The notes under the pieces were generated by a model. It saw nothing but the letters and a program-made list of their open reading frames with translations, was not told where the DNA came from and searched no databases. A stretch of 64,000 bases of DNA from a virus. This document shows, one piece after another, positions 1 to 64,000 of the stretch (its first letter is position 1; each line of letters begins with the position of its first letter). A program made the position numbers and the translations under genes. The stretch covers positions 1 to 64,000 of IMG/VR virus record IMGVR_UViG_3300009374_000001. The stretch is one strand, 5' to 3'.

Positions 1-93
1 GACGCAGCAGACTTGGTTAAGGGCGAAATTGATGATGTGAAAGACGCATCAGACTTGGTTAAAGGCGAAATTGATGATGTGAAAGACGCAGCA
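1..93 (+). repeat. 42-bp coding tandem repeat (just over 2 copies visible)
   Basis: gacgca(g/t)cagacttggttaa(g/a)ggcgaaattgatgatgtgaaa at 1 and 43; a third copy starts at 85. Confidence 0.9.
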
Positions 94-150
94 GAATCAG
101 ATAGAGATGCAATAGCTGCAGCTAAGTCAGATGCAGAAGCACCTAAATAA
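1..150 (+). CDS. 3' end of a protein with acidic 14-aa tandem repeats (partial)
   Basis: Frame 1 is open to TAA at 148-150: DAADLVKGEIDDVK-DASDLVKGEIDDVK-DAAESDRDAIAAAKSDAEAPK*. Confidence 0.7.
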   Translation, partial: DAADLVKGEIDDVKDASDLVKGEIDDVKDAAESDRDAIAAAKSDAEAPK

Positions 151-163
151 CTACATTTAAAAG

Positions 164-967
164 ATGATATTAGATTTAATTACATATAATATACTTATTC
201 AAACGTTTAACTCGCTTATAGGCTTTGGCTTTGAAGTTAGTAATATAAAAATAAGACATAAAGGGAAAATACTATTGTTTAATGATTTAAGCAGCTTCAT
301 GTCTCATGTTTTTTTAATGAACAAGGCCCATGTGTTAGATAATATATTTACAGCTGATGTATTAAAGAAATTTAGAGGTGATTTAAGCAGAGGCTATATT
401 CAGCATGAAATGTTTAGTTTAAGCAATGAAAATTTATATAGTAAAGGCAATATAGTCGAGCTAATAGGGGTGCATCTTAGTAGAAGAAAAGAAGCATATG
501 ATATTATGCGAATTTCGAATATAAAACATATTATAGTTAATAGAGGTGATTCTGTAGAAGCATTTAGAAATATAATTATGCAAACGTTAGACATGTACAA
601 AGAAATATTACTAAAAGTTAAAGATCTTTCGACATTGCTTCCAGATAACATTTTAAACAAATTAAGTAATTTTGATGTAGATGCACTAGAATTATTTGCA
701 ATATATTTTAATGTAATGAAATACAATACTAAATCTAAGCTAAACGACAACATACTGCAAAAGATGTATATTAAGAAAGAAGATCTAATAAATTACAAGA
801 CTTTGACAAATTCTATATTGATACAAAAAGCTGCGTTTAAGCCTGAATATGAAAATGAACTGATATTTGATAGTGAAAGTATAGGCGATGATGTGTATGA
901 TGGTGGATCTATTAGCGCTGAAGGAGAAGAAGTCTCTAGCAATTCTAGCGACGTTATATTAAAGTAA
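164..967 (+). CDS. hypothetical protein
   Basis: 267-aa ORF with no recognised motif. Confidence 0.6.
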   Translation: MILDLITYNILIQTFNSLIGFGFEVSNIKIRHKGKILLFNDLSSFMSHVFLMNKAHVLDNIFTADVLKKFRGDLSRGYIQHEMFSLSNENLYSKGNIVELIGVHLSRRKEAYDIMRISNIKHIIVNRGDSVEAFRNIIMQTLDMYKEILLKVKDLSTLLPDNILNKLSNFDVDALELFAIYFNVMKYNTKSKLNDNILQKMYIKKEDLINYKTLTNSILIQKAAFKPEYENELIFDSESIGDDVYDGGSISAEGEEVSSNSSDVILK

Positions 968-968
968 G

Positions 969-995
969 AAACAAAAGAAGCACAAGCTATATAAT
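969..995 (+). promoter_or_regulatory. putative early/middle promoter AAAC-N17-TATAAT
   Basis: AAAC at 969-972 and TATAAT at 990-995; same layout at 11084, 38180 and 53228. Confidence 0.6.
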
Positions 996-1017
996 TAATA
1001 AATAATAGTATATAGCT

Positions 1018-1524
1018 ATGGGACAAAAAATTAAATATCAATGGATTAAAGGTGATGATTTTGGAAAAGTTGTTGAATTTGATAGAGAAGATGACAAATT
1101 CACTTATTTTATAGACGGTACAAAAATATTTAGTAATGTTAAAAGTGAATTCTTAATGCTAATAAATGATGATAATCCAGAATTGCCTGTTAATAAGACA
1201 CAGACAGAAGCTACTAAGATAGCTAACGAAGATAGGTCTGACCCTGTGAAAGTTGAAACTAAAATAAGTCCAATTATGGATTTACTTACTAAGCTTAAGT
1301 CTAATAAAACAAAAGTAAACATAGAAATTGATATATCGCTCCCACCTGCTTCGCTATATGATATAATGAAAGAAGCATTTGGAGATGAAGTAGATTTTTG
1401 CATAGAGTCGTATGCAATAAACAGCATAGATAAAGAAAGCATTTTTTTAAATGTTGAAAAAACAATTATTAATAAAGTTAAAAAATTTATTAAGCTACAT
1501 AAAAAAGAAGTAATAAATGAGTGA
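1018..1524 (+). CDS. hypothetical protein
   Basis: 168-aa ORF downstream of the promoter motif; overlaps the next gene. Confidence 0.7.
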   Translation: MGQKIKYQWIKGDDFGKVVEFDREDDKFTYFIDGTKIFSNVKSEFLMLINDDNPELPVNKTQTEATKIANEDRSDPVKVETKISPIMDLLTKLKSNKTKVNIEIDISLPPASLYDIMKEAFGDEVDFCIESYAINSIDKESIFLNVEKTIINKVKKFIKLHKKEVINE

Positions 1525-1936
1525 AGAACTTTCAATTAAACAGAGAACGATATTTAGATTTGTATACACTAAATCAAAAAATGCATTTTTAACATATTAT
1601 AAAAAATCAAGTAAAGAATATACTAAAATCGACTATAGCGATATTTCTAGTAAATTAATAAAAAATGATGTACTAGGGCATGAGCCTTCTCCTCTTCTTA
1701 TAAATTTAGATATACATAGAAGAGTAAATAATGCAATAGAGAAGCCAGATATAAGCGCAATACTTTACAAGCTAGATTCTATTGATGAAAAAAATATCAT
1801 AAAAGTTAAAAAATCTATATCTAAAGCAGCAATAGAAGAATTAGTTTTTGAAATTGTATTAATAAACTATAATGATTACGACTTCTCACCTTCTTTTATA
1901 GAAGGGTTTTCTTCTATAGTCTCTTTACATACATAA
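1517..1936 (+). CDS. hypothetical protein
   Basis: 139-aa ORF, translationally coupled at both ends. Confidence 0.65.
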   Translation: MSEELSIKQRTIFRFVYTKSKNAFLTYYKKSSKEYTKIDYSDISSKLIKNDVLGHEPSPLLINLDIHRRVNNAIEKPDISAILYKLDSIDEKNIIKVKKSISKAAIEELVFEIVLINYNDYDFSPSFIEGFSSIVSLHT

Positions 1937-2541
1937 TGCACTCAAACAAGAAAAAGCACAAATTTATAGAACACAGGCTATTCAATACTGGTGAGAAAAT
2001 TGCTGCACTATTAAGTTTATATCCTAAGCCCAGAATTTTATTTCCAGTTAAAGCTATAATCATGGATGTAAAATACGACGAATATAATCCAAAATATTTA
2101 ATTAAGCTAACGCATTTTCATGATTCATTTACGTTCATTAAGAAAAATTTCATAGAGTCTGAGCATCATTATAGATTAAGCGGTACCAGTAAGCAATCAC
2201 TACCGTTAACTATTATTAATAAAGTTAAAGCAAAAGAAATAACTTCAAATGAAATGCTGCTAAACGAATTTAATGCATATGAAAACCAAGCGAAACTTTA
2301 TTATGTTGTTGATTCTGTCATGTGTACTAAAACACTGCCTTCTCTTATAGAAATATTTAATAAATTACAAGATTATTACATTGAAGATAGTTTAAGCAGT
2401 ATTAAAACATATGCTTTAAGAGTTTCATATACTGGGCAATATAAAATGAACACTTTACATGCTTTTAACTTGAGACTTAGAAAGTTTATAGGAGATTTAG
2501 TTAAAAATGATACATGGGAGTATTTTGCCAAATATTTATAA
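1936..2541 (+). CDS. hypothetical protein
   Basis: 201-aa ORF with TAATG stop/start overlap. Confidence 0.65.
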   Translation: MHSNKKKHKFIEHRLFNTGEKIAALLSLYPKPRILFPVKAIIMDVKYDEYNPKYLIKLTHFHDSFTFIKKNFIESEHHYRLSGTSKQSLPLTIINKVKAKEITSNEMLLNEFNAYENQAKLYYVVDSVMCTKTLPSLIEIFNKLQDYYIEDSLSSIKTYALRVSYTGQYKMNTLHAFNLRLRKFIGDLVKNDTWEYFAKYL

Positions 2542-2581
2542 TATAATTAAGATAAATATAATAAATAAAACTTTTTAGTAT

Positions 2582-4222
2582 ATGCCGACATATGATGAGC
2601 AAAAACAGATAAAAAAACAAAAAATAACACCAAGCGAGGTTAAAGATTTTGGTAAAGGAGTTGAAGCTAGCTATAATCGTCATAGCTTATTTCAATACTC
2701 TGGCATGCCGTTTAATGGGAATAATTTAAGTAAAGACGCATATTTATTAGAAAATTGGGCAAACGTGAGCTCTCCTGGCTCAAAGAACCCAACAGCAAAA
2801 AACATTATTAATAATCTATCTGCATTTACAGCTAGTACGTTTACAGCTGAAGATTTTATGTCAGCTAGATATTATGGTAAGATCCCAAATAATCAACTAA
2901 TTACGTTAAGAAGATTTGCAATACCACATGCAGATAATTTATTTGAAAATTCAGCCCAAGATGAAGATGGAGACTGGCATAACACAGAAACACCAGATAT
3001 GGCAAGGGCTGTAACCTGGATAAGCGAAGCTACTAACAATAAACTTTCTGAAATTTTAAACTTCGGTGTTGGCTTTAACTGGGGAGAAGTTGAAGGTGTT
3101 TCACAGACTTTAGATGCAACTGGTGGCTCTATGGCAGATAGTGGCATCGGTCAAATCGATAGCGGCTTTTTTCAATCAATGCTAACAGCTGGACAAGGCT
3201 TAAATCCAGCACAGACTGCAAATTTAAAGAACTTTGAAGGCTCAGATCCGCTAGCAGAAACTTACCCAAATTTTATTCATGGGCCATTGAATGTTATACA
3301 CAAAGTATTAATGCAAGAACGGGGCTTAAAGTATGAGCAGGAGTTTACTCTTAATTTTTATTATGACTTAAGAGCTATTGATGGGGCTAATCCAAAACTT
3401 AATTTTCTTGATTTATTTTCTAATTTGCTTATATTGACATATAACACCGCACCATTCTGGGGAGGCGAGTCTAGAATGAAGCCTAATTTTAGAGCAGGCA
3501 AACCGTTGGGCGATTATAATGCTTTAATTGAAGGAGACTATAAAAAATTTACAGAAACTGCATTTCAAGACATGAAAACCATGATTGATACTTTAACTTC
3601 TGAGGAAGATGGAACACAACCAGAAGGCTGGCTTTCGTGGTTTAAGAAAGCAGGAAATGCTCTCAGTAAGATTACAAGCAATACATTAGGTAGTTTTTTT
3701 ATGAAAACTATAGCAGGCAAGCAGAATCATCAAGTAGTTAAAGCTTTATTAAGTGGAGATCCAGTGGGTCAGTGGCATTTAACAATTGGCAACCCTTTAA
3801 ATCCAGTTGCAATGATTGGGAATTTAGTATTAGAAGATGCTAAATTTGAGTTTGAAGGGCCACTTGGTTTTGATGATTTTCCATCTGGCTTAAAAATGAC
3901 AGTTACGTTAAAGCCTGGTAGAGCAAGAGATAAATCTGAAATTGAAAGTATGTTTAATTGCGGTAGAGGAAGATTATATTATGACCCAGAGAAACCAAGA
4001 GAAGGGTCGCCTTCTGTAGATTTTCTCAGTTCAGGGTATGAAGGAAATAAAGCATCAGTATATGGGACGAATCCAGAAACAGACGGGCTATTATCTGGGA
4101 AATTTCCAGCGATGAATGAAGATCTTAAGATGCAGTATAAACACATGAATGCTGGAATGTCAAACGAATACAATGCTAACCATGCACTAAAAAATCATGT
4201 TATTAATTCAATAAATCACTAA
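2582..4222 (+). CDS. putative baseplate/tail-tube junction protein (gp48/gp54-like)
   Basis: Lies directly before a gp53-like gene; C-terminal tube-fold-like segment WHLTIGNP..MIGNLVLEDAKFEFEGPLGFDDFPSGLKMTVTLKP. Confidence 0.45.
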   Translation: MPTYDEQKQIKKQKITPSEVKDFGKGVEASYNRHSLFQYSGMPFNGNNLSKDAYLLENWANVSSPGSKNPTAKNIINNLSAFTASTFTAEDFMSARYYGKIPNNQLITLRRFAIPHADNLFENSAQDEDGDWHNTETPDMARAVTWISEATNNKLSEILNFGVGFNWGEVEGVSQTLDATGGSMADSGIGQIDSGFFQSMLTAGQGLNPAQTANLKNFEGSDPLAETYPNFIHGPLNVIHKVLMQERGLKYEQEFTLNFYYDLRAIDGANPKLNFLDLFSNLLILTYNTAPFWGGESRMKPNFRAGKPLGDYNALIEGDYKKFTETAFQDMKTMIDTLTSEEDGTQPEGWLSWFKKAGNALSKITSNTLGSFFMKTIAGKQNHQVVKALLSGDPVGQWHLTIGNPLNPVAMIGNLVLEDAKFEFEGPLGFDDFPSGLKMTVTLKPGRARDKSEIESMFNCGRGRLYYDPEKPREGSPSVDFLSSGYEGNKASVYGTNPETDGLLSGKFPAMNEDLKMQYKHMNAGMSNEYNANHALKNHVINSINH

Positions 4223-4223
4223 T

Positions 4224-5510
4224 ATGCAATTTACAACGCTTACTAATAAAAAGACCATAGTAAAGAACAGTACTTTACAAAAAGATATGGTAGATCTTAC
4301 AATAAACCTGGATGGCTCTTTAAAGCCAGAATTTTTGCACACAGTTTTTAAACACGAAGAAATGAGGCCAGACTTAATCTCGATATCATACTATAATACT
4401 CCAAAGTATGCAGATATTATTTTAAAGTTTAATGGTATTTCAAACCCGTTTTCCATTAAAGAAGATGATATATTACATATCCCATATTTGATTGATATTA
4501 CAGCTGCAGTAAAGAAATCTCAAAAGAGTAAAAATAAACCGAAAGACCAGTTTATAAACAAAAAGAAGATGTCAGAAGCTGATAAGAAAAGGCTAGAGTA
4601 TCTAAAGTCTCTCAATACTAAAAAGGCTTCAGCAGAAAATTTACCGCCCAATATGCTAAAAGACAATGAAGCTGGTATTACACGAAAAGATGGTGAATCT
4701 ACTTTAGGGCTTTCTGGTAAAAAGAGTAATGCATTAACTGTAAATTTTGAAAAGCTGGGTGATTTACTAAGAGGGAAAAAAATTAAAACAAACAATGAAC
4801 AAGACTTAATTCTGTTTAATGGGATTATTGCGCCAGTAGGGTCTCCTAGCGGAAACCCGCCGCCGGTGCTAAGCAATCCATACACAGATATTAATGGTAA
4901 TTTTTGGACATGGGTTAGCGTTCCGGCACCTGGGCATTGGGCACTAGTAGATAGTTCGATTATAGCACCAGCAGGCTCTCCAAGCGGAAACCCACCGCCG
5001 ATGCTAAGCAATCCATACACAGATGCTGGTGGGAATGTCTGGATCTGGAACCCAGAACCACCACCCGGGCGTTGGGGATTATCTAGCTTAGGGGATGTTG
5101 TTTTTGTTGAAAAAAATCGTGGGAGTAATGATGAGATTGTACTCCCAAAAGGTACTCGTGGAAGCAGTGGTAGTGCTGGAGATACTTCTAATGAAACAGA
5201 AAGCGATTGTGAAGATACTAAAAATGATACAAGTATAGAATTAAACACATGCGACGGTGACACGCTAATTATTAAAGGCTCAGATCTTGATAATATAGCA
5301 GAAAAACTTGCATGCATAAAAGAAAATAAAACATATATGGATGATGCATTACAAAGCGTCTTAGATACACATCCAGATTGTTTTGTTTCATACTCAGCAA
5401 GTAATGAACTATTTAGATCAACTAGCAATGCTACAGACTATTTAGTTAAAGCAGAAGATATAGATGCAGAAACAGTTGCAAACTTCTGTGATAAAAATGC
5501 AGGAAGATAA
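4224..5510 (+). CDS. baseplate wedge protein gp53-like (LysM) with extended C-terminus
   Basis: EEMRPDLISISYY..YADIILKFNGISNPFSIKEDDILHIP is the gp53/LysM signature. Confidence 0.75.
   Translation: MQFTTLTNKKTIVKNSTLQKDMVDLTINLDGSLKPEFLHTVFKHEEMRPDLISISYYNTPKYADIILKFNGISNPFSIKEDDILHIPYLIDITAAVKKSQKSKNKPKDQFINKKKMSEADKKRLEYLKSLNTKKASAENLPPNMLKDNEAGITRKDGESTLGLSGKKSNALTVNFEKLGDLLRGKKIKTNNEQDLILFNGIIAPVGSPSGNPPPVLSNPYTDINGNFWTWVSVPAPGHWALVDSSIIAPAGSPSGNPPPMLSNPYTDAGGNVWIWNPEPPPGRWGLSSLGDVVFVEKNRGSNDEIVLPKGTRGSSGSAGDTSNETESDCEDTKNDTSIELNTCDGDTLIIKGSDLDNIAEKLACIKENKTYMDDALQSVLDTHPDCFVSYSASNELFRSTSNATDYLVKAEDIDAETVANFCDKNAGR
4824..5093 (+). repeat. 135-bp (45-aa) tandem duplication, Pro/Trp-rich
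   Basis: IIAPVGSPSGNPPPVLSNPYTD..W.W..G.W at 4824 and IIAPAGSPSGNPPPMLSNPYTD..W.W..G.W at 4959; locally GC-rich. Confidence 0.9.
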
Positions 5511-5513
5511 TAT

Positions 5514-7007
5514 ATGAGCAGCATTAAAAAGAACATACTAACTATATCAGAGCCTTCTTTAGATATAAATGACATTACTATACCAGATTTAGACACTATA
5601 GATATAAGTAAAGAATACGGCGATAAAGTACCCGTGATTAGAATTAATGCATATGAATTTGGGCAACAAGACATTCTTAAATTTAGTGTTAACATGCATG
5701 GTTTTTTACCAGTACTTAATCTTTCAGTTTCAGATGCACAGGGAATGTTTAAACAAAGATCATACCCACGAGATGGGGATTTAATTGAGTTGTATATAGC
5801 ATCACCAGATGATAATGTATATAAACCAATTAGATGCGACTTTTTTATAAACTCTGTAGCATCAAAGACCAATGATGTATATAGATTTGACGGCGTCTTG
5901 TATATACCAGAAATTTTTAAAGAAGACTGTAAATCATATGAAGAAGATAGTAGCTTTAATCACTTACTTAGCACAGCAGATGAACTGCAAATTGGCTTTG
6001 CTAGTAATATAGAAAATAGTAATGACATAATGAAAAGAATCAACGCGTTCGATACGTTAGAACATTTTATTAAAAAGACTTCTATGCATTCATATAAAGA
6101 TGAAGAATCGTTCTTCGATTCTTACGTCGACATGTATTATTATTTAAACTTTGTAGATGTTAATGCTCAGTTTAATAGCGTGGATGATGAATTGGAAGAA
6201 AGTCTTATGGTATCTAGTGAAAATACTGCAATTTATCCAGATGATAATAAAAATATAAATCAGATAGATGCGCCGTTAATTTTGTCAAACATATATTCTT
6301 TTAAAGGCACTAGAAATTACATTAAAAGTTATAAACTTGTAAACAACACTGGAGTCACTAATAAGAAAAATGGATATACGAGGGTTTTGCAATATTATGA
6401 TTTTGGGGATTTAACAGAAACAAATTCTATAGCTAATTATTTATCATTTGAGGTGAATCCGCTCGCAAGTAATAAAATAAAAGATGGAAGCTTTACCTTA
6501 AATATGACAGGAGCTAGAGATAATCAACAAGAAGAAATTATCAAGTATAAGTTTTTAGGAAAGCATAGTGGTACTACGACATTCGGTAATACGCATGATA
6601 ATTATAAATATGCAGCAATACAAAATCTACACAACATTGAAGAAGTTAATAAGATAAGCTTAATAGTAGAATTAGAAAACGCAAACATGGCATTATATAA
6701 ATACCAACAGGTTCCAGTAGGTATTTTTATACAAGACCCAACTACAGTAGAAGAGATCAGGTTTGATATTGAAAAATTAAAAGAGATTGATCATAACGTA
6801 AGTGGAGATAGACAAGCTGCTATAGATGAATATATTACTATGATAGAAGAAGATCTTAAAATATATGAAGACTCAGAAGAACTAAGAGACTCAGTTTTAT
6901 CTGGGATATATATTATCGGAAACATAGAATACAAATATAGAAAAGGAGATAAAAATATGACACAGGTTTTAACTCTACTAAGAAGAGAATGGCCAGTTTG
7001 GATATAA
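5514..7007 (+). CDS. putative baseplate hub protein (gp27/gpD-like)
   Basis: Size and position between the gp53-like and spike genes; C-terminal LSGIYIIGNIEYKY..QVLTLLRR resembles hub ends. Confidence 0.5.
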   Translation: MSSIKKNILTISEPSLDINDITIPDLDTIDISKEYGDKVPVIRINAYEFGQQDILKFSVNMHGFLPVLNLSVSDAQGMFKQRSYPRDGDLIELYIASPDDNVYKPIRCDFFINSVASKTNDVYRFDGVLYIPEIFKEDCKSYEEDSSFNHLLSTADELQIGFASNIENSNDIMKRINAFDTLEHFIKKTSMHSYKDEESFFDSYVDMYYYLNFVDVNAQFNSVDDELEESLMVSSENTAIYPDDNKNINQIDAPLILSNIYSFKGTRNYIKSYKLVNNTGVTNKKNGYTRVLQYYDFGDLTETNSIANYLSFEVNPLASNKIKDGSFTLNMTGARDNQQEEIIKYKFLGKHSGTTTFGNTHDNYKYAAIQNLHNIEEVNKISLIVELENANMALYKYQQVPVGIFIQDPTTVEEIRFDIEKLKEIDHNVSGDRQAAIDEYITMIEEDLKIYEDSEELRDSVLSGIYIIGNIEYKYRKGDKNMTQVLTLLRREWPVWI

Positions 7008-7011
7008 TAAT

Positions 7012-8547
7012 ATGAAGAAGCATGGTAACGCAATACAAGATTTTTTAATTAAAGACAGTGAAAAGATATTAGAGTTACAGCGACCCTATTCATTAAAAGA
7101 TAGATACGACTTTCTAAAAAAAGATACTAGTCTTAATAAGCAACTAATCAGTGGAAGACAAGATCCTACATATCTTTCATTCGTCTTATTATTTGATAGT
7201 ATAGATGCAATAAACTCTCCATTTTTATCAACAAGCATGGAAGATAATACAGCACTTAAATATTTGAATGATATTAAAGATTTTAGAAGAGTAAAATATC
7301 TCGAACATTTTATAGAAGCATTTAAATCTATTAATAAAAATATGCCGTGGTTTTGGCAAAGCATTGATGGTATTGATAATTTATTTAAACTTAAAGGCTT
7401 AGAAGATACATATAGAGGTGGCGATGATTCTATTTTAACTATCAATACTCTTGAATCAATTGAACTACCAATTAGTGGATTGATGAATTTATATAGACAT
7501 ATATGCTATGACACACAGTACGGGAGAGTTATATTACCAGAGAATTTGAGAAAGTTTGGATTTTTATTATACATATCAGAAATTAGACTTGTTAGAAATT
7601 CAAGACATTTAAAGAATACAGGAACAGGAGTGCTAAAATATGATACAGAACAAGATCAACGAGATAAAGCAATAAACTATCTAGTTGGAGAAAATTCACC
7701 ATATTATGTTTTTTCATTATCAAATTGCGAGTTTAATTATGATGAATCGTTTGAATCATTTGGAAATTTAAGTAAAGAAGCACCAGAAGCAATAGGAGGC
7801 AAAATTGTCATTAATTATGAAAATGTTGATTTAATAGAATCTCAAACTATGCCTGGTTACTTGGGATATAAGATGACTAATAAAGAAAACTATATCATGC
7901 AAAGCGGAGATGGTAGCAAAGCTGAGCAAGCTGGGCAGTTTGGAAAAGAAAGCTTTGATCTAGATGAATCAGAAGAAGAAATTAAAAGAGCTAATAAGTT
8001 AAAAGATAATTCAGATACATTAGAATCTTTAGATGACTATATTAGTCAATCATCTAAAGCACAAGATAATTTAGGTATCGTGGATGGATATAAGGGAAAG
8101 CAAGAAACTTTACCAATCGGGCATGTAGAAGCAGAGTCAAACGCAGCAGACGCACAGAGCGGCTCGCTTAGCATAGACCCTATCTATGAAAAAGAAGATG
8201 GTGGCTTTGCCCAAAGCATATTAGATCAAGTTAAAGAGCTAGGGAATAGTATAGAAGACTCATTATTAGCTGCGCCTGAACGATTAAAAAATTCTGCCAT
8301 ACAATATGGGCAGGATTTAGTTTCAGGCTATGTTAATTCGCTGTTACTTGGAAACGTATATGGATTAAACGTACATACAGTAGGGCAAGCTCTTGAGCAG
8401 GCAAGCGTTCAAGGCTTAAGAGATGTATTTTCAGGTTCAGACGTAGAAGGTATTGGTCCAGCAATAGGAAGCAATGTGCATGAACGGGGTGCATCATCAA
8501 GCAATGCACAAAGTAATAACCCAGACAACGTATATGATGAGCAATAA
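7012..8547 (+). CDS. putative tail/baseplate structural protein (tube-like fold)
   Basis: QDPTYLSF..PWFWQSIDGID..LTINTLES..ILPENLRKF; structural-module context. Confidence 0.4.
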   Translation: MKKHGNAIQDFLIKDSEKILELQRPYSLKDRYDFLKKDTSLNKQLISGRQDPTYLSFVLLFDSIDAINSPFLSTSMEDNTALKYLNDIKDFRRVKYLEHFIEAFKSINKNMPWFWQSIDGIDNLFKLKGLEDTYRGGDDSILTINTLESIELPISGLMNLYRHICYDTQYGRVILPENLRKFGFLLYISEIRLVRNSRHLKNTGTGVLKYDTEQDQRDKAINYLVGENSPYYVFSLSNCEFNYDESFESFGNLSKEAPEAIGGKIVINYENVDLIESQTMPGYLGYKMTNKENYIMQSGDGSKAEQAGQFGKESFDLDESEEEIKRANKLKDNSDTLESLDDYISQSSKAQDNLGIVDGYKGKQETLPIGHVEAESNAADAQSGSLSIDPIYEKEDGGFAQSILDQVKELGNSIEDSLLAAPERLKNSAIQYGQDLVSGYVNSLLLGNVYGLNVHTVGQALEQASVQGLRDVFSGSDVEGIGPAIGSNVHERGASSSNAQSNNPDNVYDEQ

Positions 8548-8571
8548 GATAGTGATTTTGGAGTATAAGTA

Positions 8572-9360
8572 ATGGAACTAACAGATATTAAAAAACCAGA
8601 TAGATTAAGCGACATCGATTGGCTGGGTGAAGTCGTTGATATTGAAGATCCTCATTTTTTAGGAAGGGTTAAAGTTAAAGTGTTTGGGAAGTTTGATTTG
8701 CTTGAAAACGATTTTATCCCATGGGCAACGCCCAGCACCTCTATAACTGCCGCATCAGAAACAGGAGGAGGTTTTTTCTCTGTTCCAAAGCTTAATAGTA
8801 TAGTAAGCATCAAGTTCGATAATAATTCTATATATGAACCTGTATATTTTTATAATGTGCATATTTCAAAAGACTTAAAGACAGAATTAGAGCCAAGCTA
8901 TTTAAATGCGCATTCTTTAATATATGATACTATCATAGAAGGTGGCTTAAAAATTTATTTCACAGAGAATGAATCTGGGAGTGGCACAACGGGGCTGGTG
9001 TTTAACTATAAAGACACCGTAATAAACATAAAGAACGATAGCTCTGTTGAGGTTAAGAACCCAAATGGTGATAATATCGAAATGCTTAACGATGGAAACA
9101 TCAATATAAAATGTTCTAGCAATGTGACTTTAAAGAACGAAGGAAACACTATATTAACAACAAAGGGAAATATACATCTTAACTCAAGCAATACAGATTC
9201 AGTAAGACTTGGTGCAGGGTTTGCTGAGAAAATTCTAAAGGGCCAGACTTTTCAAAGACTTTATAACTCACATACACATCCGACACCTACTGGCCCGAGT
9301 GGCCCGCCAATCCAGCAATCAATACCAACAGATTTATCTAAAACAACAAAATCAGACTAA
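8572..9360 (+). CDS. baseplate central spike (gp5/gpV-like, OB-fold, no lysozyme domain)
   Basis: WLGEVVDIEDPHFLGRVKVKVFG..IPWA OB-fold; beta-helix repeats; C-terminal HTH (HxH) apex motif. Confidence 0.85.
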   Translation: MELTDIKKPDRLSDIDWLGEVVDIEDPHFLGRVKVKVFGKFDLLENDFIPWATPSTSITAASETGGGFFSVPKLNSIVSIKFDNNSIYEPVYFYNVHISKDLKTELEPSYLNAHSLIYDTIIEGGLKIYFTENESGSGTTGLVFNYKDTVINIKNDSSVEVKNPNGDNIEMLNDGNINIKCSSNVTLKNEGNTILTTKGNIHLNSSNTDSVRLGAGFAEKILKGQTFQRLYNSHTHPTPTGPSGPPIQQSIPTDLSKTTKSD

Positions 9361-10406
9361 TGATAAACTGGGATAATTTAAAGGAGAGCTTTATTGGGTA
9401 TTTTGACTCATTTAATTTTAATGTTAGCAGAGGAGATTTTCAAACAGAAGAATTGACTTACTATATTCCAGCCATAAAACCAGGGGAAAACATAAGGTAT
9501 ACCGGCACAGAGCTTTCAGATGTTTGGTTTAATTTATTTCAAAACGCGCTATTAGATGGTAAGGCCGGTGGTCATAATTCTATTAACAGAAATTATGAAG
9601 TGCAAGCTGTTAATGAAGAAGGTGAGATTCAGGTTATGTATGTTGATTCTATATCATATAATGTAACTGAATATACAATGGACGATGACAACAATTTAAT
9701 TCAAAATACATATAATAATTTTAATAAGTTTAAAGATTCTACCGCTTTATTGTTTAATCAGATGTTTAGTAGCGATTTAAGTAGTAAAAAGGTTAATGGG
9801 AACTGGATCGTATATGATAATCTTAAACATAATGAAACTAAGCCTTATGGTAAGCTTCATGAATATGCAGATGCCCTAGCAAAGTATATAGGAAGTTTAA
9901 AGTTTAATAACGAACCTTATAATATTTTAAAACAAATACATCCTTCATTAGACGATAGCAAAATTAAACCTAATCCCGGGATTATGTTAATTAGCTCTAG
10001 TTATAAAAATGCAAAAGAGGGCGAAGGCGAAAATAAAGAAAATGATGATATAATTTTTTTACAGGGCACTATTGAAGATGATGGTAATTATGAATATCCC
10101 GGTGTCTTTTGGACTTATAATGGTGAAAGATTGTTTGAACCTAACGTGTTTATAGACTTTCATAGAAGAGTGCTAGAAAATGCAGAAGGTAATTTTATTG
10201 CACAAAAGAATTTAGGCATAATGGAACATGATATGCCTTTAGATTGTATGACACCTGAACTAGAAGCATTATTAATTGATTGGGATAACATAACAGACCC
10301 AGATAATATAAATGAAATGGAAGTTGAAAGTATAGATGAAAATGGAAATAGTATAACAGAAATACAAAGAACAGAGCTTCCTATAAGCTGGAGAGGAATT
10401 TTATAA
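9360..10406 (+). CDS. hypothetical protein, probably virion-associated
   Basis: 348-aa ORF coupled to the spike gene (TAATG). Confidence 0.55.
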   Translation: MINWDNLKESFIGYFDSFNFNVSRGDFQTEELTYYIPAIKPGENIRYTGTELSDVWFNLFQNALLDGKAGGHNSINRNYEVQAVNEEGEIQVMYVDSISYNVTEYTMDDDNNLIQNTYNNFNKFKDSTALLFNQMFSSDLSSKKVNGNWIVYDNLKHNETKPYGKLHEYADALAKYIGSLKFNNEPYNILKQIHPSLDDSKIKPNPGIMLISSSYKNAKEGEGENKENDDIIFLQGTIEDDGNYEYPGVFWTYNGERLFEPNVFIDFHRRVLENAEGNFIAQKNLGIMEHDMPLDCMTPELEALLIDWDNITDPDNINEMEVESIDENGNSITEIQRTELPISWRGIL

Positions 10407-11074
10407 TGGTAGATTTTAATGAATACCACAACAACTTAATAGCTATATTTGATCCATTTCAAGAACCCAAATTTTTTAGTCCAATGCCAAACGCAACAGA
10501 TTTTATGGGTTCAATAGACTTATTTTCATATGAGATGGCTAATTTATATTTGTCAACAGTTGCTCCAGCAAGCGGAGTTTTTACAAACACAGCTGGAGGG
10601 AACTTATTAATGCCGTATATAAGTGTTATTCAAAGAGCTGTTGGAGTACCTATATTAACTCTTGCGCTTTCAAGTATCTTAAAGAATTTATATACTAACT
10701 GTAAGACTATAACATACAAAGACTGTATACCAATAGGCGCAGCATTTGTTGGGATATGGTCACCTGGTCTAATACCCGGTGCTTATATGCCTTTGCCAGC
10801 CCACCCTCCGTCTTCAGTTATTCCAACGCCAGGGATACTTCAACTTGACCCAGGTTTTATTTCAGTATTTACAATTGCTGCTGCGTGGTATGCAAGTATG
10901 ATAATTGGTACAGATGAGCGATTTAGATATATCCCAACTCAGTTTATTAATTCTACACTAATCCGTGTTGCAATGGAGTTACATTTTAGATTAGATATAA
11001 AGGGATTATATATTGGCATAACTCCAGCTATTCCCCCTATCCCTACTGTGCTGCCCTGGTTTGGCTTGCACTAA
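10406..11074 (+). CDS. hypothetical Pro-rich hydrophobic protein, probably baseplate-associated
   Basis: 222-aa ORF, coupled, last gene of the spike block. Confidence 0.55.
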   Translation: MVDFNEYHNNLIAIFDPFQEPKFFSPMPNATDFMGSIDLFSYEMANLYLSTVAPASGVFTNTAGGNLLMPYISVIQRAVGVPILTLALSSILKNLYTNCKTITYKDCIPIGAAFVGIWSPGLIPGAYMPLPAHPPSSVIPTPGILQLDPGFISVFTIAAAWYASMIIGTDERFRYIPTQFINSTLIRVAMELHFRLDIKGLYIGITPAIPPIPTVLPWFGLH

Positions 11075-11083
11075 TTTCCATTG

Positions 11084-11110
11084 AAACATTCATAATTCTT
11101 CGCATATAAT
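11084..11110 (+). promoter_or_regulatory. putative early/middle promoter AAAC-N17-TATAAT
   Basis: AAAC at 11084-11087 and TATAAT at 11105-11110, upstream of the S1-like gene. Confidence 0.65.
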
Positions 11111-11147
11111 ACATGTATGGAACATTTAACAACAGAAGGAAAAGCAC

Positions 11148-12284
11148 ATGATTAATTATTTAAGCAAAGATCTTTTAGAAGATGTTAGAGTCGTTAAAAG
11201 AGAAGATTTAAATGAAGAAGATGAATTTACTGGAATATCAGGCTTTAGTGATGAACACTTAAAATTAATTTATGATTCACTAGATTCATTTTATATACCA
11301 AAGGGTGGAGATATGATAAACACCCGAGTAATTGGAAAAACAAAAACAGATATAATTGTTGAAATGAATGGTAAGCAGTCAGCGTATATGTCTTTAAAAA
11401 AAGAACCTACACGCTTAACTGAGAAGATAGAAATAGGAGATATGGTTGATGTAATGGTCTTAGAAGCTGACAGCAAGAGTGCTACTAAAAAAGAAAGCGA
11501 GCCTATTGAAGTTTCAATGGAACTAGCAGAACTCCAAACCACATATAATAATATGAGAACTGCAATTTCTGAAGAAGATAATACTGCATATCTTGGCACG
11601 ATAAAAGATATGATTGATAACGGTGGCTATATAATTAACGTAGCAGGGGTTGATTGTTTTATGCCAGGTTCTCATGCAGGAATTAATAAACTTTATGATT
11701 TTGCAAGTATCATTGGTGATGAGGTTTATGTTATACCTATCAATTACGTAAGAAGTAGAGATATGATAGTTGTATCGCATAAAAAATTCTTAGAATTGCA
11801 AAAACCATTAGCACTAGAAACTCTTAGAGATAATATGAGTGAACAAAAAACGGGCTCAGTCACAGGTACTACTAAATTCGGAATTTTTTGTGAATTTGAT
11901 GACTGTTTAACTGGGATGATTCATAAGAGTGAATTTACAGATGAGCTTAGAGAAAGACATAGCAATAGTCTAGTTAAACCAGGTGAAAGCATAGATTTCT
12001 ATATTAAAGAGATTATATCTGAAAAGAAGATTATACTGAGTTTAGAAAAATATGAAAACCCATGGGATAACATAGAAGAAAAATACCCAATCACTAGTAA
12101 CGTAGAAGTGACAGTTACTTCTATTAAAAATTATGGTGCCTTTATTAAATTCGAAGAAGGGGTCTTTGGTCTGGTACCCATTAAAGAACTAACTAGTAAA
12201 AAAGTCAACGAAGGTGATAAAATAGAAGTTACTATTACTGGCATTGATAAAGGATCTAAGAAGATTTTTACAACTTTTCGATAA
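11148..12284 (+). CDS. rpsA: ribosomal protein bS1-like, four S1/OB domains
   Basis: GGYIINVAGVDCFMPGSH..IVVSHK; GSVTGTTKFGIFCEF..GMIHKSE..IILSL..NPW; VTVTSIKNYGAFIKFEEGVFGLVPIKEL..GDKIEVTITGID match bS1 repeats. Confidence 0.85.
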   Translation: MINYLSKDLLEDVRVVKREDLNEEDEFTGISGFSDEHLKLIYDSLDSFYIPKGGDMINTRVIGKTKTDIIVEMNGKQSAYMSLKKEPTRLTEKIEIGDMVDVMVLEADSKSATKKESEPIEVSMELAELQTTYNNMRTAISEEDNTAYLGTIKDMIDNGGYIINVAGVDCFMPGSHAGINKLYDFASIIGDEVYVIPINYVRSRDMIVVSHKKFLELQKPLALETLRDNMSEQKTGSVTGTTKFGIFCEFDDCLTGMIHKSEFTDELRERHSNSLVKPGESIDFYIKEIISEKKIILSLEKYENPWDNIEEKYPITSNVEVTVTSIKNYGAFIKFEEGVFGLVPIKELTSKKVNEGDKIEVTITGIDKGSKKIFTTFR

Positions 12285-12321
12285 GCTATTGCACTTATAT
12301 TGTTAAGATTGTAATATATAA

Positions 12322-12329
12322 TATAAATA
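12322..12329 (+). promoter_or_regulatory. T4-type late promoter TATAAATA
   Basis: Exact TATAAATA just upstream of the neck/wedge block; AT-rich background weakens the call. Confidence 0.45.
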
Positions 12330-12341
12330 TAATGCACATGA

Positions 12342-13631
12342 ATGACAACAGAAAGTACACTTAATGAAGTTTTAATTAATTCACTAGTTGGATTTGAATT
12401 TGAATTTTATTATGATAAAAAGTCAGAAGAAGCTAGTAGAGAACTTCAAAAATATCTTAATAAAGATGTTATTGTAATTGATAAAGTTCATAGTAAGCTT
12501 GAGCCAACTGATAAAGTCTTTAAGCTTGAGCCAGATTATTCAGGTGGCAAAGATTTAAAAGAATTAATTACAGGTCCTTTAAAATATAATGAAGCTAGAT
12601 TATTGCTTATATCAATGCTTAAGTGGATTGATAAAAATGCATATACCACAGATAAATGTTCGATTCATTTAAACATATCATTTAATTCAAGATTTGCAAA
12701 TGTCTATAGGTTAAATGTATTAAAGTTTATTTTAGACTTTGATGAAGATAAAGTCTATAGCATGTTTCCGCATAGACAAAATTCTGTTTATGCAAAGTCT
12801 ATCAAATATGTTGTCCCAAGACATATAGATTCTCAACCTAGTACATCTGAAGTTTCAATTACTAATTACGTATACCCTATCGAAAAATACTATGGTATAA
12901 ACTTTAGTAAAATAGCAAAGAATTATATTGAATTCAGGTATATTGGTGGGAAAGATTATCAAAAACAAGTTAATGATATATTAAGCCTGTTAGAGTATTT
13001 TATAGAGTTTTTATATAGTAACGTTTCAGATACTGAATTTACAGCATTACATAAAATTAAACTTGATAAATTAATTAATGATAATAAAAAGATACACGAA
13101 TCATTTAAGAGTGTAGATTATTTTATTAAGCATTTTCCAGATATACAATTTACAGTTGATTTAAAAGATGATATTGAGATACTTAAACTTTATTGGAATA
13201 AAATAAGAGTTCAAATAATTGATTTATTAGTTATTGGTTCTTTTTCAAAGGGTCTAATAAATTATGATTCAGATACTGGGCGCTTACAAGTAAAAGATGC
13301 TAAATTAGAAAGAATATATAATATAGAAAAACTAGATTTAATAAGTTGTAAGCTTTCTGGTAATATTAAAAAAGCAGATATATTTAAATCAGATATATCA
13401 AGTTCAATATTAGAAGACTGCAACTTATTTGATCACTGTAAATGTAAAGAAAGTAAATTGAAAAATTCATATATAAATAGAACATCAGAATTAAATGACT
13501 GTTATATATTTGGACCATTATCAATCATGAATGGAACTATGAATGGCGGCATTTTTAGAGAAGGTAAAATAACAGGTATCTCTAAATTAAATAATGTCAA
13601 AGAAATTGATGTAAAACAAATTGAAGGATAA
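12342..13631 (+). CDS. putative amidoligase (COOH-NH2 ligase) with C-terminal beta-solenoid repeats
   Basis: GFEFEF, EPDYSG..ELITGPL, CSIHLNIS, KYYGINF, YIEFR motifs; repetitive low-complexity C-terminal solenoid. Confidence 0.7.
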   Translation: MTTESTLNEVLINSLVGFEFEFYYDKKSEEASRELQKYLNKDVIVIDKVHSKLEPTDKVFKLEPDYSGGKDLKELITGPLKYNEARLLLISMLKWIDKNAYTTDKCSIHLNISFNSRFANVYRLNVLKFILDFDEDKVYSMFPHRQNSVYAKSIKYVVPRHIDSQPSTSEVSITNYVYPIEKYYGINFSKIAKNYIEFRYIGGKDYQKQVNDILSLLEYFIEFLYSNVSDTEFTALHKIKLDKLINDNKKIHESFKSVDYFIKHFPDIQFTVDLKDDIEILKLYWNKIRVQIIDLLVIGSFSKGLINYDSDTGRLQVKDAKLERIYNIEKLDLISCKLSGNIKKADIFKSDISSSILEDCNLFDHCKCKESKLKNSYINRTSELNDCYIFGPLSIMNGTMNGGIFREGKITGISKLNNVKEIDVKQIEG

Positions 13632-14485
13632 TGGGAGACTCAGATATTAGAGTAGGCACAGAAAGCTGGGAAGATTCAAATGATAAATCTAATGATTTAA
13701 ACAATAGCATTGGTAGTGCTTTAGATTTATTTATGAATGAAATTACTCAAGAAGTAACAGGCGGCGGGATGATCCCAATGAATTTGCCTAAGAAAGAAGT
13801 ATATAGAATAATACAAGAAGCAAAGAAATGGTTCTATAAGAATTATGAATATTCAGTAGCAGAGAACTTTTATATCATACCAAATGCAGAATTTGAAACA
13901 GATACATTTAATGCTAAACGAGCGTTTAAGCTCCCATCAGCAAGAGAAGATGGCAGCGGAAATATCGTTTCTGTGCATGGGTGCAACTTAACTACTCCCA
14001 ATGCTGGAGAATTCAGCACAGGGAGCTTAGGGTCTGACTTTGCAGTTGATAAGCTTATATTTCAAGGCATGATGAGGGGAGGAGAAGCTGCAGCAGGAGA
14101 AACTCTATTACAGTATGTAGTTAGAGAAAAATATATAGATATGATGAATAGCATATTTATTAATCCGATTAGTTTCAGTTATAATCCTAATAGTCATATA
14201 TTGAAAATACTAGGAGAAACTCCAGACGGGGACAAGCATCTGGTGCTTGAAGTATATGAGAGCATACCAGATGAAGATTTATTCATTGATGAAATTTTTA
14301 TACGATATACTACAGCAAAAGTTAAAAAGCAATTAGGTATAATGCTAACAACTTTTGAGTACAATCTACCGGGTGACATAACTATTAACGGTGATGCTAT
14401 TAAGGATAGCGCAGAAGCTGAGCTCGAAGCTATTATTGAAGAAATAAAGGGCGATGAGGGCATTGACTATTTTCTTACCAGCTAA
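13631..14485 (+). CDS. neck protein gp13-like
   Basis: RYTTAKVKKQLG..NLPGDITINGDAIKDSAEAELEAI matches the gp13 C-terminus. Confidence 0.8.
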   Translation: MGDSDIRVGTESWEDSNDKSNDLNNSIGSALDLFMNEITQEVTGGGMIPMNLPKKEVYRIIQEAKKWFYKNYEYSVAENFYIIPNAEFETDTFNAKRAFKLPSAREDGSGNIVSVHGCNLTTPNAGEFSTGSLGSDFAVDKLIFQGMMRGGEAAAGETLLQYVVREKYIDMMNSIFINPISFSYNPNSHILKILGETPDGDKHLVLEVYESIPDEDLFIDEIFIRYTTAKVKKQLGIMLTTFEYNLPGDITINGDAIKDSAEAELEAIIEEIKGDEGIDYFLTS

Positions 14486-14509
14486 TATAATATTAAAATA
14501 TATAATATA

Positions 14510-14866
14510 ATGGACATTTATATTAAAAACTCAGGTGACCCGAACTTTAACCCTAGAGCATTAGAATCACAGGATGATATAGATATATTGATTGAACAAA
14601 TTAATATGTTACTTTATACTGAAAAAACTGAGGTTTTAGGCGAGCATCAGATGGGTTCTGGGTTAGAAGGGCTAATATACGAATTTAATCTAACAGCAGG
14701 GCAAATAGAACGAACGCTTGAAGAGCAAATTGAGAAATATATTCCAATGTCAAGTAATTATAACATTGAAGTAAAGTGCCAATTTTATAAAGGCACGGTG
14801 CGAGATATTGCAACACTTGATGTTCTTATAAATAGTACGCCAGTAACAGGAGTAACCATAAATTAA
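14510..14866 (+). CDS. baseplate wedge gp25-like
   Basis: INMLLYTEKTEVLGEHQMGSGLEGLIYE..IEKYIP; 118 aa; precedes gp6. Confidence 0.8.
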   Translation: MDIYIKNSGDPNFNPRALESQDDIDILIEQINMLLYTEKTEVLGEHQMGSGLEGLIYEFNLTAGQIERTLEEQIEKYIPMSSNYNIEVKCQFYKGTVRDIATLDVLINSTPVTGVTIN

Positions 14867-14876
14867 AGAAATTTAG

Positions 14877-16607
14877 ATGATTAGTAACAAGAAAGATTTA
14901 AGATTTATAAGCAGAACTAGAGTTTCAGCTAATGACATGTTTAATGACGCAAAAGCATATTTAATTAGTACTTACAATAAAGCAAGCACAGTATTTACAT
15001 CAGCTAGCCCATTTGCACAGATATTAAAAGTAATGTCAGAATTGACAGAACTTATATTGTATTATATAGAAGATGCTACGGTTGAACAGAATATTGCAAC
15101 AGCAACAAACAAATCAAGCATTTACGGTTTAGCAAGACTTACTGGCCATAATCCTACTAGAGGGATAAGTGCAATTGGTGAAATCAAAATTCGCTACATG
15201 CCAGAAGTTAAGTTAGATGATATAGCTGGAGATTATATTTTTATACCAAATAGAGCAAAACTTAAATTAGCAACTAATGGCTTAATTTATTCTATTTCTG
15301 ATAATCTTGATTATATTAAAATGGATAAGACCAAGCTTAACAGGTTTGTAAGCGTAAAAATTACCCAAGGGATTTTTGATAAACAAACAGTTACTGGTAC
15401 TGGTAAATCAATGCAAAGTTTTAACATCGATACGCAAGGTAGAACAGATCATCACGAAGTAACAGTTACAGTAAATGGAAAGATATGGCCAAATTTCGAT
15501 TCATTATATGATATGAGAAGAAATACAGAAGGTTGCTTAATTAAAACTGGCATTTCAGGCGGAATTGACATATTCTTTGGAAATAATCATTTCGGGAAAA
15601 TCCCAGATCTCGGGTCTGTTATTGACGTAGAGTACATTAACACTGACGGGAGCAGAGGAAATGTCGCAGACTCAGCAGACGTATTCTATATGTTTGAAGA
15701 TGAAGGCTTTGATTCTTTAGGGGCGCCGGTGGACTTAAACGAGTTTCTTGTGATAGAAACTAAAATTTCACCTAAAATGGGAGCAAATTCTGAAGATACA
15801 AACTTTACAAAAGTTATAGCCCCATACGCAAGTCGTAATTTTACACTATCACACCCTAGAGACTTTGAATACTTTTTGTCTAGATATGATTCATTCTCTC
15901 ACATTGAAGCATATAATACGGCTGGAGATGACAACTTAGAAGATGATAACATCATTTATTTAAATATTTTGCCAGATGTTGCTAAGAAAATATATGGGAC
16001 TTACGACTATTTTCAATTTCCAGAAGAGGAGTTTACATTAAGCCCCTCAGAAATGCTAATGCTTAAGACAGCATTAAACAAATCAGGTCAGCTTATGATT
16101 GGGTCGGAGGTTCAGTTTATAGACCAGCATGTTACAAGATATGCAGTGGAATTGCACATTAGATACTGGAATAATACAGACCCAGAAAACATATATTATG
16201 ATATTAGAAAAAGTTTAAGTGAATATTTTTTAAATAATAAAAGAAAAGACAGAATACCAAGGTCTGATATAACAGGTATAGTTGAAGATATTGAAGGAGT
16301 TGACTCTTTAACAATTCAATATTATAGTCAAGATTATGAAGCACTTAAGCAAATACCTAATGCTAATTTAGAACAGCTGCGTAATAAGTACTTTGATAAG
16401 TTAGGAGATATTCGCGTTCAAGAAGGAAAATTTCCAATCATAAGAGGAGGGTGGGTTACAGCAGATGGTATTGAAGTTATAGATGAACCCTATTATATGA
16501 TAGGTAACAGCGAATCTGAAGAAGGAAGTAAAATGTATAGTTTAAAGGTAGTTTTTGATGAAGCTTTAACTTATAAATCAAACATTAGAATTAAATCATC
16601 ACAATGA
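14877..16607 (+). CDS. baseplate wedge gp6-like (baseplate J family)
   Basis: EQNIATATNKSSIYGLARLTGHNP; IFFGNNHFGKIPDLGSVIDVEYINTDGSRGN; DFEYFL. Confidence 0.85.
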   Translation: MISNKKDLRFISRTRVSANDMFNDAKAYLISTYNKASTVFTSASPFAQILKVMSELTELILYYIEDATVEQNIATATNKSSIYGLARLTGHNPTRGISAIGEIKIRYMPEVKLDDIAGDYIFIPNRAKLKLATNGLIYSISDNLDYIKMDKTKLNRFVSVKITQGIFDKQTVTGTGKSMQSFNIDTQGRTDHHEVTVTVNGKIWPNFDSLYDMRRNTEGCLIKTGISGGIDIFFGNNHFGKIPDLGSVIDVEYINTDGSRGNVADSADVFYMFEDEGFDSLGAPVDLNEFLVIETKISPKMGANSEDTNFTKVIAPYASRNFTLSHPRDFEYFLSRYDSFSHIEAYNTAGDDNLEDDNIIYLNILPDVAKKIYGTYDYFQFPEEEFTLSPSEMLMLKTALNKSGQLMIGSEVQFIDQHVTRYAVELHIRYWNNTDPENIYYDIRKSLSEYFLNNKRKDRIPRSDITGIVEDIEGVDSLTIQYYSQDYEALKQIPNANLEQLRNKYFDKLGDIRVQEGKFPIIRGGWVTADGIEVIDEPYYMIGNSESEEGSKMYSLKVVFDEALTYKSNIRIKSSQ

Positions 16608-16858
16608 GAAGAAAATACGTAAAGAAAAGTTTATATGACGAAGCATACAATTCTGTGAATAGAGTGTATCGGACTAACTTCGGGTATCAAGGCCAGATTT
16701 TTGAAAAGACAATCTCAAATCACATCTTAAGAAATGAAAGAACTAGACTGTTCTTAAATTATATTGAAAGTATTTTTATTAAGCTGATTGATAGTGCTAG
16801 ACAGTTACAGCTTTGGAAAGTATATACAGTAAGTAAAAAATACGATAAGATTAGATAA
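16604..16858 (+). CDS. small hypothetical baseplate-region protein
   Basis: 84 aa, ATGA/TAATG coupling on both sides. Confidence 0.6.
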   Translation: MRRKYVKKSLYDEAYNSVNRVYRTNFGYQGQIFEKTISNHILRNERTRLFLNYIESIFIKLIDSARQLQLWKVYTVSKKYDKIR

Positions 16859-18264
16859 TGTCAGTTTACAATAAATATAGACATTTATACTTTTTTGATA
16901 AAGAAGGCGAATCATTAAATCTCATTTTTGATGTAGAAAACGATAGATGGCGCGGGAAGTTGTATTTCCCTAAAGTATCTGTTAAGCTTTTTGAAAGCAT
17001 TAATATGTTTATTACTGAAGAATTTTCAAACACTGATGGTAGACACGGGTTCCCAAAGATTGGTATACCTAATGCAGATTCGAAGAACTGGAATTTTGAG
17101 TGGGAAGACTCTAATACTGAAACTATTTCACTATACGGGTTTGAATTTGATGAAAAAGAGAATGCAAATCTAATTATATATGAAGATTTATCACTGACTT
17201 TAGATAACCATCCCACATCAAACCCAGTATTTAGCGACGACTATCATAAAATAACAAGCGATATTGATAGAAGATGCATGCAAATAAACTTTGCATTTAG
17301 ATCATTTGACGAAGACATATATGAAAGAAAGCTTTTTATAAAAGAAGAAGAAACTAATGATATTATAGCAGAGATAGATTTTTACGCAGAGTCTGAAGCA
17401 GAAGATGATAGATTAAATGTGCTATTAGATAACTTAGGTCATGATGTTAAAGAATCAGAATTTAAAGCACTTAGAGAAGCAGATATTAATGAAGACTTTA
17501 TTGATTATGAATTACTTAATCAAAAGCGTAAAGAAATGCTACTAGAAGGACATAACATTTACCCTTACGTTGGAAGCTATAAGGCTTTAGTAAATGTTAT
17601 TAAGTTTTTTGGTTATGATAATATTAAAGTAAGAGAATACTGGAGATTGATAGGAAATCCGAACATAGAGTTTAAGGAAAACTCAGCCACAGATGACTGG
17701 GCCACTAAATATAAATCATTTGACGTTAATGCCATATTAGAAGACGGTGCAGATTTTTCAAAACCTAACATTAATTTGCCATCTAAAACATATAGAAAAT
17801 CTAATAGGCTTTCACTAGTATTTCAAATTAATAAGCCAACCGGGAAGTATGATAAGTTTGATATTATGATGACAGAGGAGTTGCTGGAATATCCGATAGA
17901 AGAAGTGCTATTGAAACTTTTTGCTCTTAAAGAAATATTGCGTGATAAATATTTGCCATTAAATGCTAGGATTTGGGAAATAATTGGCGAAGCAGATTAC
18001 TTTAATAAAGTAGAATTTAATGCATTTACTAATCAGCAAAGAATAGATGAAGTAAGTACAGGTATAAAAGCAACAATGAAAGTAACTCAAGCTGGTAGAT
18101 TTATAAAAGATTTAAGAGGTCTCGGATCTGAGTTTATGTATGCATTTACTGAAAAAGAAGACTTTGAAGAAATAAACGACACAACGATGTCCATGTCCAC
18201 AGATGATATAGCAGACTTTTATGTAGACCCTGGATATTATTATGCAGGATATACAGAAGATTAA
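16858..18264 (+). CDS. baseplate wedge protein (gp7/gpI-like)
   Basis: IYPYVGSYKALVNVIKFFGY..VREYW resembles the tail-I/gp7 KGT motif region; follows gp6. Confidence 0.55.
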   Translation: MSVYNKYRHLYFFDKEGESLNLIFDVENDRWRGKLYFPKVSVKLFESINMFITEEFSNTDGRHGFPKIGIPNADSKNWNFEWEDSNTETISLYGFEFDEKENANLIIYEDLSLTLDNHPTSNPVFSDDYHKITSDIDRRCMQINFAFRSFDEDIYERKLFIKEEETNDIIAEIDFYAESEAEDDRLNVLLDNLGHDVKESEFKALREADINEDFIDYELLNQKRKEMLLEGHNIYPYVGSYKALVNVIKFFGYDNIKVREYWRLIGNPNIEFKENSATDDWATKYKSFDVNAILEDGADFSKPNINLPSKTYRKSNRLSLVFQINKPTGKYDKFDIMMTEELLEYPIEEVLLKLFALKEILRDKYLPLNARIWEIIGEADYFNKVEFNAFTNQQRIDEVSTGIKATMKVTQAGRFIKDLRGLGSEFMYAFTEKEDFEEINDTTMSMSTDDIADFYVDPGYYYAGYTED

Positions 18265-18281
18265 ACAACAAAGATAAACAC

Positions 18282-20069
18282 ATGGGAGATATAGTACTGA
18301 CAACAGCGGGTTTACCAATAAGCGAAGGCGGATACGCATTACTTCGTGAATTAGAAAATGGTGAACTTTATAACACAGAGACCAGTATGTCATATACTGT
18401 ATCAGAAATAGCAGATGTTGTTTTAGGCTATTTTGATGCATACAATTTTGATAATTTTTCTCAATTACCAGATACTGAAGGAATACCTGCAGGCTCTCCT
18501 GTCGTGTTAGAGAATACCTCATTTCACTTAACTTGGGCCGAAGCATTGACCACTTGGGAAAATTTAGATACAAACGGATTAATAACATATTCTTTTACTA
18601 TGGACAATTTACAGGTCGGAACAGTGTTTGGCATAGAGAATAAAGCAACAGGTGAAAAAGCAGAAACCACAATGATTGATGGAGATTCTATTAAAAATAT
18701 ATTTGATAAAATTGTTGCAACAAATGCAAACTTTTTAAGTTCATTCAATATTTCCTTTATGGATGAAAGCGGTGATGGAAATGATGATACGATGCTCTTA
18801 AAAAGAAATACTTCTGTGCATGCAGATATCGACTTAATAGCATATCCAAGGTATAAAGGAGAAGGGAGACCTGCTTTATTGTTAACAGTTGATTCTTCTA
18901 CGAACATTAATACATGGGAAAGTATTGGGAATGGTAATTTTTATGAAGTAGAATGGTTTATTGAAAAAGAAAGCAATGAGTATGAAGATTTTTACTATGA
19001 ATCTAGAGGGCTAATATCAACGCACAATAAACTTGCATTAATATTGCCATACCCAGGCAATTATAATGTAATTATGAAGTTGTATGACTCATTTAATAAT
19101 GTTGTTTTAAATCACAATAAAGAAAGCATTACTGTACACCCATACGAAGCTGAAATAGCTGGAGTATATAAAACACTTGGAGATGAAGTTACATGGGAGA
19201 ATGCAAAATATAGCTGGGAAGACTTTACATCAACATGGGAATTACCATTTTTACCAAAAGATATGCCGAGAGAAGAACTTAAATACTTGTATGGAAGCTT
19301 AAGTAGAAGTGGCTTTCCTGCTAGTGATAACCTTGATATGGCAATGTCATTAAGATATATAGATGATAGCGATGATGGGTTTTCTACACTCCCTGGTCCT
19401 TATAGATGGGATAACTTAGAGGATGCAACATGGGAAGATACTAAGCATATTTGGTGGGATGCAACTCTGTTAGGGATTAATACTCCAGCCTCTTTTAGAA
19501 TTAACACTGTTAGTAATGGAGGTACTTTAAGTATTGTTCAGCAGTTACCTATCCCAGATATTGGGACGATAGAATTTACGAGTAATATTCTTTCAGATGC
19601 AGTAAATCTATTAAATGCATCAACAGCACCAGTATTTAGTAAGTATGAGTATAAACTTATAATTGATACAGATACTGGCGTTGAATACTTTATACTTGCG
19701 ATTGCTAAAGAGCTTGGGGAAAGCGGAGATTGGTATCATATAGAACCAAATAACATTGAGCTAAGTCATTTAAACTTACACAAAGATTTAGGTTATACGC
19801 AGAATAATTCAATTATATTTGAAGAACACCAAGAATTACCAAAGCTTACCCATGTTGTATTTTCTGCTGACCATTCTAGAATACCTGGAAAGACGAAAGC
19901 TAAATGGACATTGAATTACAATGATAATATAAGCGAGGATATATATTCAAACAGTAAATACTTTTCTTATCTTTTTAAGAAAGCTGGTAATTATACATTA
20001 TCTTTAGAATTAGAAGATTCAAATGGAAATGTATATAACAAAAATAAAAATATAATAACAATAAAATGA
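18282..20069 (+). CDS. virion structural protein with PKD-like domains and Trp-repeat segments
   Basis: LPYPGNYNVIMKLYDSFNN and FKKAGNYTLSLELEDSNGN; repeated TWE/WD motifs. Confidence 0.6.
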   Translation: MGDIVLTTAGLPISEGGYALLRELENGELYNTETSMSYTVSEIADVVLGYFDAYNFDNFSQLPDTEGIPAGSPVVLENTSFHLTWAEALTTWENLDTNGLITYSFTMDNLQVGTVFGIENKATGEKAETTMIDGDSIKNIFDKIVATNANFLSSFNISFMDESGDGNDDTMLLKRNTSVHADIDLIAYPRYKGEGRPALLLTVDSSTNINTWESIGNGNFYEVEWFIEKESNEYEDFYYESRGLISTHNKLALILPYPGNYNVIMKLYDSFNNVVLNHNKESITVHPYEAEIAGVYKTLGDEVTWENAKYSWEDFTSTWELPFLPKDMPREELKYLYGSLSRSGFPASDNLDMAMSLRYIDDSDDGFSTLPGPYRWDNLEDATWEDTKHIWWDATLLGINTPASFRINTVSNGGTLSIVQQLPIPDIGTIEFTSNILSDAVNLLNASTAPVFSKYEYKLIIDTDTGVEYFILAIAKELGESGDWYHIEPNNIELSHLNLHKDLGYTQNNSIIFEEHQELPKLTHVVFSADHSRIPGKTKAKWTLNYNDNISEDIYSNSKYFSYLFKKAGNYTLSLELEDSNGNVYNKNKNIITIK

Positions 20070-20509
20070 AACTAACAGAAGCACAATTAAGAGAAACTAT
20101 CCAAGAAGTTATTAAAGAAGATGGAATTAATGAAGCTAAAGGTGAAGAAGCTAAAGCAATCTACAAAGAGTTTACAGATCTTGTTAAAGAATATAGAAAA
20201 AAAATTAAAGCTAAGGTTCTTCAAACGGGGCGCGGGTCTCATAGCTTAAACTTTGGCATTGAATCATTTTCTCATCACATTTTACCACAAACCACTGTTT
20301 ATTTTGTAGATGAAAGTATTTTTGGTGATGATTCTCACGAGATAGAAAAAGTAAGTTTTTCTTCAAGCAACATGGAAAGTAAAAAAGATTTAGACGTTTT
20401 CATTACATTACTAAAAGAAATTCAAAACAATTGGGAATTAATGGAAGAATATAAAGAAAAAGAAAAAGAGATTCAAGCAAGACTTGATGACCTACGTACA
20501 AAAAAATAA
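20066..20509 (+). CDS. hypothetical protein with 'LRxxIxE' leader (putative internal head protein)
   Basis: N-terminus MKLTEAQLRETIQEVIKE..INE, shared with 37172, 44459, 45312 and 46330. Confidence 0.6.
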   Translation: MKLTEAQLRETIQEVIKEDGINEAKGEEAKAIYKEFTDLVKEYRKKIKAKVLQTGRGSHSLNFGIESFSHHILPQTTVYFVDESIFGDDSHEIEKVSFSSSNMESKKDLDVFITLLKEIQNNWELMEEYKEKEKEIQARLDDLRTKK

Positions 20510-20517
20510 ATTAGACT

Positions 20518-21138
20518 ATGTCAATTACAACAAAAGAGCTATCAGCAACAGCTTCATTATATCAGTCAAGATTTGATATTAACGAAAATTTTGCTATAGT
20601 AACAGATGCGATTAATGATGTACATGCGTATTTAGATGTAGATGCACAGATTTTAGACGGCATGACGAATGTTAAGTCAAATGCACTTTCAATTGGAGAT
20701 CAAGCAGATCCTTCATTTTCAGTGACATCAAGCTTAGCGTCATTTACATGTCCTATAACTTTTAATGATCTTGCAACATTTAATAAACCAGTTATTAGTC
20801 CATCATACGCAGATAAAACATTCGATGGCGGTTCTACATATACTTTAAGTGAAGTTTCAAGCGACCCAGATAACGTATATAAGCTTAAGGTTGCTAACGG
20901 AGACGGGAGCGACGTTAATGTAACTTTACCAGCTGGGGCAAACGGACAAAAAGTTATGCTAATCTCAGAAGATTCATCAGATTTTACAGGTAAAGAAATG
21001 ATTATAACATCAGATTCATTGTTATTGCCAGGTTCTAGTACTATGGTAAAATTTACAGGACAGAATCAAACTGCAACATTTATACAGGTAGATAACAACT
21101 GGTATTTGGAATCATCTTTTGGCATTACTGTAGCATAA
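20518..21138 (+). CDS. virion structural/fibre-associated protein
   Basis: SRFDINENF N-terminal motif; VTLPAGANGQKVML..NWYL beta-sandwich. Confidence 0.55.
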   Translation: MSITTKELSATASLYQSRFDINENFAIVTDAINDVHAYLDVDAQILDGMTNVKSNALSIGDQADPSFSVTSSLASFTCPITFNDLATFNKPVISPSYADKTFDGGSTYTLSEVSSDPDNVYKLKVANGDGSDVNVTLPAGANGQKVMLISEDSSDFTGKEMIITSDSLLLPGSSTMVKFTGQNQTATFIQVDNNWYLESSFGITVA

Positions 21139-21157
21139 ATAAAAGAAAATAATAACA

Positions 21158-23245
21158 ATGGCAACACCATTAATCAGAACATTACAAGTACAGGGCGGTA
21201 CTTTGTATGCATTTACATCAGCGTCGCAAGACTTGACTATGGCGTTTGGTAATGAAGATCTTAACTTTGAATTTTCAAAGTTTGCATTAATAGATATTCC
21301 AGATATGGATGTCCCTTCACAGGGTGAAAATTTCATACAGTTTAATACTATTGATGGAAGAATTTTTGATCAAGAACCAAACGATACTAACGTTGAGCTT
21401 GCTCAATCATTACAGAATTATGCATTAAATCTAGAATCATTATTATTAATAGATGATGATTATAATTCAGGTTTAAAGAGAACAGTAGCTGAGCGTGTAT
21501 TCTGGAAATGGATGAAAGAACTGGGGGCAATAAGATTTCAAGAAGCAAGCGCAGATGATACTTTATTAACAAACAAGTATAAAGAAGAAAATAGCGTAGA
21601 TAACCAATATAACCGCGTAGTAAAATATATGGGAGATATCGAAATAACAAACAACGTGAACTACGCAGGAAACTCGTATTCAGAATTATATCTAAATATA
21701 CCGAGTCATGTCGGTGCGCAACCTGCCATACTATTTGATACAATTTCAGATGCAAATTATTATCCATCAATGGCTGTACTAAATTCTAGCGAATATGTTT
21801 ATGGCAGAGATGATAGTACAATACATCCAGATGGGCTAAGTATTAGTGCATATTATGACTATGATGCACTAGTTAATTATGGTACAGCAGAGACTAGCGA
21901 TGGCACAGAAAATGCAAGATGGCATGAGGCATGGGAAGAAGACTCATATTATACAGATTTAACATTTGATAATGTAGAAAATGATTTAATTATAAAAGAT
22001 CATGCTGATTACCCAACAGCAGACTCATTTACAACTATAACATACAAGCGTAGTAAATTAGACGGAATAAGTCTCGATTGGAATCCTGAATCATATAAAG
22101 AGATTCAAGATGAAGTAAATATGGAAACTTTATATGACTATGCACAGGCAAGCAACTCAAGCTCATTTAAGTTTAATGCTGCTTTGATTTATTATGATTT
22201 ATACAATACATCTAATAGGGATGATTCTGTGACTAATTTGTATGGCATACTAATTTTAGATAACATATATGAGACTACGAATAAATCATACATTCAGCGA
22301 TATGATAAATTTAAGCCAGATGCAGTTACTAAACTTAATGGTAATGCATACGGGTTAAAAGTTAATATTAAATTCGATACAAGCATTGATAATGTAGCAA
22401 TAGAATCTAACATTAATGACTATAATACTATGTCAATGGATCTTTTTAATGATGCAAGTTTAATTATTCAAAATTCTGCGCACTTAGTTGAAAATATACA
22501 AGAACAAAGTAACTCATTCGCAGCTAGAATAGACAATTTAGAAGCACTAGCTTTTTCAAGCACAAATGTTGTAGAAATGCAAGCTAAGTTAGCTGAATTT
22601 GAACAATCATTAATAGATGCAAAGATGATGTATGATAGTGCAACTTCTTTAGTTGACTTGATAAGTCAAAATGCAAACGATATTACTGCATTAGCAGATG
22701 GAGCACTAAATAAAAATATTCAATATAATCTCGATGTATTTGAAGGAAGTGATGGTATTTCTATAAGCAAAGCTTCGCCTAATTCAATTAAAATCATTAA
22801 CAGAAATCAAGCATACAATATAAATAGATTTTATGAGTATGATAAAGATACAAATGAAAAGTTTAATGAAGTCACAGCAGCTTCACCGTTTTCATTATTG
22901 ACATCATCTAGTAAATCATTATACTTGAAGTTAATTCCGTTTACGAATATGGCAAGGGTAAGCGTTGAAGATTCTGCAAACGATAATCTTAATATTTACA
23001 TTGATGATTATATAAACAGATTTAAAAATGGTCAAACATTAAAAATTTCATGGAATAGCGAAATGGATTTGAATGGCTTTAATGTTAATATATTTACAGA
23101 TTCAAGAAATAGATTTAGAACTGGAACATACGGTAAAATTATAAAATCTATCTCAAATAGCAGTTTTATAACAAATAAACCAGTCATAGAAATTATATGT
23201 ATTAGTGAAAGTACATATGAGTTCGGCATAGACATTTTAAGATAA
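21158..23245 (+). CDS. virion structural protein (baseplate/fibre region)
   Basis: 695 aa, central coiled coil, structural-module context. Confidence 0.5.
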   Translation: MATPLIRTLQVQGGTLYAFTSASQDLTMAFGNEDLNFEFSKFALIDIPDMDVPSQGENFIQFNTIDGRIFDQEPNDTNVELAQSLQNYALNLESLLLIDDDYNSGLKRTVAERVFWKWMKELGAIRFQEASADDTLLTNKYKEENSVDNQYNRVVKYMGDIEITNNVNYAGNSYSELYLNIPSHVGAQPAILFDTISDANYYPSMAVLNSSEYVYGRDDSTIHPDGLSISAYYDYDALVNYGTAETSDGTENARWHEAWEEDSYYTDLTFDNVENDLIIKDHADYPTADSFTTITYKRSKLDGISLDWNPESYKEIQDEVNMETLYDYAQASNSSSFKFNAALIYYDLYNTSNRDDSVTNLYGILILDNIYETTNKSYIQRYDKFKPDAVTKLNGNAYGLKVNIKFDTSIDNVAIESNINDYNTMSMDLFNDASLIIQNSAHLVENIQEQSNSFAARIDNLEALAFSSTNVVEMQAKLAEFEQSLIDAKMMYDSATSLVDLISQNANDITALADGALNKNIQYNLDVFEGSDGISISKASPNSIKIINRNQAYNINRFYEYDKDTNEKFNEVTAASPFSLLTSSSKSLYLKLIPFTNMARVSVEDSANDNLNIYIDDYINRFKNGQTLKISWNSEMDLNGFNVNIFTDSRNRFRTGTYGKIIKSISNSSFITNKPVIEIICISESTYEFGIDILR

Positions 23246-23257
23246 AAATAATAAAAG

Positions 23258-26200
23258 ATGGCAAATAACACAATAAATTCAGACGGTGATATTATAACAG
23301 AAAACCCTGTAACAGATATCCCTACAAATTCGTTAGCTAGTAAAGTTGCACAGTATGTAAGATTAAACACAAATGCAATAGATACTTATTCTAAGATTAG
23401 CGAAGCAGTTTATTCTGACAAAGATAACGTCACGCTTACGATATTGAAAGATGATCATTCAAGAGTAAATATCAATATACCTACATTTGGGTGGATGGTG
23501 AAAGAACTTGAAAGACTTAACTTGAATTTTGAAAATTTATCAAGTTTTTCAGGGCAAGAAGTTGCTGTTCAATTAGCAGACGGGACATTTCAAAAAGTAA
23601 TAAAATCAGAATTGCTAAAAGAAGCAAATGATATCTCAGGGCTAGAAGTTCCAAGTAAATTTAATACTAAATCAAACTGGTTCTTTGAAGACTTTTTAAA
23701 TCCACAGCTCTATATAGCGCTTGACTTTTCAGATAAAATTGACATCGCAACAGAAGATGTTAAAGTAAAAAGGTATATTCTTGATTTAAGTGAAAGCGTT
23801 ATACAAGAACACTTTGATAATAATTTCAAAGGAAGCTCCTCTATTAATCATGATTTGTTTAACAGCTTTTTAACTGATAATAACATATCATATGAATTAG
23901 ATGAAGATATTGTTAAAATGCCACCAAGAACAGTTAATTATGAGGGTAATTTTTCAGTTATATCAATACTTAAAGACGCTAATGATAATAAAAACATTTA
24001 TCAATTAAATAAACTTTCATACACAGATTTAAAGAGTGGAGTAAGTGACGGTTTGATGATAAACACAGGAGATACATTAAAGCTCAATAATACTAATACA
24101 AGATATACAATTACAGCTATTGATAAAGCTACTAAAACTATTAAAGTTAATTTAATGGACGGGAGAGATATACTCAAGGTAGGAGCAAATGTTCTATCAA
24201 TCTATAAGGGATATGAGAGTGATTTATCAACTAATATAAATATAGGATTTGATGAAAATTTAGTTATATTCGTTAAGGGAATCAATCCAATTAGTAAAAT
24301 AGAGTCGAAGCACTGGTCAAATGGTATTGGATTTAGTAGTAATGAACTAACGATTATAGATAGTGCTGGTAAACATATGAGCTTAGCAGATTATTATGAT
24401 GAATATGTCGTAGACTTCGGTAGATTTATACATTCATATCAATTAGATAATGTCCCGCCATCAGCATTTGGAGTTACTCCAAATGCACCAGAACTTGATA
24501 GTAGAGATTTTAGAGTAACATCTATTAACGATCATCTTACAGGTTCTGATGCATTTAAAAATGTACAAGATTTACAATCAACGAAAGAAGAAGCAGAGAG
24601 TAAGGTTAAAGCATTCGATACAGAGCTTAAAGCTCAACGAGATCTAATGAGTAACAAAGAGTACTCGACAGATGCTGAATATCAAGCAGATAGAACTGTA
24701 TATAGAAGTTTAGTAAATGACCGTGAAACTGAAAGCACGCTATTTGCTTCAGTTGTAAGGGATATTAAAAGTACTATTAATGATACTAATTTAGTTAACG
24801 TAAGCCCAAAGTACAGAGTTCGTGGTTTTTGGGAGATTCCACAAGCACAAACTCATAAATCTACAGGAGACCAGAAAGTTATAGGGTTTATACTTAACTA
24901 TAGATATTTAACAAAGTCTGGAGATTCTAGCAATACTGAAACATTTGACTTTGGTAGTGAAGATTCAAAGAAGCGTGGTACATTTTCTGATTGGATCGAA
25001 ATGAAATCACCAGTATTAATACGAGCACTAAATGCATCAGGTAAATACGAATGGGTTAGTAGCTCAGTTGAGAATGGAGATCTTATAAATATCAATCAAC
25101 TAGATATTCCGATTAACTATGGTGAAACTGTAGAAGTTAGAATTAAATCAGTTTCAGAAGCAGGCTATCCAAGTAATTCTATGATGTCAGAATGGAGCAA
25201 CTCAATTAGAATTAATTTCCCTGATTCTTTAAATAAGTTAACACCACTAGGCTCTATTATAAAGGAAAATTTACAAGATTTATCTAAAATCAAAATGTGG
25301 GAAGAGCTACAGGGCTTAGGCGTTTTTAGCCATGTAGAATCATCTTATAAATCAGGAGGTAAAGAGTATTTGCATGATGCAAATTCAATTTCATCTGGCT
25401 TCTTTACACCAGAACAAAGCCCAATAGCATTATATGATAAGCTTAACGAATTATCAAATATGATTAGCCAGTTGCAAACAGAATTAAGTAAAACTAAAGG
25501 CGAAATGAGTGTTAAAGTAATTGCTCCAGATGGTACTATTATTCCAGTTAAGATAAATGGAACTACAAACATTTTTGCAGGATTTTATAAGAATGACGTA
25601 GAAGGCATGGCTATTAAAAAAGGTGCAATTATTAGTAAAGAATATGAAGTGGTTATAGAAAATATACAAGCTGGACCAGTCGAACTTGCAAGTTTACTCC
25701 CAGGGAGTGTAAATACAGAAATTTACTCATCTGGAGATTTTTTCAATAATGGTAATGAAGTTTCATCTGTAGTCGACAATAACTTATATTTTATGAATAA
25801 CGGGAGATATGACTATGTGCCTGTTAATTATATGTCTGAGCTAGATCAATTACAACCATATCAGGGAAGACAGACAAATGGACAGAGCGTGTATGTAAGA
25901 CTTAAGTCTATCGATGGTGCGCATAATAACTATTCAGATATTGATTTAGATACAAATTCTGTTCCAGCAAATGCAAATAGAAATAATTATGAATACAGTG
26001 CAGATTCTATTCCAAGTACAGAAGTTGGAGGTAGCACAGCATTTATATGGAAGTATAAATATTTTAACATGCACCCAGAGTTAATAGACACAAGCAATGT
26101 AAATGATTATGCTAATTCTTTATATGTGCATAAAGATCACCCTATTGTAGCAGACTATCACCCTGCAGCATTTGAATATAGCGCAGAAGTTACAACAGCA

Positions 26201-26707
26201 TTGTCAGATATAAATACAAACGGCAAAATTGTTCATAATAAGTATTTTAAAACAACGCTCAATAACGCATATTTTAATGACGGAAATAGAGCAATGAAGT
26301 CACAATTTGTTGAAAACGATCAATATCTACTAGGCGGCAGAAGCTGCGGGTGTTATCTTTTTGTCAAATTAAACAACAAAGAAAGTTTAAATATTGGAGG
26401 TGAAACTCAATTCTCATATAAAAATATAGCAATGGGCTCAGAAAATGCAATAAGATTTCCTATAGTATTTCAATACAGAATGACAGATTATTCTGGAGCG
26501 AATGATGGTGGCTCTGGCTTTATAGACGGAGATCCAGAAAATTCAGGCTTTTTACAATACAACAAAACAATAGGTTTTGATATTAAAGAAAAAGATAATG
26601 ATATTACAAGCTTTGATTTGAAATTTAATGTAACGTATAAAGAACTAGGATTTGGGAGTACGAAATTTAGCCCACAGGACTTAGGTAACACCGGCGGTGA
26701 ACAATAA
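23258..26707 (+). CDS. large virion structural protein with coiled coil and FN3-like domain
   Basis: 1149 aa; VEVRIKSVSEAGYP..SEWSNSI is an FN3-like C-terminal strand pattern. Confidence 0.55.
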   Translation: MANNTINSDGDIITENPVTDIPTNSLASKVAQYVRLNTNAIDTYSKISEAVYSDKDNVTLTILKDDHSRVNINIPTFGWMVKELERLNLNFENLSSFSGQEVAVQLADGTFQKVIKSELLKEANDISGLEVPSKFNTKSNWFFEDFLNPQLYIALDFSDKIDIATEDVKVKRYILDLSESVIQEHFDNNFKGSSSINHDLFNSFLTDNNISYELDEDIVKMPPRTVNYEGNFSVISILKDANDNKNIYQLNKLSYTDLKSGVSDGLMINTGDTLKLNNTNTRYTITAIDKATKTIKVNLMDGRDILKVGANVLSIYKGYESDLSTNINIGFDENLVIFVKGINPISKIESKHWSNGIGFSSNELTIIDSAGKHMSLADYYDEYVVDFGRFIHSYQLDNVPPSAFGVTPNAPELDSRDFRVTSINDHLTGSDAFKNVQDLQSTKEEAESKVKAFDTELKAQRDLMSNKEYSTDAEYQADRTVYRSLVNDRETESTLFASVVRDIKSTINDTNLVNVSPKYRVRGFWEIPQAQTHKSTGDQKVIGFILNYRYLTKSGDSSNTETFDFGSEDSKKRGTFSDWIEMKSPVLIRALNASGKYEWVSSSVENGDLININQLDIPINYGETVEVRIKSVSEAGYPSNSMMSEWSNSIRINFPDSLNKLTPLGSIIKENLQDLSKIKMWEELQGLGVFSHVESSYKSGGKEYLHDANSISSGFFTPEQSPIALYDKLNELSNMISQLQTELSKTKGEMSVKVIAPDGTIIPVKINGTTNIFAGFYKNDVEGMAIKKGAIISKEYEVVIENIQAGPVELASLLPGSVNTEIYSSGDFFNNGNEVSSVVDNNLYFMNNGRYDYVPVNYMSELDQLQPYQGRQTNGQSVYVRLKSIDGAHNNYSDIDLDTNSVPANANRNNYEYSADSIPSTEVGGSTAFIWKYKYFNMHPELIDTSNVNDYANSLYVHKDHPIVADYHPAAFEYSAEVTTALSDINTNGKIVHNKYFKTTLNNAYFNDGNRAMKSQFVENDQYLLGGRSCGCYLFVKLNNKESLNIGGETQFSYKNIAMGSENAIRFPIVFQYRMTDYSGANDGGSGFIDGDPENSGFLQYNKTIGFDIKEKDNDITSFDLKFNVTYKELGFGSTKFSPQDLGNTGGEQ

Positions 26708-26725
26708 AAATAATATTTAAATATA

Positions 26726-29700
26726 GTGAATGTAGATTTAACTCATGATGCATCATTTCAACTATTACGAACAAATCCTAAGTTAACTGGAAACGTTAAA
26801 CTGATTGCTAATAGTTCAAATGATATTTTTTTAGAAGCTTTTGATGTTGGGAGTGCTTTAAGTAAAAAGAAGTATAAAAAGTACCCAGTATCAAGTTCTG
26901 GAAAGTATGAAGAAGACTTGATTCGTTTTTATGATAACGGAAATTTATCTCTAAAGAATATTTTTGAAATTGAAAATATACAATTAGATGTAAAGCGCAA
27001 GTTTAATTCACAGTATTATACGAAATATTGGTCTGGTGGTGATTACGCTCCAAATTACTATGATGAAAATTTTAGCTATTTTGCTCCACTATGGCTTAAT
27101 AAAAATGTTCCAGATTATTTTATAATTTTTAGAAATGAAGATAGTTTAACAGAGCATATTGATGAATCTAATTTATTTGAAAAATCAACAATTGTTAAAA
27201 CATTTAGTCTAAAGGAAGATAGTTCAATAGGGAAGTATATAAGAAGCTACTCAGATAGGCTTTTTCAATACTCAGATGCTCTATCAATTTCATTTAATAA
27301 AAATATAGGTGCAACTATTACAGGCATCGATGTAACTAAGGGTGGTTTTGTCAATAAAAGCGAAATAATAAACAGCAATTTTATATCGACAGACGGGAGC
27401 ATTATTAACGATGATGAATATATTACTTTAGGGTTTGAACGAAATGGGTTAGCAATTGGAAATATCTTGAATCTTGAATTTATGTTTAACGATGAAAATG
27501 CTGAAATTTTTAAGCCTTATAGATATTTCGGTTTATATATATCTGAGAATGAACTCGGGACTTTTAGATTAGACGGCTCAGCTGCGCTACGTGATATAGA
27601 TAATGAAAAAAATCAAATACCTAAAATTTCTAGCGAGTATGACACTAATGAAACAAATTTAAGTGACTTTATCCAAGCGAATATAGACGGAATAGCAGTA
27701 TATCCAGAATATGAATCTACGCCAAAGTCTCAATATATGAGTGATAAGCCAAGTTATTTAATCCCGAATGAAGAAGACTTGCAGTTTAACTCAGTATTTT
27801 ATTTAAAAGGAAAAAGCGGTGATTTTTATAATTTTAAGAATAATTCTGATAGTAGCTTTAAGAAGATTAGACTTGCAGCTAACAAAATTAACTGGAAAGA
27901 TTTAACAGGTGGTAATGAAATAGTACTATCAGCGCATGTACAGCAGAATAATATAAATGGTATAGCAAGATTTGAATTTGCAATGAAAGATGCTCCTAAG
28001 CATGGTGATAGATTTTTTATAGCTAGACCTAAAAGACAATCATATGAACTAATTCTTTCAAATGTTTCTGAGTTTGACACTATTAGAATAGCATATACAG
28101 AAAAAGATTACATCGATTTTGCAATACCACCAGATTCAGGAGATATTTTAGGTGAAGCATATCAAGCTTGCATAGATGCATGGGAATCTACGCCTGTTCT
28201 TGAATTTACAAAGTACCAAGTTTCTAGACAGGGAGATAAGCTTGTAATTCTTGAAAATGATTTTCACGGAGAAGACTCAGATTTTAATGTTAGTAATTTA
28301 TCAGGCGGAGATACCTCATGTACTTTAAATAAATTGGTATCATCAGAATTTAAAAAATATGTAGTAACTGCTATTGATCATAATCTTATAAGCGAGGGTG
28401 AATTATTAACGCTTAAAAGAGGCAAGCATTTAAATAAATTCTTTTCTAATCAAGGTACTCTTAAAGAAGTTACTAATGCACTTGTTGATGCATTAAACGA
28501 GGGTGAAAATCTCCCATATAAAGTTATTATCATAGATAAAAATTCACATAAAATTCTTGCTACTGCAAAGAGCGATGGTGAAAGATCAAATTCTATAATA
28601 TTTGGAGAATATAAATTGAATACTGGAGATTCTATAAGTTTAGAATTTCAAGCAATATCTCAGCATAACATCGATGGATATAATAGCTGGAGTTTTATTG
28701 GCGGGAGTGATTCCCCATATAATAAAATAACAATAGATAAAGATTTGTTTTCAGCATTTAATGAAGATGAGAAATTTATAAGGGGAATTAGACCGCCAAG
28801 TAGAGATAACGAGCTACTCCAGATAGCATACGTATGTTCTTATATCGACGAACCAATATATGATACGCTAAACAACATAATAGATTTTAGAGATATTGAT
28901 ACAAAGGTAACAGTTTATACAGAAAAAAATACAAAAATATACATAGACTCAACAGAATCAATTGGCTTGTATGAGCTATATAACATACCATTTGGTGCAC
29001 TATCTATATTTAAAGTAAAAGACTTTGATTTTAATTTCTATAGCACAGAATATAGTATTTCCGATGAATTGAAAAGTGAATTAATTTTTTATAAAGACAT
29101 TTTTAATAATGCGACTAATAACAACCCAGATATAGAATACTTTATAAATAACGTAGGCTTTAATTCTGTCAACACAGTTGATTCAAATGGAACGATAATA
29201 CCAGCAGAAAATGAGTATACATTGTTTAATGAAAATGCAGGAAATAATAAGCATAAGTCTAGAATAAATCCATATATTACTAAATGGTCATCATTATCAA
29301 ATACAGATTCTAGATTAAATCCGCATAGATTAAATTCTTCGATAGCATTTAGTAATGCAGGCATTTTGCCAATCACAAAGGCAGATGAACGACTTTCTTT
29401 TGCATTTACGCACGAATGGTTCTATCTTCATACAATGCCAAATTGGCTAGGAGCGGTTGATTTAGAATTAAACGATATTAAAAACTATTTTGACTATGCG
29501 ATAGACATAAGCGAAGATGGCTTATATAATAGCAATGTCAATTACTTTGAAAAGTACTTCACGATTAATACACTAAGGAAAGTTATTTTAGATGATTTAG
29601 CAAATCCATATAGTGCAACTGTAACTAGAGGAGAACAGGAAGTTGTAGAAACTCAGCATAGATATAGCAAAGTTAATGCACATGGTGAAACTATTTTTAG

Positions 29701-31387
29701 AGGAGTAAAGTTTAAAATTAGCAATACCATCCCATCTAACGGTGATATTAATGAAACTAACTATAATAACTATAAGTTTTCTGCTATTCTTATTCCTCAC
29801 GACGGCACTAACTATGGAGAAGATAAGAAGCGTTTTGAAATTAAAATCATAATGAATAAAAAGTTTAAAAATATAACATTCTTAGTATTTTTACAGCTTG
29901 ACCACTTCATGACAGACTTTGCAGTTGATAGAACGTTACTTTACTCATTAGATACTTTTTATGAAGATTTATCTGGTACATCAGTAGGTGATTTACAAAT
30001 CCAAGGCATTATTGACTGTAGAGCTGAAGAAATTAGCGGCACAGATTTTTTAAATGGGATTGTTAAAGGCAGCTATGACGATAGAGGAATGCCAAGCAGA
30101 TTTAAAGAAGATATTAAGCTTAATGAAGAGGGCGTGTTTAATTCAATTAGAATAGATTATTTAGATTTAATATTTGACGTTGATAAAGTTATTTCAAATG
30201 GTGAACTAAGTTGTAGCAATTTTAGATATATTTCAACTGGAGAAATTGCATCACAGCCAACTACTATATCAAATTCAATATTAAGAGAATCAGAGTATGT
30301 TTATGAAAATGGTAGATTTAAAGCTGCATCTGGCATTTTAAGTAATTTAGCGATTGGGAACGTAGCTAAATTGCTAGCAGAAAACTCAGATTTTATTTCG
30401 TATGAAACTATTGATGAAAATGGAATTCTTTCGCAAAGCCAGTATAGCGTATCAGTAATTGACCAGACTGCATATTCAACAGCATTTGGAGATTTATATA
30501 GATATGGAGATAAATTTATGCCTAAGTTTAATGATGTAATTAGAACGTCCCATTATAGAATTAATGAATTTGATAATGCTGAAATAACTGAGAATGATAG
30601 AAACGCTGTTATATTTAATGCATTTAAAAATAGAAGCACAGAAGTTTTTAATGATATAGGTGGTGCTTTAATAGAAGGGCTATCATATAATGCCGTGATG
30701 AATAATTATATACCAAGCAACGGGGGTGTGCTAGGTTTAATAGACCCTGTAAGAATGAAAGATTTAAACGTTTTTGATAGCACATGGGCCAATGGCTATT
30801 ACACGCAAAGCTACTCTGTTAATAAACATGTTCTACAGAACGACATTCCAAATTTACTAGAGCATAAGGCGATGTTTGGCTCTAAGATGATAAATTTAAT
30901 TGATGAATTCGAAGCTGAGTACTTTATAGCAGATGAATTAACTTACACAGAATTAAATGAAGTAAGGTATATAGAAGGTGGAAGTAATATTAGATATGCT
31001 GAAACGCAAACACAGATACTATTAGATATAGACGTAACAAAAATAGCAATAAATGCTATATATGATACGTTTGTTAAGAACACGCTAAGCTTATATTTAA
31101 ATGAAAGAGATAGTAAAGAATATATTTTTAATAATTTATTGGATAAATATAATGTAGAAAGTATACAACTATATTCTGTTATTTCAACTGATGCAAATTT
31201 AAATGAGAGTTTACCGGTAGTTAACTTTCTAAATATGAATGACAAACTTAACTTAGGATATTCAATAAATAATAATTATAGTACTGAACAGTCTATAAAA
31301 AATAAATATGATGTGAGAATTATAGTTAATAAAACTAAAGGCTATAACTATTCATTTTCACCTACAATAAAAATGATAAAGATTTAA
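26726..31387 (+). CDS. very large putative virion structural protein
   Basis: 1553-aa ORF (GTG start) inside the tail module. Confidence 0.5.
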   Translation: MNVDLTHDASFQLLRTNPKLTGNVKLIANSSNDIFLEAFDVGSALSKKKYKKYPVSSSGKYEEDLIRFYDNGNLSLKNIFEIENIQLDVKRKFNSQYYTKYWSGGDYAPNYYDENFSYFAPLWLNKNVPDYFIIFRNEDSLTEHIDESNLFEKSTIVKTFSLKEDSSIGKYIRSYSDRLFQYSDALSISFNKNIGATITGIDVTKGGFVNKSEIINSNFISTDGSIINDDEYITLGFERNGLAIGNILNLEFMFNDENAEIFKPYRYFGLYISENELGTFRLDGSAALRDIDNEKNQIPKISSEYDTNETNLSDFIQANIDGIAVYPEYESTPKSQYMSDKPSYLIPNEEDLQFNSVFYLKGKSGDFYNFKNNSDSSFKKIRLAANKINWKDLTGGNEIVLSAHVQQNNINGIARFEFAMKDAPKHGDRFFIARPKRQSYELILSNVSEFDTIRIAYTEKDYIDFAIPPDSGDILGEAYQACIDAWESTPVLEFTKYQVSRQGDKLVILENDFHGEDSDFNVSNLSGGDTSCTLNKLVSSEFKKYVVTAIDHNLISEGELLTLKRGKHLNKFFSNQGTLKEVTNALVDALNEGENLPYKVIIIDKNSHKILATAKSDGERSNSIIFGEYKLNTGDSISLEFQAISQHNIDGYNSWSFIGGSDSPYNKITIDKDLFSAFNEDEKFIRGIRPPSRDNELLQIAYVCSYIDEPIYDTLNNIIDFRDIDTKVTVYTEKNTKIYIDSTESIGLYELYNIPFGALSIFKVKDFDFNFYSTEYSISDELKSELIFYKDIFNNATNNNPDIEYFINNVGFNSVNTVDSNGTIIPAENEYTLFNENAGNNKHKSRINPYITKWSSLSNTDSRLNPHRLNSSIAFSNAGILPITKADERLSFAFTHEWFYLHTMPNWLGAVDLELNDIKNYFDYAIDISEDGLYNSNVNYFEKYFTINTLRKVILDDLANPYSATVTRGEQEVVETQHRYSKVNAHGETIFRGVKFKISNTIPSNGDINETNYNNYKFSAILIPHDGTNYGEDKKRFEIKIIMNKKFKNITFLVFLQLDHFMTDFAVDRTLLYSLDTFYEDLSGTSVGDLQIQGIIDCRAEEISGTDFLNGIVKGSYDDRGMPSRFKEDIKLNEEGVFNSIRIDYLDLIFDVDKVISNGELSCSNFRYISTGEIASQPTTISNSILRESEYVYENGRFKAASGILSNLAIGNVAKLLAENSDFISYETIDENGILSQSQYSVSVIDQTAYSTAFGDLYRYGDKFMPKFNDVIRTSHYRINEFDNAEITENDRNAVIFNAFKNRSTEVFNDIGGALIEGLSYNAVMNNYIPSNGGVLGLIDPVRMKDLNVFDSTWANGYYTQSYSVNKHVLQNDIPNLLEHKAMFGSKMINLIDEFEAEYFIADELTYTELNEVRYIEGGSNIRYAETQTQILLDIDVTKIAINAIYDTFVKNTLSLYLNERDSKEYIFNNLLDKYNVESIQLYSVISTDANLNESLPVVNFLNMNDKLNLGYSINNNYSTEQSIKNKYDVRIIVNKTKGYNYSFSPTIKMIKI

Positions 31388-31388
31388 T

Positions 31389-32837
31389 ATGTCAAATATA
31401 AAAATTAAAGAATTAACAAGTGCTGATAAACTTTCTGAGTTAGTTGGGAAGCTTAATTATAATTTTAACCAAATTTTAATCAATGGCGGAGGACCAGCTG
31501 GGTTTCGTGGAGAGGAAGGGCCCCAGGGTTTAATGGGTTTAATTGGACAACCTGGAGAACAAGGCATACAGGGTCTTCAAGGAGATGCTGGCTTAGATTT
31601 AACAGAAGAGTGGATTCAGCATAATCAAAACGGTGCTAGAATACTAACGCCTGGCATTGATGAAACTGGAAACCCTGCCAAAATATTACTAGGGGCAAAC
31701 GACTATGCATCATATGATGATTGGAACGAAATTGGTAACTACTCTGATGGAGGGTATATTTCAAGTATTGTAGATGGGACAAATATAGTCAATAATGCTA
31801 TTTTTGGGCATACTACCATGATAGGTGGAGATGGAAAATATCAAGCTTCTCAATTTGCAAGGTTTGCTGTAGATAATACAGGTACTTTACTTATACAGGG
31901 CGCGCAATCAATTGCTTCAGGAGCAGAAAATGGACTCATTATAGAATCTATAGATGCATTTATTAAATTACAAAATTCTGCAGCAGGAACTCCGTCATAT
32001 ACAATAGAAGATTCGCATTGGTTTAAGGGTGGTCATGTAATATTAGAAGATATTGATTTACAGTTATCCTATAATGAGCAAGGTCCGGGTGGTTTTATTA
32101 AAATTCTTGATCAAGATGGCAATATTCATAATTCGTTATGGCTTGACATGGATAACACTTTACATATAGGCCCAAACAGTTCTCAAATTGATCAGATTAC
32201 TTTTTCTACAAATATAAATGGAAAGTACGTAAGCATAGATGAAAATAGATTACTTATTAATTCGGGTGCAATAACAGAGTCTAGTGATTTAAAGTCTAAC
32301 TTTCAAATTGATAAAGATTTTGCAATTGAAACAAATGAAAGATGGGTTATATTTGGAAATAACTTCCATAGTATAACTACAGGAGATGAGCCTATTGAGA
32401 AGACTTGGAGTGAGGATGACAGTTTTGCACTTGCAATTGATAAACTAAGCAAAGAGTTTAATATTATTGCATTTGATGGAGATGCTGGAGAAATAGATAA
32501 TTACAGAGTAGCATTTAAAATGGATAAAAACGGGAGTTTAGAAATAGACTCAAGTTTTTTAAACCCGCCATTAAAGACAGGGAGTTATTTAAATCATTCT
32601 GCACTTGAACCAAGATATGTTTCTCAAGGTGGATTTAATAGCACTATTGCTGGATTTACAGAAGATGTTTGGATCAAAAGTTTCACTGGATATAACGCAG
32701 AACTTAAATGGGTCGATGCTACGTATAAAGCAGTATATGAACCAGATGAACAAACTGGGATAGATGGAAATGGTATGATAAGTTTTATAACAGGAGATGG
32801 AAAAATGCATTTTGCAGGAGTACATGAAAATAATTAA
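31389..32837 (+). CDS. tail fibre protein with collagen-like repeat
   Basis: KLNYNFNQI anchor followed by a Gly-X-Y run GPAGFRGEEGPQG..GDAG (about 31491-31592). Confidence 0.75.
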   Translation: MSNIKIKELTSADKLSELVGKLNYNFNQILINGGGPAGFRGEEGPQGLMGLIGQPGEQGIQGLQGDAGLDLTEEWIQHNQNGARILTPGIDETGNPAKILLGANDYASYDDWNEIGNYSDGGYISSIVDGTNIVNNAIFGHTTMIGGDGKYQASQFARFAVDNTGTLLIQGAQSIASGAENGLIIESIDAFIKLQNSAAGTPSYTIEDSHWFKGGHVILEDIDLQLSYNEQGPGGFIKILDQDGNIHNSLWLDMDNTLHIGPNSSQIDQITFSTNINGKYVSIDENRLLINSGAITESSDLKSNFQIDKDFAIETNERWVIFGNNFHSITTGDEPIEKTWSEDDSFALAIDKLSKEFNIIAFDGDAGEIDNYRVAFKMDKNGSLEIDSSFLNPPLKTGSYLNHSALEPRYVSQGGFNSTIAGFTEDVWIKSFTGYNAELKWVDATYKAVYEPDEQTGIDGNGMISFITGDGKMHFAGVHENN

Positions 32838-32852
32838 ATAAAAAGATAAATA

Positions 32853-34256
32853 ATGTCAGTTAAAAAGAACTTAACTAATGATGAATTAAAGAATGCTATA
32901 GCATTTACAATTGATTATAAGAATAAAAGAGTAGGAATTAATAAACCAGAACCTGAGTTTGAGATGGATGTTAGTGGAGACATTAATGCTTCAAATAATA
33001 TACAAGGTTCTAAAATTATTGGCTTAAGTAATAACAATACATTCGGTAGTACTACAGTAACTGGTGTTTTGAATGTAGATGGGATTACACAATATACTCC
33101 TTACGCATTCCCACCAGATGGAGTTTCACTAGGCTCAGAATATTTTAATGCAAATACTAAGAAAAAATACTACTATGATGGTAATAACTGGATCCCTGTG
33201 GTTGGTGACTTAAACGATTTTCAACTAATACTCGATATTGAGCCGATAGCAGATAATATAGAATTTAGAAAAGTAGCAGGGTATAATACTATTATCACAG
33301 CAAACGGGGCTGTTCCTTCAAACGGCGACCCTACCTCACACCACTATGTACCTTTTATTACTACTAATAATTTTGGTACTGCACTTATTGCGAAGTTATC
33401 AGCAGAAACTATTACCACAAGAGGCGTTGGCGATGATAATAACGTAAGTCATTTAAGTATAGGTGATGTGACATTTAACGGGTATGCAATAGGACAACAT
33501 ACTATTCAAGTTTTAAATACTGATAATAGTGTTCATAATTTTATGTACTATCCAAATGACCAAGATATAAGCTTCGATTTAGAAACAGTTGAAGCAAATC
33601 CAGTAATATTAAAGGGATTAAGTGAGTGGGGTATCGGAGAAAGTGAAGTACAAATAACTGTAGATAATTTAGTTACAAATGACGCAGGCGGTGCATATAT
33701 ACCAGCAGAAAATACCATAGATGGAGTTAGGTGGAATTTGTCAGGATGGGAAATTGAATGGGTTGGTTTAGATGAAACTATTGAATTCTTAGTAGAAGGC
33801 GATTCTTTTCAATTTGGAAATTCAACGCTTGGTGCATCAGTTGGAGCTACAGCAGCTGATAATGACGTAGGAAAGCTAACGCTTTATATTAATAACATTA
33901 CAGGAGATGGTAGAAGAGTTGCAAAAGTTACAGGGAAGTTTTCACAAGAGCAAGGCGCTGTAACTCATGAACTTATATTATCTCAATTAGGCTTAGACCA
34001 AGGAGTTGAACCATTAAATAATACATTAGGAACAAGCACATTAAATGAAAATTCACAAATTGGATTATACGTAAAAGATGAAAGTGACTATAGAGAAAGA
34101 TTCATGTATTGGTTGGTTAACGGCGTTCAGTATAATGGGTCTGGTTCAGCATTCCTCTTGATGCTAACTATGGATTCAGACAAAACAGTGGTTGCAAGAT
34201 TTGGTCCACCGAGTCCTGACGGTGATGAACAGCTAGGTGGCGGACCACAATTTTAA
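32853..34256 (+). CDS. tail fibre/adhesin protein
   Basis: RVGINKPEP..DVSGDI fibre repeat; YYYDGNNW; C-terminal InlB-B-repeat-like FMYW..LTMDSDKTVVARF. Confidence 0.65.
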   Translation: MSVKKNLTNDELKNAIAFTIDYKNKRVGINKPEPEFEMDVSGDINASNNIQGSKIIGLSNNNTFGSTTVTGVLNVDGITQYTPYAFPPDGVSLGSEYFNANTKKKYYYDGNNWIPVVGDLNDFQLILDIEPIADNIEFRKVAGYNTIITANGAVPSNGDPTSHHYVPFITTNNFGTALIAKLSAETITTRGVGDDNNVSHLSIGDVTFNGYAIGQHTIQVLNTDNSVHNFMYYPNDQDISFDLETVEANPVILKGLSEWGIGESEVQITVDNLVTNDAGGAYIPAENTIDGVRWNLSGWEIEWVGLDETIEFLVEGDSFQFGNSTLGASVGATAADNDVGKLTLYINNITGDGRRVAKVTGKFSQEQGAVTHELILSQLGLDQGVEPLNNTLGTSTLNENSQIGLYVKDESDYRERFMYWLVNGVQYNGSGSAFLLMLTMDSDKTVVARFGPPSPDGDEQLGGGPQF

Positions 34257-34270
34257 AAATAAAAGCTAAT

Positions 34271-34510
34271 ATGCAATTAAGTAAAAAAGAATATTTTACA
34301 ATAAAAAACATGATAGATGATTATAAAAATGTCTATAATAAGATTTGTGAATTAGAAGATGAGATGAAAAAATGTCATGAAACACAAATTAAATTAGAAG
34401 AACATTTAAGATATATTAGAGAAAATGAAAAAAGATTCTCAAATAAACTAGAAGAAAGATACGGTCCTGGGAAATTAAACGCAGCTACCTTAGAATATGA
34501 AACGAAATAA
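34271..34510 (+). CDS. small coiled-coil hypothetical protein
   Basis: 79 aa ending LEERYGPGKLN. Confidence 0.65.
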   Translation: MQLSKKEYFTIKNMIDDYKNVYNKICELEDEMKKCHETQIKLEEHLRYIRENEKRFSNKLEERYGPGKLNAATLEYETK

Positions 34511-34522
34511 AGAAGTATAAAC

Positions 34523-35878
34523 ATGGGAGAAAGTTCAAAATATTTTAAAATCTCTAGCGAGATATTAATGGAATACATTTATCATGACCCAAGCGCTGCA
34601 GCACAGGGCTATCATGTTAAGGGTAACTCGAATCATCCAGATTACCCTGATGATCCAAGAGGGCCTATTATTGAAACAGACTTAAACGATGCAACTATCA
34701 ACATATTAGAGAATTTGCATAACGGTAGTAATTATTTCTCATTTGCAAAGTACCTAAGTCACCCTGGTATAAACACAGATCTATACCCGCTAGGAAATTA
34801 TAGAGATAGGAGCTCTTTAGAAATCAATGCAGATGAAGCTAAATATGCATTACTTAATGATAATAGCCAAGTCAATTATATAGACTTTGATAGTAATATT
34901 ACAGGAACTGATGCGCTAAACGCGCAAATTACAGATGCTTTAAATGTTGCACCTAAGAAATCTATGGTATATGATACAGTTAAGCTTCATTTAGTAAATT
35001 CATATGACATAAGTAATGAATATGGTGGATTTATATTAGAACTAAATATGCTAGATTCTATAGATGTTAAGCACTATTTATCTTCTTTGTTGTATCTAAA
35101 TTCAGACTCATTTGAGAAGATTAACCCTAGACCTTTTATCTTAGGTGGGGCAATGTTTAATAAGTATATAGAGTTTAAAGTACCATCGTTAAAATGGATG
35201 GAAGAAGACTGGAATAATGACCCGACACAAACAGATACTTTTGTTTATGCATTTACAAATGGTAATGGGCCAAAAGAAAATGGTAATATTGATGTATCAT
35301 TAAGATTTATTAGTAATATATATGAAGATTCAGGCTATACGTATTTTAATGCACCAGAATCTATGGGATTTAATCTTAATAGAGAAGATGAGTATGCGGG
35401 ATTAATTGCAGTGCTAGAAGAAGCAGAAGATGGAGAGTATTTTAAACTTTATGGAGAATATGATGGTGAAATTTATGAAAACTTTATTACTTCTTTAATG
35501 AATACAAGTAATGCAGATTATATAGTATTTCATGACATCCAAGTATTTGAACAGATTGGTCTTTTAGGAGAAGGGAGCACGAGCAGTTTTATTGAAACGA
35601 GTAACATTACATTTGTGCAAACATCTGACTTTGAAGATCCATATCTATTTAGACCGATTATAAAAAATGCGAATGCTGCAGTTTCATATAGAATTGAATA
35701 CAACTTAAGATTATATAACAGTATCGATAATTCACAAATAATTAAACGAGCAAGCTTCGGCAGCTTTGATACAAAGAAGTATGGAAAAAAGATGAAAAGA
35801 ATAAATTTAGGCACAGTTCCTACTGTCACGAAGATTTATAATGTTATTGATAAACTTGCAACTATGGAGATTAAATAA
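34523..35878 (+). CDS. putative virion structural protein
   Basis: 451 aa, coupled to the gp3-like gene. Confidence 0.5.
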   Translation: MGESSKYFKISSEILMEYIYHDPSAAAQGYHVKGNSNHPDYPDDPRGPIIETDLNDATINILENLHNGSNYFSFAKYLSHPGINTDLYPLGNYRDRSSLEINADEAKYALLNDNSQVNYIDFDSNITGTDALNAQITDALNVAPKKSMVYDTVKLHLVNSYDISNEYGGFILELNMLDSIDVKHYLSSLLYLNSDSFEKINPRPFILGGAMFNKYIEFKVPSLKWMEEDWNNDPTQTDTFVYAFTNGNGPKENGNIDVSLRFISNIYEDSGYTYFNAPESMGFNLNREDEYAGLIAVLEEAEDGEYFKLYGEYDGEIYENFITSLMNTSNADYIVFHDIQVFEQIGLLGEGSTSSFIETSNITFVQTSDFEDPYLFRPIIKNANAAVSYRIEYNLRLYNSIDNSQIIKRASFGSFDTKKYGKKMKRINLGTVPTVTKIYNVIDKLATMEIK

Positions 35879-36420
35879 TGTTATTAAATGCAAGAAATAA
35901 TCAGTTCGACTTTAAATTCCCTAGAAACTTTATTCCAGAAGCAATTGAAGAGAAATATGGGTCTTACTTAAACAGAATCCCAGGGAATGTAGTTGAAAAA
36001 ACTATAGATTTTATCAATTATACAATTCAAAGTGTATCAATACCAAGCTTTGGCTTTGACCCCGCAGAAGTTCAAACTAACGACGGGACAGTTACATACT
36101 TTAAGGGAAGTCAGCCGCTTCAGCAATTAATTGATAGGGAGTTTACTGTGACATTCCAGCTTGTCGACGGGTATATAAACTATTGGATATTACTAGACAC
36201 GCTCTTATATTATTACGTGTTAGATAATAATATTGATGATTTTTTATTAAGAATGAAAGATTCAGAAGGGAATGCATTGGTAACAATCAAAATGATTGAA
36301 CCGATTATGAAAATGCTAACTGAGCTAGAGTTAAGTTTTGCAAGTAATGTAGCAGAGTTCCAGACATTTGATGTTTCTTTTACATATAATATTATGGAAA
36401 TAAATATGGAGATTGATTAG
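35878..36420 (+). CDS. tail tube terminator / tail-tube-fold protein (gp3/gp19-like)
   Basis: IQSVSIPS..FTVTFQLVDGYINYW..LTELELSF..FDVSFTYN. Confidence 0.65.
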   Translation: MLLNARNNQFDFKFPRNFIPEAIEEKYGSYLNRIPGNVVEKTIDFINYTIQSVSIPSFGFDPAEVQTNDGTVTYFKGSQPLQQLIDREFTVTFQLVDGYINYWILLDTLLYYYVLDNNIDDFLLRMKDSEGNALVTIKMIEPIMKMLTELELSFASNVAEFQTFDVSFTYNIMEINMEID

Positions 36421-36779
36421 TGGAAGATGTAGTACAAGAAATAACAACTGAGCTTATAGGTAAATATGGCTGGATGGCACTTGCATTTTTTACTCTTTCT
36501 ATATTTAGAAACACTATAACAGAAATGATAGAGGCGTTAGGCATTTTTATTGGAAATGATTTTAATAATGATGATGTAATATATGTAAATGGCAGAGAAG
36601 CCAGAATTATTAGAGTTACTTTAAGAAAGACAGTTTTTTATATGGTTGAAGAAAATACAAAGATGGTAGTTAAAAATACAAGATTAAAGTCTTTAACACT
36701 GGAGAAAAAATTACCAAATACTGAGTATAGACAAAAATATATAGAAATGAGAAACAAACATAAAAAAGATAATATATAA
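36420..36779 (+). CDS. truncated MscS-like membrane protein (TM plus beta-domain)
   Basis: Hydrophobic helix followed by IFIGNDFNNDDVIYVNGREARIIRVTLRKTVF, the MscS middle beta-domain pattern. Confidence 0.6.
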   Translation: MEDVVQEITTELIGKYGWMALAFFTLSIFRNTITEMIEALGIFIGNDFNNDDVIYVNGREARIIRVTLRKTVFYMVEENTKMVVKNTRLKSLTLEKKLPNTEYRQKYIEMRNKHKKDNI

Positions 36780-36782
36780 TTT

Positions 36783-37160
36783 ATGGAAACATTTTTAGAA
36801 TTTATAGAAAAGGAAGATAAAATTTCAGAAGCTGAAGTTGAATCGCTTAATGAAAATCTCAAGTCAGAATTAACTGAAGAAGAAGAAGCTGAAGTTGATG
36901 CAGCAATCGATGCGTTTGTTGAAGAGTACTTAGATAAAGGAAAAACACTCGCGGATCTTAATGAAGAAATGACAAATGAAGGCATACTTGGTGGTATATT
37001 TGGTGGACTTACCGGATTTGCATTTGGCAAGAGTGTAGGAAAGCTTATTGCAAAAGTCTTAGGAATTAGTAAAGGAGTTTTATATGACTTATTGACTTCA
37101 AGACTTGTAGGGGCAGCTCTTGGTGCGGCAATTGGAAATAGTTTAGGTAAGAAAAAATAA
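36783..37160 (+). CDS. glycine-zipper protein with acidic pro-region and capsid-targeting-like leader
   Basis: METFLEFIEKE leader, acidic 66 aa, then GILGGIFGGLTG..GAALGAAIG. Confidence 0.7.
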   Translation: METFLEFIEKEDKISEAEVESLNENLKSELTEEEEAEVDAAIDAFVEEYLDKGKTLADLNEEMTNEGILGGIFGGLTGFAFGKSVGKLIAKVLGISKGVLYDLLTSRLVGAALGAAIGNSLGKKK

Positions 37161-37171
37161 AATAAGATAAA

Positions 37172-37510
37172 ATGAAAACATCAGAATTACAAAAAATAAT
37201 TAGAGAAGAAATTCAAAGCTTGAATGAAGGCAACATTGCAATAAACACTAAGCATAGATATTGGTATGGTGTAGATTCTCCAGAAAAGCAATCTGATAAA
37301 TTTTTAGTTGCAAATAAAGGTGTTGATAAGAAAAAAATAGAAAATAAAGATTTACAAATATGGATTACTAAATTTGTAAAAGATAATAAATTAAAAGATG
37401 CTTGGGATTATAATTGGATTGCAATGTTTTGCTATTCTATGAAGTATACAAATAAATATAAAAACGTTGATTTAGGTAAAATGGACGAATGGGCAAGAAA
37501 AAACCATTAA
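37172..37510 (+). CDS. hypothetical protein with 'ELxKIIREE' leader
   Basis: MKTSELQKIIREEIQSLNE. Confidence 0.65.
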   Translation: MKTSELQKIIREEIQSLNEGNIAINTKHRYWYGVDSPEKQSDKFLVANKGVDKKKIENKDLQIWITKFVKDNKLKDAWDYNWIAMFCYSMKYTNKYKNVDLGKMDEWARKNH

Positions 37511-38173
37511 TTGAAAGACATTTTCATAGGCATAGACTTTAGTCTTAAAAGCCCAGGCATTTGTATTTATAAAGATAACACGTATAAGTGGTTAAGCTTT
37601 ATTTCACTTGATAAAAAACACACAAAGAAAGAGATTAAAGTCATTGAAGAACTTTCTACATTAGCAGATGTTGAGGTTATAGAATTAATTTCAAGAGATA
37701 TTAAAAAGAAAGTATTGCGTTCAGAATTTGAGAAACTCAGGCTTTACACAGATAATGCATTACTCATATTAAAACATCTTAAGTTTGCAATTGGACAGAG
37801 GACAGATGATACAAGTTTACACTTTATATTTGAAGGATATAGCTATGGAAGTCAAACAAATAATTTGATAGACATTGTAGGAGCTACCACAATCTTAAAA
37901 AACATGATAATATTGGAATTCATATATGCAGAAGATTCTATGATAGTTCTTGCTCCTACTACTATTAAGAAACAAGCAGGTCATGGGAGATATAATAAAA
38001 GAGAATTATGGGATGTCTTTTCAGAGAATAGACTAGGTGATAAAGATATAGTGAAGTCAGATTTTTATAACTTTGCAAAAGAATTAGAAATAGGTAAGAA
38101 AGTCTATGCACCATTAGATGACTTAGTTGATTCATACTTGGTTATTAATGCAGGAATTAGATTAAAAGATTAA
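37511..38173 (+). CDS. RuvC-like Holliday junction resolvase
   Basis: IGIDFSLKSPGIC, FEGYSYG, PTTIKK, DDLVDSY RNase-H-fold motifs (TTG start). Confidence 0.8.
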   Translation: MKDIFIGIDFSLKSPGICIYKDNTYKWLSFISLDKKHTKKEIKVIEELSTLADVEVIELISRDIKKKVLRSEFEKLRLYTDNALLILKHLKFAIGQRTDDTSLHFIFEGYSYGSQTNNLIDIVGATTILKNMIILEFIYAEDSMIVLAPTTIKKQAGHGRYNKRELWDVFSENRLGDKDIVKSDFYNFAKELEIGKKVYAPLDDLVDSYLVINAGIRLKD

Positions 38174-38179
38174 ATACAT

Positions 38180-38206
38180 AAACAAATAATCATTATTTAA
38201 TATAAT
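38180..38206 (+). promoter_or_regulatory. putative early/middle promoter AAAC-N17-TATAAT
   Basis: taaacaaataatcattatttaatataataatt, nearly identical to 53227-53259. Confidence 0.7.
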
Positions 38207-38273
38207 AATTGTTAAAGAGCTAATAGGCACTTTACAGGCAATAAACAAAACAAAGAAGTTAAGAGGCAATAAA

Positions 38274-39188
38274 ATGGCAAAGAACGAACTAGACATTTTT
38301 AATATCGGCGTAGACGATATTGAAATGCATAAACGAGAAAAGACACAATCTGATATTTATAAACCCAATGCACTAGATGGGAAAGATGGCGTTTATAAAG
38401 CACTAATCAGATTCATCCCAAACATAAACAATCCTACAAATCCATTAATTCATAAATGGGTATATTGGCTGACAGATCAAAATGGTGATGGCAAACTTAT
38501 AGATTCACCAGGCACTGTTAATAAAGAAGATCCAATTGCAAAGTTGTTTTTTAAGCTTCGTAAATCTGAATCTGCAGTAGACCGCAAGAATAGCGAAAAG
38601 CTTAAGCGCAGAGAACAGTTTTATGGCATTGTTCAAGTTATTAAAGACCCACAGAATCCTGATTTAGAAGGTACATTGAAGGTTTTTAAATTTGGTTACA
38701 AGATTAAGCAAAAACTTGATGAAGAATTAAAACCTGCATTTGGTGAAGCTACTCAAATTTTTGATCTTTTTGATGGAAAGAACTTTGAGTTAATTATCAC
38801 AAGACAGGGCGATTTTAATAATTATGATTCAAGTAAGTTTTCTAACTCAACATCTCCAATTGCTATTGATGATGTAGAAATGGAACGCAACACAGAAAGT
38901 ATGGATCTTATTAGAACGCATTTGACTGATAATACACCAAACGTCTCTGTATTCGAGTATAAAGAATGGGATGATGAAACACATGACTGGGTAAATACAT
39001 GCTTAAACCAGTATAGAAGTCCTGGGGAGTATATCACATCCACATCTGCTCCAGTAGTTGAAGAAAAACAAGTAGCGACATCTTTAGTAAATGATGAACA
39101 GCCGACTGATACAGAAGTAGCTGGTGATACCAATAAAGATACAGGCGACGAAGCTCTTGATGATTTCCTTAATAACTTAGATATTTAA
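38274..39188 (+). CDS. single-stranded DNA-binding protein gp32-like
   Basis: ALIRFIP, VIKDPQNPDLEG..VFKFGYKI, FDLFDGKNF, NYDSSKF; acidic tail LDDFLNNLDI. Confidence 0.9.
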   Translation: MAKNELDIFNIGVDDIEMHKREKTQSDIYKPNALDGKDGVYKALIRFIPNINNPTNPLIHKWVYWLTDQNGDGKLIDSPGTVNKEDPIAKLFFKLRKSESAVDRKNSEKLKRREQFYGIVQVIKDPQNPDLEGTLKVFKFGYKIKQKLDEELKPAFGEATQIFDLFDGKNFELIITRQGDFNNYDSSKFSNSTSPIAIDDVEMERNTESMDLIRTHLTDNTPNVSVFEYKEWDDETHDWVNTCLNQYRSPGEYITSTSAPVVEEKQVATSLVNDEQPTDTEVAGDTNKDTGDEALDDFLNNLDI

Positions 39189-39198
39189 GGTATAACTA

Positions 39199-40266
39199 AT
39201 GGAGGTAAATTCAGGTTTATTTGATGAAATAACAAGTTTAATTCATCAAATTTTAACTGAGCAGCACTCTAATCATTCTAAACAAAGCATGCGGGACATG
39301 CAAGGTCGTTTAAACTTTGCATGCCCGTATTGCGGGGATTCTGCAATTGACAAGAATAAAGCAAGAGGCAACTTATATTTCGATACGCTCCAGTATCACT
39401 GTTATAACTGTGAAAAGCACACAGACATATATAGATTGTTTAAAGACTTTTCAGTTTCATTCAAAGACCCAAACACAACATTAAATGTTTTAGATTATAT
39501 TAAAGCAAATGCCAGTTTTGGAAAACAAGCAGAAGTTTTAGAATTTGAACTATTTGAGAAACTTAAAAGATATGCAGTCCCAATAAGTAAAATTCAAGAC
39601 AAGTTTAAATGCTATCCAATTTCACAAAATAGCACAATCTATCCGTATCTTAAAAAAAGACTTATACATATATTCTCCCAGTCATTTTTGTATTCTGAAA
39701 AGTATGATAAGTTGTATATATTAAATCTTTTGCCTACTGGAGATGTAGTATCTTTCCAAATTAGAGATATGAAAGGCGGGCCAAACAAGTATATGACATT
39801 TAATCTTGAAAAAATTATAAACAACTGTAAGCTAGATTCAATGCATTTAACAGAAGAAGCTGAAGAAGTAAAAAACATTAATAAGTTATCAACATTGTTT
39901 GGTATTGGGACTATTGACTTTTCAAAATCTTTTACTTTGTTTGAAGGGCCATTAGATGCAAAGTTTTTATATAACTCATTAGGTCTAACCACAGCTGGTA
40001 GAAATACTATAGAATTTGACGAGCTAAGTACAGTCAGATATTTATTTGATAACGATGAAGTAGGTAAGCGCATTATGCTTGAAAAGTTAAAAGCAGGAAA
40101 GCACGTTTTTTTATGGAAAAAGTTAATTGATGATTATAATTTATATAAATATAATATCAAGGATTTGAACGATTTAATGATGATATGTTATAAAAACAAA
40201 ATAAATGCACATAGACATATTGAAAAGTATTTCTCAAACGAAAGTTTGGATATGATTTATGTATAA
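39199..40266 (+). CDS. DNA primase gp61-like
   Basis: NFACPYCGDS..YHCYNC zinc finger; FEGPLD and FDND TOPRIM motifs; KDLND. Confidence 0.9.
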   Translation: MEVNSGLFDEITSLIHQILTEQHSNHSKQSMRDMQGRLNFACPYCGDSAIDKNKARGNLYFDTLQYHCYNCEKHTDIYRLFKDFSVSFKDPNTTLNVLDYIKANASFGKQAEVLEFELFEKLKRYAVPISKIQDKFKCYPISQNSTIYPYLKKRLIHIFSQSFLYSEKYDKLYILNLLPTGDVVSFQIRDMKGGPNKYMTFNLEKIINNCKLDSMHLTEEAEEVKNINKLSTLFGIGTIDFSKSFTLFEGPLDAKFLYNSLGLTTAGRNTIEFDELSTVRYLFDNDEVGKRIMLEKLKAGKHVFLWKKLIDDYNLYKYNIKDLNDLMMICYKNKINAHRHIEKYFSNESLDMIYV

Positions 40267-40465
40267 TTATATGATTGATAAAGAAATAGAAGAATTTTTA
40301 AGAGATTCAATTTTAGACGAGCGAAAGAATAAGTTACTGATTGACTTAAAGCTTGAAGATACAAAGGAAATAGAACTGCCCGTTTTAAAAATTGAAAAGC
40401 CTAAAAGAAAAAAAGTAAAAGTATTTAAGCATTGGAAAAAGAAGAGCAAAAGGGATTTGTTTTAA
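40259..40465 (+). CDS. small hypothetical protein
   Basis: 68 aa, overlaps both neighbours. Confidence 0.55.
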   Translation: MYNYMIDKEIEEFLRDSILDERKNKLLIDLKLEDTKEIELPVLKIEKPKRKKVKVFKHWKKKSKRDLF

Positions 40466-40893
40466 TGAATGATAAAGAGAAAAAACTAGAAGATTTAGAA
40501 AAGTTTCTTTCTTCTAAAAGAAGCGAGTGGACCAGCAGAATTCGTGAAATAATTAAAGGTATTCGTAATGTTGAAAAGCTAGAAGATGATATCGCACTAA
40601 TGCTTTCATATAGACAAATGCTAGTAGAAGAAGTAGCAGACTTGAACTCCACGATTTTTAAAAACAAAAAGTCATACAATGTACTTCAAAAGCATAAATA
40701 TATATCATATTATAAAAACGACTACAAATGGTCTGACAAACAAAAAAATATGATGTTAAAATCTGATTTGGCGATAGAAATCATGCAAATACAATTACTA
40801 GATTCTCAGCTTGAATTTTTCAAAGAATGTATACAGACGCTTGATAAAATGGGATGGGCTGCTAAAGTTAGAGTAGACCTAGAAAATATATAA
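40465..40893 (+). CDS. recombination mediator UvsY-like
   Basis: Helical protein directly upstream of UvsW; ATG at 40465 (TAATG overlap) preferred to the track start at 40432. Confidence 0.55.
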   Translation: MNDKEKKLEDLEKFLSSKRSEWTSRIREIIKGIRNVEKLEDDIALMLSYRQMLVEEVADLNSTIFKNKKSYNVLQKHKYISYYKNDYKWSDKQKNMMLKSDLAIEIMQIQLLDSQLEFFKECIQTLDKMGWAAKVRVDLENI

Positions 40894-40896
40894 TGT

Positions 40897-42396
40897 ATGA
40901 AATTATCACTAAACGGAAATAAAAAGATTCTAATAGTTAGCGATGCTACTGAACAAGAACTCGAACAGCTTAATGTATCTTTAACTAAAAGAATTGAAAG
41001 TTGGAGATTTAATCCTCTTGTTAAGAAGGGAGTATGGGACGGTTATGTAAGCTATTTTAAAAATGATAAATACATTCCAGCTGGCTTATGGAAAGAAGTT
41101 CTAGATATTGCAAAGAAGTTTAAGCTTAATATAGAATTTGATGACTCAATTAATAAGTTATTTGATAGAAACATTAAATATGAAGATTTTGAAATATGGG
41201 TAATTACTTTACTTAAAGAAAGCAATTTAACTCCGCGAGATTATCAGATAGAAGCTGCATTTAATATATTAAAGTATAGGAAGTGTCTTACTGAGATGGC
41301 TACCTCATCTGGAAAAACATTAGTTGCTTATTTAGTTATTGCGTATTTGCTAGAATTTGAGAAAACTAAAAAGATTTTATATGTAGTCCCGAACGTTAGC
41401 TTAGTTATTCAGGCATCAGAAGATTTTTATGAATATAGTGATAACAGCCAGATAGATTTAGAAATACAGCAAATTTATTCAGGTAAAAAGATAAAAGACA
41501 ATTGCAATGTAGTAGTTGGCACATATCAAAGTTTAACTAAAAAGTCTAAAGAGTATTTTGATGTATTTAACGCTGTAATAGTAGATGAAACACACAAAGC
41601 AAAGGCAATTTCGATTAAAAAGATTTTAGAAAAATGCACGTGTGATTATTCTATTGGGCTAAGCGGGACGATCCCTAAGCCAGGGACTTTAGATAGACTT
41701 ACTCTTATGAGCGGTGCTGGACCTGTCGTAACAGATATTGACACAAAGACATTGCAAGATTCTGGGTATGTTTCTAAATGCAAAGTATCTGTATTAGATT
41801 TAAATTATGCACCTCAAAAAACAAGAGATTCATTTGAATCTTTGCAAAAATCTGGATATGATAGTAAAAAAGTATTTGAACTTGAAAAGAATTATGTAAT
41901 ACAATCTAATACGAGGCTAGATTTTGTCACAGATGTTATAAGCAAAGTGACAAAAAATACGTTAGTGCTATTTCATAGAATTGAATATGGGAAAACACTA
42001 TATAAAGAACTTAGAAAATTAAATGATAAAGCAATTTATTATGTCGATGGATCTGTTGATGCAGATATTCGAGAAACATATAAAGAAAAAATGGAACACG
42101 GGGATGACGTCATATTAATAGCAAGCTTTGGCACATTCAGCACTGGAATTTCAGTTAAAAACATACATAATATTTTCTTTACAGAATCGTTCAAGTCAGA
42201 AGTCATAATAAGACAGAGTATAGGGAGAGGGTTAAGATTAAGAAAAGGAAAAGACATGTTAAATATAATTGATTTTGTAGATAATTTTTCTACGCTTAAT
42301 TGGCAGAATCATTTATATAGACATGGCATAGCAAGACAAAAAATATATAAAGAGCAACATTTTCCATTTACTGTTAAAAAGATAAAATTAGCTTAA
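40897..42396 (+). CDS. uvsW: SF2 DNA helicase UvsW-like
   Basis: PRDYQ, ATSSGKT, VDETH, GLSGT, FSTGISVKN, QSIGRGLR. Confidence 0.92.
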   Translation: MKLSLNGNKKILIVSDATEQELEQLNVSLTKRIESWRFNPLVKKGVWDGYVSYFKNDKYIPAGLWKEVLDIAKKFKLNIEFDDSINKLFDRNIKYEDFEIWVITLLKESNLTPRDYQIEAAFNILKYRKCLTEMATSSGKTLVAYLVIAYLLEFEKTKKILYVVPNVSLVIQASEDFYEYSDNSQIDLEIQQIYSGKKIKDNCNVVVGTYQSLTKKSKEYFDVFNAVIVDETHKAKAISIKKILEKCTCDYSIGLSGTIPKPGTLDRLTLMSGAGPVVTDIDTKTLQDSGYVSKCKVSVLDLNYAPQKTRDSFESLQKSGYDSKKVFELEKNYVIQSNTRLDFVTDVISKVTKNTLVLFHRIEYGKTLYKELRKLNDKAIYYVDGSVDADIRETYKEKMEHGDDVILIASFGTFSTGISVKNIHNIFFTESFKSEVIIRQSIGRGLRLRKGKDMLNIIDFVDNFSTLNWQNHLYRHGIARQKIYKEQHFPFTVKKIKLA

Positions 42397-42428
42397 ATAT
42401 ATAATAAAACAAAAAAACAAAACACATT

Positions 42429-42764
42429 ATGAAAAACATAAAATCATTTCAAAGTTTTAGTGACTTTCGCAAGGAAGCTGTTATTAAACAAGTAACTGAA
42501 GAAAAATCTGCACTACAACAAGAATATGCAGATTTCTTTAAAGACCTTCTGAAAAAGTATGACGTAGGCTCTCCTGCTGAATTATCTGATGAAGATAAGT
42601 CAAAATTCTTTGATGAAGTTTCTACTGGCTGGGATAAAGGCGAAGGTAAGAATGCTAAAGGTGAAGAATCAGTTGAAGATGTTGAAGAATCAGTTGAAGA
42701 ATCAGTTGAAGATGCTGAAGAATCACTTGAAGAAGAATTAGATATTGAAATAACTGAAGAGTAA
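42429..42764 (+). CDS. small acidic putative prohead-core/internal protein
   Basis: Leader MKNIKSFQSF; tail EESVEDVEESVEESVEDAEESLEEELDIEITEE. Confidence 0.6.
   Translation: MKNIKSFQSFSDFRKEAVIKQVTEEKSALQQEYADFFKDLLKKYDVGSPAELSDEDKSKFFDEVSTGWDKGEGKNAKGEESVEDVEESVEESVEDAEESLEEELDIEITEE
42663..42735 (+). repeat. coding 9/12-bp repeats (gaagaatcagtt)
   Basis: Repeated gaagaatcagtt and gaagatgtt units. Confidence 0.8.
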
Positions 42765-42768
42765 TATA

Positions 42769-44058
42769 ATGAGGCTTCATTCATTTAAAGATTTTGTAAA
42801 TGAATCTATGTCTAATTTATTAATTGAAGGTGGATCATTTGGCCATCTTCAGCACCCATTTGAAGATTTAACATTATCATTTACAGAGATAAAAGAACTT
42901 ATTGAACTTTCTTTAGATATTGGATTTAGAAGGGAGAACATGGTTTCTGAGAAAACAGATGGCATTCAACTTTCTATTACATGGAAGAATGATGAGATAA
43001 GATTTGCAAAACAGGTTCACACAAAGAAGAATCAGGCAGAGAAAGCTTGGTTTCTTTCTGATGTTAAAGAGCAATGGAAAGCTGTAGCTGATGTGATGTA
43101 TTTAGCAGGCTCGGATTTAAGTGCTGCTCTTTCTGCATTACCTAAGAAATTACTATTAGAAGTATTTGGTGAAGGCAGGAGATTTCTTTCATTAGAAGTT
43201 ATTCATCCGAAGTCATCCAACACAGTTTATTATGGAAGCCCTTTATTAGTATTTCATGGCTTAATAGAATATGATGATAATGGTAAACAAGCCTCTGAGA
43301 TGGATTCTAAGATTACTAAGATGCTTGAGAAAGAACTTGTTAAAGTTAATGCAAATAAACAATCATCGTTTTCTTTACAAGCTCCTAATTTTATTACACT
43401 AGTTAAGTCTGACAAGTTTCCAAAGATAGCAAATACGTTAAAGAGTAACGTGAATAAAATTATAAAAGAAGCTGGGCTTAAAGACAGCGATACTATAGGT
43501 GATTTGCTATATTATTCGTTCGGTGAAAAGATTAAGTCTTGGGCAAATTCATTTAATTATGAAATATCTATAGATGAAATTAATCTACTTTCGCAAAGAT
43601 TTGCTGAACAAAAAGGTTCATACTTTACAGTTAGAGACATGAAGAAAATTGAAAATGAAAAGTTTCAAGAGTGGGTGATTGGCTATTCAGCAAAAGCTGG
43701 CGGATGGAAGGCAGATTGGAAAGATTTTGTTCAGCCAATAGAAACTGTCTTTCTTAAGGTAGGTACAGAAGTAATGCAGCAAATGAGTTCTTATTTAGCA
43801 ACTGATTTAGATGGAAGTAGCGAAGTAATGAGAAAACAATTAGAGGATGCAATTAATGTTATAAACGCGTCTGATAATGCTACAGCTATTAAAAAAGTTG
43901 AAAGTGAAATGAAAAGAATTGAAAACGCGGGTGGCTTAAACAAATTAGTTGCAAGTGAAGGTATAGTTTTTAACTTTAAGGGAAAGCTTTATAAGTTTAC
44001 TGGTCTTTTTGCTCCAATACATCAAATTGTTTCAATCATAAAATTTGGAAAGTTATAA
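42769..44058 (+). CDS. ATP-dependent ligase-fold nucleotidyltransferase (RNA-ligase-like)
   Basis: Motif I EKTDG, III LEVI, IIIa LVFHG, IV EGIVF, V YKF; N-terminal GHLQHPFED. Confidence 0.65.
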   Translation: MRLHSFKDFVNESMSNLLIEGGSFGHLQHPFEDLTLSFTEIKELIELSLDIGFRRENMVSEKTDGIQLSITWKNDEIRFAKQVHTKKNQAEKAWFLSDVKEQWKAVADVMYLAGSDLSAALSALPKKLLLEVFGEGRRFLSLEVIHPKSSNTVYYGSPLLVFHGLIEYDDNGKQASEMDSKITKMLEKELVKVNANKQSSFSLQAPNFITLVKSDKFPKIANTLKSNVNKIIKEAGLKDSDTIGDLLYYSFGEKIKSWANSFNYEISIDEINLLSQRFAEQKGSYFTVRDMKKIENEKFQEWVIGYSAKAGGWKADWKDFVQPIETVFLKVGTEVMQQMSSYLATDLDGSSEVMRKQLEDAINVINASDNATAIKKVESEMKRIENAGGLNKLVASEGIVFNFKGKLYKFTGLFAPIHQIVSIIKFGKL

Positions 44059-44454
44059 ATGGGTATTATTAAAACGTTTGAGAACTTTATTAATGAAAGA
44101 ATAGATTATCTTGAAGTTGCAAGTTCTCTTATTAAGCACTATGGCTTTAATACTAAAGTAAAGTTTGTTAAAAATTTAAAAAATAAAGCTGAATATGATT
44201 GGGATAGTGACACAATAAGATTAAGAACTTCATATAAAACAGAGAAAGATTTTCTTATTACTGTTTTACATGAAATTAATCATGTCAGGGGTGTATATGA
44301 AATGGGTGTTAAGAAATATAAAGATGAATATAAGCATGCAGGTGACATTGCTTTAGCTAATAACGGAGATTTTTATAAAGATAACAGCTTTGAAATAAAG
44401 GCTGAAGATTGGGCACAAAGAGAAGTGAAAAAATGGATAAATAAAATAAAATAA
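44059..44454 (+). CDS. zincin metallopeptidase (HEXXH)
   Basis: TVLHEINH..NSFEIKA. Confidence 0.7.
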   Translation: MGIIKTFENFINERIDYLEVASSLIKHYGFNTKVKFVKNLKNKAEYDWDSDTIRLRTSYKTEKDFLITVLHEINHVRGVYEMGVKKYKDEYKHAGDIALANNGDFYKDNSFEIKAEDWAQREVKKWINKIK

Positions 44455-44458
44455 TAAG

Positions 44459-44728
44459 ATGAAACAATCAGAATTAAGAAAACTAATTAGATTAACAATT
44501 AAAGAGCATATGAATGAAGATTCTTCTGGATCATTTCGGTCTAAGAAGCAAGTAGAACGGTTGACAAAGGGCAAATCTATTCGAGAAACATTTGTAAACC
44601 CATCGGTTGAATATAACGTTACTAACGATGGCGGTATTGTAATTTTTGGTAAAAGAGAAAAAGTTCATTTTACAAAGCAAGACGTTGAAGCTTTAGTAAA
44701 ACAACTTAAAAGAAAAGGGATTGCTTAA
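44459..44728 (+). CDS. hypothetical protein with 'ELRKLIR' leader
   Basis: MKQSELRKLIRLTIKEHMNE. Confidence 0.6.
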   Translation: MKQSELRKLIRLTIKEHMNEDSSGSFRSKKQVERLTKGKSIRETFVNPSVEYNVTNDGGIVIFGKREKVHFTKQDVEALVKQLKRKGIA

Positions 44729-45315
44729 TGATTTTAGAGTTTAAACAATTCGTAGAGTCTATCCAGTCTGAACATACCGGAGAGAAGGTAATTATATTCC
44801 CTGGGAGATTTCAGCCATTTCATAATGGGCATCTTAAAGCATTTGAAAAAGCTTATAAAATGTTCAAGTTAAGAGTTATACCTATACAAATAGTTAGTAA
44901 GAATAAGAACTCTCCAATTAAAGACAAAAAGCTCTTACAAGATATGGGTAATGCATTAGCAAAAGAGAATAAGAAGTTTATTGCAGATATACTGGTAAAG
45001 CCTGACAATGTTATGGGAAATATACCGCAAATGATTAAATGGCTTAGAAGCATTGGTTATAATCCAATGGGCATGGGAACTGGTGAAGATAGATATAAAG
45101 GCTATAAAGGCCAAATTGATTATCTTTTATCAGATAAGTCAGATGTGCCTACAGAAGAATTTGAATTAAAGGTAGTAGATGATAGAACAAGTGGTGCAAG
45201 TGGAACCGCAGTAAGACATGCATTTCAAGATGATGACGCAGATGCACTTAAAGCGATGATTCCAGAGGTACTATTCTTTAAATTTTATAATAAAATAAAA
45301 AAAGCAATACAATGA
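44728..45315 (+). CDS. HIGH-superfamily nucleotidyltransferase (cytidylyltransferase/NMNAT-like)
   Basis: FPGRFQPFHNGH, GEDR and SGTAVR motifs. Confidence 0.85.
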   Translation: MILEFKQFVESIQSEHTGEKVIIFPGRFQPFHNGHLKAFEKAYKMFKLRVIPIQIVSKNKNSPIKDKKLLQDMGNALAKENKKFIADILVKPDNVMGNIPQMIKWLRSIGYNPMGMGTGEDRYKGYKGQIDYLLSDKSDVPTEEFELKVVDDRTSGASGTAVRHAFQDDDADALKAMIPEVLFFKFYNKIKKAIQ

Positions 45316-46319
45316 AGATAACAGAACAGAAATTGAGAAAACTTATACAAGAAAACATTAAGACCCTTACTGAAAAACTTAAAAGATCATCTAGTGAATA
45401 TGATAAATTTGAACAATGGCTAATCACTCTTGATCAAATGACAGTTGGTCATATACTTGACACGTTTGGGACAAAGTTACCAGACGGAGCAGATTTTGAT
45501 ACACCAGGCTATTTCCAAGATGAAGAACTTGACTACGACGATGCTTACGATTTCTTTAGGAGTAACATGGGTGCATCTTGGGTTCAAGATATGGAAAAGT
45601 TTTATAGCAAAAATAAATCTAAATGCGATAAATACACAGAAAGATATACAAAGCAACTTAAAATCTTTAACGAAAATCATTTAAATGAAAAAGACGTATG
45701 GTCTATTAAAGGCTTAGACTCTTCAGATCAACAGGATGTTAATTTAATGAAGCGCGCATTTGAACTTGCAAAAGTTAAAATTATAAAGATAGAAAAATAT
45801 AACGATAGAGCTTACTTTATTACTTTAATTGCAAAAGATGGCAAAGCCATTATTGATACAGAGATTGATACTTTAAGTAATGTCTTTTATATGAATGATA
45901 ATAGAGGCAGAAATAAAATCGGCACACTGCATAGAACAAGTGAAGTTGTTAAGGGTATTAAAGCTCTTGCAAAACTTCCAGGATTTGGACAAACAAGCTT
46001 AGTTAAAGTTAAAGAGTCTTTGGACGAAACATATAAGCTTCGCAAAATTATTAGAAAAGAACTTCAAACTTTGAATGAAGCTAAGATGAGCAAGAAAGAA
46101 TATCAAGAAGCAGCAAAAGAATTTGTTAATCAATGGGAAGATGATTTTAAACAAAGAATCAAAGATGACGGCGGATTTGATTATGAAGAAATGACATATG
46201 ACACTGCTCAAGCTAATAACTTATGGAACGATGGACCTAAGATGGACGCAGATTGGTTATATGACTATATAGAAAAAGAATTAGAAAAGCGACAGTGGTA
46301 TAAAAAATACACAAAATAA
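45312..46319 (+). CDS. modular hypothetical protein with two 'LRKxIxE' leader copies
   Basis: MKITEQKLRKLIQE..LTE; internal HLNE; YKLRKIIRKELQTLNE. Confidence 0.65.
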   Translation: MKITEQKLRKLIQENIKTLTEKLKRSSSEYDKFEQWLITLDQMTVGHILDTFGTKLPDGADFDTPGYFQDEELDYDDAYDFFRSNMGASWVQDMEKFYSKNKSKCDKYTERYTKQLKIFNENHLNEKDVWSIKGLDSSDQQDVNLMKRAFELAKVKIIKIEKYNDRAYFITLIAKDGKAIIDTEIDTLSNVFYMNDNRGRNKIGTLHRTSEVVKGIKALAKLPGFGQTSLVKVKESLDETYKLRKIIRKELQTLNEAKMSKKEYQEAAKEFVNQWEDDFKQRIKDDGGFDYEEMTYDTAQANNLWNDGPKMDADWLYDYIEKELEKRQWYKKYTK

Positions 46320-46329
46320 AAATAATACA

Positions 46330-46557
46330 GTGAAAGAGCAAGAATTAAGAAAACTTATTAGAAAAGAGCTTAACGAACGTATTTCTGGTTATGATGAATT
46401 TGATGTAGCAGTTAAAATTGATTCTGCTATGGAAAAGCTTGACAAAAATATGGGAGTTGAAGTATTTGCAAAGGGTATTGCTAATATGTTTAATGACGTA
46501 TATGGGAAAGAATATGCAAAAGATTTTTATGAAAATATTAACAAAAAATATCAATGA
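46330..46557 (+). CDS. small hypothetical protein with 'ELRKLIR' leader
   Basis: GTG start, MKEQELRKLIRKELNE. Confidence 0.65.
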   Translation: MKEQELRKLIRKELNERISGYDEFDVAVKIDSAMEKLDKNMGVEVFAKGIANMFNDVYGKEYAKDFYENINKKYQ

Positions 46558-47435
46558 TTAAAACTTTTAAAGAGTTCTTGAAGCTTTATGAAAGCGGTAA
46601 TGCTATTGATGACGTAAGACCTATTTTAGGTAGAGAGATACCTGAAACCTTAGAGCATGTAGAAAGGGATCTTTTAAATGCAGTAGGTTTAGATGGTTTT
46701 GATATAGATGCAGCAGTTATAGGTTCAGCTGGAAAGAAAGGCGATGATATAGAATCAGGAGATATTGATATTGCGGTAAGTATTGATAAACTTGCAGGTG
46801 AAAACTCAACTTCTATCAATGAAGTATTAAAGTTTTTAAATATGACTTTAAAAGCTGCAGGTTATGATACTGCAGTTAATTATGGATTCAAACAAGTTTC
46901 AGTGCCATTTCCTATTAAAGGAGATAAAGCCAATGGATATTGTCAAGTTGACTTAATGCTTTCGGATAGCTTAGAATGGTCAAAATTTATGTATCATAGT
47001 CCAGATTTTACCAAGACAGAGTCAAGATATAAAGGTGCATACAGAAACTTATTAATGATGGCAATTGCAACAGAGTCTAAAAAAGAAGCCACTAAGAAAC
47101 TAGACACTGGAGAAACCGTTGAATATGAGCAGTTAGTCATTAGATTAAATACAGGTCTTGTTAAAGTTAGAAAGTCTTTACAGGGTAAACGTGGCTTGGT
47201 TAAAACACCTAAACTTTTAAAAGATTTTGATAGAGTTGTAAGCAATGTTCCAGATGAAGTAGCTGAAGCTTTATTTGGTGAAGGCGTTAAAGCTAAAGAT
47301 ATAATGACATTTGAAAAATGCTGGGATCTTTTTAATTCAAAAACATTTCCATATAAAAATAAAGAAGATATTATTATACAAAAATTTGAAATATATTTAA
47401 GTAAATCAAAGTTACCATTCCCTGAGGAACTATAA
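46554..47435 (+). CDS. pol-beta superfamily nucleotidyltransferase
   Basis: IGSAGKK..SGDIDIAV..QVDLM (GS, DxD and third Asp). Confidence 0.8.
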   Translation: MIKTFKEFLKLYESGNAIDDVRPILGREIPETLEHVERDLLNAVGLDGFDIDAAVIGSAGKKGDDIESGDIDIAVSIDKLAGENSTSINEVLKFLNMTLKAAGYDTAVNYGFKQVSVPFPIKGDKANGYCQVDLMLSDSLEWSKFMYHSPDFTKTESRYKGAYRNLLMMAIATESKKEATKKLDTGETVEYEQLVIRLNTGLVKVRKSLQGKRGLVKTPKLLKDFDRVVSNVPDEVAEALFGEGVKAKDIMTFEKCWDLFNSKTFPYKNKEDIIIQKFEIYLSKSKLPFPEEL

Positions 47436-48337
47436 TGAAAATTGAATCATATTCAAATTATACAACTCTACAAGAGGCTAAGCTTTATGGCTTTACTATT
47501 AAACAACTGTTAAACAGTACCTTAAAATTTAAAGGTAAGACTCTAATTTATTTTGATACTGAAACACTAGGGCTTAAGCCTCATGTAGATTATATTCAGC
47601 TTACGCAAGTTGCAGCAATTGCGTATGATGGCTCAACTATGAAAGAACTTGATTCGTTTAACACTAAGGCTAAATTAGGAGACCCCGCAAAGCATTTATT
47701 AAAACCTGATTCTGATGAAAGAAAAGGATGGGAAGAAAGACAAAAGGCAAGAGGTAAAAGTAAAGGGTTAAGCAATCCTGATGAACTCTTAAAAATGACA
47801 AGATACGGCGATGAGGGTGTTGATTTTATAGAAGAGAAAAAATCAATAGAAGATTTTATTTCATTTATATCTAAGTTTAAAGATCCTATTTTAATTGCGC
47901 ACAATGCACCCTTTGATATGAAATTTATGCATGTAAGAGCTAAATTATTTGATTTAAAGTTCCCTAAAGCTGAAGTATTAGATACATTAAAATTGTCAAG
48001 ACTTTATTTTGTTCCTCTTTTACAAGCTGCTGAGAATAGCAAAGAGTTAGAAAGTATTTTAACAGCTTTATCTAATAAGTTAAAAACAGGAGAACGTGGA
48101 AACAAAGTTTCATCGACGCTTGGAAATTTAGGAAAGGCGTTAGGCGTAAGTGTTGATTCATGGCATGACGCAAAAGCTGATGTTGAGATGTTAATGCAAA
48201 TTGTTGAAAGAATGAAAGAATTCTTTACCCAATACATTGATATAGATATTAGTAAGGAGCATCAGCATGCTGCAAAACTCGATGCTCTTTCTAAAAAGCC
48301 TTGGTGGTGGTCTAAGAAAAAGAAATACAGGATATAA
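47435..48337 (+). CDS. DEDDh 3'-5' exonuclease (DnaQ/RNase T-like)
   Basis: FDTETLG, AHNAPFD, WHDAKADV. Confidence 0.9.
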   Translation: MKIESYSNYTTLQEAKLYGFTIKQLLNSTLKFKGKTLIYFDTETLGLKPHVDYIQLTQVAAIAYDGSTMKELDSFNTKAKLGDPAKHLLKPDSDERKGWEERQKARGKSKGLSNPDELLKMTRYGDEGVDFIEEKKSIEDFISFISKFKDPILIAHNAPFDMKFMHVRAKLFDLKFPKAEVLDTLKLSRLYFVPLLQAAENSKELESILTALSNKLKTGERGNKVSSTLGNLGKALGVSVDSWHDAKADVEMLMQIVERMKEFFTQYIDIDISKEHQHAAKLDALSKKPWWWSKKKKYRI

Positions 48338-48744
48338 TGAAAATTAAATCATATCCAAATTATATTACAGAAAATCCAGACAAGATCTATGTTGGTAAGG
48401 TAAATGAGTTTGATTATTTAAAATCAGAGCTTGATAATGCTAAGAAAGTTTTTAAAGAATTACAGAAGATGTACCCAGATATTCCAAAGTTTCCATTAGT
48501 CTTTAAAGATTTAAAGGGAAGAGGGAGTGGGTTTTTAACTACGACTAGATTAAGAGGCGGCAAGTTTATTTTTATAGATAAAATGACTATCGATAATACA
48601 GGTTTAACTAGTAACCCAGCGGACTATGCAGTGTGTCATGAATTTGCTCATGCAATTCTTGCACATACAAAGCAATCGCTTGCTCATAGTAAAGCACACG
48701 ACAAGCTTACATATAAACTTGCAAAAAAATTTAATTTAGTATGA
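48337..48744 (+). CDS. SprT-like zincin metallopeptidase
   Basis: VCHEFAH..AHSKAH. Confidence 0.7.
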   Translation: MKIKSYPNYITENPDKIYVGKVNEFDYLKSELDNAKKVFKELQKMYPDIPKFPLVFKDLKGRGSGFLTTTRLRGGKFIFIDKMTIDNTGLTSNPADYAVCHEFAHAILAHTKQSLAHSKAHDKLTYKLAKKFNLV

Positions 48745-49805
48745 AAATTAAATCATATACAAACTTCATTAATGAAGGTGGCTGGTCAAGTGCAAAGACA
48801 CAATCTACTGTATTAACCCCACATGTTTTAAAGCTTGCACATGAAACATTACAAAGTATTTTTAAAGAGTTTAATGCCTGGCTTGATAAAGAAGGAATGC
48901 CTCCGATGAAACCAATACGGGCAGTTGGCTCAGGCAGTTATTGGGAAGATGATTTAGTTAATCAACCAGATAAATTATATGGTGATATTGATTACTTATT
49001 TGAATATCCGATTTTAGAGTTTGATCCAAATCCTACAAATAATAGAAAAAATGAATTAGATACAATTAAGCTTTATAATGAAATGCTTTTAGATTGGATA
49101 AAGGCGTTTAAGCCAAATTCTGTTGATTATGAAGAGTCTGTTAAGATATCAAGCCCAACAAGTATTAAGCTTTTAATAATTCCAAAAGATGACATGTTTA
49201 TACAAGCAGACATTTTAATTACTAGTGGCATCTATAAAGATTGGGCGATAGGTAGATATACACCAGTAAAAGACATAAAAGGTTTTGTTATTGGCTATTT
49301 GTATAAAGCAATTGGCTTGACTTTAACCATGAGCTTTCTTGATAGAGGAGTAAGAGCAAAGTTTATTGATGGTAACTTAGTTAGTTTTAGAAAGAGAAAA
49401 AATGTCGAAGAGATGATTATTAGTTTAGACTTTGGCAACTTCTTATACGATATTGCTGAATGGGCAATGGAATTTGATGGTAAGAATAAAAAGAAGATGA
49501 AAGTACATAAGCTCCTAAAGCAGCAAAAAGGTTTAACAAGAGATAATGTTACACTTGAAAAATTCTGTGTAGGCATTAAGGGTCTTGCATATACATTAGA
49601 AATGAACGACTTATTACACATATTCTCTCTTTCAAGTGCAGATGACATGATAAACAAGACAGAAGAAAATTATATAAATTCAATATCTGATGTAAGGCAT
49701 AGCAGTAAGTTTAAGAAAGCTGAAACAGCTCATGCTAGGGCTGCTATGGAGAAGATATTTAAATTCATTGATTATGGAATAGAAACAGTAAGTAGAAGTT
49801 TATGA
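48741..49805 (+). CDS. pol-beta superfamily nucleotidyltransferase (second paralogue)
   Basis: VGSGSY..YGDIDYL..IQADIL. Confidence 0.75.
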   Translation: MKIKSYTNFINEGGWSSAKTQSTVLTPHVLKLAHETLQSIFKEFNAWLDKEGMPPMKPIRAVGSGSYWEDDLVNQPDKLYGDIDYLFEYPILEFDPNPTNNRKNELDTIKLYNEMLLDWIKAFKPNSVDYEESVKISSPTSIKLLIIPKDDMFIQADILITSGIYKDWAIGRYTPVKDIKGFVIGYLYKAIGLTLTMSFLDRGVRAKFIDGNLVSFRKRKNVEEMIISLDFGNFLYDIAEWAMEFDGKNKKKMKVHKLLKQQKGLTRDNVTLEKFCVGIKGLAYTLEMNDLLHIFSLSSADDMINKTEENYINSISDVRHSSKFKKAETAHARAAMEKIFKFIDYGIETVSRSL

Positions 49806-52039
49806 AATCACTATATAAAGAAAAGAACTTAGACAAATTATTTAAACAGAGTCTTTTAGTAACAGAAAAGATTGACGCGCCTAGAATTAAGGTGAAGAAA
49901 GTTAACGATGGTTTTGAAATATTTAAGGCAAATTCAAATACGGCATTAAACGTAGTTGATAGAACTTTAACATCATTATACGAAAATGCGTATGAGCATT
50001 TTTCAAGTTTTTGGAAAGATATGATTGAAGAAGTCCCAGATAATTACATATTTGAAATGTATTATATGACTAATACAAAGCCAGTAAGAACTGAATATGA
50101 CAGGCTACCGAAGAATAATCTAATACTTATATCAATTCAAGTAATGGAGAATGATAAAGTTAAAAAGATTATTAGAGAGCCTAAGATACTAAATGAATGG
50201 GCAGATAAATTTGAAATAGAACACCCGCCTATTTTATTTAACGATAAATTAAGTGAGAATCAGAAATTTAAGTTAAAAGAGTTGCTATCACAGAGCAGTA
50301 AAGATGTTTTTGGGCTATTCAGTAATAGTTCATTTACAGCACATATTATGTCAGTGCTAGACCCTAGAATTCATGAGATGACACTTAACAAAGATACACA
50401 TAAGAATACTAATGGATTTATTTTTACATTTCATGCAGGAAAGGTTGTTTCTAATCTGCTACTACAGAGCTCTCTTAAAGAAAGTAATGATTCATATACG
50501 CCTAATGATTCATACGACTTAGTATTACTAGACTTAGTAGAATATATGATAAAAGATGAATCATGGGAGCATATTTTGCTTAAAGAACATGGTGAAGATT
50601 TAAGATATTTAGAGTGTATCTCAAATATTTTTAATATGTATATGGAAAAGAATATGCATAGACTTTTAGGAATGAGTTTAGAGAAAATGGATTTTGCAAA
50701 TAAGCCAGAATTTAAACTTAATAAAAAAAATATTAAGAACAAAAGAACTAACGAATTATTAGACATTCATGTTTTAAGTGAAATCTTTCAGGCAATGTTG
50801 GGTAGTTTCAGAAAGCATAGAAGCAAAGAAACTACACTAATTTCAAATGCTGCTATTACAGAAATAAATTTATTGATTGATAAGATTAATGAAAAGATAG
50901 GAAAAGAACCAGATATTATAGAGGACAGCGATGAAGTTAAAGATTTTGAAAGTTTTATGATTAGTGAAGGTAGAGATGAAATAATTAATAATATAAATCT
51001 TTCATTGAAAGACTTGGAGATTGATCAATTAAATTATATCAATACATACATTAATAAACAAGGATTAAGTTCAAAAATTAAAGAGATTTTTTCAGGCTTA
51101 GGCTTAACGACTGGTATAGATAAAGTAGTTAATGGCTTTTTATCTTTATTAGTTGGCGCAGGCGGATCATTAGAAGATAATATAGAAATAGTTGATAAAT
51201 TATCAATAGACGGGACGTTATTCAATGATTTAGATATTGGGAAGGTGTCAAATTTTAAGAATAATTTAATTACTAATAGCAAATTTCACACAAAGCTTAT
51301 CAAGACTTTTATTGACTGGGAGCCTAAAAAAATAGATAAATCTGCAATTGGAAAAGGAGAAGCATTTTTAATTGCTTTATTGGGCGGACGAAAAGCAGAA
51401 CATGGAGATATTAAAATAGGTGATAATAATTATGAAGTTAAAGGTAGAGGGGCTCGATTAAAAGCGCAAAGGGGCTATGGTACTTTTATAAATAATGAAA
51501 AAACTTTCATTAAAGATTTTTCTAGTGTTGTTAACTATGGGTTTACACCAAAAGAGAAAATAAATAATAAATATTTAGATAAAAAGAAAAATATACTACC
51601 CTTTAAAGAAATATCTAAAAACATTAACAATATTAATTTTACTGATAAAGGATTATCAATGTATAGAGAGTTTATATTAAATGCAGATAACCCACTTAAA
51701 GCTGTAGAAGTATTACAAGAGTTGTTTAGAAAGATTTTTGTAAATGTTAGTAATTTTAATGAATTATCATTTTTAGATACTTTAAATTCATCCGCTTCAG
51801 AAAAAAAGATGCTTATGGATTTTAAATTAGAGTACAGCAGATTTATATTTGATTATTATAAGAAACAAGAAAAATGGGATTATTTAATGTTTATAAATTT
51901 AGATAACGCTAATTATGTCTGCATTGAAAAATCTAATGAATTTGTGAATTTAATAAAAAATGGAAAAATAAAAATAAATGTAAGCCATAGCTGGACCCAA
52001 ACACAAAATAATGTTCCACAATATACATTAGTGGCTTAA
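49802..52039 (+). CDS. degenerate ligase-fold domain fused to a PD-(D/E)xK-like nuclease domain
   Basis: N-terminal VTEKIDA..PPILF..NGFIF; C-terminal GKGEAFL..GDIKIGDNNYEVKG. Confidence 0.55.
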   Translation: MKSLYKEKNLDKLFKQSLLVTEKIDAPRIKVKKVNDGFEIFKANSNTALNVVDRTLTSLYENAYEHFSSFWKDMIEEVPDNYIFEMYYMTNTKPVRTEYDRLPKNNLILISIQVMENDKVKKIIREPKILNEWADKFEIEHPPILFNDKLSENQKFKLKELLSQSSKDVFGLFSNSSFTAHIMSVLDPRIHEMTLNKDTHKNTNGFIFTFHAGKVVSNLLLQSSLKESNDSYTPNDSYDLVLLDLVEYMIKDESWEHILLKEHGEDLRYLECISNIFNMYMEKNMHRLLGMSLEKMDFANKPEFKLNKKNIKNKRTNELLDIHVLSEIFQAMLGSFRKHRSKETTLISNAAITEINLLIDKINEKIGKEPDIIEDSDEVKDFESFMISEGRDEIINNINLSLKDLEIDQLNYINTYINKQGLSSKIKEIFSGLGLTTGIDKVVNGFLSLLVGAGGSLEDNIEIVDKLSIDGTLFNDLDIGKVSNFKNNLITNSKFHTKLIKTFIDWEPKKIDKSAIGKGEAFLIALLGGRKAEHGDIKIGDNNYEVKGRGARLKAQRGYGTFINNEKTFIKDFSSVVNYGFTPKEKINNKYLDKKKNILPFKEISKNINNINFTDKGLSMYREFILNADNPLKAVEVLQELFRKIFVNVSNFNELSFLDTLNSSASEKKMLMDFKLEYSRFIFDYYKKQEKWDYLMFINLDNANYVCIEKSNEFVNLIKNGKIKINVSHSWTQTQNNVPQYTLVA

Positions 52040-52065
52040 ATATATAAAAAAACAAATATAAAATT

Positions 52066-52413
52066 ATGACTAAAATTTATGAAAACTTTGAAGACTTTGT
52101 TTTTAATGAACTTAATAAAGAAATTGATATTGAACTAGTTGATGAAAGAGTTGAGGTTAAGCGTAAATACACAGATAAATATCCATCTAAATCCATTAAC
52201 GCAAAAGCAAGAGTTAGAAGTGCAGTGCTAAGTGCAATGAAAGATGGGATAGTTACTGAAGAGGAACTTGATAATATTATAGCTGCAGCACAGGGCAGTA
52301 AAGCATGGAAGCGTAAAAATACTAAGCTTTTTAAAGTTACAGAAGATGGCATTAAACTTTCAAAATTTGGTTCACGAATCTATAGAAGAACTCTAGTTAC
52401 AGAGGAAAAATAA
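52066..52413 (+). CDS. hypothetical basic protein with capsid-targeting-like leader
   Basis: MTKIYENFEDFVFNE, then a Lys/Arg-rich domain. Confidence 0.65.
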   Translation: MTKIYENFEDFVFNELNKEIDIELVDERVEVKRKYTDKYPSKSINAKARVRSAVLSAMKDGIVTEEELDNIIAAAQGSKAWKRKNTKLFKVTEDGIKLSKFGSRIYRRTLVTEEK

Positions 52414-52835
52414 TGCCATCTAAGTCAATCGCACAGCAGCGTCTGTTTGGGATGGCTCTTGCATATAGAAGAGGAGAGCTTAAAAAGTTTGAAATATCTC
52501 AAGAAGTTATTGATCTTGCAAATTCAATGTCTGAAAAAGACTTAGAAGATTTCGCTGAAACTAAGCATAAAGATTTACCATACAAAGTTAAAGAAAATAT
52601 AGAACTTAATGATATTTCAGGTATGGGAGATGTAGCACTACCTAATATGCAAACGCATAATATAGGAAGTGGGGATATGCCGTTTGGGCATCATTATTGC
52701 AAATGTTTAAATTGCGGCGAAGTTGCAATTAAAGATGAAGAGGTTTCATGCGAATTAATGACTTGTCCTGTATGTCAAAATTCTATGGTAAATGAAAGAA
52801 AGTATATAAAAAAATATATTGACTATGTTAGATAA
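52413..52835 (+). CDS. DUF3008-like domain plus Cys-rich zinc-ribbon protein
   Basis: MPSKSIAQQRLFGMALA..SMSEKDLEDFAETKHKDLP; CLNC..CPVC. Confidence 0.65.
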   Translation: MPSKSIAQQRLFGMALAYRRGELKKFEISQEVIDLANSMSEKDLEDFAETKHKDLPYKVKENIELNDISGMGDVALPNMQTHNIGSGDMPFGHHYCKCLNCGEVAIKDEEVSCELMTCPVCQNSMVNERKYIKKYIDYVR

Positions 52836-53217
52836 ATTATTAACATTTTTTACAGGTAATACAATAAAAGAAATAGGAGATGCTGTAGATAATCTTGTTA
52901 CGAGCGACGAAGAACGTATGAAGCTAAAAACTGAAGTAAAGCAGATTTTAGTAAATGCAGAAGAAGCTGCGCAAGAACAAGTTTCTGCCAGATGGGAAAG
53001 TGATATGAAGCATGGTAGTTTTTTAAGTAAGAATGTTAGACCATTAAGCTTAATATTTTTAACTTTAATGTTTGTTGTAATATCTATATTTGATGGTAAC
53101 ATTGGGGAATTTCAAATAAATGATTCATATATCCCAGTTTATCAAACTCTATTAATGACAGTATATGGTGCATATTTTGCAGGCAGAAGTTTTGAAAAGA
53201 TTAAAAAATCAGAGTAG
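52825..53217 (+). CDS. holin (3TM/GTA-holin-like)
   Basis: AVDNLVTSDEER..RWESDM..LSKNVRP followed by two hydrophobic helices and GAYFAGRSFEK; ATG at 52825 (track start 52819). Confidence 0.75.
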   Translation: MLDKLLTFFTGNTIKEIGDAVDNLVTSDEERMKLKTEVKQILVNAEEAAQEQVSARWESDMKHGSFLSKNVRPLSLIFLTLMFVVISIFDGNIGEFQINDSYIPVYQTLLMTVYGAYFAGRSFEKIKKSE

Positions 53218-53227
53218 ATAAATAGAT

Positions 53228-53255
53228 AAACAATTACATCATTATTTTATATAAT
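53228..53255 (+). promoter_or_regulatory. putative early/middle promoter AAAC-N18-TATAAT
   Basis: taaacaattacatcattattttatataataatt upstream of the dUTPase-RNR-polymerase block. Confidence 0.7.
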
Positions 53256-53271
53256 AATTAAAAATTATTGT

Positions 53272-53727
53272 ATGAAATTTTATAAATTAAGAGATGTTAA
53301 AAGTCCGGTTCGTGGCACAAAAGAAAGTGCAGGATTGGACTTTTTTATACCAGATGATTGGAATGATGGTAATACTAAATTAGTAAAACCAGGTGAAAGC
53401 TTATTAATACCGAGCGGTATTAAAGCAAATGTCCCTAAAGGATTTGCATTAATAGCTTTTAATAAATCAGGAATTGCAGTTAAAAAACAATTATATGTAG
53501 GTGCTTGTGTAGTAGATGAAGATTACCAAGGAGAAATTCACATTAATGTAAGCAATGTATCTAGGGATACTGTAACAGAGGTTAGCCCTGGGGATAAAAT
53601 CATGCAATTTTTATTATTACCTATAAATTATGAATTACCAATCGAGGTAAATTCAGAAGAAGAATTATGGAAAGACAAAGCCAGTGAAAGAGGCACTGGT
53701 GGCTTTGGATCAACTGGAACAAATTAA
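53272..53727 (+). CDS. dut: trimeric dUTPase
   Basis: SAGLD, KSG, VVDEDYQGEI, RGTGGFGSTG. Confidence 0.95.
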   Translation: MKFYKLRDVKSPVRGTKESAGLDFFIPDDWNDGNTKLVKPGESLLIPSGIKANVPKGFALIAFNKSGIAVKKQLYVGACVVDEDYQGEIHINVSNVSRDTVTEVSPGDKIMQFLLLPINYELPIEVNSEEELWKDKASERGTGGFGSTGTN

Positions 53728-53741
53728 CGTAAAGAATATAA

Positions 53742-56243
53742 ATGACAGTAATTGACGTTGGGCATTCATCAGAATTATTAATTGACTATTTTAATGGAGA
53801 TGAATTAGCAGCAAATACTTTTTTGAATAAATATGCACTTCGAGATGAAGATGGTAATTTACTAGAGCATCACCCAGATGAAATGCATATGAGACTTTCA
53901 AGAGAATTTGCAAGAATAGAACGAAAGTATAAAAACCCATATAGTAAAGATGAGATATATGATTTACTAAAAGACTTTAAGTATCTTGTACCACAAGGAA
54001 GTCCGATGTTTGGGATTGGTAATAAGCACCAAGTCATTTCATTGTCAAATTGCTTTGTGATTGGTAATGGTGCTGATTCTTATGGCGGTATTACAATGGT
54101 TGATGAAGAGCAGATACAGCTTATGAAACGAAGAGGTGGTGTAGGCCATGATCTTTCTCATATAAGACCTAATAAAACTAAAGTGCATAATTCTGCAATG
54201 ACCTCAACCGGTTTAAAGCCATTCATGCAGCGATTTTCAAATTCAACTAGAGAAGTTGCACAAGGAGGTCGAAGAGGAGCACTAATGCTCACGCTTGATA
54301 TTAGACATCCAGACGTTGAAAGTTTTATTGATGCAAAGATGAATAAGATTGACATAACTGGTGCTAATATTTCATTAAAATTAAGTGATGAATTCATGAG
54401 AGCTGTTGATGCTAATAAAACATTTAAGCTTCAATATCCAGTAGAATCTGAAAATCCGAAGATAGAACTTGATATTGACGCAAAGTCTTTATGGGATCAT
54501 ATTATCAATAATGTTTGGTCAAGCGCAGAACCTGGTATATTTTTCTGGGATAAAGTGCTAAGCGAGTCACCAGCAGATATGTATGCAGAAGAAGGCTTTA
54601 GAACTATCTCCAGCAATCCCTGCGGTGAGCTCCCTCTCTGTCCTTATGATTCTTGTAGACTTTTAGCTATAAATTTATCAAGTTATGTTGAAAACGAATT
54701 TACAGAAGATGCAAGTTTTGATTTTGATTTATTGGCAGAACACACAAAGATTGGTCAAAGACTTTTAGATGATATGATTGACTTAGAAATTGAAAAGATT
54801 AATGCAATTTTAAGAAAGATAAGTTCTGACCCTGAGAACAATAGTATTAAAAGAGTTGAAAGAGAACTTTGGCAAAAGATAAAAGAAAAGGCTATACAAG
54901 GAAGAAGAACTGGGTTAGGTGTAACTGCAGAAGGCGATATGCTTGCATATATGAATATGCAATATGGCTCAGATGAGGCAATAAAATTCTCAGAACAGGT
55001 TCATAAGTTAATAGCGGTTAGTTCATACGTAAGTTCTATAGAGCTTGCTAAAGAAAGAGGCTCATTTCCAATTTGGGATTATGACACAGAGAAAGAAAAT
55101 GATTTTCTTAAACGAATCGATATGAATTTATCTATGCAACAAAGAAAAGATTATAAAAGATATGGTAGGAGAAATATTGCAAACCTAACTCTTGCGCCTA
55201 CTGGTACTGTAAGCATGATGACTCAGACTACATCAGGGATTGAACCGGTATTTCTTATTCAATATACAAGAAGAAAGAAAGTAAACCCAAATGAAATTGC
55301 AACATCAGATTTTGTAGATGATCTAGGCGATGCATGGACAGAGCATACTGTATTTCATAATGGTTTTAAAAGATGGATGAATATAAATGGGATATTTGGT
55401 GAGCTTAATGATGAAGAGATAGAAAAATTTGTAAAAGAATCCCCATATTACAAAGCAACATCAAATGACATTAACTGGGTTCAAAAAGTTAAAATGCAAG
55501 GCGTAATACAAAAATGGATAGATCACTCAATTTCAGTTACAGTGAATGTACCACAAGATACTAAAAAGTCAACAGTAAATGAGGTTTATATGACTGCATG
55601 GAAAGCTGGATGTAAAGGTGTAACTTTATATAGAGAAGGGAGTAGAAGTGGTGTACTAATTGCAAAAGAAAAGAAAGAAGAAGAAAAGTTTGAAAAAATG
55701 GCAGCAGTTGAAAGACCTAAGACATTAGAGTGCGATATACACCACAGAATAGCAACGGGGGAGGCGTGGTTGGTTATTGTAGGAAAGTTATTGGATAAGC
55801 CTTATGAAATATTTGCATTTAGAAAATGGACAGAAGATGAAGAGTCTGAAGATAAATTTAATCTGCCACGTTATATCAAGCTAGGCAGACTTGAAAAGAG
55901 GTCTCATGGGAAATATGATTTAATTTGTGGTAAAAACGATAACTTCATCGTAAAGGATATTACAAACCTGTTTAAATCAGAGGAAGAAGAAGCATTAACA
56001 AGATTAATTTCATCTGCGCTTCGACATAGAATGGGCGTTGAATATATCGTCGATCAATTAAATAAAGTCCCATCGAATATTACAAGTTTTAGTAAAGTTG
56101 TTGCTAGAACGCTGAAACAATATATCACAGAAGATATAGAATTAATAAATAAAACATGTACAGAATGCGAAGATCCTGACGGACTAATTATTCAAGATGG
56201 ATGTTTAAGTTGCAAAAGTTGTGGTTTTAGTAAATGTGGATAA
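53742..56243 (+). CDS. nrdJ: class II (B12-dependent) ribonucleotide reductase
   Basis: SNCFV, GGRRGALM, SNPCGE, APTGT, GCKGVTLYREGSR, C-terminal Cys-rich ribbon; no adjacent beta-subunit gene. Confidence 0.9.
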   Translation: MTVIDVGHSSELLIDYFNGDELAANTFLNKYALRDEDGNLLEHHPDEMHMRLSREFARIERKYKNPYSKDEIYDLLKDFKYLVPQGSPMFGIGNKHQVISLSNCFVIGNGADSYGGITMVDEEQIQLMKRRGGVGHDLSHIRPNKTKVHNSAMTSTGLKPFMQRFSNSTREVAQGGRRGALMLTLDIRHPDVESFIDAKMNKIDITGANISLKLSDEFMRAVDANKTFKLQYPVESENPKIELDIDAKSLWDHIINNVWSSAEPGIFFWDKVLSESPADMYAEEGFRTISSNPCGELPLCPYDSCRLLAINLSSYVENEFTEDASFDFDLLAEHTKIGQRLLDDMIDLEIEKINAILRKISSDPENNSIKRVERELWQKIKEKAIQGRRTGLGVTAEGDMLAYMNMQYGSDEAIKFSEQVHKLIAVSSYVSSIELAKERGSFPIWDYDTEKENDFLKRIDMNLSMQQRKDYKRYGRRNIANLTLAPTGTVSMMTQTTSGIEPVFLIQYTRRKKVNPNEIATSDFVDDLGDAWTEHTVFHNGFKRWMNINGIFGELNDEEIEKFVKESPYYKATSNDINWVQKVKMQGVIQKWIDHSISVTVNVPQDTKKSTVNEVYMTAWKAGCKGVTLYREGSRSGVLIAKEKKEEEKFEKMAAVERPKTLECDIHHRIATGEAWLVIVGKLLDKPYEIFAFRKWTEDEESEDKFNLPRYIKLGRLEKRSHGKYDLICGKNDNFIVKDITNLFKSEEEEALTRLISSALRHRMGVEYIVDQLNKVPSNITSFSKVVARTLKQYITEDIELINKTCTECEDPDGLIIQDGCLSCKSCGFSKCG

Positions 56244-56253
56244 AGGAATTTAA

Positions 56254-57657
56254 ATGCTATTAAGTATTGAGCAAGATGATAATAGATTAACTGTTTCGTA
56301 TTATGATAAAGAAGGTGAAACAGCATATAAGATATATGATTTAAATCAATTTAAAAATTGGTATGTTTGTCATGATGGTGATAGATATAAATCTGATATT
56401 TACACGAATTGGGATGGGAGACCTGTTAAACAAGCAAATGCAAAGTTTTTAAATAAACATAGTATTATTGATTTTTTGCAAACTCTGCCTCAAGAAGATA
56501 AAGACTTAATTTTTGCACACAATTATCCAAAGATGTATTTTATGGATATTGAAGTTGAAGTAACTGATGGCTTCCCAGAAGCAAAAAAAGCAGAAAATAG
56601 AATTATTACAGTTTCTATAGCAACGCCTGATAAAGAAATTATAATCTTAGGGTTAAAAGATCTTTCTCCTAATGAAATCACAAATATCGAAATTGATATA
56701 CATAATCATTTTCTTAAAGTTACAGATGATACTTGGAAATTAAAGTATATTAAGTTTAATTCTGAGTATGATATGGTATATACGCTATTGACTAAATATA
56801 TAAGTAAATTGCCCATTATATCTGGGTGGAATTTCATAAGCTACGATTGGACATATATTATTAATCGCTGCTATAGATTACAAATAAACCCAGATATTGC
56901 AAGCCCTTCATTAAAACTAGAAGGTGCTGATAACACGCCAATGCATGTTGGTATTGTAGATTATATGAGACTCTATCATCAGTATGATAGGACAGTAAAA
57001 GTTAAAGAATCATCAACTTTAGCGCATGTTTCGAATATAGTACTTGGTGTATCTAAAGTTAAAAACAATATGAATCTTAAATTACTATATGAGCAGAAAT
57101 ATGCTCAATATGTTTTTTACAATGCCGTTGATTCTATATTAGTTCATATGCTTGATCAAAAGCTCAAGCTAGCAGATGTGCTATATACAGTTGCAAGTAT
57201 GACTAAATCAACTTTATACAGAGCAAGTTCTCCTGTTACTATAACAGAAAGTCTTTTGCTACCGCTATTTAAGCAAAATAACAAGGTATTAGCAAGAGAT
57301 AATGCTGAAAAACAGAAAAAAATAAAGTACACTGGCGCGTACGTTAAAGCACCGAAGGTCGGGTTTCATAAGGGCGTTGCTTGTTTTGACTTTGCAAGTC
57401 TATATCCATCTATGATGAGACAATTTAACATATCTCCAGAAAATTTAAAAAATAAGGTGCCTCCAGTAGCTGTTGAAAAAACTAAAAATGAAAGTAATAT
57501 AGTAACTATTAATGGCTGCGTCTTTGATAAAGAAGACTCATATCTTAGAATGATTTTAACAGCTCTATATGCTAAGCGAAAAGAGTATAAGGGAAAAGCG
57601 TTTAACGCAAAGTTAAAAATGGAAAAAATAAAGAAACAATTAAAAGAAATTAAATAA
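56254..57657 (+). CDS. family B DNA polymerase, N-terminal half (exonuclease plus motif A)
   Basis: DIEV, GWNFISYD, YNAVDS exonuclease motifs; YTGAYV; DFASLYPS; ends in the first fingers helix. Confidence 0.9.
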   Translation: MLLSIEQDDNRLTVSYYDKEGETAYKIYDLNQFKNWYVCHDGDRYKSDIYTNWDGRPVKQANAKFLNKHSIIDFLQTLPQEDKDLIFAHNYPKMYFMDIEVEVTDGFPEAKKAENRIITVSIATPDKEIIILGLKDLSPNEITNIEIDIHNHFLKVTDDTWKLKYIKFNSEYDMVYTLLTKYISKLPIISGWNFISYDWTYIINRCYRLQINPDIASPSLKLEGADNTPMHVGIVDYMRLYHQYDRTVKVKESSTLAHVSNIVLGVSKVKNNMNLKLLYEQKYAQYVFYNAVDSILVHMLDQKLKLADVLYTVASMTKSTLYRASSPVTITESLLLPLFKQNNKVLARDNAEKQKKIKYTGAYVKAPKVGFHKGVACFDFASLYPSMMRQFNISPENLKNKVPPVAVEKTKNESNIVTINGCVFDKEDSYLRMILTALYAKRKEYKGKAFNAKLKMEKIKKQLKEIK

Positions 57658-57676
57658 AATAAAACAAACACATAAT

Positions 57677-57853
57677 ATGAAAGCATATGAAAAGTTAGTA
57701 GAAACGCTACAGAACACTGATAAAGATGTTTACAAATTTTATGAAAAGGGCAATAGCTCAGCTGGAACTCGTATTCGTAAAGCAATGCAAGAAGTTAAAA
57801 GATTAGCACAAGAACTGCGTGTTGATATTCAAAATGTTAAAAATGCAAAATAA
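57677..57853 (+). CDS. histone H1-like (Hc1-family) small DNA-binding protein, 58 aa, absent from the ORF track
   Basis: MKAYEKLVETLQNTDKDVYKFYEKGNSSAGTRIRKAMQEVKRLAQELRVDIQNVKNAK contains the KF..GN.SAGTR.RK..A..LR signature. Confidence 0.85.
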   Translation: MKAYEKLVETLQNTDKDVYKFYEKGNSSAGTRIRKAMQEVKRLAQELRVDIQNVKNAK

Positions 57854-57865
57854 AGAAAGTAATAA

Positions 57866-58633
57866 ATGTTAAATTTAAAAATAGACAAAATAAATGTAGC
57901 TCAACTTTCAGAATTCATCAGTTCTGTTATAAGCATCTCAGAGTTTGTGTATATGAGAATCATTGGTGATGAGCTAATATCAACTTGCTATTTGCCACAA
58001 AAAGATGCAGTAAAACAGCATAGAGCAAATCTGAATGATGTATTTACTTTCAGTAGTGACTTTAGTAAAATAGAATCTAAAGTTGTTAAAGTGGCGTTTT
58101 TTGATGGCATAAAAGTATTAAAAGCTTTATCGCATTTTTCTGGAAAAGAAATTTCTGGTATATTAACATTAAGCGAAGAAGATGAATCATATACAGGTTC
58201 ATCATTGATGCTGGTAAGTGATAATTTAACTATAGAACTTGCGTGCGCAGAACCCACGCTAGGTTTTACAGATATACCAGAAGATAAGCTAAATGGGATA
58301 TTATCCGCAAATAATTATAAGTTTAATTTTACATTAGAACATGAAATGATTAATAAACTTAAATCATTATTTAAGCTCGAATCAGATAAAGATACATTTA
58401 AAGTTCATTTAAAAGACAATAAAGTAAACATTATTGGCAATATGTATAATATTGCTGCTGCTGATGTAGATAGTTTGAATACGACCAGTGAATATGAAAC
58501 TACCCTTTACAAAAAGTATATTTCATTGTTAGGAAAATATAACTATAAAACGTCAGTATGTGAGAATAAACTAGTGTTTGAATCGCCAGATAAAAATACA
58601 ACATTAACTGTAGCAGTATGTGAAGAAAATTAA
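57866..58633 (+). CDS. sliding clamp (gp45/PCNA-like)
   Basis: 255 aa with two-domain alpha/beta periodicity; lies between the polymerase halves. Confidence 0.6.
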   Translation: MLNLKIDKINVAQLSEFISSVISISEFVYMRIIGDELISTCYLPQKDAVKQHRANLNDVFTFSSDFSKIESKVVKVAFFDGIKVLKALSHFSGKEISGILTLSEEDESYTGSSLMLVSDNLTIELACAEPTLGFTDIPEDKLNGILSANNYKFNFTLEHEMINKLKSLFKLESDKDTFKVHLKDNKVNIIGNMYNIAAADVDSLNTTSEYETTLYKKYISLLGKYNYKTSVCENKLVFESPDKNTTLTVAVCEEN

Positions 58634-58649
58634 GTCTTAGGGTTTATTA

Positions 58650-59795
58650 ATGAACTTAAATGACTTATCAAAAGAAGATCTAAAGCACCAATACGATATA
58701 GCAGAATCAGAATCTTTAAAATTTAGAAATTATGAACAAGCTGTAAAGTTAATTTTAAACTCAATGTATGGAGCTTTTGGCAATAACTATTTTCATTTTT
58801 TTAATATTGACTTAGCAGAAGCAATTACACTACAGTGCCAAGATGCAATATTGTATACTGAGGTTGCTATCAATAAATATTTTAATGATTTTTGGCATAA
58901 AGATAAGGAATTACATAAATTATTAGATATTGAAGTTACTGATTCAATTAAGGACGCCGTAGTTATATATATTGATACAGATTCTTGTTATGTTTCATTT
59001 GAAGAAGTTTATCAAAATGCAAATTATGATGGTGATGTAACAGAATTCATTAAAGACATATATGAATATAGATTAAAAAACTATATTAAAAATGTACTTT
59101 ATAAATATTCGGATAAATGGAACACTGATTCTTTTTTAAAGTTTGAATTAGAAACTATTGCATATTCTGCAATTTGGCTATCAAAAAAGAAATATATTCA
59201 AAACATTGCATGGGAAGATCCTGGCATTGATCATAACAAGTTAGAATTTATTAAAGCTACAGGTTTTGAAATTGTCCAATCATCAAGCCCTAGCTTTGTA
59301 AGAACTAAATTAAAAGAAGCTTTAATTTTAATGTTTAAAGATGATAATCCAAATTTAAGTGAACTTGTTTCATTTCTTAAAGATGTTAAGAAAGAATTTA
59401 AGTTAGCAAATATTGAAGAAATTAGCTTTAGTAAACGAGTCAATAACATTGAAAAATACATTATAGATGATTATTCACATTTTGAAGTTGCAAAATCTTG
59501 CCCAATAAATGTAAGAGCAGCAGGGTATTATAATTATCTTTTAAACAATTCAGAATATAAGAGTAAGTATCATAATATACCAAGTGGTGAAAAAGTTAGA
59601 ATATATTTTACAGATGACAATTTATCTAACGTATTTGCATTTATGCCTGATGAGCATCCGTATGAATTTGCACCTAACGTTGACTATGATTTGCAATTTG
59701 AAAAGTCAATATTAGATCCGCTGAACAGAGTTATTAAAGCAGTAGGTTTAAAGACTCTTAATTCGAACTTAATTTATGCAAAAACACTTTTTTAA
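58650..59795 (+). CDS. family B DNA polymerase, C-terminal half (motifs B and C, thumb)
   Basis: KLILNSMYG, YIDTDS, KKKY, GEKV; C-terminal KTLF resembles a clamp-binding tail. Confidence 0.9.
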   Translation: MNLNDLSKEDLKHQYDIAESESLKFRNYEQAVKLILNSMYGAFGNNYFHFFNIDLAEAITLQCQDAILYTEVAINKYFNDFWHKDKELHKLLDIEVTDSIKDAVVIYIDTDSCYVSFEEVYQNANYDGDVTEFIKDIYEYRLKNYIKNVLYKYSDKWNTDSFLKFELETIAYSAIWLSKKKYIQNIAWEDPGIDHNKLEFIKATGFEIVQSSSPSFVRTKLKEALILMFKDDNPNLSELVSFLKDVKKEFKLANIEEISFSKRVNNIEKYIIDDYSHFEVAKSCPINVRAAGYYNYLLNNSEYKSKYHNIPSGEKVRIYFTDDNLSNVFAFMPDEHPYEFAPNVDYDLQFEKSILDPLNRVIKAVGLKTLNSNLIYAKTLF

Positions 59796-59804
59796 GGAGA
59801 CTAT

Positions 59805-59983
59805 ATGAAATTAACTTTGAAGACCAAAAACAAAATTTAGACTTAATGATGAATACTATTAAGTCCGTATATAAGGAATATACTAAAGTACCAATGAAAA
59901 AACTAGATGAGATATTAAAACATGATTTGCTATGGGACGCTGAAACTTGCAAATCAATGGGTCTTATCGATAAAATAATATAA
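59805..59983 (+). pseudogene. ClpP protease C-terminal remnant
   Basis: Frame from 59813: NFEDQKQNLDLMMNTIKSVYKEYTKVPMKKLDEILKHDLLWDAETCKSMGLIDKII*; the AAGGAGA-preceded ATG at 59805 is in another frame. Confidence 0.65.
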
Positions 59984-59993
59984 GGATAAACTT

Positions 59994-61133
59994 ATGGCAA
60001 AATCAAAATTTTCATTTGATGATTTAAACGCTGAACTAGAAAAGTCATCAACGACATTTAGTTTAGGAACTAGAATGGATAAATCTACATTCGCAGATGT
60101 AACTGAATTTATAAATACAGGAAATTATGCACTAAACGCATGTCTTTCAGGTTCATTATTTAAGGGTTGGCCAAATAATAGAACTATGGCCATTGCAGGA
60201 CCAAGCGGTACTGGAAAAACATTTTTAGTATTAAATTCAATTAGAGAAGCAATCAGGATGGGCTATAACATTGTATTTTATGACTCTGAAGCTGCAGTGG
60301 ATAAAGAACTTATGGCTAAATTTAATATTGATACTACAAAAGTTCGATATGAACCAGTCGCGACAGTTCAAGAATTTAGAACAAAAATTACTGGGCTTAC
60401 AGATTTTGTGCAAAAGAGACTTCGTAAGAATGAAGATGTGCCGAAGTTAATGGTTATTTTGGATTCAGCTGGAAGTCTTGCAACAGATAAAGAAGTTGAT
60501 GATGCAATAACAGGTTCTAGCAAAGCTGATATGACAAGAGCAAAAGTACTAAAAAGCATATTTAGAATCATTACAGTAAGATTAGCAGAATGTAAAATAC
60601 CTATGATATTTACAAATCATACGTATATGACACAGAGCTTTATTAGCCAATCAGTTGCAGGCGGTGGAACAGGCCCTGAATATTCTGCTTCGATTATTTT
60701 ATTCTTGACAAAGGCACAGCTAAAAGAAAAAGATGTAAAAGCAGGAATTATTGTTACTGCAAAGCCAAACAAGAATAGATTTGCAAAACCTAACCCTATA
60801 AAATTTCATATTCATTATACTAAAGGGATGAATCCTTATGTCGGGCTTGAGCAGTATATTGATTGGAAAGATATTGGTATTGCCAAGGGAAAGATAGTAA
60901 AAGGCGAAAAGGTTTTAGTCAAAACAGCTAGGCAATGGATCTGTAAGCATCTTGATGAAACAGTTTCAAATGCAGATTTTTTTACAAGCAAAGTATTTAC
61001 ACAAGAAGTACTTGAAAAAATAAATGAAAAAATCCAGCTATTATTTAATTATGGTGATGTTGAAGATCATGAGACGACTGAAGATTTTTTAAGCCAAACT
61101 AAAGAAGTTGATGAAGAAGAAGCTAACGTTTAA
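59994..61133 (+). CDS. uvsX: RecA/UvsX recombinase
   Basis: INTGNYALN, GPSGTGKT, YDSE, ILDS, ADMTRAK, TNH, GGG, KNRF. Confidence 0.92.
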   Translation: MAKSKFSFDDLNAELEKSSTTFSLGTRMDKSTFADVTEFINTGNYALNACLSGSLFKGWPNNRTMAIAGPSGTGKTFLVLNSIREAIRMGYNIVFYDSEAAVDKELMAKFNIDTTKVRYEPVATVQEFRTKITGLTDFVQKRLRKNEDVPKLMVILDSAGSLATDKEVDDAITGSSKADMTRAKVLKSIFRIITVRLAECKIPMIFTNHTYMTQSFISQSVAGGGTGPEYSASIILFLTKAQLKEKDVKAGIIVTAKPNKNRFAKPNPIKFHIHYTKGMNPYVGLEQYIDWKDIGIAKGKIVKGEKVLVKTARQWICKHLDETVSNADFFTSKVFTQEVLEKINEKIQLLFNYGDVEDHETTEDFLSQTKEVDEEEANV

Positions 61134-61422
61134 TAGAGATAAATTCAAAATTAAACACATATTAGGTATTGAGAAAGAATTAGATTCATGGCCAGATGCA
61201 AATGATTTAATTTATATACTCATTAAAAAGAAGCATGATCATATTAGATGGAACGGGAGTATGAGCTTCTCAGATATTAAAATTAAACACTCATATATTA
61301 GAGGCTTTGATGATAAAGTTGATGTAGCAATTGAAGATCTTATAAAACAAGGGATAATTAAACTAGTAAGCGAAACAGAGGATAAGAAACAATATATGAT
61401 AATTAAAAACCCATTCGAATAA
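61108..61422 (+). CDS. hypothetical protein (possible winged helix)
   Basis: 104 aa between UvsX and the helicase; AIEDLIKQGII. Confidence 0.55.
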   Translation: MMKKKLTFNRDKFKIKHILGIEKELDSWPDANDLIYILIKKKHDHIRWNGSMSFSDIKIKHSYIRGFDDKVDVAIEDLIKQGIIKLVSETEDKKQYMIIKNPFE

Positions 61423-62762
61423 TGAATATATCACAAGATTTTGAAAAAGTATTTTATGCACTATCGTTAGAAAGACCTAAGTATTTAAATAAAATACAAG
61501 CAGGATTCTATGCGAGCAAAGAACTTGATATTATGTCAATGCTTGCTAAGAAATTTTATGAAAGATTTAAAGAGACTCCGTCTTCAAGTCAAATGAAGTT
61601 GCTTGTTCAAAATAGTAAGCAGGCAAAGAATAGAATTAAAGATAATATCATTGACTTAGTATATAATGTTGAATTAAGTGAATATGACAATGAATGGCTA
61701 GAATCAACAGCAGAAGGTTGGATACGCTGGCGTAATTTTGATAGAACGTTGATAGATACAGTTGAGTACATTAAGACTACTGAGATTACTCCAGAAACTG
61801 TAGAAAGCATTATTACTAAAGCAAAAATCTTAATTAATGATAGAAATGCTATATCATTTACTTCTGATATCGGATTAGATTTTTTTAATTTTGACAATCA
61901 TAATCAAAAGAGCGAAGAAAAAATTGCAAGTCATTATGACTTTGTTAATCAAGCGCTTGGCGGTGGTTTTGATAAAAAGAGTCTTATTGTTTATGCAGGA
62001 GAGCAGAGCATTGGTAAGTCCATATTTCTTGCAAACGATGCAGGGAATTTCATGAGAATGGGTCATAACGTTGCAGTTATAACTCTAGAGATGTCAGATC
62101 ATAAATTCGTAAAGCGAATAGGTGCTAACGTGCTAGATATAACAATGGCAGAATATGATACAAAGTCAAAAAACAAAAAATATATGAAACGGCGTCTTGA
62201 TAGAGTTACAGTAGGGTTAGTTCCTCCTGGAGAATTGTATATTAAACAATTCCCTACTTCACAAGCTACAGTTAATGACCTTGAACTTCATCTTACAGAA
62301 ATTGAAGAAAATAAAGGAATTAAATTATCCGTAATTGTTATAGATTATATTAACATTCTTGCAAATTATCGAAATACAAATTCTGAAAATACTTATATGA
62401 AGATTAAACAAATTGCAGAAGATTTAAGAGCAATGGCTGTAAGAAATGATTGGCTAATTATTACAGCAACGCAGATTAATAGATCTGGCTGGGACAGCTC
62501 AGAGATTTCAATGGGAGTTATTGCAGAATCAGCAGGCCTTGCTCACACAGCAGACGCAGTATTTGGTATTATACAAAATGATGAAATGCATGCTGATAAT
62601 ACATACTGGTTAAAACTTTTAAAAGTCAGAGATGGTGAGGGAAAGGGTTTAAAATTCAAGCTAGATATAGATTATTCGCACATGAGAATAACTGAAACTA
62701 CACAGACGAGTACCAGCAGTATATTCACAAAACAAATGACAGATGATGAAAAAACGAGATAA
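61422..62762 (+). CDS. replicative DnaB-family helicase gp41-like
   Basis: GEQSIGKS, ITLEMS, IKQFPT, IDYINI, TATQINR, AESAG, KVRDG. Confidence 0.92.
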   Translation: MNISQDFEKVFYALSLERPKYLNKIQAGFYASKELDIMSMLAKKFYERFKETPSSSQMKLLVQNSKQAKNRIKDNIIDLVYNVELSEYDNEWLESTAEGWIRWRNFDRTLIDTVEYIKTTEITPETVESIITKAKILINDRNAISFTSDIGLDFFNFDNHNQKSEEKIASHYDFVNQALGGGFDKKSLIVYAGEQSIGKSIFLANDAGNFMRMGHNVAVITLEMSDHKFVKRIGANVLDITMAEYDTKSKNKKYMKRRLDRVTVGLVPPGELYIKQFPTSQATVNDLELHLTEIEENKGIKLSVIVIDYINILANYRNTNSENTYMKIKQIAEDLRAMAVRNDWLIITATQINRSGWDSSEISMGVIAESAGLAHTADAVFGIIQNDEMHADNTYWLKLLKVRDGEGKGLKFKLDIDYSHMRITETTQTSTSSIFTKQMTDDEKTR

Positions 62763-63174
62763 AATATTTAATAATACATTCTGGGAAAAGAGCTTAGATA
62801 CTTCAAAACCAATATTATTTACACTTAAGAGTGCATGTAACGCTGAAGAAGTTTCAAGATTAGAGAATCTTGAAATTGAAATTCATGAAATCGTTAAAGC
62901 TTTAAAAAATCCAATATACCTCAAAAAAGATGATAATAATAAATATGTTAAACTTAATAAAGAAGCAATTAATGAAATTTATGGGATAGCACTAGATAGT
63001 CTAAGTAATAATTATAAGAAAGTAGAATTATATGCTGGCGTTTCAAATTATTTTAATATTACACATACGAAATTTTATAACTCATTGTCTAATAAGTATA
63101 AAGAAGATTTAATAGATGAATTAGATAAAAGCACTAACGCATTAAAAAGAATGGGGATACATAAGCTATTTTAA
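62743..63174 (+). CDS. hypothetical protein
   Basis: 143 aa between the helicase and the gp47-like gene. Confidence 0.6.
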   Translation: MMKKRDKIFNNTFWEKSLDTSKPILFTLKSACNAEEVSRLENLEIEIHEIVKALKNPIYLKKDDNNKYVKLNKEAINEIYGIALDSLSNNYKKVELYAGVSNYFNITHTKFYNSLSNKYKEDLIDELDKSTNALKRMGIHKLF

Positions 63175-63176
63175 AT

Positions 63177-64000
63177 ATGAATAATTTTAAAAGAATATGG
63201 ATGATTTCTGATACGCACTGGGGTGCAAGAGCAAATTCATCAATGTGGCAAGATACTATAGAGAACTATCATAGAAAAGTTTTTATACCATTACTTAAGA
63301 AAGAAGTTAAAAAGGGTGATGTTCTCGTACATGCTGGAGATATGTTTGATAATAGACAAACGCTTAATTTATTAGTTGGCAATGCTGCTCTTAGTGTCTA
63401 TACAGAAATTGCAAAAATACTACCCATTTACATCATAGTAGGTAATCATGACATTTACAGAAAAAAAACTAATGATATATCTAGCCTTGATTTTTTAAAG
63501 AATGTTGAAAATATACATGTACTAAAAGACGCAAAGGTTTTTGAATGGTCAGAAGAAAAAGTATTACTAATGCCGTGGCAAAGCGATAGAGAGTCAGAAA
63601 TTAATACAATTACAGAACATAGTAGCGCAAGTATTGTCATTTGCCATTCTGAAGTAGCAGGGGTGCAGTTAAATCATGGGATCAAAAGTTTTGATGGTGT
63701 ACCTATTGCAAATTATAAGAAATTTAAGCAAGTATTCTCTGGGCATATACATCATAGAGCTCTATATGATAATGTACAAATGCTAGGCTGCCCTTATCAA
63801 ATTACACGCTCTGATACAAAGAACTCTAAAGGCGTGACATTATATGATATTAAAAAAGATGAAATTGTCTTCTTTGAGAATAACTATAGCCCTAAGTTTT
63901 TGAAAATACCACTTGACAAGATACTTGATTTTAAGCTAGAAGAGTTAAAGAAAGTAGTATGTAATAATTATATAGACTTATACATACCATCGAAAATTGC
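63177..64000 (+). CDS. recombination nuclease gp47/SbcD/Mre11-like (partial, runs off the window; absent from the ORF track)
   Basis: MNNFKRIWMISDTHWG..HAGDMFDNR..VGNHD..FSGHIH metallophosphoesterase motifs. Confidence 0.9.
   Translation, partial: MNNFKRIWMISDTHWGARANSSMWQDTIENYHRKVFIPLLKKEVKKGDVLVHAGDMFDNRQTLNLLVGNAALSVYTEIAKILPIYIIVGNHDIYRKKTNDISSLDFLKNVENIHVLKDAKVFEWSEEKVLLMPWQSDRESEINTITEHSSASIVICHSEVAGVQLNHGIKSFDGVPIANYKKFKQVFSGHIHHRALYDNVQMLGCPYQITRSDTKNSKGVTLYDIKKDEIVFFENNYSPKFLKIPLDKILDFKLEELKKVVCNNYIDLYIPSKI

Follow-up and report, generated by a model that had tools for sequence, protein, structure and literature searches.

Capsid-targeting sequences (CTSs) of the T4 type have so far been seen as something peculiar to the T-even phages, in which three small internal proteins carry them. 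The T4 prohead protease, gp21, works inside the prohead, and T4 Alt is a packaged ADP-ribosyltransferase. The T4 CTS reads MKTYQEFIAE (PMC8442874), and a passage in PMC9026906, citing Mullaney and Black (1996), places targeting at residues 4 and 7 and assigns processing to 8 and 10. Alt and the ejection proteins of phiKZ, 201phi2-1, and SPN3US are enzymes that are carried in the head, trimmed by the prohead protease after Glu, and delivered with the DNA (PMC5694885). The proteases of these three giant phages are S77-related and cut after x-x-E; the propeptides mostly exceed 100 residues, end in A/S-x-E, and share no short tag, whereas those described here are short and stereotyped and end in [ILV]-x-E. 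In addition, cytidyltransferase/NMNAT-like proteins were detected by mass spectrometry of purified virions of the cyanophages S-CBWM1, S-SZBM1, S-SCSM1, and S-CREM2, with neither a leader nor processing reported and with the caution that a protein may co-purify with virions because it is abundant (PMC10665884).

We analyzed a 64-kb stretch of viral DNA (the window) together with the contig that contains it, which is a fragment of a marine huge phage of the T4 type. Profile matches on the contig identify a gp20 portal, an S77 protease, a gp23 capsid protein, gp55, and gp2. The original prediction listed ten open reading frames that begin with a common leader, and all of their N termini and coordinates were verified; nine of the ten fall within 14 consecutive genes at 42429–52413 (the cassette).

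36783..37160, + strand: outlying leader gene, 125 aa, starting METFLEFIEKE
42397..42410, + strand: promoter-like motif ATATATAATAAAAC, 19 nt 5' of the first cassette gene
42429..42764, + strand: leader gene, 111-aa acidic protein, leader MKNIKSFQSFSDF; phrog_28651 (unknown function)
42769..44058, + strand: RNA-ligase-like nucleotidyltransferase, 429 aa, leader MRLHSFKDFVNE; ligase motifs and fold search
44059..44454, + strand: small protein, 131 aa, leader MGIIKTFENFINE, HEINH motif (possible zincin)
44459..44728, + strand: 89-aa protein with a second (helical) leader, MKQSELRKLIR
44728..45315, + strand: cytidylyltransferase-like (NMNAT-like) enzyme, 195 aa, leader MILEFKQFVE; PF01467
45312..46319, + strand: 335-aa protein, helical leader MKITEQKLRKLIQE, internal copy YKLRKIIRKELQTLNE at residues 240–255
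46330..46557, + strand: 75-aa protein, GTG start, helical leader KEQELRKLIRKE
46554..47435, + strand: probable Pol-beta-type nucleotidyltransferase, 293 aa, leader MIKTFKEFLKLYE; GS...DIDIAV motif
47435..48337, + strand: DEDD (RNase T/DnaQ-type) exonuclease, 300 aa, leader MKIESYSNYTTLQE; PF00929 (E = 1e-10), phrog_192
48337..48744, + strand: 135-aa protein, leader MKIKSYPNYITE, HEFAH motif
48741..49805, + strand: Pol-beta-superfamily nucleotidyltransferase, 354 aa, leader MKIKSYTNFINE; motifs and fold search
49802..52039, + strand: 745-aa protein without leader, last gene of the operon
52040..52053, + strand: second promoter-like motif ATATATAAAAAAAC, one mismatch to the 13-mer
52066..52413, + strand: 115-aa protein, leader MTKIYENFEDFVFNE

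The cargo is an RNA-end-processing set made up of an RNA-ligase-like protein, a cytidylyltransferase-like protein, two Pol-beta-type nucleotidyltransferases, and a DEDD exonuclease, plus small proteins. The 429-residue protein at 42769 carries the ligase motifs K62xDG, E143, FH163G, E397GxVF, and K409, and across 38 aligned homologues K62, D64, G65, E143, F162-H163, E397-G398, and K409 are invariant or nearly so. Its model matches Rnl3, T4 Rnl1, and Trl1 in Foldseek with a probability of 0.99, although the TM scores are only 0.2–0.27. The KxDG lysine of motif I, motifs III, IIIa, IV, and V, and the fold place it in the ligase superfamily. Likewise, GS63-64, D71, GD82xD84, and QxD157 are invariant among 59 homologues of the 48741 protein, Foldseek finds Pol lambda/beta best (E = 3e-4, probability 1.0), and the G-S and DxD motifs, the third carboxylate, and the palm fold place it in the Pol-beta superfamily. 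The Atlas neighbors of the 46554 protein, a lead only, are virus-only clusters, some of them named nucleotidyltransferase or NTP_transf_2. The 44728 protein matches PF01467 above the cut-off (E = 3e-8), the domain beginning at residue 23; the cyanomyovirus virion proteins share this superfamily and are alike at that level, and a search with 44728 returned no cyanophage match at E below 1e-6. The N-terminal half of the leaderless 49802 protein is homologous to a 653-aa protein of the relative LR756500 with a C-terminal cytidylyltransferase, so that there a domain of the 44728 type is fused to a 49802 homologue; Atlas leads for 49802 are viral RNA_ligase/CTP_transf_like clusters.

These labels agree with the nucleotidyltransferases and exonuclease named in the original prediction, whereas the "peptidase" label given there is weak. 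It derives from the HExxH motifs and one subthreshold Pfam match, that of 44059 to MPTase-PolyVal (PF18818; E = 9e-4, 19.7 bits, below the curated cut-off of 27.5 bits); the 48337 protein matched no Pfam or PHROG family. The middle of the outlying 36783 protein is acidic, and its C terminus is Gly-rich and hydrophobic. If the host attacks RNA or nucleotide pools at the earliest stage of infection, the cargo may plausibly serve repair or counter-defence; RNA-repair enzymes would be equally useful if expressed early, so that the need for packaging them is not obvious. Most of the cargo consists of enzymes of 130–430 aa, whereas the T4 internal proteins are small and basic. No cassette protein matched a Pfam or PHROG internal-protein family, and homology of the mature parts to T4 internal proteins was not found in these searches.

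Comparing the N termini, the leaders show the spacing of the T4 CTS, Y..FI.E, and match it at its targeting (Y4, F7) and processing (I8, E10) positions. Like the CTSs of T4 IPI, IPII, and IPIII and of the Ip4/Ip5-type variants of other T-evens, they are N-terminal, 10–14 residues long, and attached to unrelated proteins; in T-even CTSs and leaders alike, two aromatics (i and i+3) precede [ILV]-x-E, and both genomes encode a gp21/S77 protease. The maturation site of RB6 gp23, FGSFLTE65/A (cut at the slash), also fits the leader motif. However, the leaders are two to three residues longer than the T4 CTS before the first aromatic, and there are ten tagged genes in 75 kb here compared with three to four in the T-evens.

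With the start required within residues 1–10, the tight motif [ST][FY]xx[FY] matched ten times in nine proteins, eight of them from the original list and the ninth (9360) a chance match. The internal rate predicts 0.45 such N-terminal matches (P = 6e-11), and shuffled proteins averaged 0.76 matches and reached 5 at most. The leaders of 44728 and 52066 lack S/T yet fit [FY]xx[FY]...E, and [FY]xx[FY] itself is present in 10/10. The pattern extends to [ST][FY]xx[FY][ILV]xE, with a canonical [ILV]xE within 14 residues in seven of the ten leaders and Phe at P3 in two (44728 and 52066); the 42429 protein has no [ILV]xE site before VTE at residue 24. Outside the scaffold repeat described below, the motif is restricted to N termini. 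Moreover, unbiased clustering of all N-terminal 18-mers from this contig and the proteome of one relative produced one family of 45, against at most 3 for internal control segments. The leader is portable, the tagged families being mutually unrelated in Pfam and PHROG searches, and it was not found on the helicase, primase, RNR, polymerase-type, or tail/baseplate proteins of the contig, which bears out, for the contig proteins examined, the earlier statement that recognizable replication and tail proteins lack it.

It is very improbable that the common starts are instead nucleic-acid features, either an AU-rich translation-initiation enhancer suited to a host without Shine-Dalgarno pairing or short homology blocks for cassette recombination. 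The three neighbors 47435, 48337, and 48741 do have near-identical DNA across their first 8–9 codons, and leader codons are slightly AT-richer than other gene starts (0.77 vs 0.73). However, synonymous codons within the leaders follow background usage, which indicates selection on the peptide, and in LR756500 the synonymous choice has moved toward G/C-ending codons. In addition, the DNA upstream of the leader genes is unrelated between genes while the amino-acid register is fixed, and the motif is missing from PTm1 and Lak-A1, two phages that infect Bacteroidota and are just as AT-rich. The codon analysis largely refutes this explanation.

A gp21-type prohead protease gene, the location of which had been proposed as a check, was found on the contig 19 kb 3' of the cassette, just past the edge of the window. 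It matches PF03420 (Peptidase_S77) with 50.8 bits against a cut-off of 27, as well as phrog_207, and its motifs LGELDHP and SSRAAG correspond to LGELNHP and SSRGLG of RB6 gp21. Residues 235–345 of the protease open reading frame form about six tandem units of YxxYL[GAK]E-NL. Among 120 homologues the repeat has 4–16 copies (median 7, period 14) and is absent from the protease domain. The leader matches a single unit of this 14-residue repeat, Y-x-x-Y-[LIV]-x-E, which makes up the scaffold half of the protein. Here the repeat is fused to the protease, whereas T4 has gp21 and gp22 as two distinct proteins, the latter lacking any such tandem repeat. Leader and Tyr repeat co-occur in three genomes and are both missing from two. 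In the capsid protein, a conserved LYE43 aligns with the internal IFE38 of T4 and not with the E65 maturation site, an alignment that was counted against capsid targeting.

We consider it fairly probable that the shared N terminus is a T4-type capsid-targeting propeptide that copies one unit of the scaffold repeat and that its cargo is packaged, cut, and injected. The tagged proteins would be made from a promoter type common to head genes and would bind and co-assemble with the scaffolding core in the prohead, where the S77 protease would cut after the leader Glu, as between scaffold repeats; the mature enzymes would then remain in the head and exit with the DNA at infection. To judge from T4, the head probably takes up the tagged proteins, and its protease probably trims them. 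From T4 and the cyanophage virion reports (PMC10665884), we infer packaging, cleavage, injection, and action before transcription. The original prediction of such an injected payload is hence partly supported: the T4 match, the protease, the scaffold repeat, the boundary in homologues, the predicted disorder of the leader, the selection on the peptide, and the controls speak for the propeptide, while scaffold binding, cleavage, virion residence, and delivery stay at the level of analogy.

A promoter-like motif precedes the cassette. TATATAATA occurs ten times on the + strand of the contig and once on the – strand, and 7/10 of the + copies lie in intergenic DNA, which makes up 2% of the contig. 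The exact 13-mer TATATAATAAAAC is found only before the cassette, the portal operon (contig position 69508), and the protease/scaffold gene (contig position 71464). TATATAATA is also present upstream of the gp55 and dUTPase genes, so its identity as a late promoter is unproven.

The end of the leader is visible in homologues. In the 48741 protein, MKIKSYTNFINE directly abuts the start of the conserved core, GGW; 24 representatives of the family are leaderless and begin with MGGW exactly where the leader would end. A further 59 representatives have N-terminal extensions of 2–30 residues, with E at P1 in 57/59, L/I/V at P3 in 57/59, and an [LIV]xE ending in 57/59. In the AlphaFold model of 48741 (pLDDT 94.3), residues 1–11 alone fall below 50, and the leader is thus predicted to be disordered and the rest ordered. 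The model of 42769 (pLDDT 88.5) falls below 50 at residues 1–4 and 12–24; its LR756500 orthologue (27% identity) keeps the leader, and some homologues are leaderless and start MEGGAYGH. The same boundary would also suit a propeptide that the prohead protease or another Glu-specific protease removes for timing or activation, the enzymes being masked until late or marked for destruction and never packaged. What the [LIV]xE boundary and the leaderless homologues demonstrate is that the extension can be removed, which does not amount to packaging, and the 48741 leader adjoins the catalytic core. However, a leader predicted to be disordered is unlikely to mask an active site, and T4 gp21 acts within the prohead. 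Moreover, the aromatics, which are the most conserved part of the leader, serve targeting and not cleavage in T4, according to the passage in PMC9026906. We regard such a function as improbable.

The leader can be compared across genomes. In LR756500, 21 strict leaders were counted where 1.55 are expected, on proteins that include LRR proteins, a metallopeptidase, and a PNK phosphatase. A genome of 462 kb among the relatives has about 38 tagged proteins. In LR756502 (642 kb), 160–180 leaders, 18–20% of the proteome, are spread across 151 unrelated families, with no core replication or tail protein among them. The same clustering recovers Ip4, IpI, and Ip5 from the T4-type phage RB6, and N-terminal analysis of the related phages PTm1 and Lak-A1, which have no Tyr repeat, found no leader family. 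To our knowledge, a tagged share of 18–20% is far above every known packaged set, and the tag may have a wider or different role in LR756502. This share favors a recognition tag for a partner other than the prohead core, such as a chaperone, an enzyme that modifies or processes the tagged proteins, or a cytoplasmic assembly or compartment, as does the presence of two HExxH proteins in the cassette. These two small proteins would serve as an example of the partner, and the likeness to the scaffold repeat would be a common helical packing motif only. However, the HExxH proteins are themselves tagged and their family assignment is subthreshold, and among the genomes examined only the Tyr-repeat protease-scaffold protein co-occurs with the tag. 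In addition, the tag ends in [LIV]xE, in keeping with S77 family specificity, and leaderless homologues start right after the Glu. We judge such a partner unlikely, though somewhat less so than a timing function.

A broader form of the capsid-targeting reading, which we put forward tentatively as a possibility short of an even chance, is that huge T4-type marine phages load 6–20% of their genes as a large, modular "starter proteome," in that reading mostly unknowns together with RNA-repair and counter-defence enzymes. With a single copy of the scaffold repeat as its tag, the cargo would co-polymerize with the protease-scaffold fusion and be freed by the cut that dismantles the scaffold. If so, gain or loss of about 12 codons would switch the packaging of any gene.

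If capsid targeting by these leaders is true, the CTS device is used far more widely than in the T-evens, with uncultured marine huge phages preloading enzymes, and hundreds of "hypothetical" genes could be labeled by function for the first time, as virion cargo. The likeness of the tag to the scaffold repeat offers a testable answer to the T4 question of what the CTS binds, and it suggests a general rule by which packaged proteins could be recognized from sequence alone: their N termini would mimic the scaffold repeat of the phage that encodes them, with the protease site coming next. Such leader tags could also be reused for loading foreign proteins into phage capsids.

The original prediction treated ten quoted N-termini of unrelated proteins as one shared leader. 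All ten are real in the sequence, and the shared leader (type-A, skeleton [FY]xx[FY][ILV]xE) is confirmed. The motif [ST][FY]xx[FY] occurs 10 times within the first ten residues, where 0.45 occurrences are expected (P = 6e-11); after shuffling, the proteins reached at most 5 matches compared with the 10 real ones. Nine of the ten carriers, which we name by their start coordinates in the window, fall among 14 consecutive genes at 42429-52413 (the cassette); every gap inside this block is shorter than 18 nt, so it is probably one operon. The replication and tail proteins lack the leader, as had also been claimed. When all N-terminal 18-mers of the contig and of the related huge phage LR756500 were clustered without any motif, one dominant family of 45 emerged, compared with a maximum of 3 per family for internal control segments (thresholds 30-38; at threshold 26, everything percolated into one meaningless cluster). 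The shuffles and internal-segment controls, together with the comparison phages PTm1 and Lak-A1 described below, rule out chance or composition as the source of the leaders. In most leaders the synonymous sites vary and the DNA ahead of the gene is unrelated; the adjacent trio 47435, 48337, and 48741 alone look recently copied. Selection might alternatively act on the RNA, through an AU-rich translation element, but leader residues use synonymous codons just as the background does, and in LR756500 with a lean even toward G/C-ending codons; this speaks against such an element and for selection at the peptide level. The outlying carrier, at 36783-37160, encodes a 125-aa protein whose acidic middle has several x-N-E / x-T-E sites and whose C-terminal part is basic, hydrophobic, and Gly-rich; the arrangement recalls a masked membrane-active peptide.

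A single contig, 75,247 bp long, has the window as its first 64 kb. Its GC content is ~31%, every gene is on the + strand, and upstream regions are A-rich and without Shine-Dalgarno sequences. The contig covers part of the genome of a T4-type phage, with the following features:

About 2.5-36 kb, + strand: baseplate, sheath-like, and tail genes
38-63 kb, + strand: primase, helicase, RNR, dUTPase, and polymerase-type genes
Last 11 kb of the contig, outside the window, + strand: gp46/47, gp55 late sigma factor, gp2, gp20 portal, and gp23 capsid protein
Contig 71502-73391, outside the window, + strand: 629-aa ORF whose residues 1-190 are the S77 (gp21-type) prohead protease domain

The closest genomes are uncultured huge phages, namely LR756500 (462 kb; helicase 52% identity), with which the contig is collinear along 337 to 225 kb of that genome, followed by LR756502 and the Lak phages. 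Seven metagenome runs of seawater, belonging to two studies, contain the contig DNA, so the phage is marine. The relatives differ at two places in how genes are split or fused: the RNR-like 833-aa ORF (window 53742-56243) is two separate ORFs in LR756500 (614 + 390 aa), and the 381-aa ORF (window 58650-59795) likewise corresponds to two. A partial ORF at window 13-150 contains two copies of the direct peptide repeat VKGEIDDVKDA.

The T4 capsid-targeting sequence (CTS) is MKTYQEFIAE (PMC8442874). According to the summary of Mullaney and Black 1996 in PMC9026906, suppressor studies assign targeting to residues 4 and 7 and processing to residues 8 and 10. These residues (Y, F, I, and E) are exactly the conserved skeleton of the leaders, which also recurs at the gp23 maturation site of the T4-type phage RB6 (FGSFLTE65, then AEIGG). 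As a positive control, we applied the clustering unchanged to the complete RB6 genome; a single family came out, made up of the three genes annotated Ip4, IpI, and Ip5. RB6 gene 61.1 (17644-17808), which adjoins the primase gene and is not annotated as an internal protein, encodes a 54-aa product starting MKTYKEFIKE, a near-perfect CTS. Placing the capsid-protein maturation site of our phage by alignment failed and is still a guess, because the conserved LYE43 pairs with IFE38 of T4 and not with E65.

The gp21-type protease invoked by the original prediction was located as the S77 domain of the 629-aa ORF, and no other ORF has [ST][FY]xx[FY] at several internal positions. After the protease domain follow about six tandem 14-residue units of the form x-Y-x-x-Y-L-[GAK]-E-N-L-x-x-x-x. 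Two related IMG/VR contigs conserve the Tyr repeat, and the LR756502 scaffold has eleven near-perfect units (I-x-YSEY[IL]AE-N-LDKN). Among the 120 best of >3,100 homologues, the repeat has 4-16 copies (median 7) with a period of 14, always at residues 200-500. Since the leader motif is the repeat motif, the cassette leader is, judged by its sequence, one scaffold-repeat unit set at an N-terminus. The leader may thus join the scaffolding core by mimicking the core's own repeat, and one and the same Glu may be where the protease cuts in both leader and scaffold. Complex prediction of protease-scaffold residues 1-350 (42-row alignment) with residues 1-30 of the 48741 family scored 0.00, which is no verdict either way.

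The leader family recurs in the relatives. In LR756500, 21 proteins begin MK[YF]IxxYxxF[LIV]xE compared with 1.55 expected (P = 4e-17), and clustering gives about 38 leader proteins; those tagged include five LRR proteins, a polynucleotide-kinase 3'-phosphatase, the 42769 orthologue, and a DUF2201 metallopeptidase with a VWA-like domain. In LR756502 (642 kb), 180 of 889 proteins fall in the N-terminal cluster and 160 of these are defined by regular expression, the latter in 151 unrelated families past residue 22, so that leaders head 18-20% of the proteome (160-180 proteins). They take the forms MKHLKxYNES, MK[HY]LKxYKIFES, and MxIKKYNxFINEE and are densest in the first 120 kb; the 223781-227917 region is also included. 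The tagged LR756502 proteins with Pfam matches comprise a T4-Rnl1-type ligase, a PolyA_pol/CCA-type nucleotidyltransferase (NTase), and LigT/Acb1-like, NUDIX, methyltransferase, PPK2, lysozyme, ankyrin, SET, and HNH proteins; this set contains no core replication or tail proteins. On contig L002, the gene for a tagged CCA-type NTase adjoins the portal gene.

Tenacibaculum phage PTm1 (29.7% GC) has the same protease family with a Trp-based scaffold repeat, E-x-W-[IL]-x-x-x-[FY]-T-K-E-L-S-E-G-I-E in ORF-300 (L016:3546-5240), and N-terminal clustering found no shared leader family, the largest cluster having 2 members. In Lak-A1, whose genes were called with TAG read as a sense codon, the acidic scaffold half has no Tyr repeat, and the same clustering found no Tyr-type leader family and only small families of its own; these comprise nine proteins with a MNKNIKKLLESLFDDD-like start and six starting M..KKALYE.IM, unrelated to the Tyr-type leader. 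Across these five genomes, leader family and Tyr repeat are present together in three and both missing in two, and therefore co-occur.

The homologues of two cassette proteins form a natural experiment. Among 177 representative homologues of 48741 (354 aa), the conserved core begins at GGW; 24 representatives begin MGGW, one residue past the leader's end, and 59 have extensions of 2-30 residues that are type-A-like, short (MRxxEFIxE), or helical. Glu occupies P1 in 57/59 of these extensions and L, I, or V occupies P3 in 57/59, a pattern that, on sequence grounds, is the gp21 cleavage consensus. In the AlphaFold model of 48741 (mean pLDDT 94.3), the sole segment below 50 is residues 1-11. The core of the 429-aa 42769 family begins EGGAYGH; some homologues begin there, about 18 have a type-A leader, and others have different N-terminal domains. 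Given these leaderless and differently extended homologues, the leader is an optional, detachable module. A related-locus search found no relatives of the 354-aa NTase in IMG/VR, nor were any found in GenBank phages.

A second, helical leader ending I-[RQ]-E heads six small or medium proteins.

Proteins with MKxSELRKLIREE-type leaders
Window 20066-20509, + strand: helical leader protein
Window 37172-37510, + strand: helical leader protein
Window 44459-44728, + strand: helical leader protein
Window 45312-46319, + strand: helical leader protein, 335 aa
Window 46330-46557, + strand: helical leader protein
Contig 69535-69819 (L001:7535-7819), + strand: helical leader protein

Some homologues of the 354-aa NTase carry a helical extension in place of the type-A leader, directly before GGW (e.g., ...LIREILLHE before GG). 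The helical leader is absent from LR756500, LR756502, and PTm1. The 335-aa protein repeats its own leader at residues 240-255 (YKLRKIIRKELQTLNE) and could consist of two cargo modules with a protease-type site at the junction.

The prediction that the cassette encodes nucleotidyltransferases and an exonuclease holds: 42769 is RNA-ligase-like, with invariant ligase motifs and a fold resembling Rnl3, Rnl1, and Trl1; 44728 is cytidylyltransferase-like (PF01467); 48741 is a Pol-beta-superfamily NTase; and 47435 is a DEDD exonuclease. The peptidases it also named stand on weaker ground, with HExxH motifs and one sub-threshold match. As a lead only, 46554 is probably another NTase. Searching 42769, 46554, 48741, and 49802 against PDB sequences with phmmer returned nothing usable. 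The 745-aa 49802 product (window 49802-52039) has no leader; a homologue of its N-terminal half is fused in LR756500 (265948-267909) to a cytidylyltransferase of the 44728 type (window 44728-45315), and many 42769 homologues, too, are fused to such a domain. Because of these Rosetta-stone links, the ligase-like, cytidylyltransferase-like, and 49802-type proteins probably act together on RNA ends or nucleotides. The sole cultured-phage match for 42769, in Microcystis phage Mel-JY01, is itself a cytidylyltransferase fusion. Mass spectrometry is reported to have detected cytidyltransferase/NMNAT-like proteins in virions of several cyanomyoviruses, with the authors' warning that co-purification alone could account for proteins of this sort (PMC10665884).

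The motif TATATAATA has 10 sites on the + strand of the contig and one on the - strand. Seven of the 10 fall 11-38 nt ahead of genes, in the intergenic DNA that makes up 2% of the contig. Exact copies of the 13-mer TATATAATAAAAC are confined to the starts of the cassette, the portal operon, and the protease-scaffold gene, which they precede, with a one-mismatch copy before 52066, a placement compatible with co-expression of the cassette and the head genes. A "late" label for TATATAATA is not warranted, since the genes for gp55 and dUTPase have this shorter motif in front of them as well. Ten short contigs (at least 99% identical) from a seawater metatranscriptome overlap the 39.3-55.3 kb region in places, and the 5' ends of 42769 and 46554 are among the stretches covered; with DNA carry-over possible and no level or timing, they do not show transcription.

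Overall, capsid targeting is the best-supported explanation of the leader, and we lean toward it. We infer that the tagged proteins are packaged, cleaved, and injected. The identity of tag and scaffold repeat was not found in the literature searched. T4, with its CTS and internal proteins, already provides an example of this kind of system; the present case differs in that the cargo is enzymatic, that the scale is larger in the related huge phages, and that the tag is identical in motif to the scaffold repeat.

What the first reader, a model, noticed from the sequence alone, without database searches (positions are those of the whole stretch)
42769..52039. Three unrelated nucleotidyl-transfer folds clustered with trimming nucleases: candidate new RNA-end repair or nucleotide-modification pathway
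Seen in one translationally coupled run: a KxDG ligase-fold enzyme with motifs I-V (42769), a HIGH nucleotidyltransferase (44728), two pol-beta NTases with intact GS/DxD/D (46554, 48741), a DEDDh exonuclease (47435) and a second ligase-fold protein (49802). Known: pol-beta folds include CCA/poly(A)-adding enzymes, CD-NTases and protein nucleotidylases; HIGH folds include NMNAT and cytidylyltransferases; T4 Rnl1/Pnk repair tRNA cut by PrrC. Inference, with alternatives: (a) trim-extend-seal repair of tRNA/RNA damaged by host defences, the NTase pair possibly splitting the work as CC- and A-adding enzymes do; (b) NAD+ or second-messenger synthesis or decoys against Thoeris/CBASS-type defence; (c) nucleotidylation of host proteins. 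No canonical Pnk, NAMPT or sugar-transferase partner is visible in the window.
Basis: partly seen in the sequence, partly recalled or inferred. Interest (0 to 1): 0.85.

Follow-up and report, generated by a model that had tools for sequence, protein, structure and literature searches.

The report
Phage ligase, nucleotidyltransferase, exonuclease repair module
A fragment of an uncultured giant T4-like phage carries a tight run of nucleotide-transferring and end-trimming enzymes that other phages fuse into single proteins, so they most likely work together to mend broken RNA or DNA ends, although no activity has been measured.

Summary
In a gap-free or overlapping gene run (42429-52413) I confirmed:
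- an OB-less RNA-ligase-fold enzyme (42769);
- a HIGH nucleotidyltransferase (44728);
- two distantly paralogous pol-beta enzymes whose nearest solved folds are family-X polymerase palm plus thumb (46554, 48741);
- a DnaQ-type DEDDh exonuclease (47435).

The "second ligase" (49802) is only weakly supported.

The pathway idea is partly supported, and by stronger evidence than clustering. Other phages fuse these parts into one protein: HIGH-ligase in 50 of 80 loci, HIGH-ligase-PolX, DEDDh-HIGH-ligase, P-loop kinase-HIGH-ligase and 49802N-HIGH.

The conserved core is ligase + HIGH + the 46554-type enzyme (+49802N). The exonuclease, 48741, 45312 and two small HExxH proteins are lineage-specific additions.

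The best reading is a heal/trim/fill/seal repair module for cut nucleic acid, RNA slightly favoured over DNA. The role of the HIGH enzyme is unknown.

CCA-type work sharing, CD-NTase signalling and protein nucleotidylation found no support.

Most proteins carry a T4-like capsid-targeting leader, and the contig encodes a T4-type prohead protease, so virion delivery is plausible but untested.

This scan has already flagged the same module on other phage DNA. I found no paper describing it.

The parts
42429..42764 (+). Small acidic protein with a leader-like N-terminus. It sits just upstream of the ligase gene in relatives.
   Evidence: An iterative search finds it in 22 related loci, always between UvsW and the ligase gene.
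42769..44058 (+). OB-less RNA-ligase-fold covalent nucleotidyltransferase. It has a helical insert of roughly 190 aa between motifs IIIa and IV. It belongs to a new family with no Pfam, PHROG or NCBIfam model.
44059..44454 (+). Small HExxH (HEINH) zincin-like protein with a leader. Accessory.
   Evidence: Weak MPTase-PolyVal hit (E 9e-4, below the cut-off). Absent from relatives' cassettes.
44459..44728 (+). 89-aa protein with the second, helical leader type (MKQSELRKLIRLTIKE). Accessory.
44728..45315 (+). HIGH-superfamily nucleotidyltransferase (PGRFQPFHNGH ... SGTAVR). It is the split partner of the ligase.
45312..46319 (+). 335-aa protein of unknown fold with the helical leader type. Accessory.
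   Evidence: No family hit. Not found in relatives.
46330..46557 (+). 75-aa ORF with a GTG start and a helical leader-like N-terminus.
46554..47435 (+). PolX-palm-like pol-beta nucleotidyltransferase. Core partner of the ligase and the HIGH enzyme.
47435..48337 (+). DnaQ/RNase T-type DEDDh 3'-5' exonuclease. Accessory here, but fused to HIGH-ligase in a 37-kb phage.
48337..48744 (+). Small HExxH (HEFAH) protein with a leader. Accessory.
   Evidence: Motif read from the sequence. No family hit. Not found in relatives.
48741..49805 (+). Second PolX-like (palm plus thumb) nucleotidyltransferase with an extra C-terminal helical part. Distant paralog of 46554. Loosely linked to the module.
49802..52039 (+). 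Two-part protein. The N-terminal ~390 aa is a widespread domain, possibly a degenerate ligase-like fold, that other phages fuse to a HIGH NTase. The C-terminal ~345 aa is a domain that elsewhere stands alone or sits in proteins carrying PF09414 RNA_ligase.
52066..52413 (+). 115-aa leader-tagged protein that closes the cassette in relatives.
   Evidence: Present in 20 of 36 loci anchored on the 46554 type, always after the 49802N homolog.

Best explanation
The run is a nucleic-acid break-repair module.

Its conserved core is the split form of a widespread, unstudied multi-domain phage enzyme. That core has three parts: a HIGH nucleotidyltransferase (44728), an OB-less RNA-ligase-fold enzyme (42769) and a small PolX-like nucleotide adder (46554). 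The 49802 protein is a frequent fourth member.

This phage has added a DEDDh exonuclease (47435), a second PolX-like paralog (48741) and small zincin-like proteins.

Proposed course of action, all of it inferred:
1. Ends left by host nucleases are trimmed by the exonuclease.
2. Missing nucleotides are restored by the PolX-like enzymes.
3. The ligase seals the break through a lysyl-AMP intermediate on K62.

Relatives that fuse a P-loop kinase to the module would also phosphorylate 5'-OH ends.

I favour RNA (for example tRNA cut by anticodon nucleases) over DNA at about 60:40.

The HIGH enzyme probably supplies or pre-forms the adenylyl donor. It could make NAD from NMN and ATP, or adenylylate the 5' phosphate directly. 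This step is the least certain.

Most of the proteins start with a T4-like capsid-targeting leader, so they may be loaded into the head and enter the cell with the DNA.
For: Folds and catalytic residues are confirmed.

Gene fusions:
- HIGH-ligase in 50 of 80 ligase-anchored viral loci. Eight more have the HIGH enzyme within 2 kb. In 19 of the 22 remaining loci the contig edge cuts the frame.
- L175: HIGH-ligase-PolX-like in one 934-aa frame.
- L017: DEDDh-HIGH-ligase in one 1104-aa frame of a phage that is 97% complete at 37 kb.
- 13 loci: AAA_33/Zeta-type kinase-HIGH-ligase.
- 49802N-HIGH.

Neighbourhood: of 36 loci anchored on the 46554 type, 27 hold the ligase, 31 the HIGH enzyme and 21 the 49802N domain. 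Adjacency is kept in L111-L114 although the gene order differs.

RNA preference:
- The nearest folds are RNA ligases (Z 7.3-8.8), ahead of DNA ligases (ASFV 7.2; T4 and Chlorella virus 5.4).
- The model has no OB domain.
- The kinase fusions recall Pnkp/Rnl1 and Trl1.
- A 91%-complete relative has its own LigA-type DNA ligase.
- Pairing of a pol-beta NTase with an RNA ligase is an established repair theme (RlaP; PMC7824862 and bioRxiv 10.64898/2025.12.29.696909).

Leader:
- 9 of 72 ORFs match a leader pattern, against 0.5 expected from shuffles.
- An S77 prohead protease is encoded on the contig.
- The leaders are low-confidence tails in both models.
Against: - No activity, substrate or virion data exist.
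- The structural Z scores for the ligase (about 8-9) are only middling.
- The PolX likeness and the DnaQ-type exonuclease fit DNA as well as RNA.
- No polynucleotide kinase or phosphatase is on this contig, which is only about 22% of the genome.
- No member of RlaP, Rnl1 or Rnl2 is present here.
- Most neighbourhood evidence comes from related phages with shared synteny, so the counts are not independent.
- The 48741 type, the zincin-like genes and 45312 are not linked to the module in relatives.
- A kinase paired with a HIGH NTase is also the usual pattern of cofactor and nucleotide-sugar pathways (NadR, PAPS synthase), so the fusions do not by themselves prove a polynucleotide substrate.
Confidence: 0.55

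Rival explanations
1. The module repairs DNA, not RNA. A minimal PolX, a DnaQ-type proofreading or trimming exonuclease and a ligase fill and seal gaps, nicks or broken ends of the incoming or replicating phage genome. This would be comparable to the PolX plus ligase repair set of African swine fever virus. If the enzymes are head-packaged, they could act before any phage gene is expressed.
For: - The nine best of 48,161 folds for 48741 are family-X DNA polymerases. They include the minimal ASFV PolX (172 of 176 residues aligned, 17% identity).
- Four of 30 homologs of 46554 hit DNA_pol_B_palm.
- The best NCBIfam matches of the exonuclease are PolC/DnaQ types.
- The run lies between gp32/UvsW and dUTPase/RNR/PolB.
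- ASFV DNA ligase scores Z 7.2 against the ligase model, roughly 1.5 below the top hit.
Against: - The ligase model has no OB domain, which known ATP-dependent DNA ligases have (established knowledge; model).
- The top eight fold matches are RNA ligases.
- The relative G005 has a separate LigA-type DNA ligase.
- The P-loop kinase fusions suit 5'-OH ends, which are typical of RNase cuts.
Confidence: 0.22
2. The core is about NAD or another adenylylated cofactor rather than polynucleotide repair. The HIGH enzyme would be an NMNAT, and the fused kinase in relatives a nicotinamide riboside kinase as in NadR. The ligase-fold domain would use or regenerate the product, restoring NAD that host defences deplete.
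For: - The GRFQPFHNGH motif gives short matches to archaeal/NadM NMNAT models (E 3e-5 to 1e-3, N-terminal 30-60 residues only).
- Kinase plus HIGH fusions resemble NadR (PMC7824862, section 3.4.8).
- The relative G005 has a NAMPT and an NAD-dependent ligase.
Against: - All NMNAT models score far below their cut-offs; only the generic HIGH domain passes.
- NAMPT is absent from the 97%-complete small phage that carries the fusion.
- This reading does not explain the obligate ligase fold with an intact KxDG lysine.
- It does not explain the PolX-like and exonuclease fusions.
Confidence: 0.1
3. There is no shared pathway. The run is a hyperplastic cassette of unrelated leader-tagged cargo genes. 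Recombination between their similar 5' ends brought them together, so their clustering says nothing about function.
For: - The leader sits on at least 9 genes here and on a dozen or more consecutive genes in relatives.
- The cassette content varies between relatives. 47435, 48741, 45312 and the zincin-like genes are not shared.
- The first 18 nt of 48337 and 48741 are identical.
Against: Fusions and rearranged adjacency outside this phage group tie together the ligase, the HIGH enzyme, the 46554 type, the exonuclease and 49802N. This rival therefore holds for the accessory genes only.
Confidence: 0.1
4. The pol-beta enzymes make cyclic or linear nucleotide signals or decoys against CBASS or Thoeris, or they nucleotidylate host proteins.
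For: The pol-beta fold is shared with CD-NTases and with protein nucleotidylases. CD-NTase chains appear in the fold list (CdnG Z 7.9; the other CD-NTases listed Z 6.0-6.8).
Against: - No PADLOC CD-NTase model matches.
- The nine PolX chains score Z 8.8-10.9 over 166-192 aligned residues, against 7.9 or less for CD-NTases.
- The 46554 type is fused to a ligase in L175.
Confidence: 0.03

Closest known systems
RlaP (PF10127) pol-beta NTase working beside RNA ligases in bacterial and phage RNA repair (PMC7824862; bioRxiv 10.64898/2025.12.29.696909)
   Same: A small pol-beta nucleotidyltransferase is genomically coupled to an RNA-ligase-fold enzyme. The proposed logic is the same: restore lost 3' nucleotides, then seal.
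   Different: - Neither 46554 nor 48741 matches PF10127, and the family is absent from the four records searched.
- Their nearest folds are PolX palm plus thumb.
- The ligase belongs to a family without a Pfam model and is tied to a HIGH NTase. I did not find that tie described for RlaP systems.
T4 tRNA repair (Pnkp plus Rnl1) and fungal Trl1 (ligase-kinase-phosphodiesterase)
   Same: An OB-less RNA-ligase fold with KxDG. Relatives fuse a P-loop kinase into the same polypeptide, as Trl1 does. The context is phage counter-defence.
   Different: - No phosphatase or cyclic phosphodiesterase was found.
- The kinase is absent from this contig.
- The ligase has a helical insert of about 190 aa inside the nucleotidyltransferase domain.
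- A HIGH NTase lies between the kinase and the ligase.
- There is no sequence match to Rnl1 or Rnl2 models.
Naegleria NgrRnl (Rnl5) and Trypanosoma REL1 nick-sealing RNA ligases
   Same: These are the best structural matches to 42769 (Z 8.0-8.8, about 188 residues aligned, 14-15% identity). The trypanosome editosome also combines an exonuclease, a pol-beta uridylyltransferase and a ligase.
   Different: There is no detectable sequence homology. The accessory domains differ. The editosome comparison is an analogy from textbook knowledge, not a relationship shown here.
African swine fever virus PolX plus DNA ligase repair pair
   Same: A minimal palm-plus-thumb PolX (Z 10.2 to 48741) and a viral ligase that appears among the fold matches (Z 7.2).
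   Different: The ASFV ligase has an OB domain and a DNA-binding domain. ASFV also has an AP endonuclease, which was not seen here. The substrate here is unknown.
T4 internal proteins and Alt with the capsid-targeting sequence, cut by the prohead protease gp21 (Mullaney and Black 1996, as reviewed in PMC5694885)
   Same: An N-terminal tag of 10-20 residues ending in Glu sits on unrelated proteins, and an S77 prohead protease is encoded on the contig.
   Different: Here the tag sits on many enzymes in a replication-gene neighbourhood. Packaging and cleavage are untested.

Membership tests
Covalent nucleotidyltransferases (ATP/NAD ligases and capping enzymes), for 42769 | Motif I KxDG with the nucleophilic lysine | tested here: met
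   The motif reads EKTDG. K62 is kept in at least 90% of 38 homologs, and D64 and G65 are invariant.
Covalent nucleotidyltransferases (ATP/NAD ligases and capping enzymes), for 42769 | Motifs III, IIIa, IV and V in order | tested here: met
   SLEV (E143), LVFHG (F162, H163), EGIVF (E397, G398, F401) and K409 are invariant and collinear. I assigned these to the motifs by eye.
Covalent nucleotidyltransferases (ATP/NAD ligases and capping enzymes), for 42769 | Nucleotidyltransferase fold | tested here: met
   AF2 pLDDT 88.6. The top eight of 48,161 chains are RNA ligases, Z 7.3-8.6 with 188-212 residues aligned. Among Foldseek's own matches the top Z is 8.8.
DNA ligases and capping enzymes, for 42769 | C-terminal OB domain | tested here: not met
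   After motif V the model ends in one helix (414-425). The extra mass is a helical insert at roughly 217-386.
Pfam RNA-ligase and DNA-ligase families (PF09414, PF09511, PF01068), for 42769 | Match to the family model above its cut-off | tested here: not met
   42769 has no Pfam, PHROG or NCBIfam hit. No PF09414 or PF01068 match on the contig. A homolog reaches only 19.4 bits for PF09414, against a cut-off of 27.
Ligases in general, for 42769 | Self-adenylylation and strand joining | not testable with these tools
   Needs an enzyme assay.
HIGH nucleotidyltransferases (PF01467), for 44728 | HxGH and ISxTxxR-type motifs, and a Pfam score above the cut-off | tested here: met
   34.3 bits against a cut-off of 21. 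H32 is nearly invariant; G34, H35, S158 and R163 are invariant in 18 orthologs.
NMN adenylyltransferase (NadM/NadR/archaeal type), for 44728 | Match to an equivalog model above its cut-off | tested here: not met
   The best match is 23.7 bits against a cut-off of 127. Matches cover only the first 30-60 residues of the domain.
Pol-beta superfamily, for 46554 and 48741 | hG[GS], DxD and a third carboxylate | tested here: met
   G57-S58, D70/D72 and D133 in 46554; G63-S64, D82/D84 and D157 in 48741. All are invariant in the family alignments.
Family X DNA polymerases, for 48741 (and 46554 by homology) | Palm plus thumb fold | tested here: met
   Z 10.9-11.2, rmsd 3.5, 187 residues aligned to Pol beta 142-335. 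The nine top chains are all PolX. 46554 is linked by hhalign at 83%.
Family X DNA polymerases, for 48741 | 8-kDa and fingers (helix-hairpin-helix) domains | tested here: not met
   Matches to the full-length PolX enzymes start at the palm (Pol beta residue 142, Pol lambda about 336-379). The protein has no N-terminal region to hold these domains. This resembles the minimal ASFV PolX.
RlaP (PF10127), for 46554 and 48741 | Match to the family model | tested here: not met
   No Pfam hit for either protein or for 30 homologs of 46554. PF10127 is absent from G000, G001, G004 and G005.
CD-NTases (CBASS), for 46554 and 48741 | Match to CD-NTase models or a best fold match to them | tested here: inconclusive
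   No PADLOC hit. The CD-NTase chains listed score Z 6.0-7.9, below the PolX chains.
DEDDh exonucleases (PF00929), for 47435 | Exo I, II and III motifs with His, and a Pfam score above the cut-off | tested here: met
   42.8 bits against a cut-off of 24. FDTET, HNAPFD and HDAKAD are present. PADLOC DEDDh 2e-16.
Ligase fold, for the 49802 N-terminal domain | Conserved motif I lysine and a significant profile or fold match | tested here: inconclusive
   hhalign to the 42769 family gives 14%, E 0.002, with 210 columns in register. K23 is kept in 25 of 32 homologs.
T4-type capsid-targeting sequence cargo | Short N-terminal tag ending in Glu on unrelated proteins, together with an S77 prohead protease | tested here: met
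   9 of 72 ORFs match, against 0.5 expected from shuffles. PF03420 hits at contig 71565-71906 with 51.6 bits.
T4-type capsid-targeting sequence cargo | Cleavage of the tag and presence in the virion | not testable with these tools
   Needs virion mass spectrometry.

The most novel reading that the evidence does not exclude
The HIGH enzyme is an integral part of the ligation chemistry. Either it adenylylates the 5' phosphate directly (ATP + pN-end gives AppN-end), so that kinase, adenylyltransferase and sealing are divided among three domains. Or it regenerates NAD from the NMN that an NAD-using RNA ligase releases. In this phage the whole kit would be loaded into the capsid and injected with the DNA. 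That would be a new ligation scheme and the first virion-delivered nucleic-acid repair set.
Probability: 0.12. Interest if true: 0.85.

Novelty: new variant of a known kind. Interest (0 to 1): 0.6.

Why it matters
Phage repair of RNA cut by host defences is known from T4 (Pnkp and Rnl1) and from RlaP-ligase pairs.

Here the same logic appears with different parts:
- a ligase family that no public model recognises;
- a HIGH nucleotidyltransferase that is almost always fused to that ligase;
- a miniature PolX-like enzyme.

The ligase family is common. At least 521 loci in IMG/VR encode it, on contigs from about 2.8 kb fragments to 294 kb. Databases call it only 'cytidylyltransferase-like' or 'hypothetical'.

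Working out its substrate would annotate a large block of viral dark matter. It could also yield a new ligase or end-modifying enzyme for laboratory use.

If the leaders do direct packaging, it would show that phages can bring a ready-made repair kit into the cell.

Tried and rejected
- Sequence searches of 42769, 46554, 48741 and 49802 against PDB chains found nothing meaningful. Profiles A1 and A3 did no better.
- Megablast of the region against GenBank phages found no match.
- tblastn of 42769 found only three records: Microcystis phage Mel-JY01, annotated 'cytidylyltransferase like protein', and two uncultured huge phages.
- DUF6267 (PF19782) came up as an Atlas lead, but it is not in this contig or in five relatives, and no paper mentions it.
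- Complex prediction of 42769 with 44728 gave no verdict (score 0.00, below the mark). This is not evidence either way.
- T4 late-promoter (TATAAATA), sigma-70 and terminator scans were at or below chance.
- No tRNA genes are in the window.
- The search for related loci with the 49802N alignment failed because no block was conserved enough.
- The 2016 Burroughs and Aravind RNA-repair paper could not be fetched. I therefore could not check whether it mentions a HIGH-ligase pairing.
- A CCA-adding-like division of labour between the two pol-beta enzymes is rejected on the fold ranking and on the lack of linkage.

Full report
**Setting.** The window is the first 64 kb of a 75,247-bp linear IMG/VR virus contig that CheckV rates 22% complete. 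That implies a phage of roughly 340 kb. GC content is about 31%, and nearly all genes lie on the + strand. A sheath-like protein matches uncultured huge phages and Flavobacterium, Tenacibaculum and Lak phages at 23-39% identity. The run is flanked by gp32 and UvsW upstream, and by DUF3008, dUTPase, ribonucleotide reductase and a family-B polymerase downstream. The contig also encodes a T4 gp21-type (S77) prohead protease.

**Observation.** Every junction from 42764 to 52039 is a gap of 0-10 nt or an overlap of 1-4 nt. Pfam recognises only two of the six enzymes: the HIGH nucleotidyltransferase at 44728 (CTP_transf_like, 3e-8) and the DEDDh exonuclease at 47435 (RNase_T, 1e-10). The other four needed homolog collection and structure prediction.

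**42769.**
- 125 homolog clusters were found. In 38 unfused ones, K62 of motif I (EKTDG) is nearly invariant, and D64 and G65 of the same motif, E143, F162-H163, E397-G398-F401 and K409 are invariant. This is the order of ligase motifs I, III, IIIa, IV and V.
- The AF2 model is confident (pLDDT 88.6, pTM 0.84).
- Foldseek's best hits are T4 Rnl1, an Rnl3 and Trl1.
- An exhaustive alignment to 48,161 chains puts eight RNA ligases on top: NgrRnl Z 8.6, REL1 8.0, T4 Rnl1 and Rnl2 7.6, Trl1 7.3-7.5. ASFV DNA ligase follows at 7.2, and T4 and Chlorella virus DNA ligases at 5.4.
- The Z scores are middling, but about 190 residues align, the whole list is one superfamily, and the catalytic motifs are conserved.
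- The model has no OB domain. It has a helical insert of about 190 residues between motifs IIIa and IV.
- I accept the ligase fold. Because it lacks the OB domain, I call it RNA-ligase-like.

**48741 and 46554.**
- The model of 48741 is confident (pLDDT 89.3).
- The nine best of 48,161 chains are all family-X polymerases (Pol beta 10.9, Leishmania Pol beta 10.6, ASFV PolX 10.2, TdT 10.1, Pol lambda 10.0, Thermus PolX 9.9, Pol mu 8.8), with 166-192 residues aligned over palm and thumb.
- Terminal uridylyltransferases, poly(A) polymerases and two CD-NTase-type chains come next at Z 8.1 or less. Most of these rows align only 100-120 residues.
- 46554 is a distant paralog. hhalign between the two family alignments gives 83%, E 9e-6, with GS, DxD and the third Asp in register. 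Four of 30 of its homologs touch DNA_pol_B_palm. The protein atlas points to PF01909-bearing clusters.
- Neither protein matches RlaP (PF10127) or any PADLOC CD-NTase model.
- The pol-beta call is therefore right. The closest kin are gap-filling and end-extending PolX enzymes, not CCA-adding enzymes or cGAS-like synthases.

**49802.**
- The N-terminal ~390 residues form a widespread domain (362 cluster representatives) joined to varied C-termini.
- Against the 42769 family, hhalign gives only 14%, E 0.002, though 210 columns align with motifs I, III and IIIa in register.
- The motif I lysine is kept in 25 of 32 homologs. This phage's copy has Y and N where the family mostly has the motif III and motif IV acids.
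- As a control, the structurally validated 42769 family scores no better against a canonical PF09414 ligase than the 49802N family does, and both align at motif I.
- A ligase-like, perhaps degenerate, fold is possible but not shown.
- The C-terminal ~345 residues resemble stand-alone phage proteins. They also resemble part of an 875-aa viral cluster in which 75% of members carry PF09414 RNA_ligase.
- Restriction-endonuclease families are the nearest named ones, but at chance-level scores. I read a D...EVK motif by eye, which is a lead only.

The answer differs for the core and the accessory genes.

Evidence from 80 IMG/VR loci fetched with the ligase family, out of at least 521 positives:
- 50 have the HIGH domain and the ligase in one frame.
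- 8 have the HIGH gene within 2 kb.
- In 19 of the 22 remaining loci, the contig edge cuts the frame.

Single frames elsewhere join further parts:
- HIGH-ligase-PolX-like (L175, 934 aa).
- DEDDh-HIGH-ligase (L017, 1104 aa, in a 37-kb phage rated 97% complete; its exonuclease part is 49% identical to 47435).
- An AAA_33/Zeta-type P-loop kinase-HIGH-ligase in 13 loci.
- Long homologs of 49802 carry the HIGH domain after the 49802N domain.

Evidence from 36 loci fetched with the 46554 family:
- 27 hold the ligase, 31 the HIGH enzyme and 21 the 49802N domain.
- The usual order is UvsW, small acidic protein, ligase, HIGH, 46554 type, 49802N, 52066 type, DUF3008.
- In the more distant L111-L114 the order changes, but the three core genes stay adjacent.

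Evidence against linkage of the accessory genes:
- 45312 and the two HExxH genes are not found in any relative's cassette. 48741 and 47435 are not in the relatives' version of this cassette.
- Of 41 loci holding the 48741 family, only 9 have a 46554-type neighbour and 3 have a ligase.
- In four large contigs that hold both, the 48741 homolog lies about 30-80 kb from the cassette.

So the core module is ligase + HIGH + 46554 type, often with 49802N. The exonuclease is tied in by one fusion. The rest is lineage-specific.

**Function.** The set of fused partners is kinase, exonuclease, nucleotide adder and ligase. This is the classical make-up of end-healing and sealing systems (T4 Pnkp/Rnl1, Trl1, RlaP with RNA ligases; PMC7824862 section 3.4.9; bioRxiv 10.64898/2025.12.29.696909). 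I therefore favour repair of broken polynucleotide ends.

RNA is favoured by:
- the OB-less, RNA-ligase-like fold;
- the kinase fusions;
- a separate LigA-type DNA ligase, plus a PF09414 ligase, in a 91%-complete relative.

DNA is favoured by:
- the PolX likeness;
- the DnaQ-type exonuclease;
- the replication-gene neighbourhood.

I put the split at about 60:40.

The HIGH enzyme is the real puzzle. Only the generic domain model passes its cut-off, and matches to NMNAT, PPAT and FAD-synthase models are short and far below threshold. HIGH enzymes make NMP-phosphate-X pyrophosphate bonds. That is the same bond as in the AppN ligation intermediate and in NAD. Supplying or pre-forming the adenylyl donor is therefore a chemically sensible guess, but no more than that.

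A kinase paired with a HIGH enzyme is also typical of cofactor pathways (NadR). That keeps an NAD-centred rival alive.

**Leaders.**
- Nine of 72 ORFs on the contig, eight of them in this run, begin with a pattern like MKIKSYxNFINE. Residue shuffling gives 0.5 on average and at most 5 in 1000 trials.
- Orthologs of the HIGH, ligase and 46554 genes in related giant phages carry MKH[IV]KLFEQF[IV]NE-type starts, as do a dozen neighbouring genes.
- In both AF2 models the first 10-20 residues are low-confidence tails.
- Together with the S77 protease, this fits the T4 capsid-targeting sequence, a 10-20-residue propeptide removed by gp21 (PMC5694885, citing Mullaney and Black 1996).
- Packaging and cleavage are not shown.
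- The leader also cautions against reading the clustering alone as evidence of a pathway, because any tagged gene may land in this cassette.

**Other context.**
- In 66 of the 80 ligase loci, a large terminase gene lies 0.45-3.8 kb downstream on the same strand. A T4-type portal gene follows in 48.
- The same arrangement holds in Microcystis phage Mel-JY01.
- In that widespread phage lineage the fusion sits at the border of the packaging module. In the giant phages it sits among replication genes.
- These 66 loci share a gene order and probably an ancestry, so I do not count them as independent evidence.

**Earlier notes of this scan.** After my own tests I looked these up. Several agents working on other phage DNA reached much the same reading: a capsid-tagged ligase / NMNAT-like / PolX-like repair module. 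These are unchecked AI notes, and I treat them as agreement, not as evidence. This window adds three things: the accessory DEDDh exonuclease and second PolX paralog inside the cassette, the demonstration that these two are not conserved partners, and the HIGH-ligase-PolX, DEDDh-HIGH-ligase and kinase-HIGH-ligase single-frame fusions documented here.

**Verdict.**
- The module is a new variant of a known kind of system.
- Interest is moderate to high, because the family is very common, unannotated and biochemically testable.

Noticed in passing
window 44459-44728, 45312-46319, 46330-46557, 20066-20509, 37172-37510; contig 69535-69819: A second, helical leader type (MKxSELRKLIRxxIKE..E) starts several otherwise unrelated small proteins. 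Other first-stage notes flagged it as well.
   Followed up: no
window 44059-44454 and 48337-48744: Two small proteins carry HExxH (HEINH, HEFAH) and a capsid-tag-like start. One weakly matches the MPTase-PolyVal zincin domain, which occurs in phage proteins thought to be injected. Neither is conserved in relatives' cassettes.
   Followed up: partly
window 47435, 48337, 48741 (gene starts): The first 18 nt of 48337 and 48741 are identical, and 47435 is very similar. This suggests recent copying or recombination between leaders.
   Followed up: no
L017:15509-19822: The T4-type portal gene of a 37-kb phage is interrupted by an intein with an HNH endonuclease. The frame is 1437 aa.
   Followed up: no
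L002-L081 (66 of 80 loci); L123 (Microcystis phage Mel-JY01): The HIGH-ligase fusion gene lies 0.45-3.8 kb upstream of the large terminase gene. In 48 of the 80 loci a portal gene follows. This gene order is strongly conserved and unexplained.
   Followed up: partly
L005, L021, L028, L031, L042 and others (starts of the fusion frames): Many long fusion proteins of the small-phage lineage begin MNKLTEWLTKPFLEE or MSLKKLVEEITQPIVE. This is another conserved N-terminus ending in Glu, and it may also be a propeptide.
   Followed up: no
contig 71502-73391 (beyond the window): The S77 prohead protease domain occupies only the first ~140 residues of a 629-aa protein. The long C-terminal part was not examined.
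   Followed up: no
window 56254-57657: The family-B DNA polymerase ORF is only 467 aa: the exonuclease domain plus the start of the polymerase domain. The polymerase may be split or interrupted.
   Followed up: no
G005 (294-kb relative): 44479-45213, 79550-80371, 72186-72884: A near-complete relative encodes a LigA-type NAD-dependent ligase, a NAMPT-like enzyme and a PF09414 ligase, all far from the cassette. This bears on the NAD reading.
   Followed up: partly
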